DNA of 64,000 bases, from positions 35,925-99,924 of the forward strand of contig JAHRWD010000087.1 of assembly GCA_019090315.1 (NCBI GenBank), in the 5' to 3' direction. Of the stretch, positions 1 to 64,000 are shown one piece after another. A program made the position numbers and the translations under genes. The stretch is from Pseudomonadales bacterium. Its GTDB lineage: Bacteria; Pseudomonadota; Gammaproteobacteria; Pseudomonadales; JAHRWD01. Under the pieces are notes generated by a model, which was given only the letters and a program-made list of their open reading frames with translations, was not told the DNA's origin and ran no database searches. Numbering within the stretch: the first letter of the stretch is position 1; each line of letters starts with the position of its first letter.

Positions 1-291
1 GTACCCGTAAGCTGTAGTCGGTATAGCGGGTTAATTGCATGATAGGTTACGCTAGATAGTCAAGTTGGCAATCTGAACAATTCTATTCCCATACCTGCCG
101 TACGTACAGAAACATTAGGCAGGCGATAGCTTCCAGTAGAGGAGCTATGATCAAAATTGCGTACGTCGTTACAGAGGATTTCGCAGTCCTGGTGCTTTCG
201 ATGCCCCACGGAAAACTTAGCCAGCCATCGCCACTGATTGCCAGCAGCCTGATATCTGCAGTTGAGGTTTACCACTGAGAACCGTCTAACT

Positions 292-768
292 TTAACCTTG
301 TAATAGCAGGGTTAGATTAACCCTTCCCTCATTTAATTTTTCTGCTGAAAACTTTGAAACCAGAACTCCATGCTTTATTTTTAGCACCGAAATCCAGTTG
401 ATTGCGCTATTAAAAGAAACGTCACTCAAGCGTATTTCAACCTGATTGTTTTTCTTCGGCGTGATTTTTTTAAGTTTAATACCCTGCGCCGCCGCTGTTG
501 TTTCAATGGTGGTCAACATTGAATTTGATGACTTTTTACCAGACGCCCCTGAATTACTTACGGGACCCAGTGCTTTAATTTTTTCTGCACTCTGTTGCAT
601 CCACACCAGATCAGCCTGGGAGCGCTTTATTCGCTTTTCAAGCTGTTGATTGTCCTCCGAAATCGGCATCCACAAAAACGTAAACACCAGCAAAAAAAAC
701 ATCGATACGCCAAGCCCCGCTACAATTTTTTTATCGCGCTCGGTGAGGCTTAAAAACCAGTTTTTCAT
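292..768 (-). CDS. gspM: Type II secretion system protein M
   Basis: 158 aa with one N-terminal TM helix (IVAGLGVSMFFLLVFTFLW). It is the last gene of a contiguous gspC-M block. Its start overlaps the gspL stop by 4 nt (765-768). Confidence 0.8.
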   Translation of the reverse strand: MKNWFLSLTERDKKIVAGLGVSMFFLLVFTFLWMPISEDNQQLEKRIKRSQADLVWMQQSAEKIKALGPVSNSGASGKKSSNSMLTTIETTAAAQGIKLKKITPKKNNQVEIRLSDVSFNSAINWISVLKIKHGVLVSKFSAEKLNEGRVNLTLLLQG

Positions 769-1982
769 GAAGAGGTCTCCAGTTTCACCCGGGCCATAAC
801 ACGGCCTGACTCTTTATTTGCGCTTAACACTTTAGTTCTAATCCCGTTAGCAGCCATTTTTTCCCTGAATTGTTCAACCACCTGAAGACTATCGGTTTCG
901 AACTTCAATTCCATTCCATTTTTTTGGTAGCGAATTTGCACCAGTTCAATTTTGCTGTTTTGCGCGGATACCTTTGCCAACAGTTCCAGGTATTTAAATA
1001 CCCCGCCAGCACCTGCATTCAAGCCCTGCAATTTCTTTAGCTGGCCTTTCATTTGTACTTTTGGATCTACGATCCGCTTGCTATTGGGAAAGGTTGATTT
1101 ATAGATGCCCGTCATCTGTTGTTGAAGCTGTTGATACTGGCTTTCAAGCCGGGAATTTTGATACCAGAGCAGTGAGCTATATCCCACTACCAACAACAGA
1201 GCGATGGATGCGGCTACGGCAGCCCATTTCCCGTACAAACCACCATTTTTCTTCTTGCCAAATTCGCCCTGCAGCAGATCAATGGGCAGCGCATTTTTTT
1301 GCTGGCTAAATTGCTCCGCTAAAAACTGGAACCGTGATGGTGCCGTCTGTGCAGTAATTTTCCGATCGGCAAAGTTACTGCTAAACGGAAACAGATCTAA
1401 CTCCCCTTGATGAAAAACATGCAGCGACTGCTCGGCTTCGATATCCGCTTCTGAATCAGGTAAAGCCGCTAACAGGCTGATGAGCTGATCACGGTCACAG
1501 GCAAAGGCGGTATCGAGATCAGTACGCGCCAACGCGGTTTGATCATCGCACCAAACCACCCATCGATTTTGTTCATAGCCCAGCAGCTGGGTATCAATCA
1601 ATGCCTGGTCCGGCTGAATCTGCACTTCAGACAACGCGTCGAGCCACTGCTGAAGCAGTGCTTTCGCAATCACCGCGACCTGAAGTTGATCCGACTTAAG
1701 CGTACCAATGGCAAAGTGTAGCAACTCCGCATCTTCGAGTAACTGCTCCTCAAACAGGTAGGGCAGCGCCTGGCGAATTTTTTGCTGATTGCGGGTGGGC
1801 ATCGCTGCATTCAGCAGCAATACGTCAAGACCAGAAAATACCAGCGTAATTTCGGTATCTTCCTCAATCGATAGATCCGCCAGTGTACCAGCATGTTGAG
1901 CAGTACTGAGTTCACCTTTCAGAGCCCACACCAGTGGATCCGAAGGCAGACCAGAGCAATCAATAAATAGCTGTTGCGACAC
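765..1982 (-). CDS. gspL: Type II secretion system protein L
   Basis: Lies between gspK and gspM and has a central TM segment (WAAVAASIALLLVVGYSSLLW). The ORF-track ATG at 2027 would overlap gspK by 68 nt, so the in-frame GTG at 1982 is preferred. The start is uncertain. Confidence 0.75.
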   Translation of the reverse strand: MSQQLFIDCSGLPSDPLVWALKGELSTAQHAGTLADLSIEEDTEITLVFSGLDVLLLNAAMPTRNQQKIRQALPYLFEEQLLEDAELLHFAIGTLKSDQLQVAVIAKALLQQWLDALSEVQIQPDQALIDTQLLGYEQNRWVVWCDDQTALARTDLDTAFACDRDQLISLLAALPDSEADIEAEQSLHVFHQGELDLFPFSSNFADRKITAQTAPSRFQFLAEQFSQQKNALPIDLLQGEFGKKKNGGLYGKWAAVAASIALLLVVGYSSLLWYQNSRLESQYQQLQQQMTGIYKSTFPNSKRIVDPKVQMKGQLKKLQGLNAGAGGVFKYLELLAKVSAQNSKIELVQIRYQKNGMELKFETDSLQVVEQFREKMAANGIRTKVLSANKESGRVMARVKLETSS

Positions 1983-2976
1983 TGTAATAATCCCCTTGTG
2001 CTCGATTGACGATCCGCACTTTGTCATCCGACCCGCGATATAAAACGCTATGATTTTTAAGTAACACGGGTTTAAAACTACCCTGATAGTTCAATAGAAA
2101 ATATTCGCTCTGAACACTTAATAAAGTGCGGTCAATACTATCACTAAGACCGGTTATGCTCTGGTTGTTATCCGTTAACACCATCAAAAAATCATTTACC
2201 GAACTAAAACCATCTTCGATAGCTTGCTCAATTAATTGCTCAGTATCTGCACCCTGCATTTTTTCCGACAGCGCCCGCAAAAGTGGCTCGGTTACAAAAT
2301 TGATATTGATCAACGTCACTTTCTGGACATCATCCAGCACCGGCAGGGCAACCACCTGCCCAACCAGTATGCTAAGTATCTCCGGGGTAAAGCCACTCAT
2401 TGCGGCCAGTTCATCCGGACTGCTCATGGCTTGATTGGCGGGGCGATAGGGTGGCGTCAGCTCGCTGTACTCATCAGCCTCGGCCCCGTTGGGTATCGAA
2501 GGCTCATCATTTTTATCGAGCCAGTCAACCAGCGGCCAGACCAGATCTGGATCAAGCTCGAGGTTTTCCAGTAAGCGCTGAAAAATCTTGATCTGTTTAC
2601 TATCTGGCACTCCATTGACCACCAGGTTATTGATATTAAAGCGCCCGTGCATATCCTCAGCCACCAGCAACATCATTCCGCCATCCACCTCTAGTGGCGG
2701 CAATAGCGTCGCCCAGTCATCGCCAAAATCATCCCGATCATTCGCTTCAGCATCACGAATCAGCAATTCACGGCCCCACTCCTCAACGCTCATCACATAA
2801 TGAAACGCCCGATCACCCTGTAGCTGGTTTAACGTTCGACGAAACTGTATCTGCTGCTCACTGATAAGCTGGGTGGCCAGCAGCGCACAGATCGCCACAA
2901 TCAGCAGAACGGTTATCAGCGCTACGCCACGTTGTTTCCTGGCCAGCGGCTTTCGTGGCAAGCAGGTTATGCTCAT
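1960..2976 (-). CDS. gspK: Type II secretion minor pseudopilin K
   Basis: 338 aa with an N-terminal hydrophobic pseudopilin-like segment (QRGVALITVLLIVAICALLATQL). Sits in the conserved position after gspJ, with a 4-nt overlap. Confidence 0.8.
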   Translation of the reverse strand: MSITCLPRKPLARKQRGVALITVLLIVAICALLATQLISEQQIQFRRTLNQLQGDRAFHYVMSVEEWGRELLIRDAEANDRDDFGDDWATLLPPLEVDGGMMLLVAEDMHGRFNINNLVVNGVPDSKQIKIFQRLLENLELDPDLVWPLVDWLDKNDEPSIPNGAEADEYSELTPPYRPANQAMSSPDELAAMSGFTPEILSILVGQVVALPVLDDVQKVTLININFVTEPLLRALSEKMQGADTEQLIEQAIEDGFSSVNDFLMVLTDNNQSITGLSDSIDRTLLSVQSEYFLLNYQGSFKPVLLKNHSVLYRGSDDKVRIVNRAQGDYYSVATAIY

Positions 2977-3605
2977 CGAATTAACTCCAGCACACGTTTA
3001 ACGCTACCCAGCTCGGCGACGCGCAACTCAATCTCCAGTGCCTGGGGCAGTTCGGTTAGCGGCATATCGGTAGTAGGCCAGTAGCTTATCCAGCGCTGTT
3101 CGGAATCAAGTGCTCGTATCTGAAACTCCAATACCCCTTTTACAAGCGGCATATCGTAGAAGCTATCTTCATCCACCGCATCCAGCACCAGCCAGCGTCG
3201 TTTGATCAGCACTTCATCCTCTACAAAAAATTCTACCCGACTAACGGTACCCCTGGGGGAGGCCAGAGGGTTTGCCCAACCGGCGGTACTCAGTACTAAC
3301 CGTGCCGGATCTGAGCTCTCCAGTATCAACGCGCCTTCCTGTTCGCCATAGGTATTGATGATGGTGCGTGATCGTGCCTGCTGTAGATCCCTGGTCAACA
3401 TATTGATGGAACGCCGCAGTGCATCAAATTTTTCATTATGGCTGCTGAGCTTGCGATGACTGTTGATCACCGAGTTCAGTACCTGATAACTGCCCACCGA
3501 TAAAATCGAAAATAGAACGATCGCTATCATCAGTTCAACAAGAGTAAAGCCTGCTGAACGGTGATTACGCATCAGCTGGTGCGTCTGAGGACGATACCGA
3601 GCCAT
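2973..3605 (-). CDS. gspJ: Type II secretion minor pseudopilin J
   Basis: Prepilin-type motif SAGFTLVELMIAIVLF. The start was trimmed from the ORF-track 3731 to the ATG at 3605 (MARYRP...). The longer frame would run through gspI. Confidence 0.8.
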   Translation of the reverse strand: MARYRPQTHQLMRNHRSAGFTLVELMIAIVLFSILSVGSYQVLNSVINSHRKLSSHNEKFDALRRSINMLTRDLQQARSRTIINTYGEQEGALILESSDPARLVLSTAGWANPLASPRGTVSRVEFFVEDEVLIKRRWLVLDAVDEDSFYDMPLVKGVLEFQIRALDSEQRWISYWPTTDMPLTELPQALEIELRVAELGSVKRVLELIR

Positions 3606-4024
3606 CAACGATTCCTTCCGGTAAATATGGTAATACCGCCCTGCTCTTTGTCGGCCTGGTTGTAGACGGTGATATCTATCCTGCGCAGATCCGGATCCGG
3701 TGTGCCGCTGGTCAGTGCCTGCCAGTTCCATTGCTGGTCCAGCATTTCGGTATCACCCTTCTTTGAACCGATTGAAGACCAGGTCGGAGTCAGGCGGATC
3801 TCTGTTGCTACATTCAGCGCTACCCAGTGAGCAACGGTTTTTTCCTCCATCACCTGAGCGCTGACCAGCTGTGCGTTAACCGCCTTTAAAATAGCAGTCA
3901 GCGCTATACCCGCAACCGCCAGCGCCACCAACACCTCAATCAAGGTGAAACCACGATTACGAAACCGCATCGGTTTTTTGTGCGGTCTGGTTACGCCTGA
4001 TTTCAGCGGGGCAGCATTATTCAT
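3605..4024 (-). CDS. gspI: Type II secretion minor pseudopilin I
   Basis: Prepilin motif NRGFTLIEVLVALAV. An alternative shorter start (MRFRNRG-F, at 3970) would give a more typical leader. Confidence 0.8.
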   Translation of the reverse strand: MNNAAPLKSGVTRPHKKPMRFRNRGFTLIEVLVALAVAGIALTAILKAVNAQLVSAQVMEEKTVAHWVALNVATEIRLTPTWSSIGSKKGDTEMLDQQWNWQALTSGTPDPDLRRIDITVYNQADKEQGGITIFTGRNR

Positions 4025-4541
4025 TGTCTGGATCGATCCGGCTTAGACTAAGATCCGCATACTGGTTTTCCAGCCGGAAACGAACCGGCTCTAGCTCAGT
4101 TTTATCAAAAAAATCCAGCCTAAAGCTGGTTATCTCACCACTGGGTAAAAACAGTAACTGCGGGTGTTCAGCGGATTCCAGTAGTTCAACCGCTCGCCCC
4201 TCTACTTCGAATTCAGAGCTGATCCATGGCTGGATCGAATTGGGTTTTAACAGTCGATCATCCGCCACAGCAACCCATTTACCCTCTGCCAGCTGCATGA
4301 ATTGATACTCGGTTTCATTCAGCCGCCAGGCCAGTAACTTGCCGTTCAATACCGCTTCATCTGAGGCCAGTCGCATCAGACTAATAAGCCGTATGGCAAA
4401 TTGATGGGTCTCGCGATCCCGGTTTTGAATGCCACTGCTGAGCGTCACCAGCGAGATCATCACCCCCATGATGACCAGCACTACCATCAGCTCTATCAGC
4501 GTAAAACCTGCTGCTTTCCGGCGTTTTGGCGGGGAAACCAT
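4017..4541 (-). CDS. gspH: Type II secretion minor pseudopilin H
   Basis: Prepilin motif AAGFTLIELMVVLVIMG. 174 aa, in the expected position between gspG and gspI. Confidence 0.8.
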   Translation of the reverse strand: MVSPPKRRKAAGFTLIELMVVLVIMGVMISLVTLSSGIQNRDRETHQFAIRLISLMRLASDEAVLNGKLLAWRLNETEYQFMQLAEGKWVAVADDRLLKPNSIQPWISSEFEVEGRAVELLESAEHPQLLFLPSGEITSFRLDFFDKTELEPVRFRLENQYADLSLSRIDPDNE

Positions 4542-4575
4542 CTCAAGTATTTACCAGTCGACAAACACCCGACAA

Positions 4576-5013
4576 TCAGGGTGACCAGTTGCCGATATCG
4601 GCATTCGCATCTTCACCGCCGGACTGGCCATCAGCCCCCAAACTGTAGAGATCAAAGTCACCCTTCTCACCCGGGCTCAAATAGAGATAAGGTCGATTCC
4701 AGGGATCATTTGGCAAGCTTTTGATGTAGCCACCTTTATTCCAGTTTGAAGGCTCCGGGTCGCCACTGGGCTTCTCTACCAGTGCCTCCAGCCCTTGCTC
4801 AGTACTGGGGTATACAAAATTATCGAGCCGATATTGATTCAGCACACCCTCCAGTGACTGAATATCCAACCGTGCTTTGGTAATTCGAGCGGTATCCGGA
4901 CGATCCATAATCCGCGGCACCACTACCGAGGCGAGGATGCCCAGAATCACCACAACCACCATGATTTCGATCAGCGTAAAACCGCCCTGTGTTTTGTTTT
5001 TTCTAGCTCGCAT
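4576..5013 (-). CDS. gspG: Type II secretion major pseudopilin G
   Basis: 145 aa. Leader plus QGGFTLIEIMVVVVILGILA, and a typical GspG body (RLDNFVYPSTEQGLEALV...PWNRPYLYLSPG). Confidence 0.92.
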   Translation of the reverse strand: MRARKNKTQGGFTLIEIMVVVVILGILASVVVPRIMDRPDTARITKARLDIQSLEGVLNQYRLDNFVYPSTEQGLEALVEKPSGDPEPSNWNKGGYIKSLPNDPWNRPYLYLSPGEKGDFDLYSLGADGQSGGEDANADIGNWSP

Positions 5014-5060
5014 ATTGTTTTCTCTTACCTGTTATTCGAAAACCAACGGCGGCAAATCCG

Positions 5061-6335
5061 TTAGCTCACCATCTGATTTAGTTCAAAAATCGGCATCATA
5101 ATGGCCAGTACAATCATCATCACCAGGCCACCCATCAGCAGGATTAATACCGGCTCAAGAATCGCCAAAAATGTGCTTATCCAGCTTTCCAGATCTCGCT
5201 CCTGATTCTCCGCCGCTTTAAATAGCATATCTCCAAGTGCACCGCTGGCTTCACCGCTGGCGATCAGATGCAGCGTCATAGGCGGGAAATAATCGGTTTT
5301 AGTAAGTGCATAGGAGAGGCTGGCACCCTCACGGATACGGCCTGAAGCTTCCTCTATGCTCGCCCGCATCGGGATATTGGATAACACTTCGGAGCTAATT
5401 CGCATCGCATCCAGCATCGGTACGCCACTGGCCAACAGGGTTGCCTGGGTACGGCAAAACACTGCGCAGTTGCTGATTTTCAACCACTGCCCTACTAACG
5501 GAATTTTAAGCATCAACGTATGCCATCGCTGTTTTGGTCCGGGCTTATTCAGAATCCAGCGAACCAGCGCACCCAGCAGTACCAATACGATCAACAGCAC
5601 AAAACCATACACCTGCAGGAAATCGCTGGCGGAGATCAGCACCCTGGTTAACAGGGGCAATTCCTGGTCGATCCCGGCAAACACTTCTATAACCTGGGGT
5701 ACCACGTAGGTCAACATCCCCACCACAACCATCACCGCTACGACCGTTAAAATGATGGGGTACAGCATGGCGTTGGAAACTGTCTGGCGTATTTTTTGAC
5801 CGTTTTCGGTGTAATCAGCCAACCGATCCAGTACCCCCGCCAGATCACCGGACTGCTCGCCGGCTCGTACTGTGGCGACATAATCCTGTTTGAACACTTT
5901 GGGGAAATTTGACATCGCCTGGGCCAAACTTTGGCCTTCCACAACCTGTGCGCGGACACTGGTCATCACCTTTTTGACGCGATCTTTTCCGCTCTGACTG
6001 ACCACCGTAGCGAGTGATTCATCAAGGGGTAGCGCAGCACGGGTAAGGGTCGCGAGCTGTCGTGTTATCAGTGCCAGCTCTTTAATGCTAATGGTGGGAT
6101 TAAACAGGTTTTTCGATTGAGCCTGTTGCTTTTTCTCGCTCTTATCCGCCGCTGGCTGAGTGGAATCCACCGATGTTTTAGTGCGGCGAACTTTACCCAG
6201 TACCTCATGCACCTCCAGCGGTGTCCAGCCTCGGTCCCGTAGCTGTTGGCGTACATGACGAGCGGTATCTCCCTCATCAACGCCCTTCTTTTGGCGTCCC
6301 GATGAATCTAGCGCTACGTAGTGATAAGCCGCCAT
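5061..6335 (-). CDS. gspF: Type II secretion inner-membrane platform protein F
   Basis: 424 aa with a duplicated T2SS-F architecture and three hydrophobic segments. Flanked by gspE and gspG. Confidence 0.9.
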   Translation of the reverse strand: MAAYHYVALDSSGRQKKGVDEGDTARHVRQQLRDRGWTPLEVHEVLGKVRRTKTSVDSTQPAADKSEKKQQAQSKNLFNPTISIKELALITRQLATLTRAALPLDESLATVVSQSGKDRVKKVMTSVRAQVVEGQSLAQAMSNFPKVFKQDYVATVRAGEQSGDLAGVLDRLADYTENGQKIRQTVSNAMLYPIILTVVAVMVVVGMLTYVVPQVIEVFAGIDQELPLLTRVLISASDFLQVYGFVLLIVLVLLGALVRWILNKPGPKQRWHTLMLKIPLVGQWLKISNCAVFCRTQATLLASGVPMLDAMRISSEVLSNIPMRASIEEASGRIREGASLSYALTKTDYFPPMTLHLIASGEASGALGDMLFKAAENQERDLESWISTFLAILEPVLILLMGGLVMMIVLAIMMPIFELNQMVS

Positions 6336-6339
6336 CTAA

Positions 6340-7818
6340 TCAACTTTCCCGGGTCACGCGTATTATTTCGTCAATCGTGGTATCTCCAGACAATACCGAT
6401 GCGGCACCGGAGGTTCGGATGCTTTGGGTTTGCTGTCTGGCAAGTTTTTCCAGCTCGATTTCACCCGCGCCGTTATGAATCGCTTCGCGCATGGTGTTAT
6501 CCACTTCAACCAGTTCAAAAATACCGATTCGGCCTGAAAAACCGGTTTGGTAGCAGTGCTCACAGCCGATAGCCCGGTACAGAGTCGGCGCTGGCACCGA
6601 GTCTGTCTCAAGCAGATCACAGCTAGCCTGATCAGCCTGATAGGGTTCTTTGCAGTGGATACAGAGTTTACGCACCAGCCGCTGCGCCAGCACGCCTAGC
6701 AGGCTCGACGCCAGCATAAAGGGCTCTACACCCATGTCACGAAGCCGGGTCACTGCACCCACGGCGGTATTGGTATGCAGGGTTGAAAGTACAAGGTGAC
6801 CGGTCAAACTGGCCTGTACCGCCACTTCAGCGGTTTCGACGTCCCGGATCTCACCAACCATTACGATATCCGGATCCTGCCGCAATATAGCCCGTAAGCC
6901 ACGGGCAAAATTCATATCAATTTTGGTGTTGACCGCGGTCTGGCTGACCCCATCAATAAAATATTCGACCGGATCCTCAACCGTCATAATGCTACGATCC
7001 GATTGATTCAGCAGCGATAATGCTGAATACAGGGTGGTGCTTTTACCCGAACCGGTTGGCCCGGTGACAAGAAAAACCCCATGGGGATGATGGATTATTT
7101 TGTCCAGACGTTGCCGATCGTGGTCACTCAAACCCAGTGTTTTGAGGTCTAGCCGGCCATTCTCTTTTTCAAGTAGACGCAATACCACCCGTTCGCCGTG
7201 GCCGCTGGGTAGTGTTGAAACCCGCACATCAACCGCGCGACCCGCCAGCCGGAGGGATATTCGCCCATCCTGGGGCAGTCGTTTCTCGGCAATATCAAGT
7301 TTTGCCATTACTTTAATACGGGAGACCACAGGAGAGACCAGCGCTTTTTTAGGTGCCAACATTTCCCGCAACATGCCATCAATGCGGAACCGTACCCGCA
7401 TTCGATTTTCAAATGGTTCGATATGAATATCAGAAGCACCCTGGCGAATCGCTTCACTTAGAATGGCGTTGATCAGGCGAATAATCGGGGCATCGTCATC
7501 GCTTTCCATCAGATCTTCCGGTTCCGGGATCAGCTCGCTGAGATCCTCGAAATCCTGGGTATCTGCGGAAAGACCATCCATCTCCTCCATAACTGCGGAG
7601 GAACCTCCTTCATACTGTTGCTGCAACTGGGCGTTAAAGCGATTGGAATCAACTTTTTCAACCCGCAGAGGAACACCCATAAAGCGCCGTAGTTCAATCA
7701 ACGATATCGGGTCCGAGACTTCCGACTGTATCACCTGCGCATAACCGTCCTGCTGGGCAACCACCAATACGCCGTTACGTTTGGAGAATGCGAAAGGAAT
7801 GTCAGATCGGTGGTTCAT
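6340..7818 (-). CDS. gspE: Type II secretion ATPase E
   Basis: Walker A motif GPTGSGKST. Tetracysteine motif CIHC...CEHC. The Asp/His box region is typical of GspE/PilB ATPases. Confidence 0.95.
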   Translation of the reverse strand: MNHRSDIPFAFSKRNGVLVVAQQDGYAQVIQSEVSDPISLIELRRFMGVPLRVEKVDSNRFNAQLQQQYEGGSSAVMEEMDGLSADTQDFEDLSELIPEPEDLMESDDDAPIIRLINAILSEAIRQGASDIHIEPFENRMRVRFRIDGMLREMLAPKKALVSPVVSRIKVMAKLDIAEKRLPQDGRISLRLAGRAVDVRVSTLPSGHGERVVLRLLEKENGRLDLKTLGLSDHDRQRLDKIIHHPHGVFLVTGPTGSGKSTTLYSALSLLNQSDRSIMTVEDPVEYFIDGVSQTAVNTKIDMNFARGLRAILRQDPDIVMVGEIRDVETAEVAVQASLTGHLVLSTLHTNTAVGAVTRLRDMGVEPFMLASSLLGVLAQRLVRKLCIHCKEPYQADQASCDLLETDSVPAPTLYRAIGCEHCYQTGFSGRIGIFELVEVDNTMREAIHNGAGEIELEKLARQQTQSIRTSGAASVLSGDTTIDEIIRVTRES

Positions 7819-9821
7819 TGCGCTGCGGATTCAGCTGTATCCAGCTCAGATTTGGGATCGGATTCTGGTACAGAATCACTATTTTCATCCTGCTGACGTC
7901 GCAATTTCTGATAATTAAGTTGCTTCCCTGATTCAGGGGTTATCAGCTCAAGTTCAGGCAACAGCGGATATTCAAATGCCGGATCTCGGGTAGGGTCTGA
8001 TTCTTTTCGTTCAAACTGGCGGTTGCGAATCTCCTGATAGTTCGATTGCATAATGGCCCTGCTACCCTCCTGATCCCGGATAATACTAGGACGGAAAAAC
8101 ACCATCATCATTCTCTTCGAAATCTCGGTGCTGGTGCTTCTGAACAGCGCACCGATATAGGGAATTTTGCTGAGGTAAGGTATACCGGATATCGATTCGG
8201 TGACTCGATCATCAATCAATCCACCCAGCGAAACAATTTCACCGTCATCAATCACTACCGTAGTGGTAATCAACCGCTTGTTGGTCACCAGGTCGGATGC
8301 ACCCTCAACCGAAGGGCTCAGGCTTGAAACCTCAAGACTGATCTCAAGCGTCACAACATCTCCTTCATTGATATGGGGCTTAATTTTCAGGGTTAGTCCA
8401 ACATCCTCTCGCTCAATCGTTTGAAAAGGGTTGGTAGAATCAGTACCGCTATCCGTATATGTACCCGTCACAAAGGGTACGTTTTTACCCACCACGATCT
8501 CAGCTTCATTGTTGTCCAGGGTAAAGAGTGAGGGGGTCGAGAGAATATTGGTATCCGCATCGGATTCCAGCGCTTTGAACATCAGTGCAAAATTTTCGCT
8601 AGCACCCAAAAACGTGAGCCCATCCCCGACAATCGGTAATGCTTCGGCTGCCCCGGCAAGTGCACCGCTAATCGAAGTACCGGTATTGGATGAACGACTA
8701 ACAAAGCTACCATGGTCACCAGTGCCCGCCATCTGAACCCCCAAATCCCTGGCTTTAGTGGCATCGAGGTCAACAATAATCGCCTCTACCATCACCTGAG
8801 CTCTACGGATATCGAGTTTTTCAATGATCGACAACAGCGCCTTATGTTGATCCGGACTGGCTGAAATAATCAGTGAATTGGTAGCTTCATCAGCCTGAAT
8901 ATTAGCGGGTGTTACGGTTACGCCTGCTTTTCTATTGCCCTGTTTTATCTTGGCATTGATCGTTTTATCCAGAATCGGTGCCATCTCTTTAGCGATTGCA
9001 TGATTCAAAAAAACCACTCGATCGTTGGTCTTCAGTTCTATCGGTTCATCAAGCTGCTGAATAATCGAACGCATCACCACTCGTTTTGCAGGGTCGCCAG
9101 ATAACAGCACGCTGTTGGTTCTTTCATCCGCCACCGCAAGCACCGCCGCGGCGCCTTTCTCTTTACCCGTCTGCAGGCTCTTCAGCAGTTGTACCACTTT
9201 GGTAGCGCTGGCTTTTTTAAGTTGAACCACTTCTATACTGCTATTAGTCGGCTTATCAATTGACTCAACGATACGCCCAAGCCGAGCAATATTGGCCGCG
9301 GAATCAGAGATGATCAGCGCATTTGCCGGGATATACGCCGCCATATGCCCTTCCTTTGGTACAAGCGGTCTGAGTACCGGTATTAACTTGGCCGCAGAAA
9401 CATGCTCAAGGCGCAGTACTTTTGTGATTTTTTGAGCGCCATCATAATTACTGGAATCGGTTTCGATCGGTATAGAGCTTTGTTTCGCCATATTTTGCGG
9501 AACAATTTTTACGATGCCATCGTTTTCGATAGCCGCATAACCATGCACCTCAAGGATCGATAAAAACACATCGTACAGTGCATCCCCATCCAGCGGGATA
9601 CTCGAAATAACCGTGACTTTGCCCTTCACCCGAGGATCAACCAGGAAGTTCTTTCCGGTCGCTTCACTGATGGTGGCGATCACCGTGCGAATCTCGGCAT
9701 CCACCAAATTGAGGGTGACAGTCTCAGCACTGGCAAAACGTCCGCCTAACATGCAGATCCAGACCATGGTCGCCAACAGGCAACTAAATTTGAATCTCTG
9801 GCGTATAACTCGGTGAATCAT
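7815..9821 (-). CDS. gspD: Type II secretion secretin D
   Basis: Signal peptide begins at MIHRVIRQRFKFSCLL...ASA-ETV. The C-terminal secretin motif is GIPYLSKIPYIGALFR. The start was trimmed from the ORF-track 9935 to the ATG at 9821 that precedes the signal peptide. Confidence 0.92.
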   Translation of the reverse strand: MIHRVIRQRFKFSCLLATMVWICMLGGRFASAETVTLNLVDAEIRTVIATISEATGKNFLVDPRVKGKVTVISSIPLDGDALYDVFLSILEVHGYAAIENDGIVKIVPQNMAKQSSIPIETDSSNYDGAQKITKVLRLEHVSAAKLIPVLRPLVPKEGHMAAYIPANALIISDSAANIARLGRIVESIDKPTNSSIEVVQLKKASATKVVQLLKSLQTGKEKGAAAVLAVADERTNSVLLSGDPAKRVVMRSIIQQLDEPIELKTNDRVVFLNHAIAKEMAPILDKTINAKIKQGNRKAGVTVTPANIQADEATNSLIISASPDQHKALLSIIEKLDIRRAQVMVEAIIVDLDATKARDLGVQMAGTGDHGSFVSRSSNTGTSISGALAGAAEALPIVGDGLTFLGASENFALMFKALESDADTNILSTPSLFTLDNNEAEIVVGKNVPFVTGTYTDSGTDSTNPFQTIEREDVGLTLKIKPHINEGDVVTLEISLEVSSLSPSVEGASDLVTNKRLITTTVVIDDGEIVSLGGLIDDRVTESISGIPYLSKIPYIGALFRSTSTEISKRMMMVFFRPSIIRDQEGSRAIMQSNYQEIRNRQFERKESDPTRDPAFEYPLLPELELITPESGKQLNYQKLRRQQDENSDSVPESDPKSELDTAESAAQ

Positions 9822-9935
9822 AATAAAGCCTTTCAACAACAGGTCGATGGTAACAAAGGTACCGTAATTCGGATTATATTGGGCAGGGAAAAAACCCCGA
9901 TACAGCTTAATTGTAGGCGCAAATCGTTCTTCCAC

Positions 9936-10790
9936 TTATGGGATCGGCAATGAAAGTATGATCGGTTGTCCACCACGCTCTATCTCAACCGTGAGTTCAC
10001 CGCTGGCCACTACATCATCCACCAGATTGTCATCCGCCATAAAATCATTAAGCGTCTTACCGTTAACAGAACGAACCAGATCACCCTCTCTGAGGCCAAC
10101 TCTCTGAAGCATTCTGCTATTTGCGCCACCGGCAAGTCGAAGACCACCGGCCTCATCATCTATAGACAGGCCATATTGGCCAAACGCCTTAACCGGGTCC
10201 TGATAGAAACTATCTTTACTGTTTTTTACCGCCTGCTGGGCAGTTGTCGCTTCCGGGTGATAGGTCAGCATATCTTTCGAGTTTTTCCCATCGCCGTTTT
10301 TACGTTTTTCCGGGAAGCTCAGGGTTTCCAGTCTGCCTGCTCTGCGCAGCAATACGTGATCCGCAAGAATATCCGCTACCACCACGTTCCCTGGCAACTC
10401 ATCTTCTTTTTTGTAGGAGCGCGCCGGTTTCCCCTTTTCTGCGATAAGTGCCCGAGTATCCTTATTGTCTGAACTGATAAAAATACCCCGTAGCTCAAAC
10501 TTAAGACGGGTCTCGGGTGCATCCACAACCGGTTTGGCGGCAACCGGATTTTTCACCAACTGATCATTTCCAAACAGATTGGCCGCAACGATTGTGCGAA
10601 CATTTCCATTCGGCTGTCGCGGTGATTTTTTACTAGTGGGTACCGCAACTATCGGTTGAAACTGACGCTGTGCTCGTTTTTCCGGCCCAGCCGGTTCAAG
10701 CCATTGCCAGATAAATGCACCCGCAAAATACGCAGCGACCACCAACGCCAACCAGACCAGGGAAAAAATCAGGTTCTTTTTAGTCAGCAT
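9936..10790 (-). CDS. gspC: Type II secretion protein C
   Basis: N-terminal TM (LIFSLVWLALVVAAYFAGAFIW). HR-like segment (LKFELRGIFISSDNKDTRALIAEKG...). C-terminal PDZ-like segment (GLREGDLVRSVNGKTLND). Sits directly upstream of gspD. Confidence 0.85.
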   Translation of the reverse strand: MLTKKNLIFSLVWLALVVAAYFAGAFIWQWLEPAGPEKRAQRQFQPIVAVPTSKKSPRQPNGNVRTIVAANLFGNDQLVKNPVAAKPVVDAPETRLKFELRGIFISSDNKDTRALIAEKGKPARSYKKEDELPGNVVVADILADHVLLRRAGRLETLSFPEKRKNGDGKNSKDMLTYHPEATTAQQAVKNSKDSFYQDPVKAFGQYGLSIDDEAGGLRLAGGANSRMLQRVGLREGDLVRSVNGKTLNDFMADDNLVDDVVASGELTVEIERGGQPIILSLPIP

Positions 10791-10924
10791 GGGTTAATGG
10801 TACATTCTGTTTAATTGGTTTTGCGGTAGTCAGCATCATACAGCGATTCAAACTTCGTATAATTCAGCGGGTTCGTGGTCAGCAGTGACCGTTAAGGAGG
10901 CTCTGATTAAGCAACAATCCGTCG

Positions 10925-11668
10925 TCAGTAGATCTTTCGTTTAATTTCCATCACATTTCCAGCCCGATTGAGACGGCGGTTTGGCAACAGAATAAGGTTG
11001 CCCATCTCCTGCTTTACCTCAACACCTAGCCAGCCATCAGGCTGAAGCCTGATCACACTAATCGGCTCGCTCATTCCATGTTTGACAACATTCAGTACCA
11101 GCGTGCCCTCTGAAGCGGACAACAGGCCCGTCAGCTCAGGCATTTGAACCGTTTTCGTACCCGATGAAGTATAGCTTACGCGGCCACCCTTCCATATTAC
11201 AGCCCCGCCAGCATCGGAAAATTGAGTATCGTTCATGGAAACCGACAGGGATTCAACCACGATATCCTGATTGATGCGGATACCAAACTCGGCCAGCTGA
11301 CGATTCACCAGATCCTTACTGATCTTCCCGTTTACCTGAACCCTGCCGCTCGCTTCACCCTCGGCATCCGCTTTAATCCACAGATCGTGGTCAGCATCAT
11401 GAACATGAAGGACCAATCCGTACCCACCAAAGAGCCTACCAATTGGTGCAAGTTCCCAATTGACCGTGCTTTTCAATGACCCATCGGTAATGGTTGATTG
11501 CCCGCTCCATACAGAACCCTCAACCTCACCGATCATTTCTGCTAGTTTTGGAGGCAACTGCGAGCGCAGCCTTTCAAATGCAATTGATGCAGGGAAATTG
11601 GCCAGCAGACCGGCAGAAAAAGCCACCGCGACCGAAAAAGCGCATATCAGCCAGTGCTTTCTATCCAT
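10925..11668 (-). CDS. gspN: Type II secretion protein N-like
   Basis: N-terminal TM, then a pattern typical of the GspN family (GEVEGSVWSGQSTI...VNWELAPIGRLFGGYGL). Starts at the internal ATG MDRKHW; the ORF-track start at 11704 is a TTG. The position upstream of gspC is atypical. Confidence 0.55.
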   Translation of the reverse strand: MDRKHWLICAFSVAVAFSAGLLANFPASIAFERLRSQLPPKLAEMIGEVEGSVWSGQSTITDGSLKSTVNWELAPIGRLFGGYGLVLHVHDADHDLWIKADAEGEASGRVQVNGKISKDLVNRQLAEFGIRINQDIVVESLSVSMNDTQFSDAGGAVIWKGGRVSYTSSGTKTVQMPELTGLLSASEGTLVLNVVKHGMSEPISVIRLQPDGWLGVEVKQEMGNLILLPNRRLNRAGNVMEIKRKIY

Positions 11669-11832
11669 GTTTACAGCTATTAAAATTTGGTTTTTCCATA
11701 CCAAAGAGTATACAACGAGAACCCCGTTGTTGCGTATCCTCCGTCGCTCAATCGGTCATGGAATACCCTAGCCGCCACATTCATCGCTGGAACAACCCTG
11801 ATATAAATATCTATCGGTACTAAGTCTGAGCG

Positions 11833-12288
11833 ATGGTCCATGTTTGGCGTGTTAGTATCCTGATACGAGGACGAGTGGTCCCGCTTAACAACGCTGCTAG
11901 GTACACGAATGAACGGTCGAGCAGAGGAGATGACTTGAAAATCAGTAAGACTACCAGAATCATTGTTGGCGTTATCAGCTTCTTTTGTGCCTTAATTTTC
12001 TTGTTGTGGGCCTCTGATGCTCCTAATGAGTGGTACATAAATTACCTTCCTGCCGCATTTTGTTTTTTGGTAGTAGGAGCTTGTTTCCTGCCAAAAATAG
12101 CGAGGGGATTTTGTGGAGATGTAATTTCAATATGTATAATAATATTGGCAGTGTGGTATTTGGCAAAATCATTGCCAAGTCCAGAGCCAGCGGACAACCC
12201 CTTAAAGTTTGCTTTTTTATATGGTGGTATTTCAGTGACATATTTAATAGGACGCTATAAACATGTTTTTAGTAAAAAAAGCACCTAA
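11833..12288 (+). CDS. Hypothetical small membrane protein (AT-rich islet)
   Basis: The ORF contains 3-4 hydrophobic segments (IIVGVISFFCALIFLLW, AAFCFLVVGACFL, ISICIIILAVWYL). I recognise no family, and the start is uncertain. Confidence 0.3.
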   Translation: MVHVWRVSILIRGRVVPLNNAARYTNERSSRGDDLKISKTTRIIVGVISFFCALIFLLWASDAPNEWYINYLPAAFCFLVVGACFLPKIARGFCGDVISICIIILAVWYLAKSLPSPEPADNPLKFAFLYGGISVTYLIGRYKHVFSKKST

Positions 12289-12378
12289 CAAGCGACTGTG
12301 GTGTCAATCACCCCAATAAATAAAATGAAGTTATTCGATCGACCACACTTTATTGTCCCGTACCATCGCATTTAACGC

Positions 12379-12430
12379 GTAACGCACGTAACGGGGTCGG
12401 TAACGGGGTCGTAGCGGTAACGGGGTCGGG
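12379..12430. repeat. Short tandem repeat GTAACGGGGTC (3 good copies plus a degenerate one)
   Basis: Read directly: gtaacgcac-gtaacggggtc-g-gtaacggggtc-gtagc-ggtaacggggtc-ggg. It lies in the intergenic region downstream of glpK. Confidence 0.8.
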
Positions 12431-12551
12431 TCTTGCAATCACGCATCAAATACTTGGTTAGTACCGTAAAATACCGGAGCGTAGCGATAAAAATAGCCGG
12501 TCCGCCGCCTAAAAAGCCTACCAAAACTCTTGATTGCGAGACCTGAGGTTC

Positions 12552-14027
12552 TTACGCTCCAAGCAAACGTCCAACCGCTGCCTTCCAGTCGCTGTGCAAC
12601 TCTTTGCGGATTGCTGAATCCATAGTTGGATCGTAGCGTCGCTCGCACTGCCAGGCTTTTTCGATATCGTCTAATCCTTCATAGACACCGGCCTGTAGCC
12701 CTGCGAGATAAGCGACACCGATGGCAGTCGTTTCTGTACTTTTTGGAATTTCGACCGGTTTCCCCAACATATCCGCCAGGAACTGGCAGACAAATCCATT
12801 GTTCATCAACCCGCCATCGGCACGGACTATTTCAGGATCATGGTGAGAATCAGCCTGCATCGCCTCGATCAAATCCAGTGTTTGATAGGCCTGGGCCTCA
12901 AGCGCAGCACGGGTGATATGTGCTGCGGTGCTATCGCGAGTCAAACCGGTAATACTGGCGCGGGCGTGGGGGTCCCAATGCGGTGCACCCAGCCCGGTAA
13001 AGGCGGGTACAAAATAGACGCCGTTATTGTTTTCAACTGACATAGCCAACGCCTCACTTTGCGCGGCATCTTCAAATAATCCAAGTCCATCCCGCAACCA
13101 TTGCACCGCCGCTCCCGCCACAAATATAGAGCCTTCGACGGCGTAGGTTACTTTTCCATTCAGGCGGTAGGCGATGGTTGTCAAAAGGCGCGATTTTGAT
13201 TCACGGAAGGTATCGCCAATATTCATCAGGGTAAAGCACCCTGTTCCATAAGTTGACTTCACCATGCCATCCTCAAAGCAGGCCTGGCCAATTAACGCTG
13301 CTTGCTGGTCCCCCGCCATGCCGCCAATGGGAATCTGCCTGCCAAGCGTATTTTTTGAGGTACAGCCGAAATCGCTGACATTATCTTTAACGACCGGCAG
13401 CAGCGCTTCAGGAATATCGAACAGTGCTAACAGTTTTTCATCCCAGCTTTGTGTACCAATATTAAACAACATCGTGCGTGAGGCGTTGGTGGCATCTGTG
13501 GCGTGGACGGCACCCTCGGTCAGATTCCACAGCAACCAACTATCAACCGTTCCAAATGCCAGCTCTCCGGCTTGCGCCTGTTCGCGCGCGCCCTCAATAT
13601 TGTCGAGTATCCAGTGGATTTTTGATGCTGAGAAATAGGGATCAAGCAACAGGCCTGTGCGTGTGTGGACCATCGCCTCATGGCCAGCATCTTTTAATTT
13701 CTGGCAGAAATCAGCGGTGCGCCGATCTTGCCAGACGATGGCATTGTAGATCGGCTTACCCGTCGTCCGGTTCCAGATAATGGTGGTTTCGCGTTGGTTA
13801 GCTATGCCGACAGAAGCGACATTATCTGCGCCTTCAAGAGCTCCCCGGCAAGCCCAGAGTGTATCCTGCCAGATATCATCGGGCTTCTGCTCAACCCAGC
13901 CTTTGTGAGGGTGATAGAGCTTTAGCTCTTTTTGCTTTGCCGCAATAACATCGCCATGTTTTGAAAAAAGAATGGCGCGAGAACTGGTGGTTCCCTGGTC
14001 TATGGCGAGTATGGTTGGTTCGCTCAT
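12552..14027 (-). CDS. glpK: Glycerol kinase
   Basis: Typical GlpK N-terminus ILAIDQGTTSSRAILF. FGGY-family motifs run throughout (GCFTLMN, GGMAGDQQAALIGQ). The start was trimmed to MSEPT at 14027. Confidence 0.95.
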   Translation of the reverse strand: MSEPTILAIDQGTTSSRAILFSKHGDVIAAKQKELKLYHPHKGWVEQKPDDIWQDTLWACRGALEGADNVASVGIANQRETTIIWNRTTGKPIYNAIVWQDRRTADFCQKLKDAGHEAMVHTRTGLLLDPYFSASKIHWILDNIEGAREQAQAGELAFGTVDSWLLWNLTEGAVHATDATNASRTMLFNIGTQSWDEKLLALFDIPEALLPVVKDNVSDFGCTSKNTLGRQIPIGGMAGDQQAALIGQACFEDGMVKSTYGTGCFTLMNIGDTFRESKSRLLTTIAYRLNGKVTYAVEGSIFVAGAAVQWLRDGLGLFEDAAQSEALAMSVENNNGVYFVPAFTGLGAPHWDPHARASITGLTRDSTAAHITRAALEAQAYQTLDLIEAMQADSHHDPEIVRADGGLMNNGFVCQFLADMLGKPVEIPKSTETTAIGVAYLAGLQAGVYEGLDDIEKAWQCERRYDPTMDSAIRKELHSDWKAAVGRLLGA

Positions 14028-14158
14028 GCGGTGGTTGCACTCATTATGCGTATTTATGCGTTTTTGATCTGTGGCATTGATGATCAATAATGATTGGTTA
14101 GCTTAATACTGAACGTGCTTACCAACGGTTGGAGCTGGCGGAAATATACTGGCAAGAT

Positions 14159-14187
14159 CAAGCTAAAAGGTAATACCTTTTAGCTTG
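14159..14187. other. Perfect 13-bp-stem palindrome (caagctaaaaggt-aat-accttttagcttg)
   Basis: Read directly. It lies between the DUF35 gene stop (14276) and the glpK start (14027). It could be a terminator hairpin or an operator. Confidence 0.6.
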
Positions 14188-14275
14188 GCTGCATCTACTG
14201 CATTCTTAAATTCATGATTACAGAACAGGCCTTCTCGCAAGGAACCTCCCACAAATCATTCATCCGTCCCTCTAT

Positions 14276-14797
14276 TTACTCGTAAATATAACGCCAGGGC
14301 TTATCCGGCTGCGCCGCATCTTCATCAATGGTGAAGTGGGGCATGGATAATCCATCCGCAACATCTTTAAACACCATTTTTACACGGGTTCCGATGCCGA
14401 CCTCTTTCACCAATTCAGGAGTTGCTAAATCGCCATTGGCATCGGTCAGATTAGCGACGATGCGTAATGACTCATGCTCGGTAGGGTGGTCGCGCTGGGT
14501 ATCCAGTTCTACCAGCAATACCAGGTATGGAAGATGTGCTTTAAACGCTGGTTGAATAGCGTGTGCAACCTCTTCATAGGAGTACACCACACCTTTACCT
14601 TCGACCGGCTTCCAGCTGGATTCCAGACAGGAGCACCAGGGGCAGGCGGCGGTGGGCGGGTACCTTAGCAAATCGCATTCGTTGCAGGCTTGCAGATGAT
14701 AATCGTGGTCGGCGCAATGTTGGAAATAGGCCAGATTTTCTTGATCCAGTTCAGTGATTTCAACCGGCATTCCGAGATAAGTTGCTTCAACAGACAT
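14276..14797 (-). CDS. Zn-ribbon/OB-fold protein (DUF35 family, thiolase partner)
   Basis: 173 aa with a Cys4 ribbon (CNECDLLRYPPTAACPWC) followed by an OB-like region. Sits immediately downstream of a thiolase-like gene, which is the usual pairing. Confidence 0.75.
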   Translation of the reverse strand: MSVEATYLGMPVEITELDQENLAYFQHCADHDYHLQACNECDLLRYPPTAACPWCSCLESSWKPVEGKGVVYSYEEVAHAIQPAFKAHLPYLVLLVELDTQRDHPTEHESLRIVANLTDANGDLATPELVKEVGIGTRVKMVFKDVADGLSMPHFTIDEDAAQPDKPWRYIYE

Positions 14798-14830
14798 ATT
14801 TATTCTCCTTTTATTATTTGCTTCGACCGA

Positions 14831-16075
14831 TTAGCTCAGCTGGTTGCCCATGACGAGGGATGAACCGGTTCCGGGCATAGCCCAGCCCAGGTTGGCGGTT
14901 AGTTCGACTTTTTTCTGTTGGCGGCAACCGCCCTCGCGATAATCATAGGTATGCTGCCGTTTGCCATCTGGCCCTATCGGACAGCTATCATCTACGTCGT
15001 GGCGAAGCTGGCGTACATTTTCAATCACCATGGCGATACCGTGGGTGTATCCCTCACATAGATGACCGCCACTGGTATTGTTGGGCCGTTTGCCCCCAAG
15101 CCTTGTGGTGCCGTTGCTGACATATTCACCACCCCCACCTTTTTCGCAGAAGCCGTAATCTTCTAGCTGCAGCAGAGTGGTAAAGGTGAATGCATCATAG
15201 GAGCCGGTCACGTCAATATCTTCAGGCCCCACTCCGGCGTTAGGCCAGAGTATGTCTTTTCCGTAGTAGCCTGCGGTTCGGGTTATCGGGCCTGCCTGAT
15301 AGTGCATATCCGAGCGTGGCTTACAGACTCTGCCAACCACTGATTTGATATACGCTGGAGGATTTTTGCAGTCCTTGGCACGGTCGGCACGGGTAACAAT
15401 AATGGCGGTAGCATTGTCGGTTTCAACACAGCAATCCAGCAGGTGACAGGGCTTCACGATCATACGGCTATTGAGCACATCGTCGACCGAAACCCGTTGA
15501 TTGTAATAGGCTTTAGGGTTGTTGGAGGCGTGCTCGCTATGTACCACTTTAACCATCGCAATCTGCTCTGGAGTAGTACCGTACTCGTACATGTGGCGCA
15601 TAAAGGTATGACTGAACATCTGCGCTGCACTGGCCAGGCCATTGCCACGACTGTGCAGCTGGTCACCGGTGATCGGTGCCATCGAACGTTTGCCTGTACC
15701 GCCAATACGAACCTCGGAAAAACCATTCATCGATCGGTAGATCGCTACGGTGTTACACATACCCGCTTCGATTACGCCGATGGCAATACCGATCAGCGCC
15801 TCCGTGCTGGAACCACCGCCGAACACATCCATATAGAAATCAAGACGAATGCCCAAGTCGCCCGCGATAGTCGGCGCAAAGGTAGAATCTCCGGATGAGT
15901 AGGAGAGCATGCCATCGACTTCGCTGGCATCTAACCCCGCATCATCCATTGCATTTTTTACCGCCTCTACCCCCATTGATCGGGTGGTACGGCCACTTCC
16001 CCTTGTGTAGGGGGTTTCGCCTACTCCTACAATTGCGTATTTATCCCGGAGATGTTTTGCGGTTGTTGTATCCAT
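14831..16075 (-). CDS. Thiolase-like protein (SCP-x / lipid-transfer type)
   Basis: 414 aa. N-terminus (YAIVGVGETPYTRGSG) and C-terminal region (NTSGGHLCEGYTHG) are typical of non-specific lipid-transfer/thiolase family proteins. Confidence 0.8.
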   Translation of the reverse strand: MDTTTAKHLRDKYAIVGVGETPYTRGSGRTTRSMGVEAVKNAMDDAGLDASEVDGMLSYSSGDSTFAPTIAGDLGIRLDFYMDVFGGGSSTEALIGIAIGVIEAGMCNTVAIYRSMNGFSEVRIGGTGKRSMAPITGDQLHSRGNGLASAAQMFSHTFMRHMYEYGTTPEQIAMVKVVHSEHASNNPKAYYNQRVSVDDVLNSRMIVKPCHLLDCCVETDNATAIIVTRADRAKDCKNPPAYIKSVVGRVCKPRSDMHYQAGPITRTAGYYGKDILWPNAGVGPEDIDVTGSYDAFTFTTLLQLEDYGFCEKGGGGEYVSNGTTRLGGKRPNNTSGGHLCEGYTHGIAMVIENVRQLRHDVDDSCPIGPDGKRQHTYDYREGGCRQQKKVELTANLGWAMPGTGSSLVMGNQLS

Positions 16076-16223
16076 CGTCTTTCTCCCTTAGTTATTATTT
16101 TGGGTGATATGAAAATGGGAGCGGCTGATAATTGATGCACTTCCATTGGATAGAATCGATAAGGCCTCGCTACAAAAACCAGCATAGGGTAAATATCACT
16201 CCCAATACAAGGGCTTGTCTCGC

Positions 16224-16335
16224 CCGATGGAATCGATGGTAATCGATGGGGTGGTAATCGATGGGGTGGTAATCGATGGGGTTGGTAATCGATGGGAATC
16301 GAGGAATCGATGGGAATCGATGGGGTCGAATCGAT
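16224..16335. repeat. Tandem array of AATCGATGG(G/GG) units (at least 8 copies plus variants)
   Basis: Read directly. The units are 9-15 nt apart and the last unit runs straight into the left inverted repeat of the RAYT element. Confidence 0.85.
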
Positions 16336-17135
16336 GGGGTCAGACTCGATTGATTTAACCCTTCCGGTAGCTTTCCGACTTTCGATCCCCTCCCCTTAGC
16401 CTTGGGGACACGGGTCGCTTTAATTTTCGCTCGATTTCATCCTTAAAGTGGCTGCTCCCCAGCACCCAGGCTTTATTGGTTGATTCCCTTATTTCCGTTA
16501 ACGTTTTCTCAGCAATACGAGCTTTGAACAAGGCTCTGTACGCACTCTGTCGTTCTTCCGGGGTTTTGCCCAGTTTTATGTATTCTGGATGAGGTACCAC
16601 CAGGGGATCTGGTTCTCCCACCGCATTGTGGCGATAACTCGACCAGGGGTATTCAGAGGGGTGATCTACCATATCCTCTGCACGAACCGGGTTTAACTCA
16701 ATATATCGATAACAGGTCAGCAGGTAGCGTTCCGAGTCAATCAATGTGGCTTTGTAACGGCCTTCCCAGAGAGTGCCGGTACGTTGGTAGGTATGATTAA
16801 AATACTGGACATAATAACGCCCGAGCATTTGAAGCGATTTGCTGATCCCATCTTCGGTACGGGGAGTCATCAGCAGATGAACATGATTTGTCATCAGTAC
16901 GTAGGCATGAAGGTCGCACTGGTGTTTTTCGCAAGCTTGTTCGAGTTTTTCCAGGTAAAAGCGATAATCCTCTTCTCCATAGAAAATAGGTTCGCGGTTA
17001 TTGCCTCGCACGATTACATGCTGAGGCTGACCGGGAATGACAAAACGGGGGAGACGAGCCATGGCTTAATCTTCGAAATGAGAGACGCGGGTAGCGTACT
17101 CGACGGGACGGATAAAATCAATCGAGTCTGACCCC
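16336..17135 (-). mobile_element. RAYT unit: REP-associated tyrosine transposase gene flanked by a perfect 19-bp inverted repeat
   Basis: Left arm ggggtcagactcgattgat (16336-16354). Right arm atcaatcgagtctgacccc (17117-17135). The two are exact reverse complements and bracket the IS200/Y1-like ORF. Confidence 0.85.
16355..17062 (-). CDS. REP-associated tyrosine transposase (IS200/IS605 Y1-like, RAYT)
   Basis: 235 aa. The N-terminus MARLPRFVIPGQPQHVIVRGNNREPIF and the HUH-type motif LMTNHVHLLMTP match the COG1943/RAYT family. Confidence 0.88.
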   Translation of the reverse strand: MARLPRFVIPGQPQHVIVRGNNREPIFYGEEDYRFYLEKLEQACEKHQCDLHAYVLMTNHVHLLMTPRTEDGISKSLQMLGRYYVQYFNHTYQRTGTLWEGRYKATLIDSERYLLTCYRYIELNPVRAEDMVDHPSEYPWSSYRHNAVGEPDPLVVPHPEYIKLGKTPEERQSAYRALFKARIAEKTLTEIRESTNKAWVLGSSHFKDEIERKLKRPVSPRLRGGDRKSESYRKG

Positions 17136-17627
17136 ATTGACTCCACATAAACCTTGACTTTCAGCCATGTCTATCCAGTTAGCAGTCATATAGTTTGAAT
17201 ATTCTCCTTTCTGAAGATCCACCAATGCACAAATTGCATCCATATAGTTATTCGATGCGGCTCCCTCTAGATATTGAATAGATAGAGAGGGTGATCGAAC
17301 ATATCTGAAGCTCCCCTCCAACATAAAACTGGCAACTAAGTATTGCGCCTCTGAAAACCCACCATCAGCGCTTTTTAAGTACCATCTTTTCGATTGAATA
17401 TAGTCTTTGCCTATGCCTTTACCCCAGAAGAAAGCCTCGCCTAACAAATATTGTGCTTCGTGATCTCCTTCTTTCGAAGCTAATATAATACCTCCAATCT
17501 TTGAATAATCACCGCTTCGAAAAAGAAATTTTGCGATCTCAGCCTCATCTGCCCCTCCTCCTAGTGAGAATTGACTAAAACACAACACAGAGAGCAATAC
17601 ATAAAGAAGAATCATCTTATTGGTCAT
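17118..17627 (-). CDS. Sel1-repeat periplasmic protein, candidate immunity protein for the upstream RHS toxin
   Basis: Signal peptide MTNKMILLYVLLSVLCFSQFSLG. Sel1-like repeats are present (EAQYLLGEAFFWGKGIGKDYIQSKRWYLKSADGGFSEAQYLVA). Its ATG lies inside the last codons of the toxin gene (11-nt overlap, 17617-17627). Confidence 0.7.
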   Translation of the reverse strand: MTNKMILLYVLLSVLCFSQFSLGGGADEAEIAKFLFRSGDYSKIGGIILASKEGDHEAQYLLGEAFFWGKGIGKDYIQSKRWYLKSADGGFSEAQYLVASFMLEGSFRYVRSPSLSIQYLEGAASNNYMDAICALVDLQKGEYSNYMTANWIDMAESQGLCGVNGVRLD

Positions 17628-20600
17628 AGTTGTATTTCTCCAGAATTGGCGTATGCATACCTTCATACTTATTCTTGAAAAGGGGTGTAACAACAAAAGG
17701 TTTCGTTACTAAAACTGGGATATTGTAATTTGGAAACCTAGGGTCCTGCACTTGAGTTCCACCATAAGGACGTTGTTGGTTGTCCCAAGAGTACGCATTG
17801 CCATATCCCTCATTACTAGGGGCATATACTTCTATATCTAATGGCTCAGCCCAGAAACCATCACTGTTTTGATACGTAACTGAGCAAGTATAGTAACAGT
17901 GCTTTCTGCCCATTTTTGCCCCTTTGGGAATTCTTTCCAGATTATATTGTTCATAACTACAGGCTTTTTGACTGACAGATTCGCATATAGCAGCGAACGA
18001 CTTAGCTGAAGCTTCCTCATCCCCATGCCCAGGCATAGAATCATTCAAAATATAACTAAACGCTCCAGTTACCGCCCCATTCCCAAATTTACCCCCACTC
18101 AAAACTGATGCAGTACCACCAACAACGGAAGACACAATTACTCCCCCTGGCGAAGGCCCCTGCCCGGCGGGGCCCGTCAAATTCATATTTCCAGCCATGG
18201 CTGTAAACCCTGCCGCAGCAAACCCATGCCCAAACTTCCCACCCTGCAATTCGGCCATTATACCGCCAGTCATACCGTGGGCAGCCACTCGCTGCCACGG
18301 GTGTAAGCCCTCAATACCCCCTATCACATAAAACGCGGCCGAACTTACACCTGCAATCGCAGCCGAACGATATGCAGCCGTAAAACTCCCTGTCTGAGCA
18401 TATGTCATATTCATACTAAATTGGGCGTTAAAGCCAATTGAACATGGACCACAGTACGCAGTACTCACAGCGGTTCCAACAATTTGCGCAAATTGCGCTA
18501 ACGCTGGATTTTTACCCAGATATTTATACAACGGCTTCTGTAATTTCGCATCAATACGTGATGCCACCCACAACGAAAAGAAATACCCACTAGGATCCGT
18601 ATAAGCCAGCGGATTATTGATCACGTATGTATACCGGTTATAACTCTGGCTATTACCCGGCGCCTGTATAAACGGATCCGCCTGCAGTACCCGGCCTAAT
18701 GAGGGGTCATAGATCCGCCCGTTCATATGGATGAGGCCCATTTCGTCGAGCTGTTCGTGGCCGGTATAACCCCTTGTGGTGACTCTGTTCTCCGCGATAA
18801 AGTCGGTGGCGATTTCGGTCGCATCCAGTACATTCCAGTTACTGGCGCGGCGGCGTTTTCCCCAGGCATCAAAGCTGAGGTCTGTTGTTGCACCACTGCT
18901 ATCAACGATCACATCAATCGAACCCTGCTGATCTTTGAAGATGTATTGAATTTCACCGGCGGAGCCGTTCCCGGCACTGGTGATGATCATGGCACCGAGG
19001 TTACTACGATATTTGACGCTCTCGTTGGGGCGGTCTATTTTTTCAACATTACCCAGATACAGGGTGGTGGTTTGGCCACCAACCGCATCATCCACCCGTT
19101 TGTAGCGACTACGGCTTGCACCGTAGTAAAAGGTGGTTGTGTGATCATTGCCTTTTTTGGCTTCGACCAATTTATCGAAGCTGTTGTAGGAAAGTGAACG
19201 GCCGTTACCGGCTGTCTGGTTGCCGTTGGCATCGTAGCTGTAGGTGGTACCTCCGGCATTGGTAACGGCATGGGGGCCGGCATTATTAGCACCGTAGGTA
19301 TAGTCGCCAATATCAGATTTATTGGTGATATTGCCACCCGCGTCATAATCAACGGTGGTGGTCTTGTAGATACTGCTTTCCGACCCTGGCGCGTAGGTCC
19401 GTACTTCTTCAAGGCGATTCAGCTCATCATAGTCGAACGCCTCAAACATGTTTTTGGTACCACTGTGGTCCCTTCTTGTTTTCAAGTTACCGATCTCATC
19501 GTAGCTGAATAATAGATCCTGTACGTCACCGTTATCGGTATTGATAGAGAGGATGCGACCGGTATCGGGCTGATAAGCACGAGTGGTGATCATGCCATTA
19601 CCGGCACGAAATTCGGTGATCTGGCCCGCAGCATTAACGGCCATCACCTCATGAATGGTTTTGCCGCTAATAACGTCCCAGCTGCGCTCCAGATAGCCAT
19701 AGTCATTGTATTTATTGCGAATTTCCCGACCATCGGCACCGGTTTTTGAGGCTATTTGATTGGTGCCGGGCTTAAAGGTGGAGCTGGCCAGATATGGAAT
19801 CCCATCAATGGCGGTGGTTGAGCCATTCGGCCGGCCGTATTGATCGTAGACAATCTCGTTTTTGTAGCCATCCAGTGTGTTTTCAACGTAGTCCAGTTGA
19901 CCCAGGCCATTGGCAGCAGAGTCGTATACCCACACACTGTCTTCATCTGCACTGATCCGGGTTTTCATGCGGCCAAGAACATCGTAGGTCATGGTGGTGA
20001 CCTGTCCTTTGGCATTGGTTTGGGTAACCAGCTCGCCCAGGGCATTGTATGTATATTTCCAATGGCCTTTATCCGGGTCATCCATGATGGTTTTTCGACC
20101 GAGAAGATCGTAGACCATTTCGATGATCTGGCCATCGGCACCTGTTACCTTTATGAGGTTGCCAGCGGCATCATAGGTATTAGTGAGCACTCCAAGCTTC
20201 GCATCGATTACGCGGACGGTCTCACCCAGTGCATTAGTAATCTCTGTTCTGGTTTGCCCCAGTGCGTTGGTTGTGGTGGTTTCGTAGCCGTTGTAGCTAA
20301 TGCTGGAGGCACTCTCATCAGGCAGTGTGACGCGAATAACTCGACCAAACGGATCATGCTGGGTTTTTGTCCAGTATATGGTGCTCGCACCTGCGACGTA
20401 GGGGCTGGAAATTTTGGCAACCCTGCCGACTGCATCGTAGTAGGTGTCGGACTGGATGGTTTCACCGTTAAACCCCAGCTTGCTTTTGCGAACCTCTCGC
20501 CCCAGCACATCAAAATACTGAATGCTTTTTTGACCTGTGCTGCTGGTTTGTATGCTGAGATAAACAGCCTGAAGCGGACAGGTTTCCACAGCGTTTTCGC

Positions 20601-23600
20601 AAAGCAGGTGTTGGTTACTTACGCTGACGCCAATGTTACTGGTGGTACTGGTAGTACGGCCCCACGCATCGTAACGAGTACTGATCTGGTTACCATTGAT
20701 CAGATTGGCCTCTGTGGTACGGCCAAACGTATCACGATCGGTAACGGTTTCCAGCACGTGGCCCATACTGTTGTAGCGCTCTTTTACGAAACGGTGGTCG
20801 TCATCATCCATTCGCACCCCGCTTGTTCGGGTAGTGATATCAGTGCTGGTATCCATGGCACTCTGGTCACCGCTTACCGTAGTACTTGTACGCTGGCCGT
20901 AAACATCATGCCCATACTCGGTAGTCAGTGTTCGACCAATACCTCCATCGGGTTCTATGATCTCTTTATTGAGAATACGTGTGATGGAATCGTAATCGAA
21001 TTTCGCTGTGCGTGGGATGGTAGTTTGACCAGGGCGTTCATGTTGTACGGTTGCTTTCTCCAGGCGACCAAGATGCCATATACCATTAATTCCAGTTGAA
21101 ACATGGTTGACGTACTCATTATTCGTAGTCGTACTGCTCACCGGGGAACCCTGGGCATCTCGTATTTCAACCTTTATCATACTCAGATTGGCGTAGTTCT
21201 TATCCTCGCCATCATCGTAGGTGTTGGTCGTCGTTACACTACCCAGTAGTTCACCACTAACAGAGTCATAGCTCGTTTCTACGCTGTTGGCGATGTAGGG
21301 ATAAATCGCTTCACCAGCGGTGCTATTTTGTTGCCATTCGTTATCCGCAACGCTCAGCAGGGTATCGGTATCAAGATGGTATTTAACGGTTTGCAGGGGC
21401 ATACCGGCGAAGGGGAAATCTTGCCGATAACGGGTATCCACCAGCACACCGGACTGTGGGTCGTAGGTGGTGAGGTATTCAAAACCCAGTGATCCCCTGC
21501 CACCGGCCTGTATTCGCAGCCCCTGATAGAAGTACTCCATTTCTGCCATATGATCCGAATCGGTTTCGGTTGGCGCACTGCTGCTAACCCGTGAAACCAC
21601 GTACATTGGGCTGTTAAGGTCAAATACCGGCGAGCCATTGCCCCAATCAAATTCACTGGCACCATGGCCAGGGGTATAGATCAGATCCTGATCATTGGTG
21701 AGGGTAGTGTAGTCAATTTCAGTTTTGGCACCCAAACCGTTGGTGATGCGATGGATTAGATCCTGGGGGGTGCGGTCAAAGCGATTGAAGTAGATAGTAT
21801 AGTTATTTTGATCGATATTTGCCGCGAGGAGGTCAGCATAGCTGTCGCCATCGATATCTAGAAAAGCCATCGTATGGTCGGGATTGATGAGGCGCCAATC
21901 ACCAATACTTGGACCAACTAGCATTGCCGCCCCATAACCACGACCGTTCCAATAACGCACGCAAAGAGCCTGCTGGTCGTTATAGTTGCAGATTTGCACC
22001 AGATCAGACATTCGATCGCCGTTTAAATCAGCGAACTGCATTTTTTTTGGTTTGCTGATCTTACCCACACTCATCGCATCCTCAAAGGAGCTACCTAAAC
22101 CATAGGGAGTTCCATTGTTGAGTCGATAAAACCATTCATCACCGATCTTGCTAAAAATATCGGTCAGGCCATCACTATTAATATCAATCAGCCGAAAGTT
22201 CTCAGCATTCTCATCCACCGGGAGAAGAGCTGCGATTTCAGTTTCCGCTGAGGACATATGGGTAAAGCGTGTGGGGTAGGTCGAATCATCGGTTGGATCA
22301 ACCGTCAGCAATATCCATTTTTTTGAATAGGTAGTTTCAATCAGCTCGGTGCGTATTACCTTTAAAAGAAGATCGACCCGGCCATCACCATTCAGATCCA
22401 TCGGTGGGTGTTTTTTAAAATCAGCCTTTATATTGCCTCCTGCACCCTCCACGGTAATAAGCTCCAGCTTTTGTTCCTTACCATAAGAATAGGGTTGATC
22501 GGCGCTCCAGCTACTGTTTTTCTTCAGATACCGAATACGAATATCGTTGTCACCGGAGTGATACAACATATCTACAAGGCCATCACCATTTAGATCGCTG
22601 AAGATTGCTTTTGAACTGCTGGTTGAGGGGACCCCTATATCGATAGCGCTGCTAGAGAGCGTCGCCCCGTTAGACAGGTGTACCTTCCAACGGCTACCGG
22701 TGGCATAAACCAGATCCTGATAGCCGTCATTGTTGTAGTCAATCACGTGCCATGCTTCGCGGGCTTGGCTGAATGCTCTTACGCTAAAACTGGATTTTAC
22801 CAACGAGGTGCCGTCCGAGTAGGAAAGCCTGAAGCGATATTCGTCACCATTGTGATAAAGCCATAACCAGTCCTGCTTGCCATCGCCGTTAACATCAATG
22901 GTCTGCCCACCAAGGTAGGATTTCTGCACACCAAATTCACCTGTTACTTGATCACCCTGAAGTACGCGGTCGGGCTCATGCCAGTTAAATTTGGTTGCCG
23001 GAAGGCAGTTCGTGTCACTCACACACTCCTGTACGCTACGCAGTAAGTTTCGCTGAGTGCCTTTGCTAAGCCCGTAACGCAGGTTGTATTGGCGAAATAG
23101 ATCGCTACCTTCACGCACCTCAATTGAGTCTAGCCGCCTACTGACAGTGTTTTTGGAACCTAGCCCATAGAAAATATTGGTATCTGATCGGGTATTGCTG
23201 TACTTAAATTTAATTGAGGCGTTAGGGGAGTCAGTGCTGTCGTGACCGGTATATTTCACCTGATCGATACGAAAATCACCATCGGTATCTGCTAGGTATT
23301 GGTACAGCATGTAGTTTCCGGCGCTGTCGGAAAATTTATTTTGGGCCCAGTAATTTACGATACTGCCAACACTCAGGCTGGATACTACCGCGGAGTCAGT
23401 GCTGTTACCGTATTCTGAAATGGAACCGTCTTTACGCCATACTTTAAAATAGAGCTTACCGGTTGCGGAGGTAACGGATCTCACCCGCAGGGATTGGTCA
23501 ATCTCGGTTCGATATTCATTGCCCGCCTCACCATATTCATTACTACCCGCTACCTTAACCAGGCGTGCACCATCCAGACAGAAGCGATCTTCATCATCAA

Positions 23601-25284
23601 GCATTACGGTACGATTGCGTAGGTCCGCCTCATAGCTTTGCCTACAACGAGAGATACTGGATAGACCACCCACAGACCAACCCACACCGGCGTAACCATT
23701 ACCGGCACCGCTGTTGTAGTTAAGGCTCATCTGCGGCGTGACGCCACCCAGCCCGGGCAGGTCTGCAATGGCAATGGCGTACCCGGCAGCACCCTGTTGG
23801 TCGACACGGAAACTGCCACCGGTACTACCGACTTCACTGGAAGAAACTGGGCCTACATCATTTATTCCGTTAACTTCCCCATCAACGAGCACCGACACTG
23901 CGTCATCGGTATAGCACTGTTCTGTTTTAGGCGAATCCCACTGATTGATCCACCAACAATGTTTAATTCTATAGTGGTACTCACCATCAGGTTGATTATT
24001 GATCATATGAGAGGTTGCGCTTGAGCTTTTTAATCGCACATGCCACTCGCCCGAACCGACACGCTCCTGTAATTCAAAATACCTCAAATCACTACCAAAA
24101 ACGGCAAAAACGGCCCCATTCGGTATCACCCAGGAGATGTTATATGCGCCACCTTGAACAACATCGGCGGGCACACTGATAGAAAAATGATCACCTGCGA
24201 TGGGTGAATCGGTGACAGTAAGGTTCTGCGATTCCACCAGCACCGAGGCGGCTGGGCTAGGCGCACTGCAAAGACCATTTACATCACAAACTCGCACCCG
24301 ATAGTAATAAATACCGTTGCTGCGCCCCGTTGCTGTGTACTTCCGACTAGAATCATTCTGCCGTATCGTCCATGTGCCATCGATTCCGTTGCGTTCTTCA
24401 AGTTGGTACATCATATTAGCCGTAGGAGAAACGGACCACGAAAGTTCATAGGATGGGCTATTGCTTATGGCAGGGGCTTGAATGCCACTGAGAGGAGAAG
24501 GTGCTCGCAAATCTATGACAGTGTGCTCTGAGATTTCGGTGCAGTTCATCACGAAATTGTCTTCCAGGCTTGCAGGATACCCACAAGCTAATAAACGGTA
24601 GCGGTAATAGCCTTTAATGGACTGATCGGATATGTTGTAAGTTTGAGCTTGGTATTCGCTGGTGTAACCCTCAAACAAACTAGTCCATTCACCCGATTCG
24701 GTTTCCACCTGCAACAAATAGTTAATGCGTGGTCGCGAAGTCCAGCCCAAGTTATAGTTTCCGTCGGTAGTGGTACTTTGGTGGCTCTTTTCCAGGCTAT
24801 TAATATTACGTAACACCCCGTTTTCCGGGGCAGGCGTGACTGGACCGTCGGCGGGATCGGCTACCGTTACATATATACCAGAACCATTGTAAGGGCATGG
24901 ATCGTAAAGGAGACATCCGTGTAGCCTATATTCATATATACCGGGCCCCTTACCTGTAACCGAATAACTAGATGTTGGAGGTACACCCTGAACCAATGTT
25001 ACCCAACTGCCTGAACTATTACGCGTTTGCAAAGACACGTACAAGCCAGCACCTGCCCAGCTCAATGTATAGCTGCCATTGTTATTCACATCTGCAGTTG
25101 CAATATGTCGCTTGGAGTTTGGCGTTGGGTTTGCGGTAAACTCGTCGTAGCTCAAATAATTAATTGTGGGCAGATCAGAAGGCACCGTCATGGCAACAGC
25201 CTGAGCGGTATACAAAAATGAGGTAAGGAAGCAGAAGTAATAAAAAGCGAGGGGGATTTGGCGGCGTGCGAAATGACGAATCAT
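17617..25284 (-). CDS. Secreted SpvB/FG-GAP/RHS-repeat polymorphic toxin (Tc-toxin BC-like fusion), 2555 aa
   Basis: - Sec-type signal peptide (FYYFCFLTSFLYTAQAVA).
- Four modules of about 95 aa, each ending G-x-Y-x-Y-R-x-x-x-C.
- SpvB-type segment (GGSFRVDQQGAAGYAIAIADLPGLGGVTPQMSLNYNSG).
- Seven FG-GAP/VCBS-like DxNGDGxxD loops.
- Long YD/RHS repeat run.
- RHS core ending GRIYDPSLGRVLQADP...NPLAYTDPSGY.
- A C-terminal region of about 320 aa follows. Confidence 0.9.
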   Translation of the reverse strand: MIRHFARRQIPLAFYYFCFLTSFLYTAQAVAMTVPSDLPTINYLSYDEFTANPTPNSKRHIATADVNNNGSYTLSWAGAGLYVSLQTRNSSGSWVTLVQGVPPTSSYSVTGKGPGIYEYRLHGCLLYDPCPYNGSGIYVTVADPADGPVTPAPENGVLRNINSLEKSHQSTTTDGNYNLGWTSRPRINYLLQVETESGEWTSLFEGYTSEYQAQTYNISDQSIKGYYRYRLLACGYPASLEDNFVMNCTEISEHTVIDLRAPSPLSGIQAPAISNSPSYELSWSVSPTANMMYQLEERNGIDGTWTIRQNDSSRKYTATGRSNGIYYYRVRVCDVNGLCSAPSPAASVLVESQNLTVTDSPIAGDHFSISVPADVVQGGAYNISWVIPNGAVFAVFGSDLRYFELQERVGSGEWHVRLKSSSATSHMINNQPDGEYHYRIKHCWWINQWDSPKTEQCYTDDAVSVLVDGEVNGINDVGPVSSSEVGSTGGSFRVDQQGAAGYAIAIADLPGLGGVTPQMSLNYNSGAGNGYAGVGWSVGGLSSISRCRQSYEADLRNRTVMLDDEDRFCLDGARLVKVAGSNEYGEAGNEYRTEIDQSLRVRSVTSATGKLYFKVWRKDGSISEYGNSTDSAVVSSLSVGSIVNYWAQNKFSDSAGNYMLYQYLADTDGDFRIDQVKYTGHDSTDSPNASIKFKYSNTRSDTNIFYGLGSKNTVSRRLDSIEVREGSDLFRQYNLRYGLSKGTQRNLLRSVQECVSDTNCLPATKFNWHEPDRVLQGDQVTGEFGVQKSYLGGQTIDVNGDGKQDWLWLYHNGDEYRFRLSYSDGTSLVKSSFSVRAFSQAREAWHVIDYNNDGYQDLVYATGSRWKVHLSNGATLSSSAIDIGVPSTSSSKAIFSDLNGDGLVDMLYHSGDNDIRIRYLKKNSSWSADQPYSYGKEQKLELITVEGAGGNIKADFKKHPPMDLNGDGRVDLLLKVIRTELIETTYSKKWILLTVDPTDDSTYPTRFTHMSSAETEIAALLPVDENAENFRLIDINSDGLTDIFSKIGDEWFYRLNNGTPYGLGSSFEDAMSVGKISKPKKMQFADLNGDRMSDLVQICNYNDQQALCVRYWNGRGYGAAMLVGPSIGDWRLINPDHTMAFLDIDGDSYADLLAANIDQNNYTIYFNRFDRTPQDLIHRITNGLGAKTEIDYTTLTNDQDLIYTPGHGASEFDWGNGSPVFDLNSPMYVVSRVSSSAPTETDSDHMAEMEYFYQGLRIQAGGRGSLGFEYLTTYDPQSGVLVDTRYRQDFPFAGMPLQTVKYHLDTDTLLSVADNEWQQNSTAGEAIYPYIANSVETSYDSVSGELLGSVTTTNTYDDGEDKNYANLSMIKVEIRDAQGSPVSSTTTNNEYVNHVSTGINGIWHLGRLEKATVQHERPGQTTIPRTAKFDYDSITRILNKEIIEPDGGIGRTLTTEYGHDVYGQRTSTTVSGDQSAMDTSTDITTRTSGVRMDDDDHRFVKERYNSMGHVLETVTDRDTFGRTTEANLINGNQISTRYDAWGRTTSTTSNIGVSVSNQHLLCENAVETCPLQAVYLSIQTSSTGQKSIQYFDVLGREVRKSKLGFNGETIQSDTYYDAVGRVAKISSPYVAGASTIYWTKTQHDPFGRVIRVTLPDESASSISYNGYETTTTNALGQTRTEITNALGETVRVIDAKLGVLTNTYDAAGNLIKVTGADGQIIEMVYDLLGRKTIMDDPDKGHWKYTYNALGELVTQTNAKGQVTTMTYDVLGRMKTRISADEDSVWVYDSAANGLGQLDYVENTLDGYKNEIVYDQYGRPNGSTTAIDGIPYLASSTFKPGTNQIASKTGADGREIRNKYNDYGYLERSWDVISGKTIHEVMAVNAAGQITEFRAGNGMITTRAYQPDTGRILSINTDNGDVQDLLFSYDEIGNLKTRRDHSGTKNMFEAFDYDELNRLEEVRTYAPGSESSIYKTTTVDYDAGGNITNKSDIGDYTYGANNAGPHAVTNAGGTTYSYDANGNQTAGNGRSLSYNSFDKLVEAKKGNDHTTTFYYGASRSRYKRVDDAVGGQTTTLYLGNVEKIDRPNESVKYRSNLGAMIITSAGNGSAGEIQYIFKDQQGSIDVIVDSSGATTDLSFDAWGKRRRASNWNVLDATEIATDFIAENRVTTRGYTGHEQLDEMGLIHMNGRIYDPSLGRVLQADPFIQAPGNSQSYNRYTYVINNPLAYTDPSGYFFSLWVASRIDAKLQKPLYKYLGKNPALAQFAQIVGTAVSTAYCGPCSIGFNAQFSMNMTYAQTGSFTAAYRSAAIAGVSSAAFYVIGGIEGLHPWQRVAAHGMTGGIMAELQGGKFGHGFAAAGFTAMAGNMNLTGPAGQGPSPGGVIVSSVVGGTASVLSGGKFGNGAVTGAFSYILNDSMPGHGDEEASAKSFAAICESVSQKACSYEQYNLERIPKGAKMGRKHCYYTCSVTYQNSDGFWAEPLDIEVYAPSNEGYGNAYSWDNQQRPYGGTQVQDPRFPNYNIPVLVTKPFVVTPLFKNKYEGMHTPILEKYNYDQ

Positions 25285-25645
25285 GTACTTACTTCCCTTA
25301 ACAATCCTTGTAACCGCTTATACCTTCTAGGGTATTCGCAGCAGAAAAAGCATAGGGCGAACTTCGTGTTCACCAGCCAGATAAAAACCTGGCGAGCTGA
25401 AGTCTAAAAAACTTTCGTCGAATCTGTCAAGGGTCATTACTAGCAACGCTGATTTTTAAAGTTCAACCGTTTCACGGCTACGGAATTTCTAGCAATACTT
25501 TTTCGCGCTACACATTGCTTACAATTGCCCGATCGCTGAATTTTATTTACGGCCGCTTGACCATAGTGGTACTCTAAAAAACGTACTGGCTTTCTACAAC
25601 CCGCAAAACAGCCCTCAAAATAGCCGCCAAATATAATGGAGTGTA

Positions 25646-26302
25646 ATGATGTTACAAGGATCAGTTTCAGCAACATCCAGGTACATAATGTTAGCGGCGT
25701 TGGCGCTCTGTTTCGGACTGTTTTTATCGTATCTATTGCGTGATATAGGTAAGTCAGCCCCGCCACCCATAGCGCTCCCCTCGTCTTCAACTGGTCAATC
25801 CATTTCTGATAGCAGACCACGGCTGGATCAAAACACCGCCTCGGAAATCGCCACTACCGGCCCTGCCCCAGATCCAGCACCCAGTCCAGTACAAACGGTT
25901 GTTGAGACCAATTCGCTACGTTTGACTCTGGAGGGAGTGTTTTTAGCTTCTGACCCGAAAAAAGCCACCGCGATGATTCGTAATTCCGACGGTCTCAGCA
26001 AGCTGTATTACGTTGGTGAAGTGCTAGCCGAGCAAGTGGTGCTTGATGCGATCAACCGAAATTATGTAGTGGTATTACAGGATGGCAAGACGATACGACT
26101 CGGCATCAATACAAACCGTACTGGTGACCCCAGCCCGGCGAATAACAACTCACTGCCGACGGCCTATCAAGCTGCTACCGCTCGGGACTCGGGAAACAAT
26201 GAGGAATACAGCGACGACACATCACGCTTAAGCAAACAGCAGGTGATGAACAGATTGCAGACCCTTCGTCAGGACAATTTCGGTAGAACCCCATCGGATT
26301 GA
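25646..26302 (+). CDS. GspC-like protein with TM plus HR domain only (no PDZ)
   Basis: GGAG lies 5 nt upstream of the ATG, and there is an N-terminal TM (IMLAALALCFGLFLSYLL). The segment LRLTLEGVFLASDPKKATAMIRNSDGLSKLYYVGEVLAEQVVLDAI..VVVLQDGKTIRL aligns by eye with the HR region of the in-window GspC (LKFELRGIFISSDNKDTRALIAEKGKPARSYKKEDELPGNVVVADI..VLLRRAGRLETL). Confidence 0.6.
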   Translation: MMLQGSVSATSRYIMLAALALCFGLFLSYLLRDIGKSAPPPIALPSSSTGQSISDSRPRLDQNTASEIATTGPAPDPAPSPVQTVVETNSLRLTLEGVFLASDPKKATAMIRNSDGLSKLYYVGEVLAEQVVLDAINRNYVVVLQDGKTIRLGINTNRTGDPSPANNNSLPTAYQAATARDSGNNEEYSDDTSRLSKQQVMNRLQTLRQDNFGRTPSD

Positions 26303-26467
26303 TCCACACCTAAGCGCATCTAAAAAACGCCATAAGATATAGAGTACTCCCAGCACAAGGTTTTGTCCTGGGTCAATAAATCCTGTTAGGCTACGGGTTA
26401 GGTTTACGGTAGCTTTTTAGTCCATTTTTCAAATTCCGACCCAAAAGCACGAATTCAATAACAATAA

Positions 26468-26606
26468 GAGGCCTTTGCACGAGAGATGATTTTGCTTTCA
26501 GGCAAGGCAAAAATACGCGCAGAGAGAGAATTTACAGATGTAAATGACCGATTGAGCATATTTTTAACGCCGCATGGGAGCAAAATGGCTCTCGTGCAAA
26601 GGCCTC
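26468..26606. repeat. 139-bp hairpin/MITE-like element with 18-bp perfect terminal inverted repeat
   Basis: gaggcctttgcacgagag (26468-26485) is the exact reverse complement of ctctcgtgcaaaggcctc (26589-26606). The stem extends imperfectly through attttgct/agcaaaat. The element ends 30 nt before the monooxygenase ATG. Confidence 0.8.
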
Positions 26607-26635
26607 AATAACACCCTTTCAGGAGAACACAGGCC

Positions 26636-28105
26636 ATGAGCAGCACCCCACAGAACAAGGATCTTCGGTTCATCATCATTGGCGGCGGAATGGCCGGCAT
26701 TCTGAGCGCCGTCAAGTTAAAGGAAGCCGGTTTCACCAATTTCACCCTCTATGAAAAGGCCAAAAGCCTGGGTGGAACCTGGCGCGAAAACCAGTACCCC
26801 GGGGTTGCCTGTGATGTACCCTCGCACTTCTATTGCTACGATTTTGCGCCCAACCCGGACTGGAGCTATAACTGCTCACCCGGCGCCGAGATTTATGATT
26901 ATCTGCAGAGTGTTGCTGATCGATTCGGTGTGTACGAGCACGTCAAATTTGATACCGAAATCGCCTCTATGGCATTCCGCGATGGCCGCTGGCATCTTGA
27001 AACCAAAGGTGGTGACAAGGACGAAGCTGATTTTGTAATTGGCGCAACAGGGGTACTTCACCGGCCCTCAATGCCCGATATTCCTGGCATCGACAGCTTT
27101 AAGGGCACCATGTTCCATACCGCTCGCTGGGATCACAGCGCACCCCTTGAGGACAAGCGTGTAGGTATCATCGGTACTGGCTCCACTGCAATCCAGATTG
27201 TTGGCGCGTTGTCCGGCAAGGTTAAAAAACTGGAGCAGTTTCAGCGTACGCCGCAATGGATTATGCCCCGCCCTAATCCGGCTTATACCGAAGAGGAGAA
27301 GAAAAACTTCCGCGAACACCCGGAGCTTCTGGATGCGATTCGCGCAGAACATGCGGAGATGTCCGAGGGTGGATTTTCCTCCGCGGTAGTTGGCGAAAAC
27401 CCCGAAGCACTGGCGATGATTGCGGAGTTGACACTGGACAATCTTGAGCAAAATGTAAAAGACCCAGTGCTGCGCGAAAAGTTACGCCCGGACTATCAGG
27501 CCGCCTGCAAACGGCTGATTATGTCCCATAACTATTACGATGCGATTCAGCACCAGGATACTGAACTGGTTACGGACAAGATTACCGGCATCGAGCCGGG
27601 GGGTATTCGTACCGCCGATGGGAAACTGCATGAGCTGGATGTACTGGTGATCTCCACCGGCTTCCGGGTTGACCAGTTCCTGCGTCCTATTGAGGTGACT
27701 GGCAATAACGGTGTGACCCTTGAACAGGTCTGGAAAGAGCGGCCCTCCGCCTATCTATCGGTCTCAATCCCCGAGTTTCCCAACCTGATTCTGTTGAATG
27801 GCCCCAATGGCCCGGTCGGTAACTTCTCGTTGATCGACGTTGCGGATATCCAGTTCGCCTACTTTATGAAACTGGTTGAGCAGATCAAACAGGGCAAATT
27901 CACTCAGTTTTCAGCCAAGAAAGAAGCCCTTGATCGTACCGAAGCAGACCGGGTTGAAGCCACTAAAAAGACCGTTTGGGTATCGGGCTGCGATAGCTGG
28001 TATCTGGATGACCGTGGCGTACCCGCTGCCTGGCCCTGGTCAATGAAACATTTCCGCGAAACTATGGCGGAACCCAGGATGGAGGACTTTGATCTGGTTT
28101 CCTGA
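26636..28105 (+). CDS. Flavin-containing / Baeyer-Villiger-type monooxygenase (class B)
   Basis: AGGAGA RBS. FAD fingerprint IIIGGGMAGILSA. GGTWRENQYPGVACDVPSHFY is typical of class B flavoprotein monooxygenases. Second dinucleotide motif GIIGTGSTAIQ. Confidence 0.85.
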   Translation: MSSTPQNKDLRFIIIGGGMAGILSAVKLKEAGFTNFTLYEKAKSLGGTWRENQYPGVACDVPSHFYCYDFAPNPDWSYNCSPGAEIYDYLQSVADRFGVYEHVKFDTEIASMAFRDGRWHLETKGGDKDEADFVIGATGVLHRPSMPDIPGIDSFKGTMFHTARWDHSAPLEDKRVGIIGTGSTAIQIVGALSGKVKKLEQFQRTPQWIMPRPNPAYTEEEKKNFREHPELLDAIRAEHAEMSEGGFSSAVVGENPEALAMIAELTLDNLEQNVKDPVLREKLRPDYQAACKRLIMSHNYYDAIQHQDTELVTDKITGIEPGGIRTADGKLHELDVLVISTGFRVDQFLRPIEVTGNNGVTLEQVWKERPSAYLSVSIPEFPNLILLNGPNGPVGNFSLIDVADIQFAYFMKLVEQIKQGKFTQFSAKKEALDRTEADRVEATKKTVWVSGCDSWYLDDRGVPAAWPWSMKHFRETMAEPRMEDFDLVS

Positions 28106-28131
28106 ACACAGATCGATACGATGACTCCAAA

Positions 28132-28157
28132 CCCTGGCCAGAATTTTCTGGCCAGGG
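28132..28157 (+). terminator. Strong hairpin downstream of the monooxygenase gene
   Basis: ccctggccaga-attt-tctggccaggg forms an 11-bp perfect GC-rich stem 27 nt after the stop codon. No immediate U-tract follows (gggtttgatttc lies a few nt later). Confidence 0.55.
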
Positions 28158-28217
28158 GCCTGTCGGGTTTGATTTCTCCCCCGCCCCGAAACATACTGAA
28201 AGCCCAGCGCTATTCAG

Positions 28218-29159
28218 GTGCATCAGATGCATTTATACAGAGCGGCACGAACTTTCAGGAATACCAGCGTAGTAGTCGCTATTTGCGTACTGCTGGGTTC
28301 ATGCAGTACATTTCAGATTTTATACAATCAGGTTGACTGGCTCATACTCAACCGCGCAGATCATTACGTGGATCTGAACTCTTCCCAGCGTGCGATTCTT
28401 GACAAAGAGGTTGCCGAGCTACACGAATGGCACCGCACTACTCAGCTTCCCGCTTATATCCTGTTGTTAGAAGGGCTTTCCATACGCACCCAGGAACCGC
28501 TCACCGATGCGGATTTCATCTGGACAGAAAACGAAATGAGAGCGCTATATTTCCCGTTAATGGAAAAAGTCATCCCACCGGTTACCCAGTTACTGAGCAC
28601 TCTTGATGATGAACAGATCGCATACCTTAAAGAGCAATTAGATGAAGATATTGAGGATAAATATGAATATCTTCAGTACTCTCAGGAAGATCGGCTAGAG
28701 TATCGTATTGATAAAGCGATCGATCAATTTGAGGGTGGCTATGGTGACCTCAAAGATCAACAGGAACAACTTATTGTCAGCCAGGTGACGAAGATTTTTG
28801 ATACCGGTGCCCTTACTAAAGCCCATCGGGAAATGGTGAACCAACAACTGATAGACCTGTTAAAAAAACACCCCTCACAGCAAGAGATCGAATCCCACCT
28901 GCATGTGATATGGCTTTATCCCGAACGTAATTATACCGAGGAATACCAACTCAGTATGGACGCCGCGAAAAATGACTATTACGAGATGATGAAGGGAACC
29001 CACGCTCTGGCAAGCAAGTCTCAAATCGCATATTTCAATGATCAACTACTGGGCTATCGCGAGGATTTGGTTGAGCTATCCACACCACCCGAGGCCGTCG
29101 CAGCTTCCTGCAAATCTTCGCAGCCAGTATCGTGGATTAGTACTAAGAAGAGCTGTTAA
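28218..29159 (+). CDS. Hypothetical lipoprotein (DUF6279-like)
   Basis: Lipobox-like VAICVLLGSC. The remainder is helical and acidic. The family assignment comes from N-terminal pattern memory only, and the start could be a few codons downstream. Confidence 0.5.
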   Translation: MHQMHLYRAARTFRNTSVVVAICVLLGSCSTFQILYNQVDWLILNRADHYVDLNSSQRAILDKEVAELHEWHRTTQLPAYILLLEGLSIRTQEPLTDADFIWTENEMRALYFPLMEKVIPPVTQLLSTLDDEQIAYLKEQLDEDIEDKYEYLQYSQEDRLEYRIDKAIDQFEGGYGDLKDQQEQLIVSQVTKIFDTGALTKAHREMVNQQLIDLLKKHPSQQEIESHLHVIWLYPERNYTEEYQLSMDAAKNDYYEMMKGTHALASKSQIAYFNDQLLGYREDLVELSTPPEAVAASCKSSQPVSWISTKKSC

Positions 29160-29242
29160 ATAACACCGATAGAATAGCTCGCCAGGTTGGCATGCTATCA
29201 TCACGATAGATTCATTGAGACCTTTGCACGAGCAATTACAAT

Positions 29243-30859
29243 ATGCCCAGTACTGTGTACCTGAACAGCCTTCATGATCTTCATTTTGACAATCAATATA
29301 CCGGCAGATTGCCAGCAGATCCGATAGCCGAAAACTACACACGCCAGGTTGCAGGTGCTTGCTACTCATTTGTTGAACCGTTAAAAACACCCAGTCCCAA
29401 TCTGATCAGTTATTCGCAGGATGCCGCGAATTTGCTGAACCTTTCCTCCGACACGTGTGACTCATCGGATTTTTTACAGGCATTTAGCGGCAACTGTTTG
29501 CTGGACAAGATGAACCCTTATGCCACCCGATACGGTGGTCATCAGTTTGGAAACTGGGCCGGGCAACTTGGGGATGGCAGAGCTATTAATCTTGGCGAAA
29601 TCATCAATAGCAGCGAACAACGTTGGGCACTTCAATTAAAAGGCTCCGGCCCTACTCCCTACTCAAGGCGTGCAGATGGTCTAGCGGTATTGCGTTCATC
29701 GGTACGCGAGTTTCTCTGCAGCGAAGCGATGTATCACCTGGGTGTGCCGACCACCCGTGCGCTGAGCCTGATGACAACCGGCAATCAGGTTGTGCGGGAT
29801 ATGTTTTACGATGGCAATCAGAAAGCCGAGCCGGGCGCGGTAATCTGCAGGCTTGCGCCATCCTTCACGCGCTTTGGTCATTTCCAGATTCACGCATCAC
29901 GAGGTGAAACCGAACTACTCAAACAACTAATCGATTTCACAATAATCACTGACTTTCCTCATTTGGGTGCGCCATCTCCGGAAACCTACATCAGCTGGTT
30001 TCAGGAAATTTGTGATTCAACAGCAGAGATGGTTGTGCAATGGATGCGGGTTGGGTTTGTACACGGCGTGATGAATACCGACAACATGTCCATTTTAGGA
30101 CTTACCATTGATTACGGCCCCTACGGATGGCTGGAGGATTTTGATCCCGGCTGGACGCCCAACACAACAGATGCGGAAGGCAGGCGCTACAGTTTTGGCA
30201 ATCAGCCAGAGATGGCGATGTGGAATCTCGCACAACTTGGTAATGCACTGCTGCCTGTCATAGAAGATCTTGAGGCGGTACAACTTGCCTACAACTCGTA
30301 TCAACATACATTCCAGAATAGCTGGCGGGAAATGATGAGCCAGAAATTGGGTTTTGACGCACTGGATGTACAAACAGATCCTGATCTATTTGACGAGTTA
30401 CTGGCTCTGCTTACATCTGTTGAAACAGATATGACTATTTTCTTTCGTAATTTGGCACGAGTTGAATTAACAAACGGAAAACAGTTTGAGGATATGGATG
30501 CGGTTCCGGCACCACTGCTGGATGCATACTACCAGCCAGAACAACTTACTGACGCATACAAAAAACATCTATTTCAATGGCTTAATTTGTATAGCAACAG
30601 GCTCGAAAAAAACACCAGCACAAACGCACAACGGCAAGAAAAAATGAATTCGGTAAACCCTAAATATGTATTGAGAAATTATTTAGCTCAGCTTGCGATT
30701 GATAAGTCAGAACAAGGCGATCACAGCATGGTCAATGAGCTATTGATGCTATTTCGTAAGCCTTATGATGAGCAGCCTGATAAGGAAGAGTTTGCAAAAA
30801 AACGACCGGAATGGGCGAGACATAAAGCCGGCTGTTCGATGTTATCCTGTAGTTCTTAA
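29243..30859 (+). CDS. selO: Protein adenylyltransferase (AMPylase) SelO/YdiU
   Basis: Hallmark motifs RYGGHQFGNWAGQLGDGRAI, LQLKGSGPTPYSR, HGVMNTDNMSILGLTIDYGP and the C-terminal CSMLSCSS. Confidence 0.93.
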   Translation: MPSTVYLNSLHDLHFDNQYTGRLPADPIAENYTRQVAGACYSFVEPLKTPSPNLISYSQDAANLLNLSSDTCDSSDFLQAFSGNCLLDKMNPYATRYGGHQFGNWAGQLGDGRAINLGEIINSSEQRWALQLKGSGPTPYSRRADGLAVLRSSVREFLCSEAMYHLGVPTTRALSLMTTGNQVVRDMFYDGNQKAEPGAVICRLAPSFTRFGHFQIHASRGETELLKQLIDFTIITDFPHLGAPSPETYISWFQEICDSTAEMVVQWMRVGFVHGVMNTDNMSILGLTIDYGPYGWLEDFDPGWTPNTTDAEGRRYSFGNQPEMAMWNLAQLGNALLPVIEDLEAVQLAYNSYQHTFQNSWREMMSQKLGFDALDVQTDPDLFDELLALLTSVETDMTIFFRNLARVELTNGKQFEDMDAVPAPLLDAYYQPEQLTDAYKKHLFQWLNLYSNRLEKNTSTNAQRQEKMNSVNPKYVLRNYLAQLAIDKSEQGDHSMVNELLMLFRKPYDEQPDKEEFAKKRPEWARHKAGCSMLSCSS

Positions 30860-30896
30860 AAAAATCTGTGTCACTGGGGTTAAACCCCATCAGAGT

Positions 30897-31160
30897 TTAA
30901 TCCCGGGAAAACACTTTCCACAGACGACTTAACAACAACACGATATAAAAAACAGATGCGACTAGCGCACCAACTGCCAAGACTACCAACCCAAGCAGCG
31001 CAACCCACTCTGCCATTTCGCCCTCTGGCATAAATTGCCCCGCAACAAGAACAAGGCCCAGTCCAATAAAAAAAATGGATGCGCCGACCATAAACAGGAT
31101 CACGTGATGGCGCGGGTTATTGATCAATTCCTGAAGAAATGGAGGCAGGGATAACTTCAT
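30897..31160 (-). CDS. Small integral membrane protein
   Basis: 87 aa with two long hydrophobic stretches. No family recognised. Confidence 0.45.
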   Translation of the reverse strand: MKLSLPPFLQELINNPRHHVILFMVGASIFFIGLGLVLVAGQFMPEGEMAEWVALLGLVVLAVGALVASVFYIVLLLSRLWKVFSRD

Positions 31161-31177
31161 TTAATAAAGACCTGGTT

Positions 31178-31642
31178 TCAGGTCTCAATGTCGAACTCTT
31201 CAGAAGGTTCATCCACGTACCGGTTGGTTCGAATCACTACGGTACCGGCCAGTTTGTCATGCCATCCCTGTTTTCGTTTATCGAAACCAACCCATAGTAT
31301 TCCAAGAAAAAGCGGTATCATCGAAACATAATAACCAAGGTAACGCCCGATGAACTGCCCGGTAGTTGGGTGCTCGCCGGTATTGGCATCCACAATAGCC
31401 AGCTTCGCTATCATCTTGCCGGGTGTTGCAGATCTATAAACCCAGAAAATGATCACCACAACAGCGGGTAACAGGTAGCTGATAACAACATCCCAACCAC
31501 CTTGAACAAAAGAATCATTATCCAGGTACTCATCACCATAAATAGCGAAGAGCAGTGGCACCGTTATTGCCGCTATTAGAATCGAGTCAATTATCGCTGC
31601 CCATACACGAATCCAGAAACCGGCATATTTATGTTCAGTCAT
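31178..31642 (-). CDS. RDD family membrane protein
   Basis: YAGFWIRVWAAIIDSILI... plus a C-terminal GWHDKLAGTVVI pattern, as in the RDD family. Confidence 0.8.
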   Translation of the reverse strand: MTEHKYAGFWIRVWAAIIDSILIAAITVPLLFAIYGDEYLDNDSFVQGGWDVVISYLLPAVVVIIFWVYRSATPGKMIAKLAIVDANTGEHPTTGQFIGRYLGYYVSMIPLFLGILWVGFDKRKQGWHDKLAGTVVIRTNRYVDEPSEEFDIET

Positions 31643-31711
31643 ACAGCGATACTCCTGATAAGATTCAAGCCGTCAAAGTAAACCATGACAGCGTACTAGC
31701 TAATAAACACC

Positions 31712-32290
31712 CTACTCTTGAAAAGCAGGGTATTCGGCCAGAATTGCCGATACAGCGGCATTTACGTTTTCATCTCTCTCTTCCAGCGTCATCTCCGCAG
31801 CCTTTGATGTAGTTGCACGGCTAGAGGTAGAACCACGCCATTTCAGCTTTTTAGTTGCGGGATCAATAAAATCAACCATGAGTGTACCTTCAACATAGTT
31901 AACAGTTTGCACACTGGTGGTGGTCATTGGGGCTGTATATACACAGCGATAGCAGCGGTTATATCCATAAAAACCGTTGTATTGTTCATAACTATTGATA
32001 TCTGTTTGTCGCTCATTTGAACCAAAATAGCTGATCCAGATATCTGCGCTCTCTTTGTCTACCTGGGTTAACCCATTGGCCTTCAACTGACTATGAAGCG
32101 CCATTTCAATTCGCTCTTTAACCAGATCATTATGTGCTATTTTTACATTCTCGGGGGCCATCAATGCGTAGGTATGTTTGTCTTTAAAATCAAATTTTTC
32201 ATCATAGTCGGTGGCAACCTTATAGGTGGTAACACACCCGGCCAGAAATATTGAAAGGGATAAACACAGGTATGACATGAGTCGGGACAT
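31712..32290 (-). CDS. DUF4136-type lipoprotein
   Basis: Lipobox SIFLAGC. The overall pattern (TYALMAPEN..., LMVDFIDPATKKLKWRG) is typical of DUF4136. Confidence 0.65.
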   Translation of the reverse strand: MSRLMSYLCLSLSIFLAGCVTTYKVATDYDEKFDFKDKHTYALMAPENVKIAHNDLVKERIEMALHSQLKANGLTQVDKESADIWISYFGSNERQTDINSYEQYNGFYGYNRCYRCVYTAPMTTTSVQTVNYVEGTLMVDFIDPATKKLKWRGSTSSRATTSKAAEMTLEERDENVNAAVSAILAEYPAFQE

Positions 32291-32504
32291 CGTTGTAACT
32301 CCGCTTTATGGGATGGATCAATGGTGGATTCTTGAACTGACTACTTATGCAGCTGAGGATACAGTTTACCAAATATCTAACCCTTTCAAGTATATTTTTG
32401 AACACGCTGGACTCTTTATGGGTGGCTTTCAGCAATCGAGGCTGCCACTCAAATCATCTGTACTTTTTATACATCTGTCATGCCATGTACAATAATGTGC
32501 ATAG

Positions 32505-34124
32505 TTGTTTTCCCAATTGCCTATACAAACAGGTTCACTTGTGAACATTAACAATATTATCATTTCTCTCAGCAATGTGCGGCACCATGCCTGCGCAACC
32601 ATCACCGTTTTGCTAATAGTTTCTGGTTGCGCTAGTAATTCAATGCTGGACCAGAATCAGGTAACCACCACAGTATTACTGGATACGTCGACCACCTATC
32701 TTGCGAAACAGTTTCAGCCTTATACAGATGAACATCCGAGCTTAACCGGCCTATATCCGGTGGAGAGTGGCACCAAGGCACTCGTTACACGACTAGCGTT
32801 GATCAATAGCGCCGAAAAAAGCCTGGATGTTCAATACTACATATGGCACGACGATATGACCGGCAAGCTCATGCAACAGGCCTTGCTTGATGCAGCAGAT
32901 CGTGGGGTCAGGGTTCGATTGCTACTGGATGATATGGACACGGCAGGAAAAGACGGTAGCCTCGCAGCCCTTGATAGCCATGCAAATATTGAACTGCGTG
33001 TATTTAATCCTTTCTCTAACAGGAATTTTCGACTGGCAGATCTGTTCAGTATTCCTGCGCGGCTTAATCATCGAATGCACAACAAATCCCTTACGGTCGA
33101 TAACCGAGCAACTATTGTTGGCGGAAGGAATATAGGCAATGAGTATTTTTCAGCAGAAGCCCATGTCGATTTTGCTGATCTTGACGTGATAGCAATTGGC
33201 ACTGCCGTAAACGAAGTTTCTACCGCATTTGACCTCTACTGGAATCATAAATATGTCGTCAATTTCAGCTATTTTTATCCTGACTATGATGCTGGAAAAC
33301 CCCTTGAACAGCTAAGATCCGAGTTAGATAGTAACCATGAATCCGCCAAAAAATCTGCCTATGCGGAAGCAATTGCTGAAAATTATGACCTACATCAAAG
33401 GGTACTTATACCTGAAAACTGGCACTGGGGCACAGCAACGGTTATCTACGATGACCCGATAAAAATCGAGGATAAAAGCAACCCTGATGAAACGCACCTG
33501 GGTGCTATGCTCCATAAAATTGTGGGGCAAACAAAACGGGAACTGGTTGTTATATCCCCCTATTTTGTACCGGGAAAACGGTTTACAAAATATCTCGGAA
33601 CACTAACCGAGCAGGGTATTAAGGTAAAAATTCTTACCAATTCCCTGGCGGCCACAGATGTAGCTTTGGTACACGCGGGTTACATGAATTATCGCGCCGA
33701 CCTATTGTCTGCAAATGTAGAACTTTATGAATATAAACCAGACACCAATCAGGTTGACCTCTCTTCCAAGATGAAAATGAGTGGCTCTTCTCCTGGAAGC
33801 CTACATGCCAAAACACTGGCTATTGACCAACGCTGGATTTTTATCGGTTCATTTAATGTTGACCCCAGATCCGTCCTTTGGAACACAGAGATAGGTATTA
33901 TTGCGGACTCTCCAGTATTGGCGGGCACTCTTAGCAGCGGATTCGAAAACGATATTCGTAACGCTGCCTACGAATTAACATTCGACCCAGAAAGCAAAAA
34001 AATCGCATGGTTAGAATATGATGGTGATCAGGTCAGCAGACATGAAAAAGAACCCCATACCTCCGGTTGGCAACGGTTTGTGGTTCGTATAATGAGCTGG
34101 CTACCAATCGAAAGTCAGCTGTAA
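32505..34124 (+). CDS. Phospholipase D family lipoprotein (two HKD motifs)
   Basis: HKD motif 1 is HRMHNKSLTVDNRATIVGGRNIGNEYF. HKD motif 2 is SLHAKTLAIDQRWIFIGSFNVDPRS. Lipobox LIVSGCAS. The start may be the GTG at 32541. Confidence 0.88.
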   Translation: MFSQLPIQTGSLVNINNIIISLSNVRHHACATITVLLIVSGCASNSMLDQNQVTTTVLLDTSTTYLAKQFQPYTDEHPSLTGLYPVESGTKALVTRLALINSAEKSLDVQYYIWHDDMTGKLMQQALLDAADRGVRVRLLLDDMDTAGKDGSLAALDSHANIELRVFNPFSNRNFRLADLFSIPARLNHRMHNKSLTVDNRATIVGGRNIGNEYFSAEAHVDFADLDVIAIGTAVNEVSTAFDLYWNHKYVVNFSYFYPDYDAGKPLEQLRSELDSNHESAKKSAYAEAIAENYDLHQRVLIPENWHWGTATVIYDDPIKIEDKSNPDETHLGAMLHKIVGQTKRELVVISPYFVPGKRFTKYLGTLTEQGIKVKILTNSLAATDVALVHAGYMNYRADLLSANVELYEYKPDTNQVDLSSKMKMSGSSPGSLHAKTLAIDQRWIFIGSFNVDPRSVLWNTEIGIIADSPVLAGTLSSGFENDIRNAAYELTFDPESKKIAWLEYDGDQVSRHEKEPHTSGWQRFVVRIMSWLPIESQL

Positions 34125-34142
34125 CAACAATACTAGCCTGAG

Positions 34143-35297
34143 TTATTTCAGCGACCAGGAACTCCCAAACTGTATATAAAAAGCCGTATCATCGGGGCCT
34201 ACTGCAATATCTAACCCCATCTGCAAACCCAGTTTATTGGCAATTAAATAGCGCAGACCCAAGCCTTTGCTGTAAATCATATCACTGTCATCCGCTCCAG
34301 ATTTGGTATCGCTATAGGCTCTACCGGCACCACCAAAACCAACCAGCCACCAGCGGTTGGCAAACTCCCAGCGCAGCTCAATCTCACCGAGTACTACTTG
34401 ATCCCCCTGGTACTGCATCGCTTTGATACCACGCATATCTATAAACGGATACGCATAAAAAGGTGCATCACCACTCATCGCTTCAACGTCGGCCCGCAAT
34501 CCAAGCACTAGCTTTGGGTTAATAGTTGTATAACTTAAAATGGAAGCCTTGTATTTGTTGTAGTTTTCATCACCACCCCAGGTCTCGCTATAGTCCATTA
34601 CCTCAATTTCTGCAGCTATACCTGTAGAGGGTGTGAACATATTGTTTCGGTTGTCGTAATTCAATAGTAAACTTACGGCTGCTGACCGGTCATCAAACTG
34701 AATGCCCGGCAAACCAAGTTCAGGAGGAGCTGCTTTAAAAGTATTTTCTGTATCGAGAAGAAGGTATGAGATGCCTGCGAAAAATGAACTATCCCATAAG
34801 CGAAACTGTATCTCCTGCATCAAAAAATTGGCTTCAGTTTCAAATGCAATACCATTTTTCAAAAAAGAAAGTCCATAATATTGCATTTTAACCAGGCCTG
34901 TACCGATGCCGCCGGTATATCTAACGGTATCGTCATACCATATCCCCTGATGACCACCGCCTAAAAACCAGGTTCCGTTTTCTGTCTTTGCCGCAGCAAT
35001 GGCAGAAACACTGGGTGGCGCATGTTTTCTCCCGCCCCCCATACCACCATGGAAATATACACCGGCTAGTCCACCGCCATAACCAACAGCTGGCTCTGTA
35101 ATCACAATAGGAACTGGCAATACCCCTTTCTGTTCAAGCAACCAGTTGCTGAGATCAAGCTGGTTATCAACGGGGTCAAAAAAAGTGTCTTCAAAGGAAC
35201 CTGCAAATGACCAGGCCGAAAACAACAGTACCGGAACAATTGCTATGCGTTTCAGTGCTTTACCAAAGGTGAAAAGAGAAAGATAAGGGTATTTCAT
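34143..35297 (-). CDS. Outer-membrane beta-barrel protein (Omp85/surface-antigen-like, no POTRA)
   Basis: Signal peptide (IAIVPVLLFSAWSFAGS). An alternating beta-strand pattern runs to the C-terminus (LGLRYLIANKLGLQMGLDIAVG...YIQFGSSW). Confidence 0.6.
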   Translation of the reverse strand: MKYPYLSLFTFGKALKRIAIVPVLLFSAWSFAGSFEDTFFDPVDNQLDLSNWLLEQKGVLPVPIVITEPAVGYGGGLAGVYFHGGMGGGRKHAPPSVSAIAAAKTENGTWFLGGGHQGIWYDDTVRYTGGIGTGLVKMQYYGLSFLKNGIAFETEANFLMQEIQFRLWDSSFFAGISYLLLDTENTFKAAPPELGLPGIQFDDRSAAVSLLLNYDNRNNMFTPSTGIAAEIEVMDYSETWGGDENYNKYKASILSYTTINPKLVLGLRADVEAMSGDAPFYAYPFIDMRGIKAMQYQGDQVVLGEIELRWEFANRWWLVGFGGAGRAYSDTKSGADDSDMIYSKGLGLRYLIANKLGLQMGLDIAVGPDDTAFYIQFGSSWSLK

Positions 35298-35392
35298 TTA
35301 TACATATCCGGCGTTAATAAACGTCATATTAGTCACAATAGAAAATGCAAATAACCCACCGTTTTCCAACAAGAGGTAAACTTCAGCGTCAT

Positions 35393-35510
35393 GCCCTTCG
35401 GCTTCGCTCAGGGTACGGGAGGTTTGGTTTGGTTTGGTTTGGTTTTCCTCCACATCATCTGGAGGGCAAGGGTATAACCACCATACGCACCCTGAGCGAA
35501 GCCGAAGGGC
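35393..35510. repeat. 118-bp intergenic element: perfect 22-bp inverted repeat enclosing a (GGTTT)5 microsatellite
   Basis: gcccttcggcttcgctcagggt (35393-35414) is the exact reverse complement of accctgagcgaagccgaagggc (35489-35510). The (ggttt)x5 run is at 35421-35445. Confidence 0.85.
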
Positions 35511-35550
35511 AGTGGCGAGAAATAAATTTTGTAGTAATCAATCCTTATTT

Positions 35551-36780
35551 TCACAACCCCATCGCATAACGAATAACCTGTTTTTTTACAGGGCCTGTGC
35601 GATCCGCAATACCAAGACCAAGGGTTCTAACCAGAGAAGCCGGTGCAATATCATTGCTAAAAGTGCGATAGAAAAACTCCATAGCACAGATCATTTTTCG
35701 GTTTTCCTGCATCCGTTTTTTCTGGTATTGAGTGAGAACCTTCATGGACCCAAGTGCTTCGCCGGAGTCATGCGCTTTAAGCAGTTTTTCTGCCAGTACG
35801 CCTACATCTTGTATACCGATATTCACCCCCTGCCCCGCTAATGGGTGGATGGTATGGGCCGCATCACCGACCAGTGCAAAACCCGGTTTTGTGTAAGTGT
35901 GTGCATGACGACGGGTGAGTGGAAAGCTACCTTTTGCGATTACTCTCTGCACCATTGGCAAACGTTCCGGGAAGGTTTCTACCAGGCGATCCTGAAAATC
36001 GTCCAACGGCAGTTGCTGGAGCTTCTGAATCTCATCGGGGTTGTGATACCAGACGGCTGCACCATAGCTCTGGCCATTGATATCCGGCAAAGGTAGAAAA
36101 GATTGGGGACCAGTCGGGGTAAAACGTTGCCATGTCACATCTTGCTGGGGGCCATCTATCTGCAACAGTGCCATTAACGCATGCTGGTTATAATCGAAGG
36201 ATCGCACGCCGATATTGATCAACTTCCGAACCTGGGACATGGCACCATCCGCACCTACAACCAGATTCGCTTTCAGCTCGGCTCCACTTTTCAGCCGCAC
36301 ACCAACCTGTTCATTTTTGTACTCCAGCGAAGACAATTCTTCGGGCATCAACAGGTCAATATTGGCGGCCTGCTCAATCACCTGGTGCAATGCTAACTGA
36401 GCCACTCTGTTTTCAATAATATGGCCCAGCGCAGATTGTTTTACTTCATCCGCACGAAAATGGGTTTCGTTACCATGACCGGATAGCAGTTTTTTAACCA
36501 GTAGATTTTCAGGCTCTTCCCAGACCCGCATGTGGGCATAGGGGCATAGCCGCATCGATTCAATAAGTGACCATGCGCCTACCTGACGAAACAGTTTCTG
36601 GGAGGCCGGGCTAAATGCAGACATACGCAGATCCGGATGTGAATCCGCATCAAAAGGCGCGGGAGCAGTGGATTCGATCACCGCAACCCTGACCCGTGAG
36701 TGCGCCATCAATGCGGCAAGCATGGAACCCACCATGCCACCACCGACAATCACCAGGTCGTAATCTGTTGTAGCTGCCAT
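35551..36780 (-). CDS. UbiH/UbiF/VisC/COQ6-family FAD-dependent hydroxylase
   Basis: GxGxxG motif (DLVIVGGGMVGSMLA), DG motif (LVVGADGAMSQVR), and C-terminal GDAAHTIHPLAGQGVNIGIQD. Confidence 0.88.
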   Translation of the reverse strand: MAATTDYDLVIVGGGMVGSMLAALMAHSRVRVAVIESTAPAPFDADSHPDLRMSAFSPASQKLFRQVGAWSLIESMRLCPYAHMRVWEEPENLLVKKLLSGHGNETHFRADEVKQSALGHIIENRVAQLALHQVIEQAANIDLLMPEELSSLEYKNEQVGVRLKSGAELKANLVVGADGAMSQVRKLINIGVRSFDYNQHALMALLQIDGPQQDVTWQRFTPTGPQSFLPLPDINGQSYGAAVWYHNPDEIQKLQQLPLDDFQDRLVETFPERLPMVQRVIAKGSFPLTRRHAHTYTKPGFALVGDAAHTIHPLAGQGVNIGIQDVGVLAEKLLKAHDSGEALGSMKVLTQYQKKRMQENRKMICAMEFFYRTFSNDIAPASLVRTLGLGIADRTGPVKKQVIRYAMGL

Positions 36781-36857
36781 GTCTATCCCTTACACCAATA
36801 ATACGATACGCAGAATAACATGCGCTCCCTCAATGAAACAGTGATCAGCCAATCAGA

Positions 36858-45790: not shown

Positions 45791-46186
45791 ATGCCTGATA
45801 TCATGAAAATAGACCAGCCAAAAAATCCAGAGTTTATAAAGAATATCATGGATCCCTATTTTCTAGTCTCACAAAAAAACCAGATTTCATTCCTCAAAAT
45901 AATTGAAATTTGTGACAACGGATCTCTGCTAAAACAGCAGATAATATCCCTGCTAAACTATCGAATAAAGGAAGATGACCACAGGCTATTGGATCATGTA
46001 AGAAGGATTGTAATTTATTCGGAGTATGAGGAGGAGCATGCAAATGTATACGATGCGGTATATGAACTATTTTCTGTATTGGAAAACAAAGGAACTCACC
46101 TCAAAGTAAGTATGTTTCGTTTGGTGAAAACATACCTGACGAAAGAGCAGGAAGACCAGCTCAATCATATTGTAAAACTCATTTGA
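45791..46186 (+). CDS. Hypothetical helical protein (131 aa), no recognised family
   Basis: Its ATG directly abuts the GTPase TAG stop (45788-45793 reads tagatg). The gene is very AT-rich and I saw no motif. Confidence 0.5.
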   Translation: MPDIMKIDQPKNPEFIKNIMDPYFLVSQKNQISFLKIIEICDNGSLLKQQIISLLNYRIKEDDHRLLDHVRRIVIYSEYEEEHANVYDAVYELFSVLENKGTHLKVSMFRLVKTYLTKEQEDQLNHIVKLI

Positions 46187-46204
46187 TAGAATAGAACTTA
46201 CCCG

Positions 46205-46852
46205 ATGACAGAAAATCAAACTGCAACAAACAGCTACCTACAGGTAACCTCTGCTGGAGCATATCATTGCTCTAGCGGAGCCAGGCAAGACAGTGCTCAA
46301 AAGTTTATTGCTTTTCTTCTCTCGTGTAATAAAAGCCCCCAGCTATCTGACGATCTTCTTACAGAACATTTACATGAAGATCTCTCGACTGCAAACACTC
46401 TGATAAAACATATGTACAGCCTGGGGTGGCTTGAGCTTAAAGACACTCAATCTATTGCAACTATGGAATCACTCGAAGATCTGTTGCCCCAACTACTTCC
46501 TTCACTTTCTACAGAAGGCAAAGCGATGCTTTCAGATACCCAGGGATTTTATATCTCTAGCACCGGATTTCCCCATGAAACAGCCGAAGAGCTTGCGGCA
46601 CTGAGTGCAGACCTGAATTCCTTGCAAGAGCGCCATAAAAACCTTGTTTCAGGAAACCTTAGCTTGACCACAAACAACTGGTCGTTAGTTGATGCAGGAG
46701 GTTATAGTAGATTGGGTTTTTGGCCTATTCACATTAGTAACGAAATTTTTACCCTCATTATCAGTGGCCCACCGAAATTAGAACACCCGAATTTCCTGGC
46801 ACTTACATGGGCTCTTTTTGTTCGATACTCATCAACCATGTCGAGAAACTAA
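46205..46852 (+). CDS. Hypothetical protein, C-terminal half Roadblock/LC7-like (weak)
   Basis: 215 aa. GKAMLSDTQGFYISSTGFPHETAEELAALSADL resembles the in-window Roadblock segment EASAVISTDGLMIAAVLPQGVDEDRVGAMSAAM. The N-terminal part looks like a winged helix (LSTANTLIKHMYSLGWLEL). Confidence 0.45.
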   Translation: MTENQTATNSYLQVTSAGAYHCSSGARQDSAQKFIAFLLSCNKSPQLSDDLLTEHLHEDLSTANTLIKHMYSLGWLELKDTQSIATMESLEDLLPQLLPSLSTEGKAMLSDTQGFYISSTGFPHETAEELAALSADLNSLQERHKNLVSGNLSLTTNNWSLVDAGGYSRLGFWPIHISNEIFTLIISGPPKLEHPNFLALTWALFVRYSSTMSRN

Positions 46853-46899
46853 ACGTAATAAATTACTGCAATCAAAAAACGCAATCCCAGGAGATTACT

Positions 46900-47262
46900 A
46901 TGCGAGACGATATACTTTCATCTGTACTTTCAGAACTAAATGGTACCTCTGCAGATATTGAAGCATCTGCTGTTATCTCTACCGACGGACTCATGATCGC
47001 GGCTGTTCTTCCCCAGGGGGTTGATGAAGATCGCGTTGGCGCAATGAGCGCTGCCATGCTGTCATTAGGTGATAGAACCGCTGAGGAGTTAGGTAGAGGT
47101 ACGCTGGAGCAAGTGCTTATCAAAGGTGACAATGGGTATGTACTAATGACCCATGCCGGCGAAGATGCAGTGGTTACTGTGATGGCCAAGCCAAAGGCAA
47201 AACTCGGACTAATATTCCTGGACGTAAAGCGTGCAACCCAGAGTATTACCGAGCTTCTTTAA
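46900..47262 (+). CDS. Roadblock/LC7 (MglB/CvnB-like) domain protein
   Basis: AGGAG RBS at 46889-46893. The 120-aa sequence has the canonical Roadblock pattern (ASAVISTDGLMIAAV...AAMLSLGDRTAEELGRG.LEQVLIKGDNGYVLM...VVTVMAKPKAKLGLIFLDVKR). Confidence 0.8.
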   Translation: MRDDILSSVLSELNGTSADIEASAVISTDGLMIAAVLPQGVDEDRVGAMSAAMLSLGDRTAEELGRGTLEQVLIKGDNGYVLMTHAGEDAVVTVMAKPKAKLGLIFLDVKRATQSITELL

Positions 47263-47308
47263 ACTGGTTTTTTGGTACAACACATCCGCAGCAATAGAGG
47301 TACCCCCT

Positions 47309-47782
47309 ATGAACGATATGCAACCTGATCAAATAGTGGGTGAGTATGTTGAGCATACGTTAAATTTTTATGATGGATCTTCTCGAAAGATACTGGTTAC
47401 CGAAATTGAAACCGAATTTCCAAAAGGTTGCCTGATCGTTTCACGAACGGATACCAGTGGCGTCATTACCCACTGCAATGAATCCTTTGTAAAAATGTCC
47501 GGATACGCAAGGGAAGAACTAATAGACCAGCCCCACAGCATACTTCGCCACCCAGATATACCACCTGCAGCTTTTGCCGATCTGTGGAACACCCTGGAGA
47601 AGGGTGAAAAGTGGAATGGTTACGTCAAAAACCTTCGTAAGGATGGTGGCTACTACTGGGTATATGTGACTGCCATACCCAATATCCGAAATAGCGTAAC
47701 CCAGGGATATACATCTGTGCGTAGAGAACCATCCAGGAAAAAGGTGGAAGAGTGCATCAAGCTATACCCAACTATGTTTTAG
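47309..47782 (+). CDS. Stand-alone PAS domain protein (Aer-type PAS_3)
   Basis: SRTDTSGVITHCNESFVKMSGYAREELIDQPHSILRHPDIPPAAFADLWNTLEKGEKWNGYVKNLRKDGGYYWV matches the PAS fold found in Aer-like receptors. No output domain is present. Confidence 0.8.
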   Translation: MNDMQPDQIVGEYVEHTLNFYDGSSRKILVTEIETEFPKGCLIVSRTDTSGVITHCNESFVKMSGYAREELIDQPHSILRHPDIPPAAFADLWNTLEKGEKWNGYVKNLRKDGGYYWVYVTAIPNIRNSVTQGYTSVRREPSRKKVEECIKLYPTMF

Positions 47783-47833
47783 CATTTTGAACGGTATACA
47801 TTCTGCCCCGCCTATAGTTATTTGGAGAAAACC

Positions 47834-48580
47834 ATGACCTATCAACTGGCTATCAGTCCAGATTTCAAACCTGAACTTATCTCTGACTGGTTCATCTTTA
47901 ACACCTGGTTTCAAAGACAATGGGGACAGGGTGTACATCTCGAGCTGCATCAAGGTTTTGATGAACAACATCAGGCCCTAAACGATAAGAAGATTGATAT
48001 TATCTATGCAAACCCTTACGACATGTCTCGGCTGGTAAGGGAAGAGGGATTTATAGCCATTGCCAAACCATTTCAAAAACCAGATGAAGCAGTCATCGCT
48101 AGCCATATTGATAGTGGTATTCAATCTCTGGATCAGCTAACTGCTCCCCTCACTATCGCTCAGGCCGATTCACCAGATGTGAACACCATTGGCATGATTA
48201 TGATCGAACCTGCCGATATTGATCCTGCTGATATTATCGTTAAGGGTGCGCCAAGCTATGTCAGCGTGGCAAAACAGTTGATCAACGGTGATGCTCAAAT
48301 CGGTTTTTTTCTGGCTGAGGCATTTAACGAGCTATCCCGTCTGGTAAAAAAACAACTGCAACCCGTTATCAGCAGTCAGATTCATATGATTCATCATGCG
48401 TTGTTATTGAGCCCTAATTGCAGCGAGCACATTAATACCGTTAGAGAGATACTTCTTTCAATGCACCAGGATGCAAGGGGCAATGAGATTCTGAAAGGGC
48501 TGGGAATCGAGTACTGGGAGCCGATGGAGCAGGAAGATGCAGAGTTTATGGTGGATCTTATGGATACGCTGATTACCTGA
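47834..48580 (+). CDS. PhnD/SsuA-type periplasmic-binding-protein fold without signal peptide
   Basis: GGAGA RBS 8 nt upstream of the ATG at 47834. The pattern IDIIYANPYDMSRLVREEGFIAIAKP... is typical of phosphonate-type substrate-binding proteins. The N-terminus MTYQLAISPDF has no hydrophobic leader. Confidence 0.6.
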   Translation: MTYQLAISPDFKPELISDWFIFNTWFQRQWGQGVHLELHQGFDEQHQALNDKKIDIIYANPYDMSRLVREEGFIAIAKPFQKPDEAVIASHIDSGIQSLDQLTAPLTIAQADSPDVNTIGMIMIEPADIDPADIIVKGAPSYVSVAKQLINGDAQIGFFLAEAFNELSRLVKKQLQPVISSQIHMIHHALLLSPNCSEHINTVREILLSMHQDARGNEILKGLGIEYWEPMEQEDAEFMVDLMDTLIT

Positions 48581-48636
48581 AAATACCCGCGGTTTGCCCA
48601 GGTCCAGGATATCCTTTTAATTGAACAAGCTGAGTG

Positions 48637-51600
48637 CTAGATCGCTTTCCCTTCATGCGAATCACCCATAGCCGCATTAGCGACGAGTCGTTGGATAAAT
48701 TGATCTACAGGTGCCGGCTTTGAAAAATAGTAGCCCTGATACTCGGTACAACCCTTTTCCATCAGGAAATTAAGCTGTTCTTCTGTTTCAACTCCCTCGG
48801 CGATAACGCCAAATTGCAGGTGGTTTGCCATGCTGATAATGGTTTCAACAATAACCGCATCATTTGGATCTGTGGCAATATCTCGCACGAACACCCGATC
48901 AATTTTTAGCTGATCCAGCGGTAACCGTTTCAGATAACTCAGTGACGAATAACCTGTACCGAAGTCATCAATTGAAAACCCAATACCCAGTTCTTTTAGT
49001 TGTGTCATTTTCTCAATAGTTTCATCAATTTGATCAACCGCTACACCCTCAGTAAGCTCAAGCATTAATGATTGAGGATCTGCCCCAGTGTCACTCAATG
49101 CTCGTTTGATCATTTCAATAAACCCAGCGTGATTAAATTGATGAGAACTGACGTTAACACTGAGATGAGGGAGAGATAAACCTGCATCCTGCCATTGCCT
49201 AAGATAACCACAGGCCTTTTTGATAACCCATTCGCCAATCTCTACAATCTGACCTCCCTGTTCGGCGATTGGAATAAACTTCATCGGAGAAATCTGACCC
49301 AATGATGGATGCTGCCAGCGAATCAATGCTTCAGCGCCAGTAATTGTGCCATCACGATGATTCTGACACTGGAAATAGAGTTCAAATTCGTCATCTTCTA
49401 TGGCTCTGTGCAGATCCATCTTCAGGTTTAGCCATTCATCCGCCTCTGCCTGCATTTGATGATTGTAGAAGCGTATGGTGTTTCTACCTTCATCTTTTGC
49501 CTGGTACATTGCGGTATCGGCATTGGTGATCAGTGTTTCAGGATTATCACCATCCACAGGGTAAAGCTTGATACCAATACTGGTAGTGATACGGCATTCA
49601 AACCCCTCCAGATCATATGCTTCATTGATGGTTCTCTGTATTTTTTCCGCTACTACAAGTGCCTGATTGGCTGCATCCTTTTCATTGTCTGCCTCGGAAG
49701 GCAGTAAAACCACAAACTCATCTCCTCCAAGTCGAGAGGCTATATCCACTTCGCGAATAACACTATTTAAGCGTTCAGCTACCTGTTTTAACAACAGATC
49801 CCCCAGGCTGTGCCCCAGTGAATCATTGATGTTTTTAAAGTGATCCAGATCGAGAAAAATCAAACCACCATGGCGATCATTTCTGCGCGCAACGGTCATC
49901 TCGTGTTCAACCGTCATCATCAGCATCCGACGGTTTGATAGATTTGTGAGAGGATCAAAGAAAGCAAGCTTGGCAATCTCCTCCTCATCCTGTTTTCGCT
50001 GGGTGATATCCGAAAAAATACTGACGGTATGGGTTACTTCACCCGCTTCATTTTTTACATTGGTAATTCTCGCATGAACCGGATAGGTTTCCCCCGACCT
50101 TCGACTGGTGGTGGTTTCTCCTTCCCAACGACCGTCACGCTCAAGCCTGTTACCAATACTGTCCCAGGACTCGGGGTTCTCCCCCGACAATTCAAACATA
50201 TCCGGATGCCGCCCAATCACATCAACCTCCTGGAATCCTGATATTTCACAAAATGCCTGGTTCACCTGGACAATCACCCCATCCGTATTGGTGATTAAAA
50301 TACCCTCATGGGTCTCAAAGGCGATAGCCGCGATGCGCATCTCCTCCTCTGCCTTTTTCCGCTCGGTAATATCAATACGTGTGCCGATGATCCGTGTGGG
50401 TACACCATCATCATCTCTCTGGACCACTTCACCGCGTGAACGAATCCACACCCAGCTACCGTTTTTATGCCTCAGGCGAAGCTCATGATCTCTGCCGGAA
50501 CCCAACTCCGAAACAAGCTGACTTTCTTCAAATTTTTCTGCGGCCTTATCATCGGGATGGGTGAGGAATCGCCAGATATCAATATCGTGTTCCGGAAGCT
50601 CTCCCTTTTCATAACCAAGAAACTCCTCCCAGGAAGGTATGGATATCATTTCACCAGATTCAATATCCCACTCCCATATCCCTTCGTTGGTAGCTCTAAG
50701 GGCTCGTTGAAAGCGCTCCTCATTTAATCTCGCCTGCTCTTCCGCTTCTTTTCGTTCAGTCACCTCGTTGGTGAGTGCTAATGTCCTTTCATTCACTATT
50801 TCTTCGATACGCATAGATCGAATAGCCATCTGCAAAACGAACAAAGTAACCAATCCACTCACTAACAACGAACCAAAAAATAGAAGTGCGATGGCACCGG
50901 AAGAGTGTGTAACAACAAAAGAATTTTGTGCCGTAACCTCCATTTTCATCGGAGTCGATGCAATCATAAAATCAAATTGCGTAGACAATTGATAAGGATA
51001 CGAGCTCAACTCTTCAATGTTTTCGTAGAATGGGACAACGTGCTTCAGGTCACCTTTATCGGCAAAAATTCGTACATTGATATCTTCATCGCCCACACCA
51101 TCAAATACTGCCATAGCAAGCGTATTAAAATTTATCACCGAGGCCAGGACACCAACAAACGCTTCTCTACGCGAATTGATGCTGTCGACAGTGCTGTTTT
51201 TTTGATAAAGCGGCAGGTAGATAACATAGTTTAGTCGGCTAGGTTTTGCCTGGATAAGCTGAAGTGGAGCAGTGATGGCTAAAGTACCTGTATCACGGGC
51301 TCGAATGATCGCCTCTTTGATGATCGAGTTTGAAAGAACATCGTAACCTATAACACGCTCATGACCCTTGATGGGTTCAAGATAAGCGATAGGGAGGTAC
51401 TCATCCCGGATACCAGCTGGCTTAAGGGCTCGGCCCTGACCAATTCGTTCGGTAATTTGAAATGGCGGAGGAAAATATTCTCGATTATCTTCTTCAAACC
51501 TCTTTCTATCTTCCTTACGTATCCGAGGAAGCCATTCCAATGCACGGTGGCGGTGCCCATCTGAAAGCAGGTTTTCCGTAAATATCCGAAACTGTTCTCT

Positions 51601-52365
51601 ACTCACAAAAGAGGAGGATTGGTAAAAGCTACCGAGTGTATAAAGAGTTTTCTCCTGTTTTTTTAGCTCCACTTTCAGCGCATAAGCTAATGAATCGGCC
51701 TGTCGCTGGAACTCGTTCTCAAGTCTCTCTTTTTCAAGCCCAATCGATTTATAAATCACACCCAAAATTACCAAAAAGCAGAGCAGTATAGGAATACCTA
51801 TCAAATACCTTTTCTCATACCATGCAGGACGTGATCGGCCGAGAATTAACATGGCCAAAGGGGTAAACACAAATATGCCGATCGTGTCACCCATCCACCA
51901 GCTCAGCCATCCGATTAAAAAATCACCACTATCCACGCTACCCACCACCCATTGAGCGGATAGATTGATCGTAGATGAAACCACTGAAGAGACCGGAATT
52001 CCAAATAGCACAAGGATAGCAACCGATCTGTCTGTTATAGGCCGATCAGGTGCCCACACATATCGTTGTACTAGCCATGCACCTACAACCGCCTGCAGCG
52101 TTGATCCAAGCCCATTCACGCTGGCAAGCAAGAGAGCAACATTTTCTGGCAATAGTGAAAAAACCGTTACAAATGCACCGATAAATACGCCAAAAATAGC
52201 GGGGCGACCCAGAACCAGAACGGTGGCAAGCGCGATACCGGCGGATGGCCATACCAGTCCGGCACCACTTGGAGAGATGACCAGCGACAAGCCGAGCTGA
52301 CCACTCAGATAGTAGGCCAGAGCCACACAAAATGTAATTAGAAAACTGCGGGGGTATCCCTTCAT
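48637..52365 (-). CDS. MASE1-CHASE-PAS(x2-3)-GGDEF-EAL signalling protein (1242 aa)
   Basis: The N-terminus is MASE1-like (GLVWPSAGIALATVLVLG). The periplasmic CHASE pattern is ALEWLPRIRKEDRKRFEE...DEYLPIAYLEPIKGHERVIGYDVLS...ARDTG. PAS segments follow. Also present are RLGGDEFVVLL and EALIRW...DDFGTGYSSLSYL. Confidence 0.9.
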   Translation of the reverse strand: MKGYPRSFLITFCVALAYYLSGQLGLSLVISPSGAGLVWPSAGIALATVLVLGRPAIFGVFIGAFVTVFSLLPENVALLLASVNGLGSTLQAVVGAWLVQRYVWAPDRPITDRSVAILVLFGIPVSSVVSSTINLSAQWVVGSVDSGDFLIGWLSWWMGDTIGIFVFTPLAMLILGRSRPAWYEKRYLIGIPILLCFLVILGVIYKSIGLEKERLENEFQRQADSLAYALKVELKKQEKTLYTLGSFYQSSSFVSREQFRIFTENLLSDGHRHRALEWLPRIRKEDRKRFEEDNREYFPPPFQITERIGQGRALKPAGIRDEYLPIAYLEPIKGHERVIGYDVLSNSIIKEAIIRARDTGTLAITAPLQLIQAKPSRLNYVIYLPLYQKNSTVDSINSRREAFVGVLASVINFNTLAMAVFDGVGDEDINVRIFADKGDLKHVVPFYENIEELSSYPYQLSTQFDFMIASTPMKMEVTAQNSFVVTHSSGAIALLFFGSLLVSGLVTLFVLQMAIRSMRIEEIVNERTLALTNEVTERKEAEEQARLNEERFQRALRATNEGIWEWDIESGEMISIPSWEEFLGYEKGELPEHDIDIWRFLTHPDDKAAEKFEESQLVSELGSGRDHELRLRHKNGSWVWIRSRGEVVQRDDDGVPTRIIGTRIDITERKKAEEEMRIAAIAFETHEGILITNTDGVIVQVNQAFCEISGFQEVDVIGRHPDMFELSGENPESWDSIGNRLERDGRWEGETTTSRRSGETYPVHARITNVKNEAGEVTHTVSIFSDITQRKQDEEEIAKLAFFDPLTNLSNRRMLMMTVEHEMTVARRNDRHGGLIFLDLDHFKNINDSLGHSLGDLLLKQVAERLNSVIREVDIASRLGGDEFVVLLPSEADNEKDAANQALVVAEKIQRTINEAYDLEGFECRITTSIGIKLYPVDGDNPETLITNADTAMYQAKDEGRNTIRFYNHQMQAEADEWLNLKMDLHRAIEDDEFELYFQCQNHRDGTITGAEALIRWQHPSLGQISPMKFIPIAEQGGQIVEIGEWVIKKACGYLRQWQDAGLSLPHLSVNVSSHQFNHAGFIEMIKRALSDTGADPQSLMLELTEGVAVDQIDETIEKMTQLKELGIGFSIDDFGTGYSSLSYLKRLPLDQLKIDRVFVRDIATDPNDAVIVETIISMANHLQFGVIAEGVETEEQLNFLMEKGCTEYQGYYFSKPAPVDQFIQRLVANAAMGDSHEGKAI

Positions 52366-52515
52366 ATTTTTTTGGTAACCCGGATTTTGAAAGCTGCTAC
52401 AAATTATAGTCTATCGCTATGAATTGATGCGTCATACAGAAAAGTCACTCATATGGCAGAACCTGACGACCCTATTTTCAGAATACTCCTCACAACGAAA
52501 TCAAAGGATATCAGG

Positions 52516-52737
52516 CTATGTGATAGCCTCATCAACCTGCACAAAACGTTTCATGCTCAAGCCGTCACGCTCAATGATCTCGTCAAACATCACCAACGGC
52601 CGCACCCACAATCCACCCTCGCCATACAATGCCCTGTACACCACATGCTCTTCCTGGGTTTCGCTGTGCCTTGCGATATCTAGCACTTCATATAGGTTGC
52701 CTTTAAAGTGCCTGTAAGTCCCTTTTCTTATTGCCAT
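52516..52737 (-). CDS. DUF1653 family protein
   Basis: 73 aa. GTYRHFKGNLYEVLDIARHSETQEEHVVYRALYGEGGLWVRPLVMF is the typical DUF1653 signature. Confidence 0.8.
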   Translation of the reverse strand: MAIRKGTYRHFKGNLYEVLDIARHSETQEEHVVYRALYGEGGLWVRPLVMFDEIIERDGLSMKRFVQVDEAIT

Positions 52738-52782
52738 CGCCTTTCATCTCTCCAACTCAACGAATCACCTGTTTCTTGAAAC

Positions 52783-52817
52783 AAAAAAGGGCTGGATAAC
52801 CTGATGTTATCCAGCCC
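52783..52817 (-). terminator. Rho-independent terminator of the aryl-polyene operon
   Basis: On the minus strand, a perfect stem gggctggataac / gttatccagccc with a 4-5 nt loop is followed by TTTTTT (plus-strand aaaaaa at 52783-52788). It lies 70 nt after the stop of the last KS gene. Confidence 0.85.
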
Positions 52818-52887
52818 TTCACACTGAGACCTCACACTATCGCTTTTAATGCTTAATCCGACAATTAACCCGAAGTCCAACAGATTC

Positions 52888-54114
52888 CTATGCCCAACGT
52901 TTAAAGATCAACGATGAGTTTATACCACCAAATGCAAAATTGTTGCTCATCACATATTCTGTTTCAATCACACGCCCTTCACCGGAAATATAATCCAGTT
53001 CACCACAATCCGGGTCTACATTTTCCAGATTGGCGGTTGCGTGAAACCAGTTGCTATTCATCATCTCTATCGCAGCCCAGCCTTCCAGTGCGCCACAGGC
53101 ACCAAGGGTATGGCCGGTAAAACTTTTGAATGCACTGATTGGCATGTTGCTTCCGAATACCGCAGCGGTTGCCTGGGTTTCAGCAATATCGCCGCGATCG
53201 GTTGCGGTGCCGTGTGCGCTCACATAGCCGATTGCATCAGGTGACAGATCTGCATCTTTTAGGGACAGACGTAGTGCGATCTCCATGGTTTCTGGTGATG
53301 GCTGGGTTACGTGACAACCATCCGAGTTGGTGCCAAAACCAACCACTTCAGCATGAATTTTTGCACCCCTCGCCTGCGCATGTTCCAGTTCTTCCAGAAT
53401 CAACGTTCCCGCCCCCTCCCCTATCACCAGGCCATCCCGATCTTTATCAAAGGGTCTTGGCGAAAGGTGAGGCGCATCATTTTTCACGCTAGTTGCATAC
53501 AAGGTATCAAAGACCGCCGCCTGTGAAGCACATAAGCCTTCACAGCCACCGCCGAGCATCACGGTTTGCTTGCCACTTTTGATCGCTTCATACGCATAAC
53601 CAATACCCAGACTTCCCGAGGTACAGGCGGTAGAGGTGGTGATAACTCGCCCGCGCAAACCAAAATAGACACCGATATTAACCGGCGCAGTATGGGACAT
53701 CATTTTGATATAGGAGTTGGCATTTAAACCATCTGTGGTGTGGCTTATCAGCATATTGCCAAAGTCAGAAATCGCTAGCGAGTCCCCAGCTGAGGATCCA
53801 TGCGAGACCCCGGCAAGGCCACTTTTCAGAATGTCATCGCCCAGCAAGCCAGCGTTTTCCAGCGCCATTTCTGCACTCAGTACCGCAAGCTTTGCCACGC
53901 GCCCCATACTACGCACCTGTTTGCGGCCAAAATGAGGGGGCATTTCAAAATCAGTTACCGGTGCGCCTAGTCTGGTGTTCAGGCCTTTGTAGACATCCCA
54001 GTCATCCATTCGCACAATGCCGGTTTTCATCGCCTTGAGGTTACTCTGTATGCTCTGCCAATCATTGCCGATTGGTGAGATACCCGCCATCCCTGTTACC
54101 ACTACACGTTTCAT
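52888..54114 (-). CDS. Beta-ketoacyl-ACP synthase (KAS I/II family; terminal KS of the APE cluster)
   Basis: Active-site Cys in STACTSGSLG. His motifs SAHGTATDRGD and TGHTLGACG. Confidence 0.9.
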   Translation of the reverse strand: MKRVVVTGMAGISPIGNDWQSIQSNLKAMKTGIVRMDDWDVYKGLNTRLGAPVTDFEMPPHFGRKQVRSMGRVAKLAVLSAEMALENAGLLGDDILKSGLAGVSHGSSAGDSLAISDFGNMLISHTTDGLNANSYIKMMSHTAPVNIGVYFGLRGRVITTSTACTSGSLGIGYAYEAIKSGKQTVMLGGGCEGLCASQAAVFDTLYATSVKNDAPHLSPRPFDKDRDGLVIGEGAGTLILEELEHAQARGAKIHAEVVGFGTNSDGCHVTQPSPETMEIALRLSLKDADLSPDAIGYVSAHGTATDRGDIAETQATAAVFGSNMPISAFKSFTGHTLGACGALEGWAAIEMMNSNWFHATANLENVDPDCGELDYISGEGRVIETEYVMSNNFAFGGINSSLIFKRWA

Positions 54115-54839
54115 TAATACATTCCACCATTTACAGAAATCACCTGCCGGGTAATATAGGCGGCGCTTTCTGACATTAGAAAACCAACCACGCCAACAAC
54201 CTCTTCAACGGTTCCTGAGCGCTGCATCGGCACCAGTTTTAGTGCCTCATCAAGATGTACACCTTCCATCATGTCAGTATCGATTAACCCCGGTGCCACA
54301 CAATTTACTGTAATTTTTCGTTTGGCCAACTCAACCGCCAGCGCTTTGCTTGCACCAATAATACCGGCCTTAGCGGCACTATAGCTAACCTGCCCACGAT
54401 TACCGGTTTCACCTGAAACCGAGGACATGGTTACAATTCGACACGGTTTGCGACGTCGGATCATCGGCATGATGACAGGGTTCAACACATTATAGAACCC
54501 ATCCAAATTAGTACCTATTACCAGGTCCCACTCTTCACCGGGGATAGCGGGGAAAGCATTATCACGGGTCATTCCGGCATTACAGACCACACCATAGTAG
54601 GCGCCGAACTCTTCGACATCTGCTTCAAGAATTTCTCGACATTTTTCTCGGTCTGAAATATCAAACTGCAATACCCGAACCTCACGGCCCAATTCTTTGA
54701 TCTGATCCGCAACCCGATCGGCCTGGTCTCGGTTATTACAACAGTGCAAAACCAGATCATAACCTTGCTCCGCCAAATGTAATGCGATCCCCTTGCCGAT
54801 TCCGCGGCTGGATCCGGTCACCAAAACCGTACCGTTCAT
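54114..54839 (-). CDS. 3-oxoacyl-ACP reductase (FabG-like SDR)
   Basis: VLVTGSSRGIGKGIA cofactor motif and catalytic YSAAKAG. Start and stop overlap the neighbouring genes. Confidence 0.9.
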   Translation of the reverse strand: MNGTVLVTGSSRGIGKGIALHLAEQGYDLVLHCCNNRDQADRVADQIKELGREVRVLQFDISDREKCREILEADVEEFGAYYGVVCNAGMTRDNAFPAIPGEEWDLVIGTNLDGFYNVLNPVIMPMIRRRKPCRIVTMSSVSGETGNRGQVSYSAAKAGIIGASKALAVELAKRKITVNCVAPGLIDTDMMEGVHLDEALKLVPMQRSGTVEEVVGVVGFLMSESAAYITRQVISVNGGMY

Positions 54840-55288
54840 TCACTCGATTCCTGTAAAAATTTAGCCGCATCATCGGGCTGAAAAACATTCAAACGGGCGG
54901 AGGCTTCCACGCCATCACCCTGCAAACTACACTGAAAAACATTCAGCCCAGCTTTGGTTTCCATTTCTCGCTCTACTCTCAAGCGAAGGGTTTGGCCTAC
55001 GGGAAAATACTCCTGCGAACAACTGTATCGCCGAGACCCCACCAGAAAGCCAAGTTTCGGTGGGCCATCGCTCAGGCGTTCCTGCAAGCCCGCAAAGGCT
55101 GCGATAGTCTGGGCCATATATTCTAATCCAACCCAGCCCGGAACACCCTGTTTTGCTAGAAACATTGAATGTTTGGTAATGGTGACTTCGGCCTGAAGCC
55201 ACTCTTCTCCATATTCAGTTACTCGATCCAGCAAACTCATCTTACCGGAATGGGGAACCAGCTCGGTTACGGCGTATAGGTTTTTCAT
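54836..55288 (-). CDS. Hot-dog fold 3-hydroxyacyl-ACP dehydratase (FabA/FabZ-like)
   Basis: 150 aa. VPHSGKMSLLDRV... and GLEYMAQTIAAF are typical of APE-cluster dehydratases. Sits between the KS and KR genes. Confidence 0.75.
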   Translation of the reverse strand: MKNLYAVTELVPHSGKMSLLDRVTEYGEEWLQAEVTITKHSMFLAKQGVPGWVGLEYMAQTIAAFAGLQERLSDGPPKLGFLVGSRRYSCSQEYFPVGQTLRLRVEREMETKAGLNVFQCSLQGDGVEASARLNVFQPDDAAKFLQESSE

Positions 55289-56517
55289 TGAAGGCGTTCC
55301 AGCAGCAGCGAGATATTATTTCCGCCAAAGGCATAGGAGTTACTCAACACATACTGTACCGGTTTCTCAATTCGGCTTTCCGGGGAGACGAGGTTGATCG
55401 CAGGCAAATCCGAATCCGCAACACCATCCCACAGATGCACTGGCAACAGTGGGAGTGCTTCGCTACTTTCATCTGGACTGTTTAATTCTGCACTGCTTCC
55501 TGCATCACTATTCAGCATCAACCAACAGATCCCTGCTTCAACCGCACCCGCTGCACCCAGGGTGTGGCCGATAAAGGGTTTGGTTGAGCTACAGAGAGTT
55601 TCTGTACCAAACACTTCGTTCATCGCCAGTGCTTCCATCTGGTCATTCAGGCCGGTAGCGGTGCCGTGCAGATTTACATAATCCACTTGTTCCGGCATAA
55701 CATCCGCATCCTTCAGTGCAGCGGACATACATCTAACCGCACCAGCACCGGTTGGGTCGGGAGCGGAAATATGGTGAGCATCGGAGCTTTCGCCAACCCC
55801 CGCCAGTACAACGCCCCGGGGTTCGGAGCTGACAAGAAACAGCGCTGCGCCTTCGCCAATATTGATGCCGTTTCTGTTTGCGCTAAAGGGGTTGCACTGT
55901 TGATCACTCACGGCTTCAAGGGAGCAAAAGCCCTTGACGGTGAGATGGCACAGGGTATCCACACCGCCGGCGATCACCGCATCACAAATCCCCGCCTGAA
56001 TCAGTCGTCTTGCGCTTGCCAATGCCTTGGCTCCGGATGAACAGGCGGTTGAAATACCGTAGGTCGGGCCTTGTACTGAAAGCACAGTTGCAACAAATTG
56101 TGCTGTTGCCCCCATCTCCTGCACCGCATAATCATATTCCGCTGGCACCTCTCCAGTTTCAGCCCACTGTTTAATCGCTGGCTCACCCTCGGCAATTCCG
56201 GAGGTACTGGTGCCAATAATGACCCCGACCCTGTCGGCACCATATTTGGCAATGGCGGCTGAAACATCTTCTTCAATCTGCGCTAGCACGGCCAAAGCAA
56301 ACTGGTTGTTACGGCTTTGCCATTTTCTATCGGCAAGTGGATTTTCTGGCAACTCGCCCCTGTACAAACCAAGGGGCAATGGGCGACCGGTACTGAATGC
56401 ATCCGTCGGAGTAAGAGATGCCTTCTGCGATAACAAAGTGGCTTTCACCGTTTCTGCTGAATCACCTGCGGCACAAAGAATACCCATCGCATTCAGGTAG
56501 CATTTGGTTGTGCTCAT
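55285..56517 (-). CDS. Beta-ketoacyl-ACP synthase (second KS)
   Basis: Active-site STACSSGAKALA. His motifs LHGTATGLND and IGHTLGAAG. Confidence 0.88.
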   Translation of the reverse strand: MSTTKCYLNAMGILCAAGDSAETVKATLLSQKASLTPTDAFSTGRPLPLGLYRGELPENPLADRKWQSRNNQFALAVLAQIEEDVSAAIAKYGADRVGVIIGTSTSGIAEGEPAIKQWAETGEVPAEYDYAVQEMGATAQFVATVLSVQGPTYGISTACSSGAKALASARRLIQAGICDAVIAGGVDTLCHLTVKGFCSLEAVSDQQCNPFSANRNGINIGEGAALFLVSSEPRGVVLAGVGESSDAHHISAPDPTGAGAVRCMSAALKDADVMPEQVDYVNLHGTATGLNDQMEALAMNEVFGTETLCSSTKPFIGHTLGAAGAVEAGICWLMLNSDAGSSAELNSPDESSEALPLLPVHLWDGVADSDLPAINLVSPESRIEKPVQYVLSNSYAFGGNNISLLLERLQ

Positions 56518-57092
56518 AACTCAGTTTTCTCAAGTGTTTTGATCAAAATTCGATAGTGTCCGGTATGATTTTCAATAGCCAGATCATCACCTGAATATTG
56601 GACATCCAGCAGTTTGTCTCCGCCTTTTTCAAGCACTCTTTGTGTCGGCGAAAACACTACATTCCAATCGCTATTTCCAGGGTAGTACTGACGGACAGCG
56701 GTTTCTGGCCACAGGGAAAACTGCATAATCGTCAATATCTCCTGACCCGGAATATCAGCGTAGGAGCTGTTTTCCTGAATCAGTGTTTCACCGTCATAAT
56801 CCAGCGAGAACAGTTGTTGCCCAGTTGGCAGCAAACCCACCATCTGCACGCGCTCTTTAGTGATGCGCACCACTCCGATAAAACGCTGCTGATCGCCTCT
56901 GGCTTCCATCGTGACCACTTGCTTCAACAGTACCGGAGCCGGACCCTGCTCCGGCGGCAGCAGTCTAAATGCTACCGGTATCGGTTTTTCTACTCCATTA
57001 TTTCCAGCGGATGGTGCTTGTGAAAATAAAGAACATCCCGAAATAGTCAACAGGATTAACCAGAGCGCAAAAAACCGACTCATCCGCGACAA
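56514..57092 (-). CDS. DUF3261-like lipoprotein
   Basis: Lipobox LTISGCS. Sits in the conserved position between the exporter/oxidoreductase genes and the KS in APE-type clusters. Confidence 0.6.
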   Translation of the reverse strand: MSRMSRFFALWLILLTISGCSLFSQAPSAGNNGVEKPIPVAFRLLPPEQGPAPVLLKQVVTMEARGDQQRFIGVVRITKERVQMVGLLPTGQQLFSLDYDGETLIQENSSYADIPGQEILTIMQFSLWPETAVRQYYPGNSDWNVVFSPTQRVLEKGGDKLLDVQYSGDDLAIENHTGHYRILIKTLEKTEL

Positions 57093-58312
57093 ATTTCAGC
57101 CAGTGTATTTAAGCGGGATGGTTTATCAACATAGGGGTTTTTCTGATCCCAGGCATAGCCCGCCAAAATAGAGCTAATCATACCGGTCACATTCTCATTC
57201 TTGATATCGGAAAAAGCGATATCCTGAAAACGTTCGTCGTACCAACCCTCGACAAACTCCCTAAAGGTATCCACTCCAACCATCAGCGGCGCAGCATATT
57301 CTACATCCCAATCCGGCTGCAATCCGGACAGTTGTCTATCCACCGCAGCAGCCGCAAGACTGGCAGATTTCAAGGCAATTGTAACGCCCGAAGAAAAGAC
57401 CGGATCAAGAAATTCCCCAGCATTGCCCAATAGCGCAAAACCATCGCCGTACAGTTGTTTCACCCTGCAGGAGTAACCGCCTGTTTCCAGAACATCGGTA
57501 TCGAATTTTGCATTTTTCAATATCTCGTTCATCAAGCCACTCTCGGCAACCAACCCCTTTAACTTACTTTCACGGTCACGGGAATCACCAGAAAAAAAGC
57601 CCTCCGGAACCACCGCGCCGATTGAAGAGCGGCCATTACTGAATGGAATCAACCAGTACCAGACATCACGATGCCCGGGGTGCTCCGTAGCCAGAATTTT
57701 CTCCCGGTCATGTCGCTCATCAGTAATATTGTCTTCAACATGGGTAAAGAATGAGGTTCTAACTGCGAGTTCAGATGGTAAGTTTAGATCCAGCAAACGC
57801 GGCAGGACCCGACCAAACCCACTAGCATCCAAAGCAAATTTTGCGCTGATATCGTAGCTCTCGCCCTGATCAGTCTGGACGGATAACTGAACCTTGTCTG
57901 GCCCTGGCTCAAAGGCGGTCACCATATGCCCATAGCATATCGTCACTCCCTGTTTTTCGGCCTGATCCGCAAGGATTTTGTCAAAACGGTCTCGCTGTAC
58001 CTGAAAAGTAGTACCCCAACCTTCAGAGAATTTCTCCCTAAAATCGAAAAAATTGTATTGATCGCCATAGGCAAAGGCAGCCCCATTTTTGTGTTGAAAC
58101 GCGGCCTCTTGAACCGCCTCTAACATATCGGCCTGCTCCAGAAAGGTCATGCATTGGGGCAACAAACTTTCACCAATTGAAAAACGCGGAAAATGCTCCT
58201 TTTCCACAACCAGCACATTGTAGCCCTGCTTGTTTAGCAGCGCCGATGCCACCGCACCGGAAGGCCCGGCACCGATGACGATGATATCGAATGGCCCTTT
58301 AGGCGTACTCAT
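57080..58312 (-). CDS. FAD-dependent halogenase-like oxidoreductase
   Basis: GxGxxG motif (IIVIGAGPSGAVAS), FPRFSIGESLLP, and an exact WxWxIP motif (DVWYWLIPF) characteristic of flavin-dependent halogenases. Confidence 0.7.
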   Translation of the reverse strand: MSTPKGPFDIIVIGAGPSGAVASALLNKQGYNVLVVEKEHFPRFSIGESLLPQCMTFLEQADMLEAVQEAAFQHKNGAAFAYGDQYNFFDFREKFSEGWGTTFQVQRDRFDKILADQAEKQGVTICYGHMVTAFEPGPDKVQLSVQTDQGESYDISAKFALDASGFGRVLPRLLDLNLPSELAVRTSFFTHVEDNITDERHDREKILATEHPGHRDVWYWLIPFSNGRSSIGAVVPEGFFSGDSRDRESKLKGLVAESGLMNEILKNAKFDTDVLETGGYSCRVKQLYGDGFALLGNAGEFLDPVFSSGVTIALKSASLAAAAVDRQLSGLQPDWDVEYAAPLMVGVDTFREFVEGWYDERFQDIAFSDIKNENVTGMISSILAGYAWDQKNPYVDKPSRLNTLAEICRG

Positions 58313-58336
58313 GATCGAACATCTCCAGAATTAGTA

Positions 58337-60658
58337 TTACGCCAAATTTGTATTGCGCATTAGCGGCGCTAACAGCCACACAAAGATTAAACCAATTAGT
58401 ACGGTTAAACCAAAATGATGTAAAACCGGTGTATCACTCAATGCCAACAAACCAAATGCCAGCAGGCTGGTGACGGTCGAGAGCGACACCGCTAACCAGG
58501 TATATGCGCTTTCGTTGGTTTCGGAAAGAAATATGCCCATATCTAACCCTATTCCCAACACCAGAATCAATGCAAGAAAATGAAATAGATTGAGCCCACC
58601 TTCAATCTGAACCAGCATCGCTAAGGTGAAGACCGACGCTAAAACCGGTGGTGCCATCACTCGCCACACCTGGCGTTTATACCGAATCAACAGAACCAGA
58701 AAAACAACCAGATAGGCCAGCAAAACCCACTGAATGATACGGTAACGATAGGTCTCCATAAGATCCGAAATCATCTGAACTTGATCAACATAGAGTACAT
58801 CCGGCTCGGTACCGGATAGCGCTATCAGCTTTTGCCGTAGCTCATCATTGATCTTACCGCTAAACCGAATAACGGTTGCCGCCTCAGTCTCGTCAATCAT
58901 CACCAACAGGTTTTTCCAGCTTTCACTGCTGCGTTGTTGCTGCCATATCTCAGGGCTCAATAGATCTGTTTGCTGGATCAGGGCTAATTGCGCTTTTTCG
59001 AGCGTACCGGCTGGCATCTTCAACACATTATAAAACGTAGCCAACTGATGTTGATACAGGCTCTCGATCAAACCAATATTCTGTTGTTGCCGATTGAGTG
59101 AGGGCAATACGGTTGTCAGGGCCTGATAGTCCTCCAGCAGGCCATCTGATTTAAGCTGATCGAGACCAGCGATTAAGCGCTGCTCTTTTTGCAGAGATTG
59201 CTCTACCGAAGTTCCGGACACCAGCATGTACTGCACACTGCTATTGATACCCAGCGCATTGCGAACCCGCTCCTCCTCTTTCAACAGGCTGGTGGGCGAA
59301 GTTTGCAACAACCGGACATCATCCAGGCTGACACTATTCCACAACAGGAAAATCGATAGCACAAACGCACCTGCCAACAAACTCATTATCGGTACATTCC
59401 GGTTAAGTAACGGAAAGCTGTCCCGAAGCCTTTTTAGTTTTTCTGCACTGACGAGGCGACTCTGACTATATTGAGTGGTCAGCAGCGGAAACCAGAGAAT
59501 TACCGTTAACCAAGAGGAGACCAATCCCGCCACGGAAAACAGGGCCATCTGCTGCAAACCGGGAAACGGTGATAGCGCCTGCGCGGCGTAAGCGATGGTG
59601 CTTGAGAACAGTGCCAACAGCAAACCCGGCAGTAACCTGCGCAGAATTTGATTCGATGATGTGGCATGGCGTTCACATATAAAATGCAGTGAATAATCGA
59701 TGGAAACCCCCACCAGCCCAGCGCCGAAAGCAAAGGTCACCAGATGAACTCGATCGAACACCAGCATGGTCACTGCCGCTGCTGTCACGCACCCCGCGGA
59801 TACGCTCAACAGCATCAACAACATGGGTGTGACCCGCCTGAAAACCAGCAACATGATGACCACAATCCCCAGCAATGATCCAACCCCAATGGTCGATATT
59901 TCACTGGTTGCCTGGCGTGCGCCCGCTGCGGCGTGCAGCAACATTCCCGACATATCAAGGGTTACTCCCGATGCATCGAGAATCTTCTTCTGTTCCGCGA
60001 TAAGGCCCAGCACCCGCTCCTGTACCGCCGGCGAATAGGATTTACCGGCAAGGGAAACGATCAATATGTAGGTTGGTCGATCGGTGGTAGTTACTTTTAT
60101 TAACGAGTCGGAAATCTGAACATTAAGGCCAACCTGGCGATTCATCGAAAGCGTTGAAAAAAGCCCGAAGGGATCCTCCACGATAGAGATCTCACCGGTT
60201 GGCATAGGGCTGTACAAACGGAACAATGCCCTGTTCATTACCGCTTCATAATCACCCGCCAGCAGCGATGAACGAATCTGTTCATCAAGAATGGCAAACC
60301 GATAGGGAAATAGCTCTGCTTTTAGGCTGGCGAGTTCTGTGCCATCTGACTGCCACAGCACGTTGGCAATATCCTGTGCAACCGGCGCATCCGGGTTCGA
60401 CAGAGCCGTGGCTAGAGAGCGAACCGCATTACGAACCTCTTTGTCACTCTCTCCAGACAGCATCATGATGAGCTTGCTGGAAAAACCTTCTGCCATTTTC
60501 TGCGTTACCTTCTGCACAATCGGTTGCTGATCAGAGATCGGCAGAAGGGTCATAATGTCAGAGTCGAATGAGGGTTGTTTTTTTACCGCCAAAAATACAA
60601 TGGCGATTACCAATAGCAACCAACCAATAGCCCAGATATGAGAAGACGATCGATGCAT
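58337..60658 (-). CDS. MMPL/RND-superfamily exporter
   Basis: 773 aa. Two bundles of about six TM helices are separated by soluble loops, in the position typical of the APE-cluster exporter. Confidence 0.8.
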   Translation of the reverse strand: MHRSSSHIWAIGWLLLVIAIVFLAVKKQPSFDSDIMTLLPISDQQPIVQKVTQKMAEGFSSKLIMMLSGESDKEVRNAVRSLATALSNPDAPVAQDIANVLWQSDGTELASLKAELFPYRFAILDEQIRSSLLAGDYEAVMNRALFRLYSPMPTGEISIVEDPFGLFSTLSMNRQVGLNVQISDSLIKVTTTDRPTYILIVSLAGKSYSPAVQERVLGLIAEQKKILDASGVTLDMSGMLLHAAAGARQATSEISTIGVGSLLGIVVIMLLVFRRVTPMLLMLLSVSAGCVTAAAVTMLVFDRVHLVTFAFGAGLVGVSIDYSLHFICERHATSSNQILRRLLPGLLLALFSSTIAYAAQALSPFPGLQQMALFSVAGLVSSWLTVILWFPLLTTQYSQSRLVSAEKLKRLRDSFPLLNRNVPIMSLLAGAFVLSIFLLWNSVSLDDVRLLQTSPTSLLKEEERVRNALGINSSVQYMLVSGTSVEQSLQKEQRLIAGLDQLKSDGLLEDYQALTTVLPSLNRQQQNIGLIESLYQHQLATFYNVLKMPAGTLEKAQLALIQQTDLLSPEIWQQQRSSESWKNLLVMIDETEAATVIRFSGKINDELRQKLIALSGTEPDVLYVDQVQMISDLMETYRYRIIQWVLLAYLVVFLVLLIRYKRQVWRVMAPPVLASVFTLAMLVQIEGGLNLFHFLALILVLGIGLDMGIFLSETNESAYTWLAVSLSTVTSLLAFGLLALSDTPVLHHFGLTVLIGLIFVWLLAPLMRNTNLA

Positions 60659-60678
60659 TAAAAAGTCTGATTCCGCTA

Positions 60679-61260
60679 TTACCGGCTATCGCTGGCACTG
60701 GTGACTAAATCACTAAAATGAATAGTGGTTCGATTACCCTCTTTTTCATGCAAAATGATGGTGCGCATGAATCGGTCGCCTTTTAGCTCTACACGATTAA
60801 CGACCTGTAGAATGGTGTTATCCAAAGGGATCAACTCTACCTGCCAATACTCTTTTTCAATAGCCGCATCGATAATCTGAAAATACTGCGCCAGGTTTTC
60901 CCACTCTGCGGTTAATACCGAAAAAAATATTTTATTCAGAATTGCGACAACCGGGTTATCCCCCGATTTCATCCGAAACAGTTCCTGATCATCCTGCCGG
61001 GATACCATTTCAGTCGGCGTCATTAGAAATTCACTTTCGATCGGCTCTAGCGTTTGCCAGCGTACAGACACCTTGCGCTGATAACTAAATGTTCCGGTTG
61101 AAGTCAGTGTGGCATCCAGTGCATTCAGATATTTGTCCTGGGTAAAATTCCCCCTGAGATCTCCGGTGGTCGTGGTGATCTGTTTAAGTTGATCAAATGA
61201 AACGGCCGCAAAACAGTTTGCAGATAGCAATAATAACAGTGAAACAAAGCATCTGATCAC
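60679..61260 (-). CDS. LolA-like outer-membrane lipoprotein carrier protein
   Basis: Signal peptide (SLLLLLSANCFAA). GNFTQDKYLNALD... is the typical LolA-family opening motif. Confidence 0.7.
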   Translation of the reverse strand: MIRCFVSLLLLLSANCFAAVSFDQLKQITTTTGDLRGNFTQDKYLNALDATLTSTGTFSYQRKVSVRWQTLEPIESEFLMTPTEMVSRQDDQELFRMKSGDNPVVAILNKIFFSVLTAEWENLAQYFQIIDAAIEKEYWQVELIPLDNTILQVVNRVELKGDRFMRTIILHEKEGNRTTIHFSDLVTSASDSR

Positions 61261-61664
61261 CGTTTAATACCTAGCTTCTCGAAAAGAATATCCGGCGATT
61301 CAAATAACATCTCATTGGTTTTTAGGTCACAGGCTACCTGAACCGTATAACCTTTGGTTAAGCGTTTTCCGGATTCGACATCTTCAATTAGATAATCAAT
61401 TTTCAGCCTGTTTTCCCACTCTTTAAGTTTTGCGATTACCCGAATTTCCTGCTGAAACCGAACTGGTTGTGCATAACGAACACGTACATCGATGACTGGC
61501 CAAGCGTAGCCCGACTCATTCATTTGAATATAGTTGTAGCCAATTTCATCCAGTAGTTCACAACGAGCAATCTCGAAATACTTTACATAGAACCCATGCC
61601 AGACCACGCGCATGGAATCCACATCGTGAAAAGGAACTTTAATTACTGTTTCAGCGACTACCAC
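61257..61664 (-). CDS. Hot-dog acyl-CoA/ACP thioesterase (4HBT/YbgC-like)
   Basis: 135 aa. VPFHDVDSMRVVWHGFYVKYFEIARCELL matches the 4-hydroxybenzoyl-CoA thioesterase-type motif. Confidence 0.8.
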   Translation of the reverse strand: MVVAETVIKVPFHDVDSMRVVWHGFYVKYFEIARCELLDEIGYNYIQMNESGYAWPVIDVRVRYAQPVRFQQEIRVIAKLKEWENRLKIDYLIEDVESGKRLTKGYTVQVACDLKTNEMLFESPDILFEKLGIKR

Positions 61665-62619
61665 GTTCGAACTCCTGTGAAATTTCAGTATCAGTTGTAT
61701 TCCAAAAAGGGAAAAAATTAAACCATTGCAACGGCTCTTTTATACAATAGTATTCCAATCGATCTGCATACCTCTGAACGGCTTTGTCAATTTCAACCTT
61801 TCTGTCTTTTCTTTTACATTCCAATGATTCAGAAAAAAGTTCAGCAAACACGTGATATTTTTCCTGTTGTTTTAAACAGAAAATAAGATACACAGGGCAC
61901 TTCAACAGGCTGGCAATTATAAATGCTCCCTGGGGCATAGGTGCAGTATCTCCGAGGAAGGTAACATCGGAGATTCGACCATTATCTGAAACGGGTGTTC
62001 GATCGCCACTAATGATAATCAACTCACCACGCTCAATTCGATCCGCGAGGATCATGCCAGTAGCGGGCGACATGTCGGATACCTGCAATATATCAACCCC
62101 GGATCCATCATCACTCTTATCCACTACGGCGTTGTACCTTTCCGCATGCTGGGTATACACCAATAGTGTTAACCGTATACTTGGGAATTTTTGAATAAGC
62201 GCATTGCAGACTTCAATGTTGCCAAGGTGAGAAACAACAATAATTCCGCCTTTACCATGGGTTTCATCTCCCATTCTTTCAACAACGCTTGGTGTTTCGA
62301 ATATAACACTCCCCTGTCCCAACAACCCCTTCCATACCAGAAAGGTATCCAGAAGTTGATCACCAAAACTCATAAAATGGCGAAATGAGTTTAATTTCTT
62401 ATACTGACTTTCAGTCAGAAATGGTTTGATTTTGTTGAGGTATTGCTTTGATGCCTGACGCTCATCTTTTCGGACAAAATAGAAATAAACCATCACCGGT
62501 GTCAGAAACAACCTGAATACTGTCCGGCCGAAGAGTCGATAGCATAGTAGCAACAACTTCATGCCCAGCATCGACCCGGCTTCACCGACCTTTGACCAGT
62601 GTTTTTCTGAATCAGCCAT
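61651..62619 (-). CDS. Lysophospholipid/LpxL-type acyltransferase
   Basis: 322 aa with an N-terminal TM. The HLGNIE (HX4D/E-like) region is VVSHLGNIEVCNA. Sits in the APE-cluster position. Confidence 0.7.
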   Translation of the reverse strand: MADSEKHWSKVGEAGSMLGMKLLLLCYRLFGRTVFRLFLTPVMVYFYFVRKDERQASKQYLNKIKPFLTESQYKKLNSFRHFMSFGDQLLDTFLVWKGLLGQGSVIFETPSVVERMGDETHGKGGIIVVSHLGNIEVCNALIQKFPSIRLTLLVYTQHAERYNAVVDKSDDGSGVDILQVSDMSPATGMILADRIERGELIIISGDRTPVSDNGRISDVTFLGDTAPMPQGAFIIASLLKCPVYLIFCLKQQEKYHVFAELFSESLECKRKDRKVEIDKAVQRYADRLEYYCIKEPLQWFNFFPFWNTTDTEISQEFERGSR

Positions 62620-63439
62620 CTATTTTTTTCCAAACCAGTTTTGGAAGTCGCCACAACATACCAAAGAACAACCGAGTATGCATGAGTGATATATGCAGAT
62701 TGTCCCGCCAGAGATCAAAGTGAGAAACACCATCAAGCGGATAGCTGACTGCGGTCGGTAAATTGATAACCCCGCCACTATTCCAGACCCAACGTACAAT
62801 CACTTCGGTATCAAAACTCATTCGATCACCGCAGGGGTTTATCTGCAACATATTCACTATCGCGTTAAGTGGATAAACCCGGTAGCCACACATACTGTCA
62901 CGAACCGTAAATGAGATTGTATTGATCCAGACCCATACATGGGTCAGGTAACGTGCGAGATACCGGCTTTTCGGCACCGATTCATCATATATAGGATAAC
63001 CAGCGACAAGTGCCCCCGGGTTCTTTTGAGCTGTTTCAAGAAAGGCAGGCAAATCAGCAAGATCATGCTGGCCATCGGAATCAATCTGCACTGCATGGCT
63101 AAAGCCATCCGAATGCAATTTTCTGAATCCCGCCCGTACTGCAGCGCCTTTTCCAGAGTTACGTTCCAGCCTTAACAACTGGACCATATCGGAATGTTTT
63201 TCGGTCAGCACTATTAACAGGTCACGACAAACCGGATCGCTACCATCATCAACCAATAACACAGGGCAGTTGTGCTGAAGTGTTTCCTTCAGAGTAAGCT
63301 CAATCGCATTTTCATGATTGTAGACAGGAATGAGTACTGCTGGTTTAAAAGCTACCGGTTTAGACACTGCTGCTTTAAACATTGGCCGGCTACTCAAAAC
63401 AGACACGCCCGCTTGAATGAACCCCCGCATCCGACTCAT
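62612..63439 (-). CDS. Family 2 glycosyltransferase
   Basis: VLIPVYNHENAIELTL...VLLVDDGSD and QIDSDGQHD (DxD). An alternative start (MFKAAV, at 63382) would remove the 50-nt overlap with the upstream gene. Confidence 0.8.
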   Translation of the reverse strand: MSRMRGFIQAGVSVLSSRPMFKAAVSKPVAFKPAVLIPVYNHENAIELTLKETLQHNCPVLLVDDGSDPVCRDLLIVLTEKHSDMVQLLRLERNSGKGAAVRAGFRKLHSDGFSHAVQIDSDGQHDLADLPAFLETAQKNPGALVAGYPIYDESVPKSRYLARYLTHVWVWINTISFTVRDSMCGYRVYPLNAIVNMLQINPCGDRMSFDTEVIVRWVWNSGGVINLPTAVSYPLDGVSHFDLWRDNLHISLMHTRLFFGMLWRLPKLVWKKIDG

Positions 63440-64000
63440 ATTTAAAGGTCAGTTTCATTTTCTCACTGTCATATTTTAATGTGATTGTGAGTACTTGATC
63501 AGGGACGATCACCTTCTGAAATTTGATCACTTCCAGCCGAATAAAACGTCCGGTTAGCGGCAGAAATTGTCGGCCATAAGCTTCAGCCCAATGCACCTGG
63601 ACGATTCCCGGTAAAATGGGCTGCTCTTCGAAGTGACCTTTAAAATAAGCCAGCTCTGCGGGAGCGACGCATTCCATTAGCAATTGAGCACCATCAACAC
63701 TTTGATGGATGATTTTCGGCCAGATAACAGGCTCTTTCTCAAACATTAACTGCAAAGACTCCAGTGAAATTTTACCCTGAGGATTATAGGGTATCTGATC
63801 AGTGAATCGCCAACGTCGCGGCAATACAACCGCTTCAAACTCGTTGGCCAGCTCCGATTTGAAACCTTTGATCAGCGCTTTTCTGCCCTGATCTGCGAGA
63901 ACCCTGTTTCCTTCAGCGGTGAGCTGTATAACCACCGCGGTTTCTACCCGCTGTCGTTCAATGGTGAGTGCTTTTACGTCCTCCACCAGAGTACTATTCT
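63390..64000 (-). CDS. Partial: C-terminal subdomain of an adenylate-forming enzyme fused to a hot-dog dehydratase (runs off window)
   Basis: The reading frame stays open to position 64000 upstream of the ORF-track GTG. VVLPRRWRFTDQIPYNPQGKISLESL is a typical AMP-ligase C-terminus. PAELAYFKGHFEEQPILPGIVQVHW is a FabA/Z-like hot-dog motif. Confidence 0.7.
   Translation of the reverse strand, partial: NSTLVEDVKALTIERQRVETAVVIQLTAEGNRVLADQGRKALIKGFKSELANEFEAVVLPRRWRFTDQIPYNPQGKISLESLQLMFEKEPVIWPKIIHQSVDGAQLLMECVAPAELAYFKGHFEEQPILPGIVQVHWAEAYGRQFLPLTGRFIRLEVIKFQKVIVPDQVLTITLKYDSEKMKLTFKYESDAGVHSSGRVCFE

Follow-up and report, generated by a model that had tools for sequence, protein, structure and literature searches.

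Beside a complete T2SS operon that has its own gspC, the DNA analyzed here (a stretch of 64 kb, referred to as the window) carries a second gene of the GspC family, short gspC, which stands head to head with the gene for a giant, Sec-dependent Rhs toxin. What appears to be new is this combination: a second GspC, of the single-helix type as judged by its structural model, beside a complete T2SS with a GspC of its own and locked to such a toxin. Literature searches turned up no account of such an arrangement, nor of two GspCs serving one T2SS or of orphan or paralogous GspC genes. The assignment of the protein to its family is ordinary; its coupling to the toxin, if real, would be informative for T2SS specificity and for the export of Rhs toxins. 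We give about an even chance to the reading that short GspC is a toxin-linked alternative GspC that serves the neighboring T2SS. The features on which the argument draws are collected in Table 1.

Table 1. Features of short gspC, the facing toxin gene, and the neighboring T2SS operon (positions are those of the window)
Feature	Position	Strand	Evidence
Short GspC-family gene (218 aa)	25646..26302	+	ORF, ATG start, Pfam T2SSC, homologues, dN/dS
TM helix, residues ~7-35, clade-conserved GL[FY]LSY motif	25664..25750	+	AlphaFold2 pLDDT 83-87; alignment
Linker 1, Pro/Ser-rich, disordered, residues ~36-89	25751..25912	+	pLDDT <50; dN/dS 0.39
HR (homology region) beta domain, residues ~90-155	25913..26110	+	pLDDT ~91; Foldseek; dN/dS 0.09
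Linker 2, disordered, residues ~156-196, conserved LPxA[YF] motif	26111..26233	+	pLDDT <50; alignment
C-terminal helix, residues 197-211, KQQVMNRLQTLRQDN, conserved	26234..26278	+	AlphaFold2, block-mean pLDDT 58-77
Divergent intergenic region	25285..25645	.	Between toxin gene and short gspC
TTGACA-18-TAGACT promoter-like site for toxin	25430..25401	-	Sequence scan
Polymorphic toxin, 2555 aa	17617..25284	-	Pfam; termini; orthologue comparison
Sel1-repeat protein directly downstream of toxin	17118..17696	-	Pfam Sel1
Y1_Tnp (IS200/RAYT-like) gene between toxin module and T2SS operon	16355..17062	-	Pfam; same position in L001
gspN, first gene of T2SS operon	10925..11704	-	Pfam T2SSN
Canonical gspC, 284 aa, HR and weak PDZ match	9936..10790	-	T2SSC 112.7 bits
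gspD secretin with N0 domain	7815..9935	-	TIGR02517 538.8 bits; type_II_gspD_N0
gspE, F, G, H, I, J, K, L, M	292..7818	-	Pfam; gspG and gspI as ORFs

Short gspC Is a Gene under Purifying Selection

The initial annotation had called a 218-residue protein with one transmembrane segment (TM), and this call held up. The sequence GGAG lies 6 nt 5' of the start codon, and the product has a single N-terminal TM anchor that is evident both as a hydrophobic stretch (IMLAALALCFGLFLSYLL) and as a helix spanning residues 7-35 of the AlphaFold2 model. The position relative to the toxin gene was likewise as annotated: the two genes lie on opposite strands with a gap of 361 nt, and their start codons are 362 nt apart.

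Homologues of the protein were found (n = 5), along with an orthologue in one GTDB MAG. We calculated dN/dS by the Nei-Gojobori method for short gspC and L027, the closest relative with DNA (83% amino acid identity). The ratio was 0.09 in the HR domain, 0.22 in the TM segment, and 0.25 at the C-terminus, and it rose to 0.39 and 0.54 in the two linkers. Across the three lineages of the clade, identity is 50-71% in the HR domain and falls to 23-30% in the linkers. Short gspC is a real gene under purifying selection; the low ratio in the HR domain, together with the conserved motifs, ruled out a spurious open reading frame or a decaying pseudogene. The possibility that the gene lies on a horizontally acquired island was also rejected, as there is no GC signal around it: GC content stays between 0.46 and 0.52 and drops, to 0.42, only where the toxin C-terminus and the immunity gene are encoded.

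The Product Has a GspC-Type HR Domain

In Pfam searches, short GspC matched T2SSC (PF11356) with 55.2 bits (cutoff 27; E = 8.7e-15) over residues 15-152, which comprise the TM segment and the HR domain. There was no Pfam match to PilP, none to T2SSB at E ≤ 1, and none to any PDZ family, even at E ≤ 1. BLASTP aligned exactly the HR region with the in-window GspC (26% identity over 112 aa, E = 8e-6), as the initial annotation had noticed. The NCBIfam equivalog models for GspC match weakly, TIGR01713 scoring 25.1 against a cutoff of 101.6 and NF041515 scoring 35.7 against a cutoff of 150, and we therefore regard short GspC as a diverged member of the family.

In an AlphaFold2 model, for which 24 aligned sequences served as input, the TM helix is followed by a disordered Pro/Ser-rich linker, one of the features annotated initially, and by an HR domain with seven beta strands; after the HR domain there is only a helix and no PDZ domain. 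When compared with the PDB by Foldseek, the model matched best 3oss_C, the HR domain of ETEC GspC bound to GspD N0-N1 (TM-score 0.86, rmsd 1.7, 67 columns), and 6hcg_e, the HR domain of PulC in the PulD complex (TM-score 0.79). The other top matches included 7oio, Legionella LspC, and PilP. The HR/PilP fold on which the initial annotation depended is present, and both the fold and the membership in the GspC family are secure.

The same comparisons bear on a different explanation, in which short GspC is a general T2SS scaffold of the GspB/OutB kind that would help to target or anchor the secretin whatever the substrate, the toxin gene merely lying between. OutB has the same layout, binds the secretin N0 domain, and is encoded apart from gspC (PMC9239104). 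Moreover, the HR domain of Dickeya GspB/OutB (4wfw) superposes on our model with an rmsd of 1.7, but the TM-score of this match is 0.60, so that the fold is nearer to that of the GspC HR domains. Nor does Pfam offer a T2SSB match to compete with the 55 bits for T2SSC. Family tests and fold matches together ruled out that short GspC is itself a member of the GspB or PilP families.

How might the HR domain be used? Mutagenesis of ETEC GspC has identified two buried interface residues, A133 and V141, that are required for binding to GspD (PMC3169554). They correspond in the HMM alignment to F99 and M110 of short GspC, which are hydrophobic and invariant in the clade, and this is consistent with secretin docking while falling short of proof. 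The LFG and PxT motifs that usually precede the HR domain are absent from the clade; of 179 other GspC-like proteins, 158 have a T at the PxT position, and the short-family consensus includes LFG. We also considered E96 and R112 as the mark of a new binding specificity and dropped the idea: other GspCs have R at position 96 and E or A at position 112, and the residues look like a swapped charge pair.

A Predicted Helix in Place of a PDZ Domain

The initial annotation had described a protein consisting of a TM segment and an HR domain without PDZ. The absence of a PDZ domain is supported by both sequence and fold, but the protein is not HR-only, the conserved C-terminal helix having been missed. 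In the alignment of the clade, the helix has the motif KQ[QE]VMNRLQxLRxxN. Twenty-two other short GspC-like proteins align with the target through this helix (RLxxLR), and in a set of 26 short GspC-like proteins there is no variation at L204 and R208 and at least 90% conservation at R203 and L207. Its hydrophobic moment is unremarkable (0.61, as compared with 0.71 ± 0.36 for shuffled sequences), and we therefore dropped the label of coiled coil or amphipathic helix and call it only a short conserved helix. The second periplasmic region of GspC, which is thought to be the site of substrate docking, varies among systems, being a PDZ domain in EpsC and OutC and a single helix in XcpP and XpsC (PMC11981180, PMC12369372). 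As modeled, short GspC has the single-helix (XcpP/XpsC-type) architecture rather than an HR-only one.

When 1.84 billion representatives were searched exhaustively with a profile, only three close relatives of short GspC emerged. Below these three, scores fall steeply from 295 to 67 bits, which separates the clade from other GspCs. Past the drop is a mixture of GspCs of about 290-330 aa, a subset of which has Pfam PDZ annotation, and short proteins of about 200-240 aa. Some of the short GspCs are encoded divergently from gspE-F-G-...-M (L022, L023, L029, L030, L031, and L032); in these clusters the short protein is the sole GspC, and the secretin is encoded elsewhere. In L024 the short gspC gene directly precedes gspD.

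The distance of the clade from other GspCs, the absence of LFG and PxT, and the tight linkage of the gene to the toxin could together be taken to mean that short GspC acts outside secretin docking, for example in the periplasm as a tether or chaperone, keeping the N-terminal Fn3-like array of the toxin close to the inner membrane, or with some other N0/STN partner. We consider this highly improbable. All of the characterized HR/PilP-fold domains that were matched (GspC, PilP, and GspB/OutB) dock on the secretin N0 domain (PMC3169554, PMC9239104), the hydrophobic positions of the interface are retained in short GspC, and Pfam finds no N0 or STN domain in the toxin. Instead, we predict with considerable confidence that short GspC bridges the inner membrane and the base of the secretin within a T2SS.

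A Giant Toxin Gene between Short gspC and a Complete T2SS Operon

The toxin that short gspC faces has a mass of about 280 kDa. It begins with a Sec signal peptide, as do all of its orthologues, and continues with four to five Fn3-like repeats, SpvB, an FG-GAP propeller, TcdB_midN, an RHS shell, and a variable C-terminal domain. Past a cleavage-type motif (YTDPSGY), the C-terminal domain is completely different between orthologues, and so are the small genes downstream. The domain order and the variable C-terminal domain identify the protein as a polymorphic Rhs toxin whose framework is a TcB/TcC-like cocoon in fused form. The gene at the position of the Sel1-repeat gene differs in each orthologous locus, and the Sel1-repeat protein is probably the immunity protein, for which it is the candidate. 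The CTTGACA element of the promoter-like site upstream of the toxin gene was also recognized, by inspection, in the corresponding intergenic regions of L001 and L004. Searches that started from an alignment of the toxin N-terminus yielded little: a metagenome scan gave only two short and uninformative loci (L025 and L026), and a homologue search returned a single unrelated protein.

Proceeding along the minus strand towards gspN, the toxin gene is followed by the Sel1-repeat gene, the Y1_Tnp gene, and a 4.6-kb insert made up of three minus-strand metabolic genes and one plus-strand open reading frame (orf151). Next comes the complete operon, gspN-C-D-E-F-G-H-I-J-K-L-M, which runs on the minus strand from 11704 down to 292. 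The GspC of the operon is itself imperfectly recognized, with PDZ matches below the Pfam cutoff (E = 0.003) and a TIGR01713 score of 80.8, under the 101.6 cutoff. Short gspC is therefore a second GspC gene beside a complete operon that has its own. It is 14.8 kb from gspC/gspD, the GspD gene being about 16 kb away, and its immediate neighbors are the toxin gene and a gene for an FMO-like monooxygenase. Neither gspA nor gspS is next to it, and no second secretin or T2SS was found in the 64-kb window. There are no pil genes among the annotated open reading frames of the window, which cover it up to about 36.8 kb and from about 48.6 kb onward. The GspD of the window is the likely docking partner of short GspC.

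The toxin gene is upstream of gspN-M and co-oriented with it, both in the window and in L001, and short gspC is divergent from the whole array. The initial annotation had called the gene an orphan. This is correct in that the gene lies outside the T2SS cluster, but it is an orphan only loosely, given that the toxin gene it faces stands upstream of the T2SS genes and in the same orientation.

Recurrence of the Toxin and Short gspC Pairing

The close relatives of short GspC belong to a single group of Pseudomonadales metagenome bins and to one GTDB MAG, and they represent three lineages (the window and L027; L001-L003; L004-L007 and L010). Co-occurrence with RHS toxin genes in related genomes, which the initial annotation had raised, was indeed observed: the head-to-head arrangement of short gspC and the toxin gene is kept in all three lineages found, with toxin orthologues that are 53-56% identical. 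In the window and in L001 the FMO gene is the next gene downstream of short gspC, and in L004 and L010 an interval of 4.3 kb with small signal-peptide open reading frames intervenes. In L001 the interval from short gspC to gspN contains only the toxin gene, the immunity gene, and Y1_Tnp. The flanking FMO gene is 91-92% identical between close lineages. These lineages are thus related, and their conserved gene order is, on its own, weak evidence; it could be inherited rather than selected.

A distant metagenome contig from JGI, L028, offers stronger evidence for the pairing. It encodes a toxin of the same architecture, with a signal peptide and with 30% identity over 2615 residues, and a short GspC (P0056) that is 27% identical to the target. 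The genes are arranged as toxin | orf145, short gspC, orf124, gspD, the GspD having N0 and Secretin_N domains. P0056 shows no specific affinity for the target clade over other GspCs, which implies that the pairing either is very old or arose twice. This distant recurrence amounts to one contig, viewed from the toxin gene towards gspD.

The arrangement in L028 also invites a reading in which short GspC is the GspC of a different secretin system, being the remnant of an L028-like, toxin-linked gspC-gspD module and working with a second secretin or T2SS outside the window. That L024 has its short gspC directly before gspD, that the short GspCs of L022, L023, and L029-L032 are each alone in a cluster whose secretin is encoded elsewhere, and that the operon neighboring our gene is already provided with a GspC would all accord with this reading. 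On the other hand, the 64-kb window holds no second secretin or T2SS, and both here and in L001 no T2SS genes are nearer than the gspN-M operon, which comes immediately past the toxin. We judge a different system to be unlikely, and note that it would still be compatible with a role in toxin export.

Related toxins elsewhere give a mixed picture. On a Janthinobacterium plasmid, a related toxin gene with a signal peptide comes right after a cluster of genes for a secretin, T2SSM_b, pseudopilins, GspF, and GspE. At the same time, no HR-domain gene was found within 12-14 kb of five related signal-peptide toxin genes that Shewanella, Pseudoalteromonas, Glaciecola, Vibrio, and Janthinobacterium carry on plasmids or chromids, from which it follows that such toxins do not generally need a dedicated GspC. 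We also inspected 11 canonical gspC-gspD loci (L011-L021) from other Gammaproteobacteria MAGs, most of them labeled Pseudomonadales; gspN is upstream in six of the 11. None had a second HR gene within 10 kb, which ruled out that such a gene is a normal feature of gspN-C-D clusters.

These observations return us to the general scaffold of the GspB/OutB kind. It is true that, were the toxin module removed, short gspC would be divergent from gspN-M, as might suit a protein that serves the T2SS as a whole. But the neighbors of the gene are the toxin and FMO-like genes rather than gspA or gspS, the 11 canonical loci are without a counterpart, and a general scaffold leaves the recurrence with a toxin in L028 unexplained. 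Taken with the evidence from family and fold, this makes the scaffold quite improbable, more so than a GspC from a different secretin system.

Proposed Role of Short GspC

We favor the following model, in which short GspC is an alternative or additional GspC that couples the toxin to the T2SS. The N-terminal helix would anchor the protein in the inner membrane, and the long disordered linker (55 residues) would let the HR domain reach the N0 ring of the secretin, most likely that of the in-window GspD, and dock there. The short C-terminal helix would replace the PDZ domain as the variable module that faces the substrate or the assembly platform. Short gspC would share its divergent promoter region with the gene for the polymorphic toxin, a Sec-exported SpvB/TcB/Rhs protein of 280 kDa. 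For short GspC we infer that it binds the secretin, is incorporated into this T2SS, and has a role in toxin export.

The case for a toxin-linked role is that the pairing is conserved and recurrent, that the toxin has a Sec signal, that the toxin gene heads the T2SS operon, and that there is a precedent in Bcn-A and XpsD (see below). Several observations count against it: the operon has its own GspC, the five related toxin genes are without an HR gene nearby, and the lineages in which the order is conserved are closely related. In addition, LFG and PxT are absent, the equivalog cutoffs are missed, and there is the size of the cocoon relative to the channel. In width, a folded cocoon of the TcB/TcC type roughly equals or exceeds a secretin channel.

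A more far-reaching version of this proposal, which we advance only tentatively and hold to be less probable than the role itself, is that GspC isoforms are interchangeable in some T2SSs. The single-helix isoform would be a cargo-dedicated adaptor that ancestrally had its own secretin, as in L028, and that enables a T2SS to export the Sec-dependent TcB/TcC-Rhs cocoon of about 280 kDa. If this reading were true, it would represent a new export route for giant polymorphic toxins, with specificity achieved by GspC swapping.

Little is understood of the way in which stand-alone, Sec-dependent TcB/TcC-Rhs toxins exit diderm cells, and a T2SS has so far been linked to a single Rhs-family bacteriocin (PMC7259588). 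It is likewise an open question how the variable second periplasmic region of GspC selects substrates (PMC12369372, PMC11981180). The locus is a compact genetic test, having a PDZ-type and a single-helix GspC by one complete T2SS. Should short GspC prove to be needed for the toxin only, this would indicate that specificity is set by the GspC isoform and that Rhs cocoons have a T2SS route.

Comparison with Known Systems

Canonical GspCs with a PDZ domain (EpsC, OutC, PulC, and ETEC GspC) have a TM anchor and an HR domain in common with short GspC, which, unlike them, is without PDZ, scores below the equivalog cutoffs, and is not adjoined by gspD. A GspC gene usually lies in the T2SS cluster, where it either adjoins gspD or diverges from gspE, and short gspC is in neither position.

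PilP, of the type IV pilus, is a lipoprotein encoded in pilMNOPQ. [quoted passage not shown] Short GspC differs in having a TM helix, in being without a lipobox, and in the lack of a PilP match in Pfam.

The GspB/OutB protein of Dickeya dadantii resembles short GspC in that it is bitopic, is about 220 aa long, has a TM segment, a linker, an HR domain, and a short C-terminal extension, and is encoded outside the core operon. Short GspC is set apart from it by the absence of a T2SSB match, by a TM-score of 0.60 as against 0.86 for GspC, and by the absence of a gspA or gspS neighbor, with one or the other of which the GspB gene is co-located (PMC9239104). OutB is nonetheless instructive: it binds the secretin N0 domain and is encoded apart from gspC, and GspC also binds N0, so that two HR proteins per T2SS are possible (PMC9239104).

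The closest likeness in architecture is to XcpP of Pseudomonas aeruginosa and XpsC/XpsN of Xanthomonas, proteins of about 200-240 aa with the same order of parts as short GspC (PMC11981180, PMC12369372): a TM helix, a linker, the HR domain, a second linker, and a single C-terminal helix. Where other GspCs have PDZ, XcpP and XpsC have a single helix or a coiled coil. The putative connection of short GspC to XcpP and XpsC themselves runs via uncharacterized short GspCs in xcp-like arrangements. Unlike proteins of the XcpP/XpsC type, short GspC has in its neighborhood a second GspC, with a weak PDZ-like C-terminus, its gene is divergent from a toxin gene rather than from gspE, and its sequence is without LFG and PxT.

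As for the toxin, canonical Tc toxins, which are without signal peptides, exit by T10SS-dependent lysis (PMC10847048). A nearer parallel is Bcn-A, a bacteriocin of the Rhs family from Xanthomonas perforans, which is active only if the T2SS secretin XpsD is present (PMC7259588). Bcn-A resembles the toxin of the window in being large, of the Rhs family, and accompanied by an immunity gene, and its release is T2SS dependent (PMC7259588). It differs in size (1398 aa, as compared with 2555 aa) and in that no dedicated extra GspC has been described for it, and the link of the window toxin to a T2SS comes from genomics alone. The T2SS behind Bcn-A has a GspC of the single-helix type (PMC7259588, PMC11981180).

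The toxin C-terminus and a possible swapped charge pair in the short GspC

Beyond a conserved YTDPSG[YF] motif, the toxin's final ~470 residues are wholly different among the four orthologues that we compared (the window, L001, L004, and L010, all loci with a toxin orthologue and a short gspC). The small genes downstream are also unlike one another, encoding a Sel1 protein of 192 aa, proteins of 154 and 141 aa, and a TPR protein of 208 aa. The joint divergence is typical of toxin/immunity cassette swapping. In the window, GC content drops to 0.42 at the variable toxin end and small downstream gene.

Within the HR domain of the short GspC, position 96 is E and position 112 is R or K throughout the clade formed by this protein and its close relatives; GspC-like proteins outside the clade mostly have R, H, or K at position 96 and E or A at position 112. 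By sequence comparison, it looks as though a charge pair linking strands beta1 and beta2 has had its two signs exchanged in the clade.

Coordinates of features in the window and in related loci
Feature	Locus	Positions	Strand
Residues E96 and R112 of short GspC	Window	25931-25933 and 25979-25981	
Variable toxin end and small gene	Window	17000-18900	
	L001	1256-2300	
	L004	679-1600	
	L010	756-2000	
Six small ORFs (106-125 aa) between short gspC and the flanking monooxygenase gene (FMO)	L010	10881-14427	
	L004	10505-13899	
Signal-peptide ORFs on either side of short gspC (145 aa; 124 aa)	L028	9547-9984; 10822-11196	
Y1_Tnp (IS200/RAYT-like) gene between immunity gene and gspN	Window	16355-17062	-
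	L001	297-1154	
4.6-kb block between gspN and Y1_Tnp	Window	11833-16075	
Compact T2SS-like cluster, toxin, and small downstream gene	L037 (NZ_CP139977)	2847-20675	
Signalling protein (1242 aa; MASE1, CHASE, PAS, GGDEF, and EAL domains)	Window	48637-52365	-
Aryl-polyene (APE) lipid biosynthesis-like cluster	Window	52888-63986	-

Neighboring genes

All six small ORFs between the short gspC and FMO encode a signal peptide and at least two cysteines; their mutual similarity is faint, and none had a Pfam match. They may encode immunity-like proteins of the periplasm or proteins that are secreted. The 145-aa and 124-aa ORFs of L028, a distant metagenome contig, belong to a toxin-linked gspC-gspD module; they likewise had no Pfam match, and by eye they have in common the pattern LNxC...QC...QL...LY.

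The Y1_Tnp products of the window and L001 are 37% identical, well under the identity of the flanking housekeeping genes. The 4.6-kb block, which contains an unannotated multi-TM 151-aa ORF and genes for an FGGY sugar kinase, a ChsH2-like OB protein, and a thiolase-like protein, is missing at the equivalent place in L001. Farther along the window, the APE-like cluster encodes two ketosynthases, a ketoreductase, an ApeP-like dehydratase, an FAD halogenase-like enzyme, and an acyltransferase, together with a DUF3261 protein, an MMPL transporter, and a LolA-like protein.

Comparable loci

In five xcp-like clusters (L022, L023, L029, L030, and L031), a Peptidase_C93 (LapG/BTLCP-like) gene lies immediately 3' of a single-helix gspC, and the pair is divergent from gspE-M. 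Finally, a Janthinobacterium lividum plasmid (L037) carries a related toxin of 2291 aa, with a signal peptide and FG-GAP/SpvB/Rhs regions, directly downstream of a T2SS-like cluster. Besides T2SSM_b, GspF, GspE, and two unknown genes, this cluster contains three pseudopilins and a TPR-STN-secretin that carries a fused cohesin domain.
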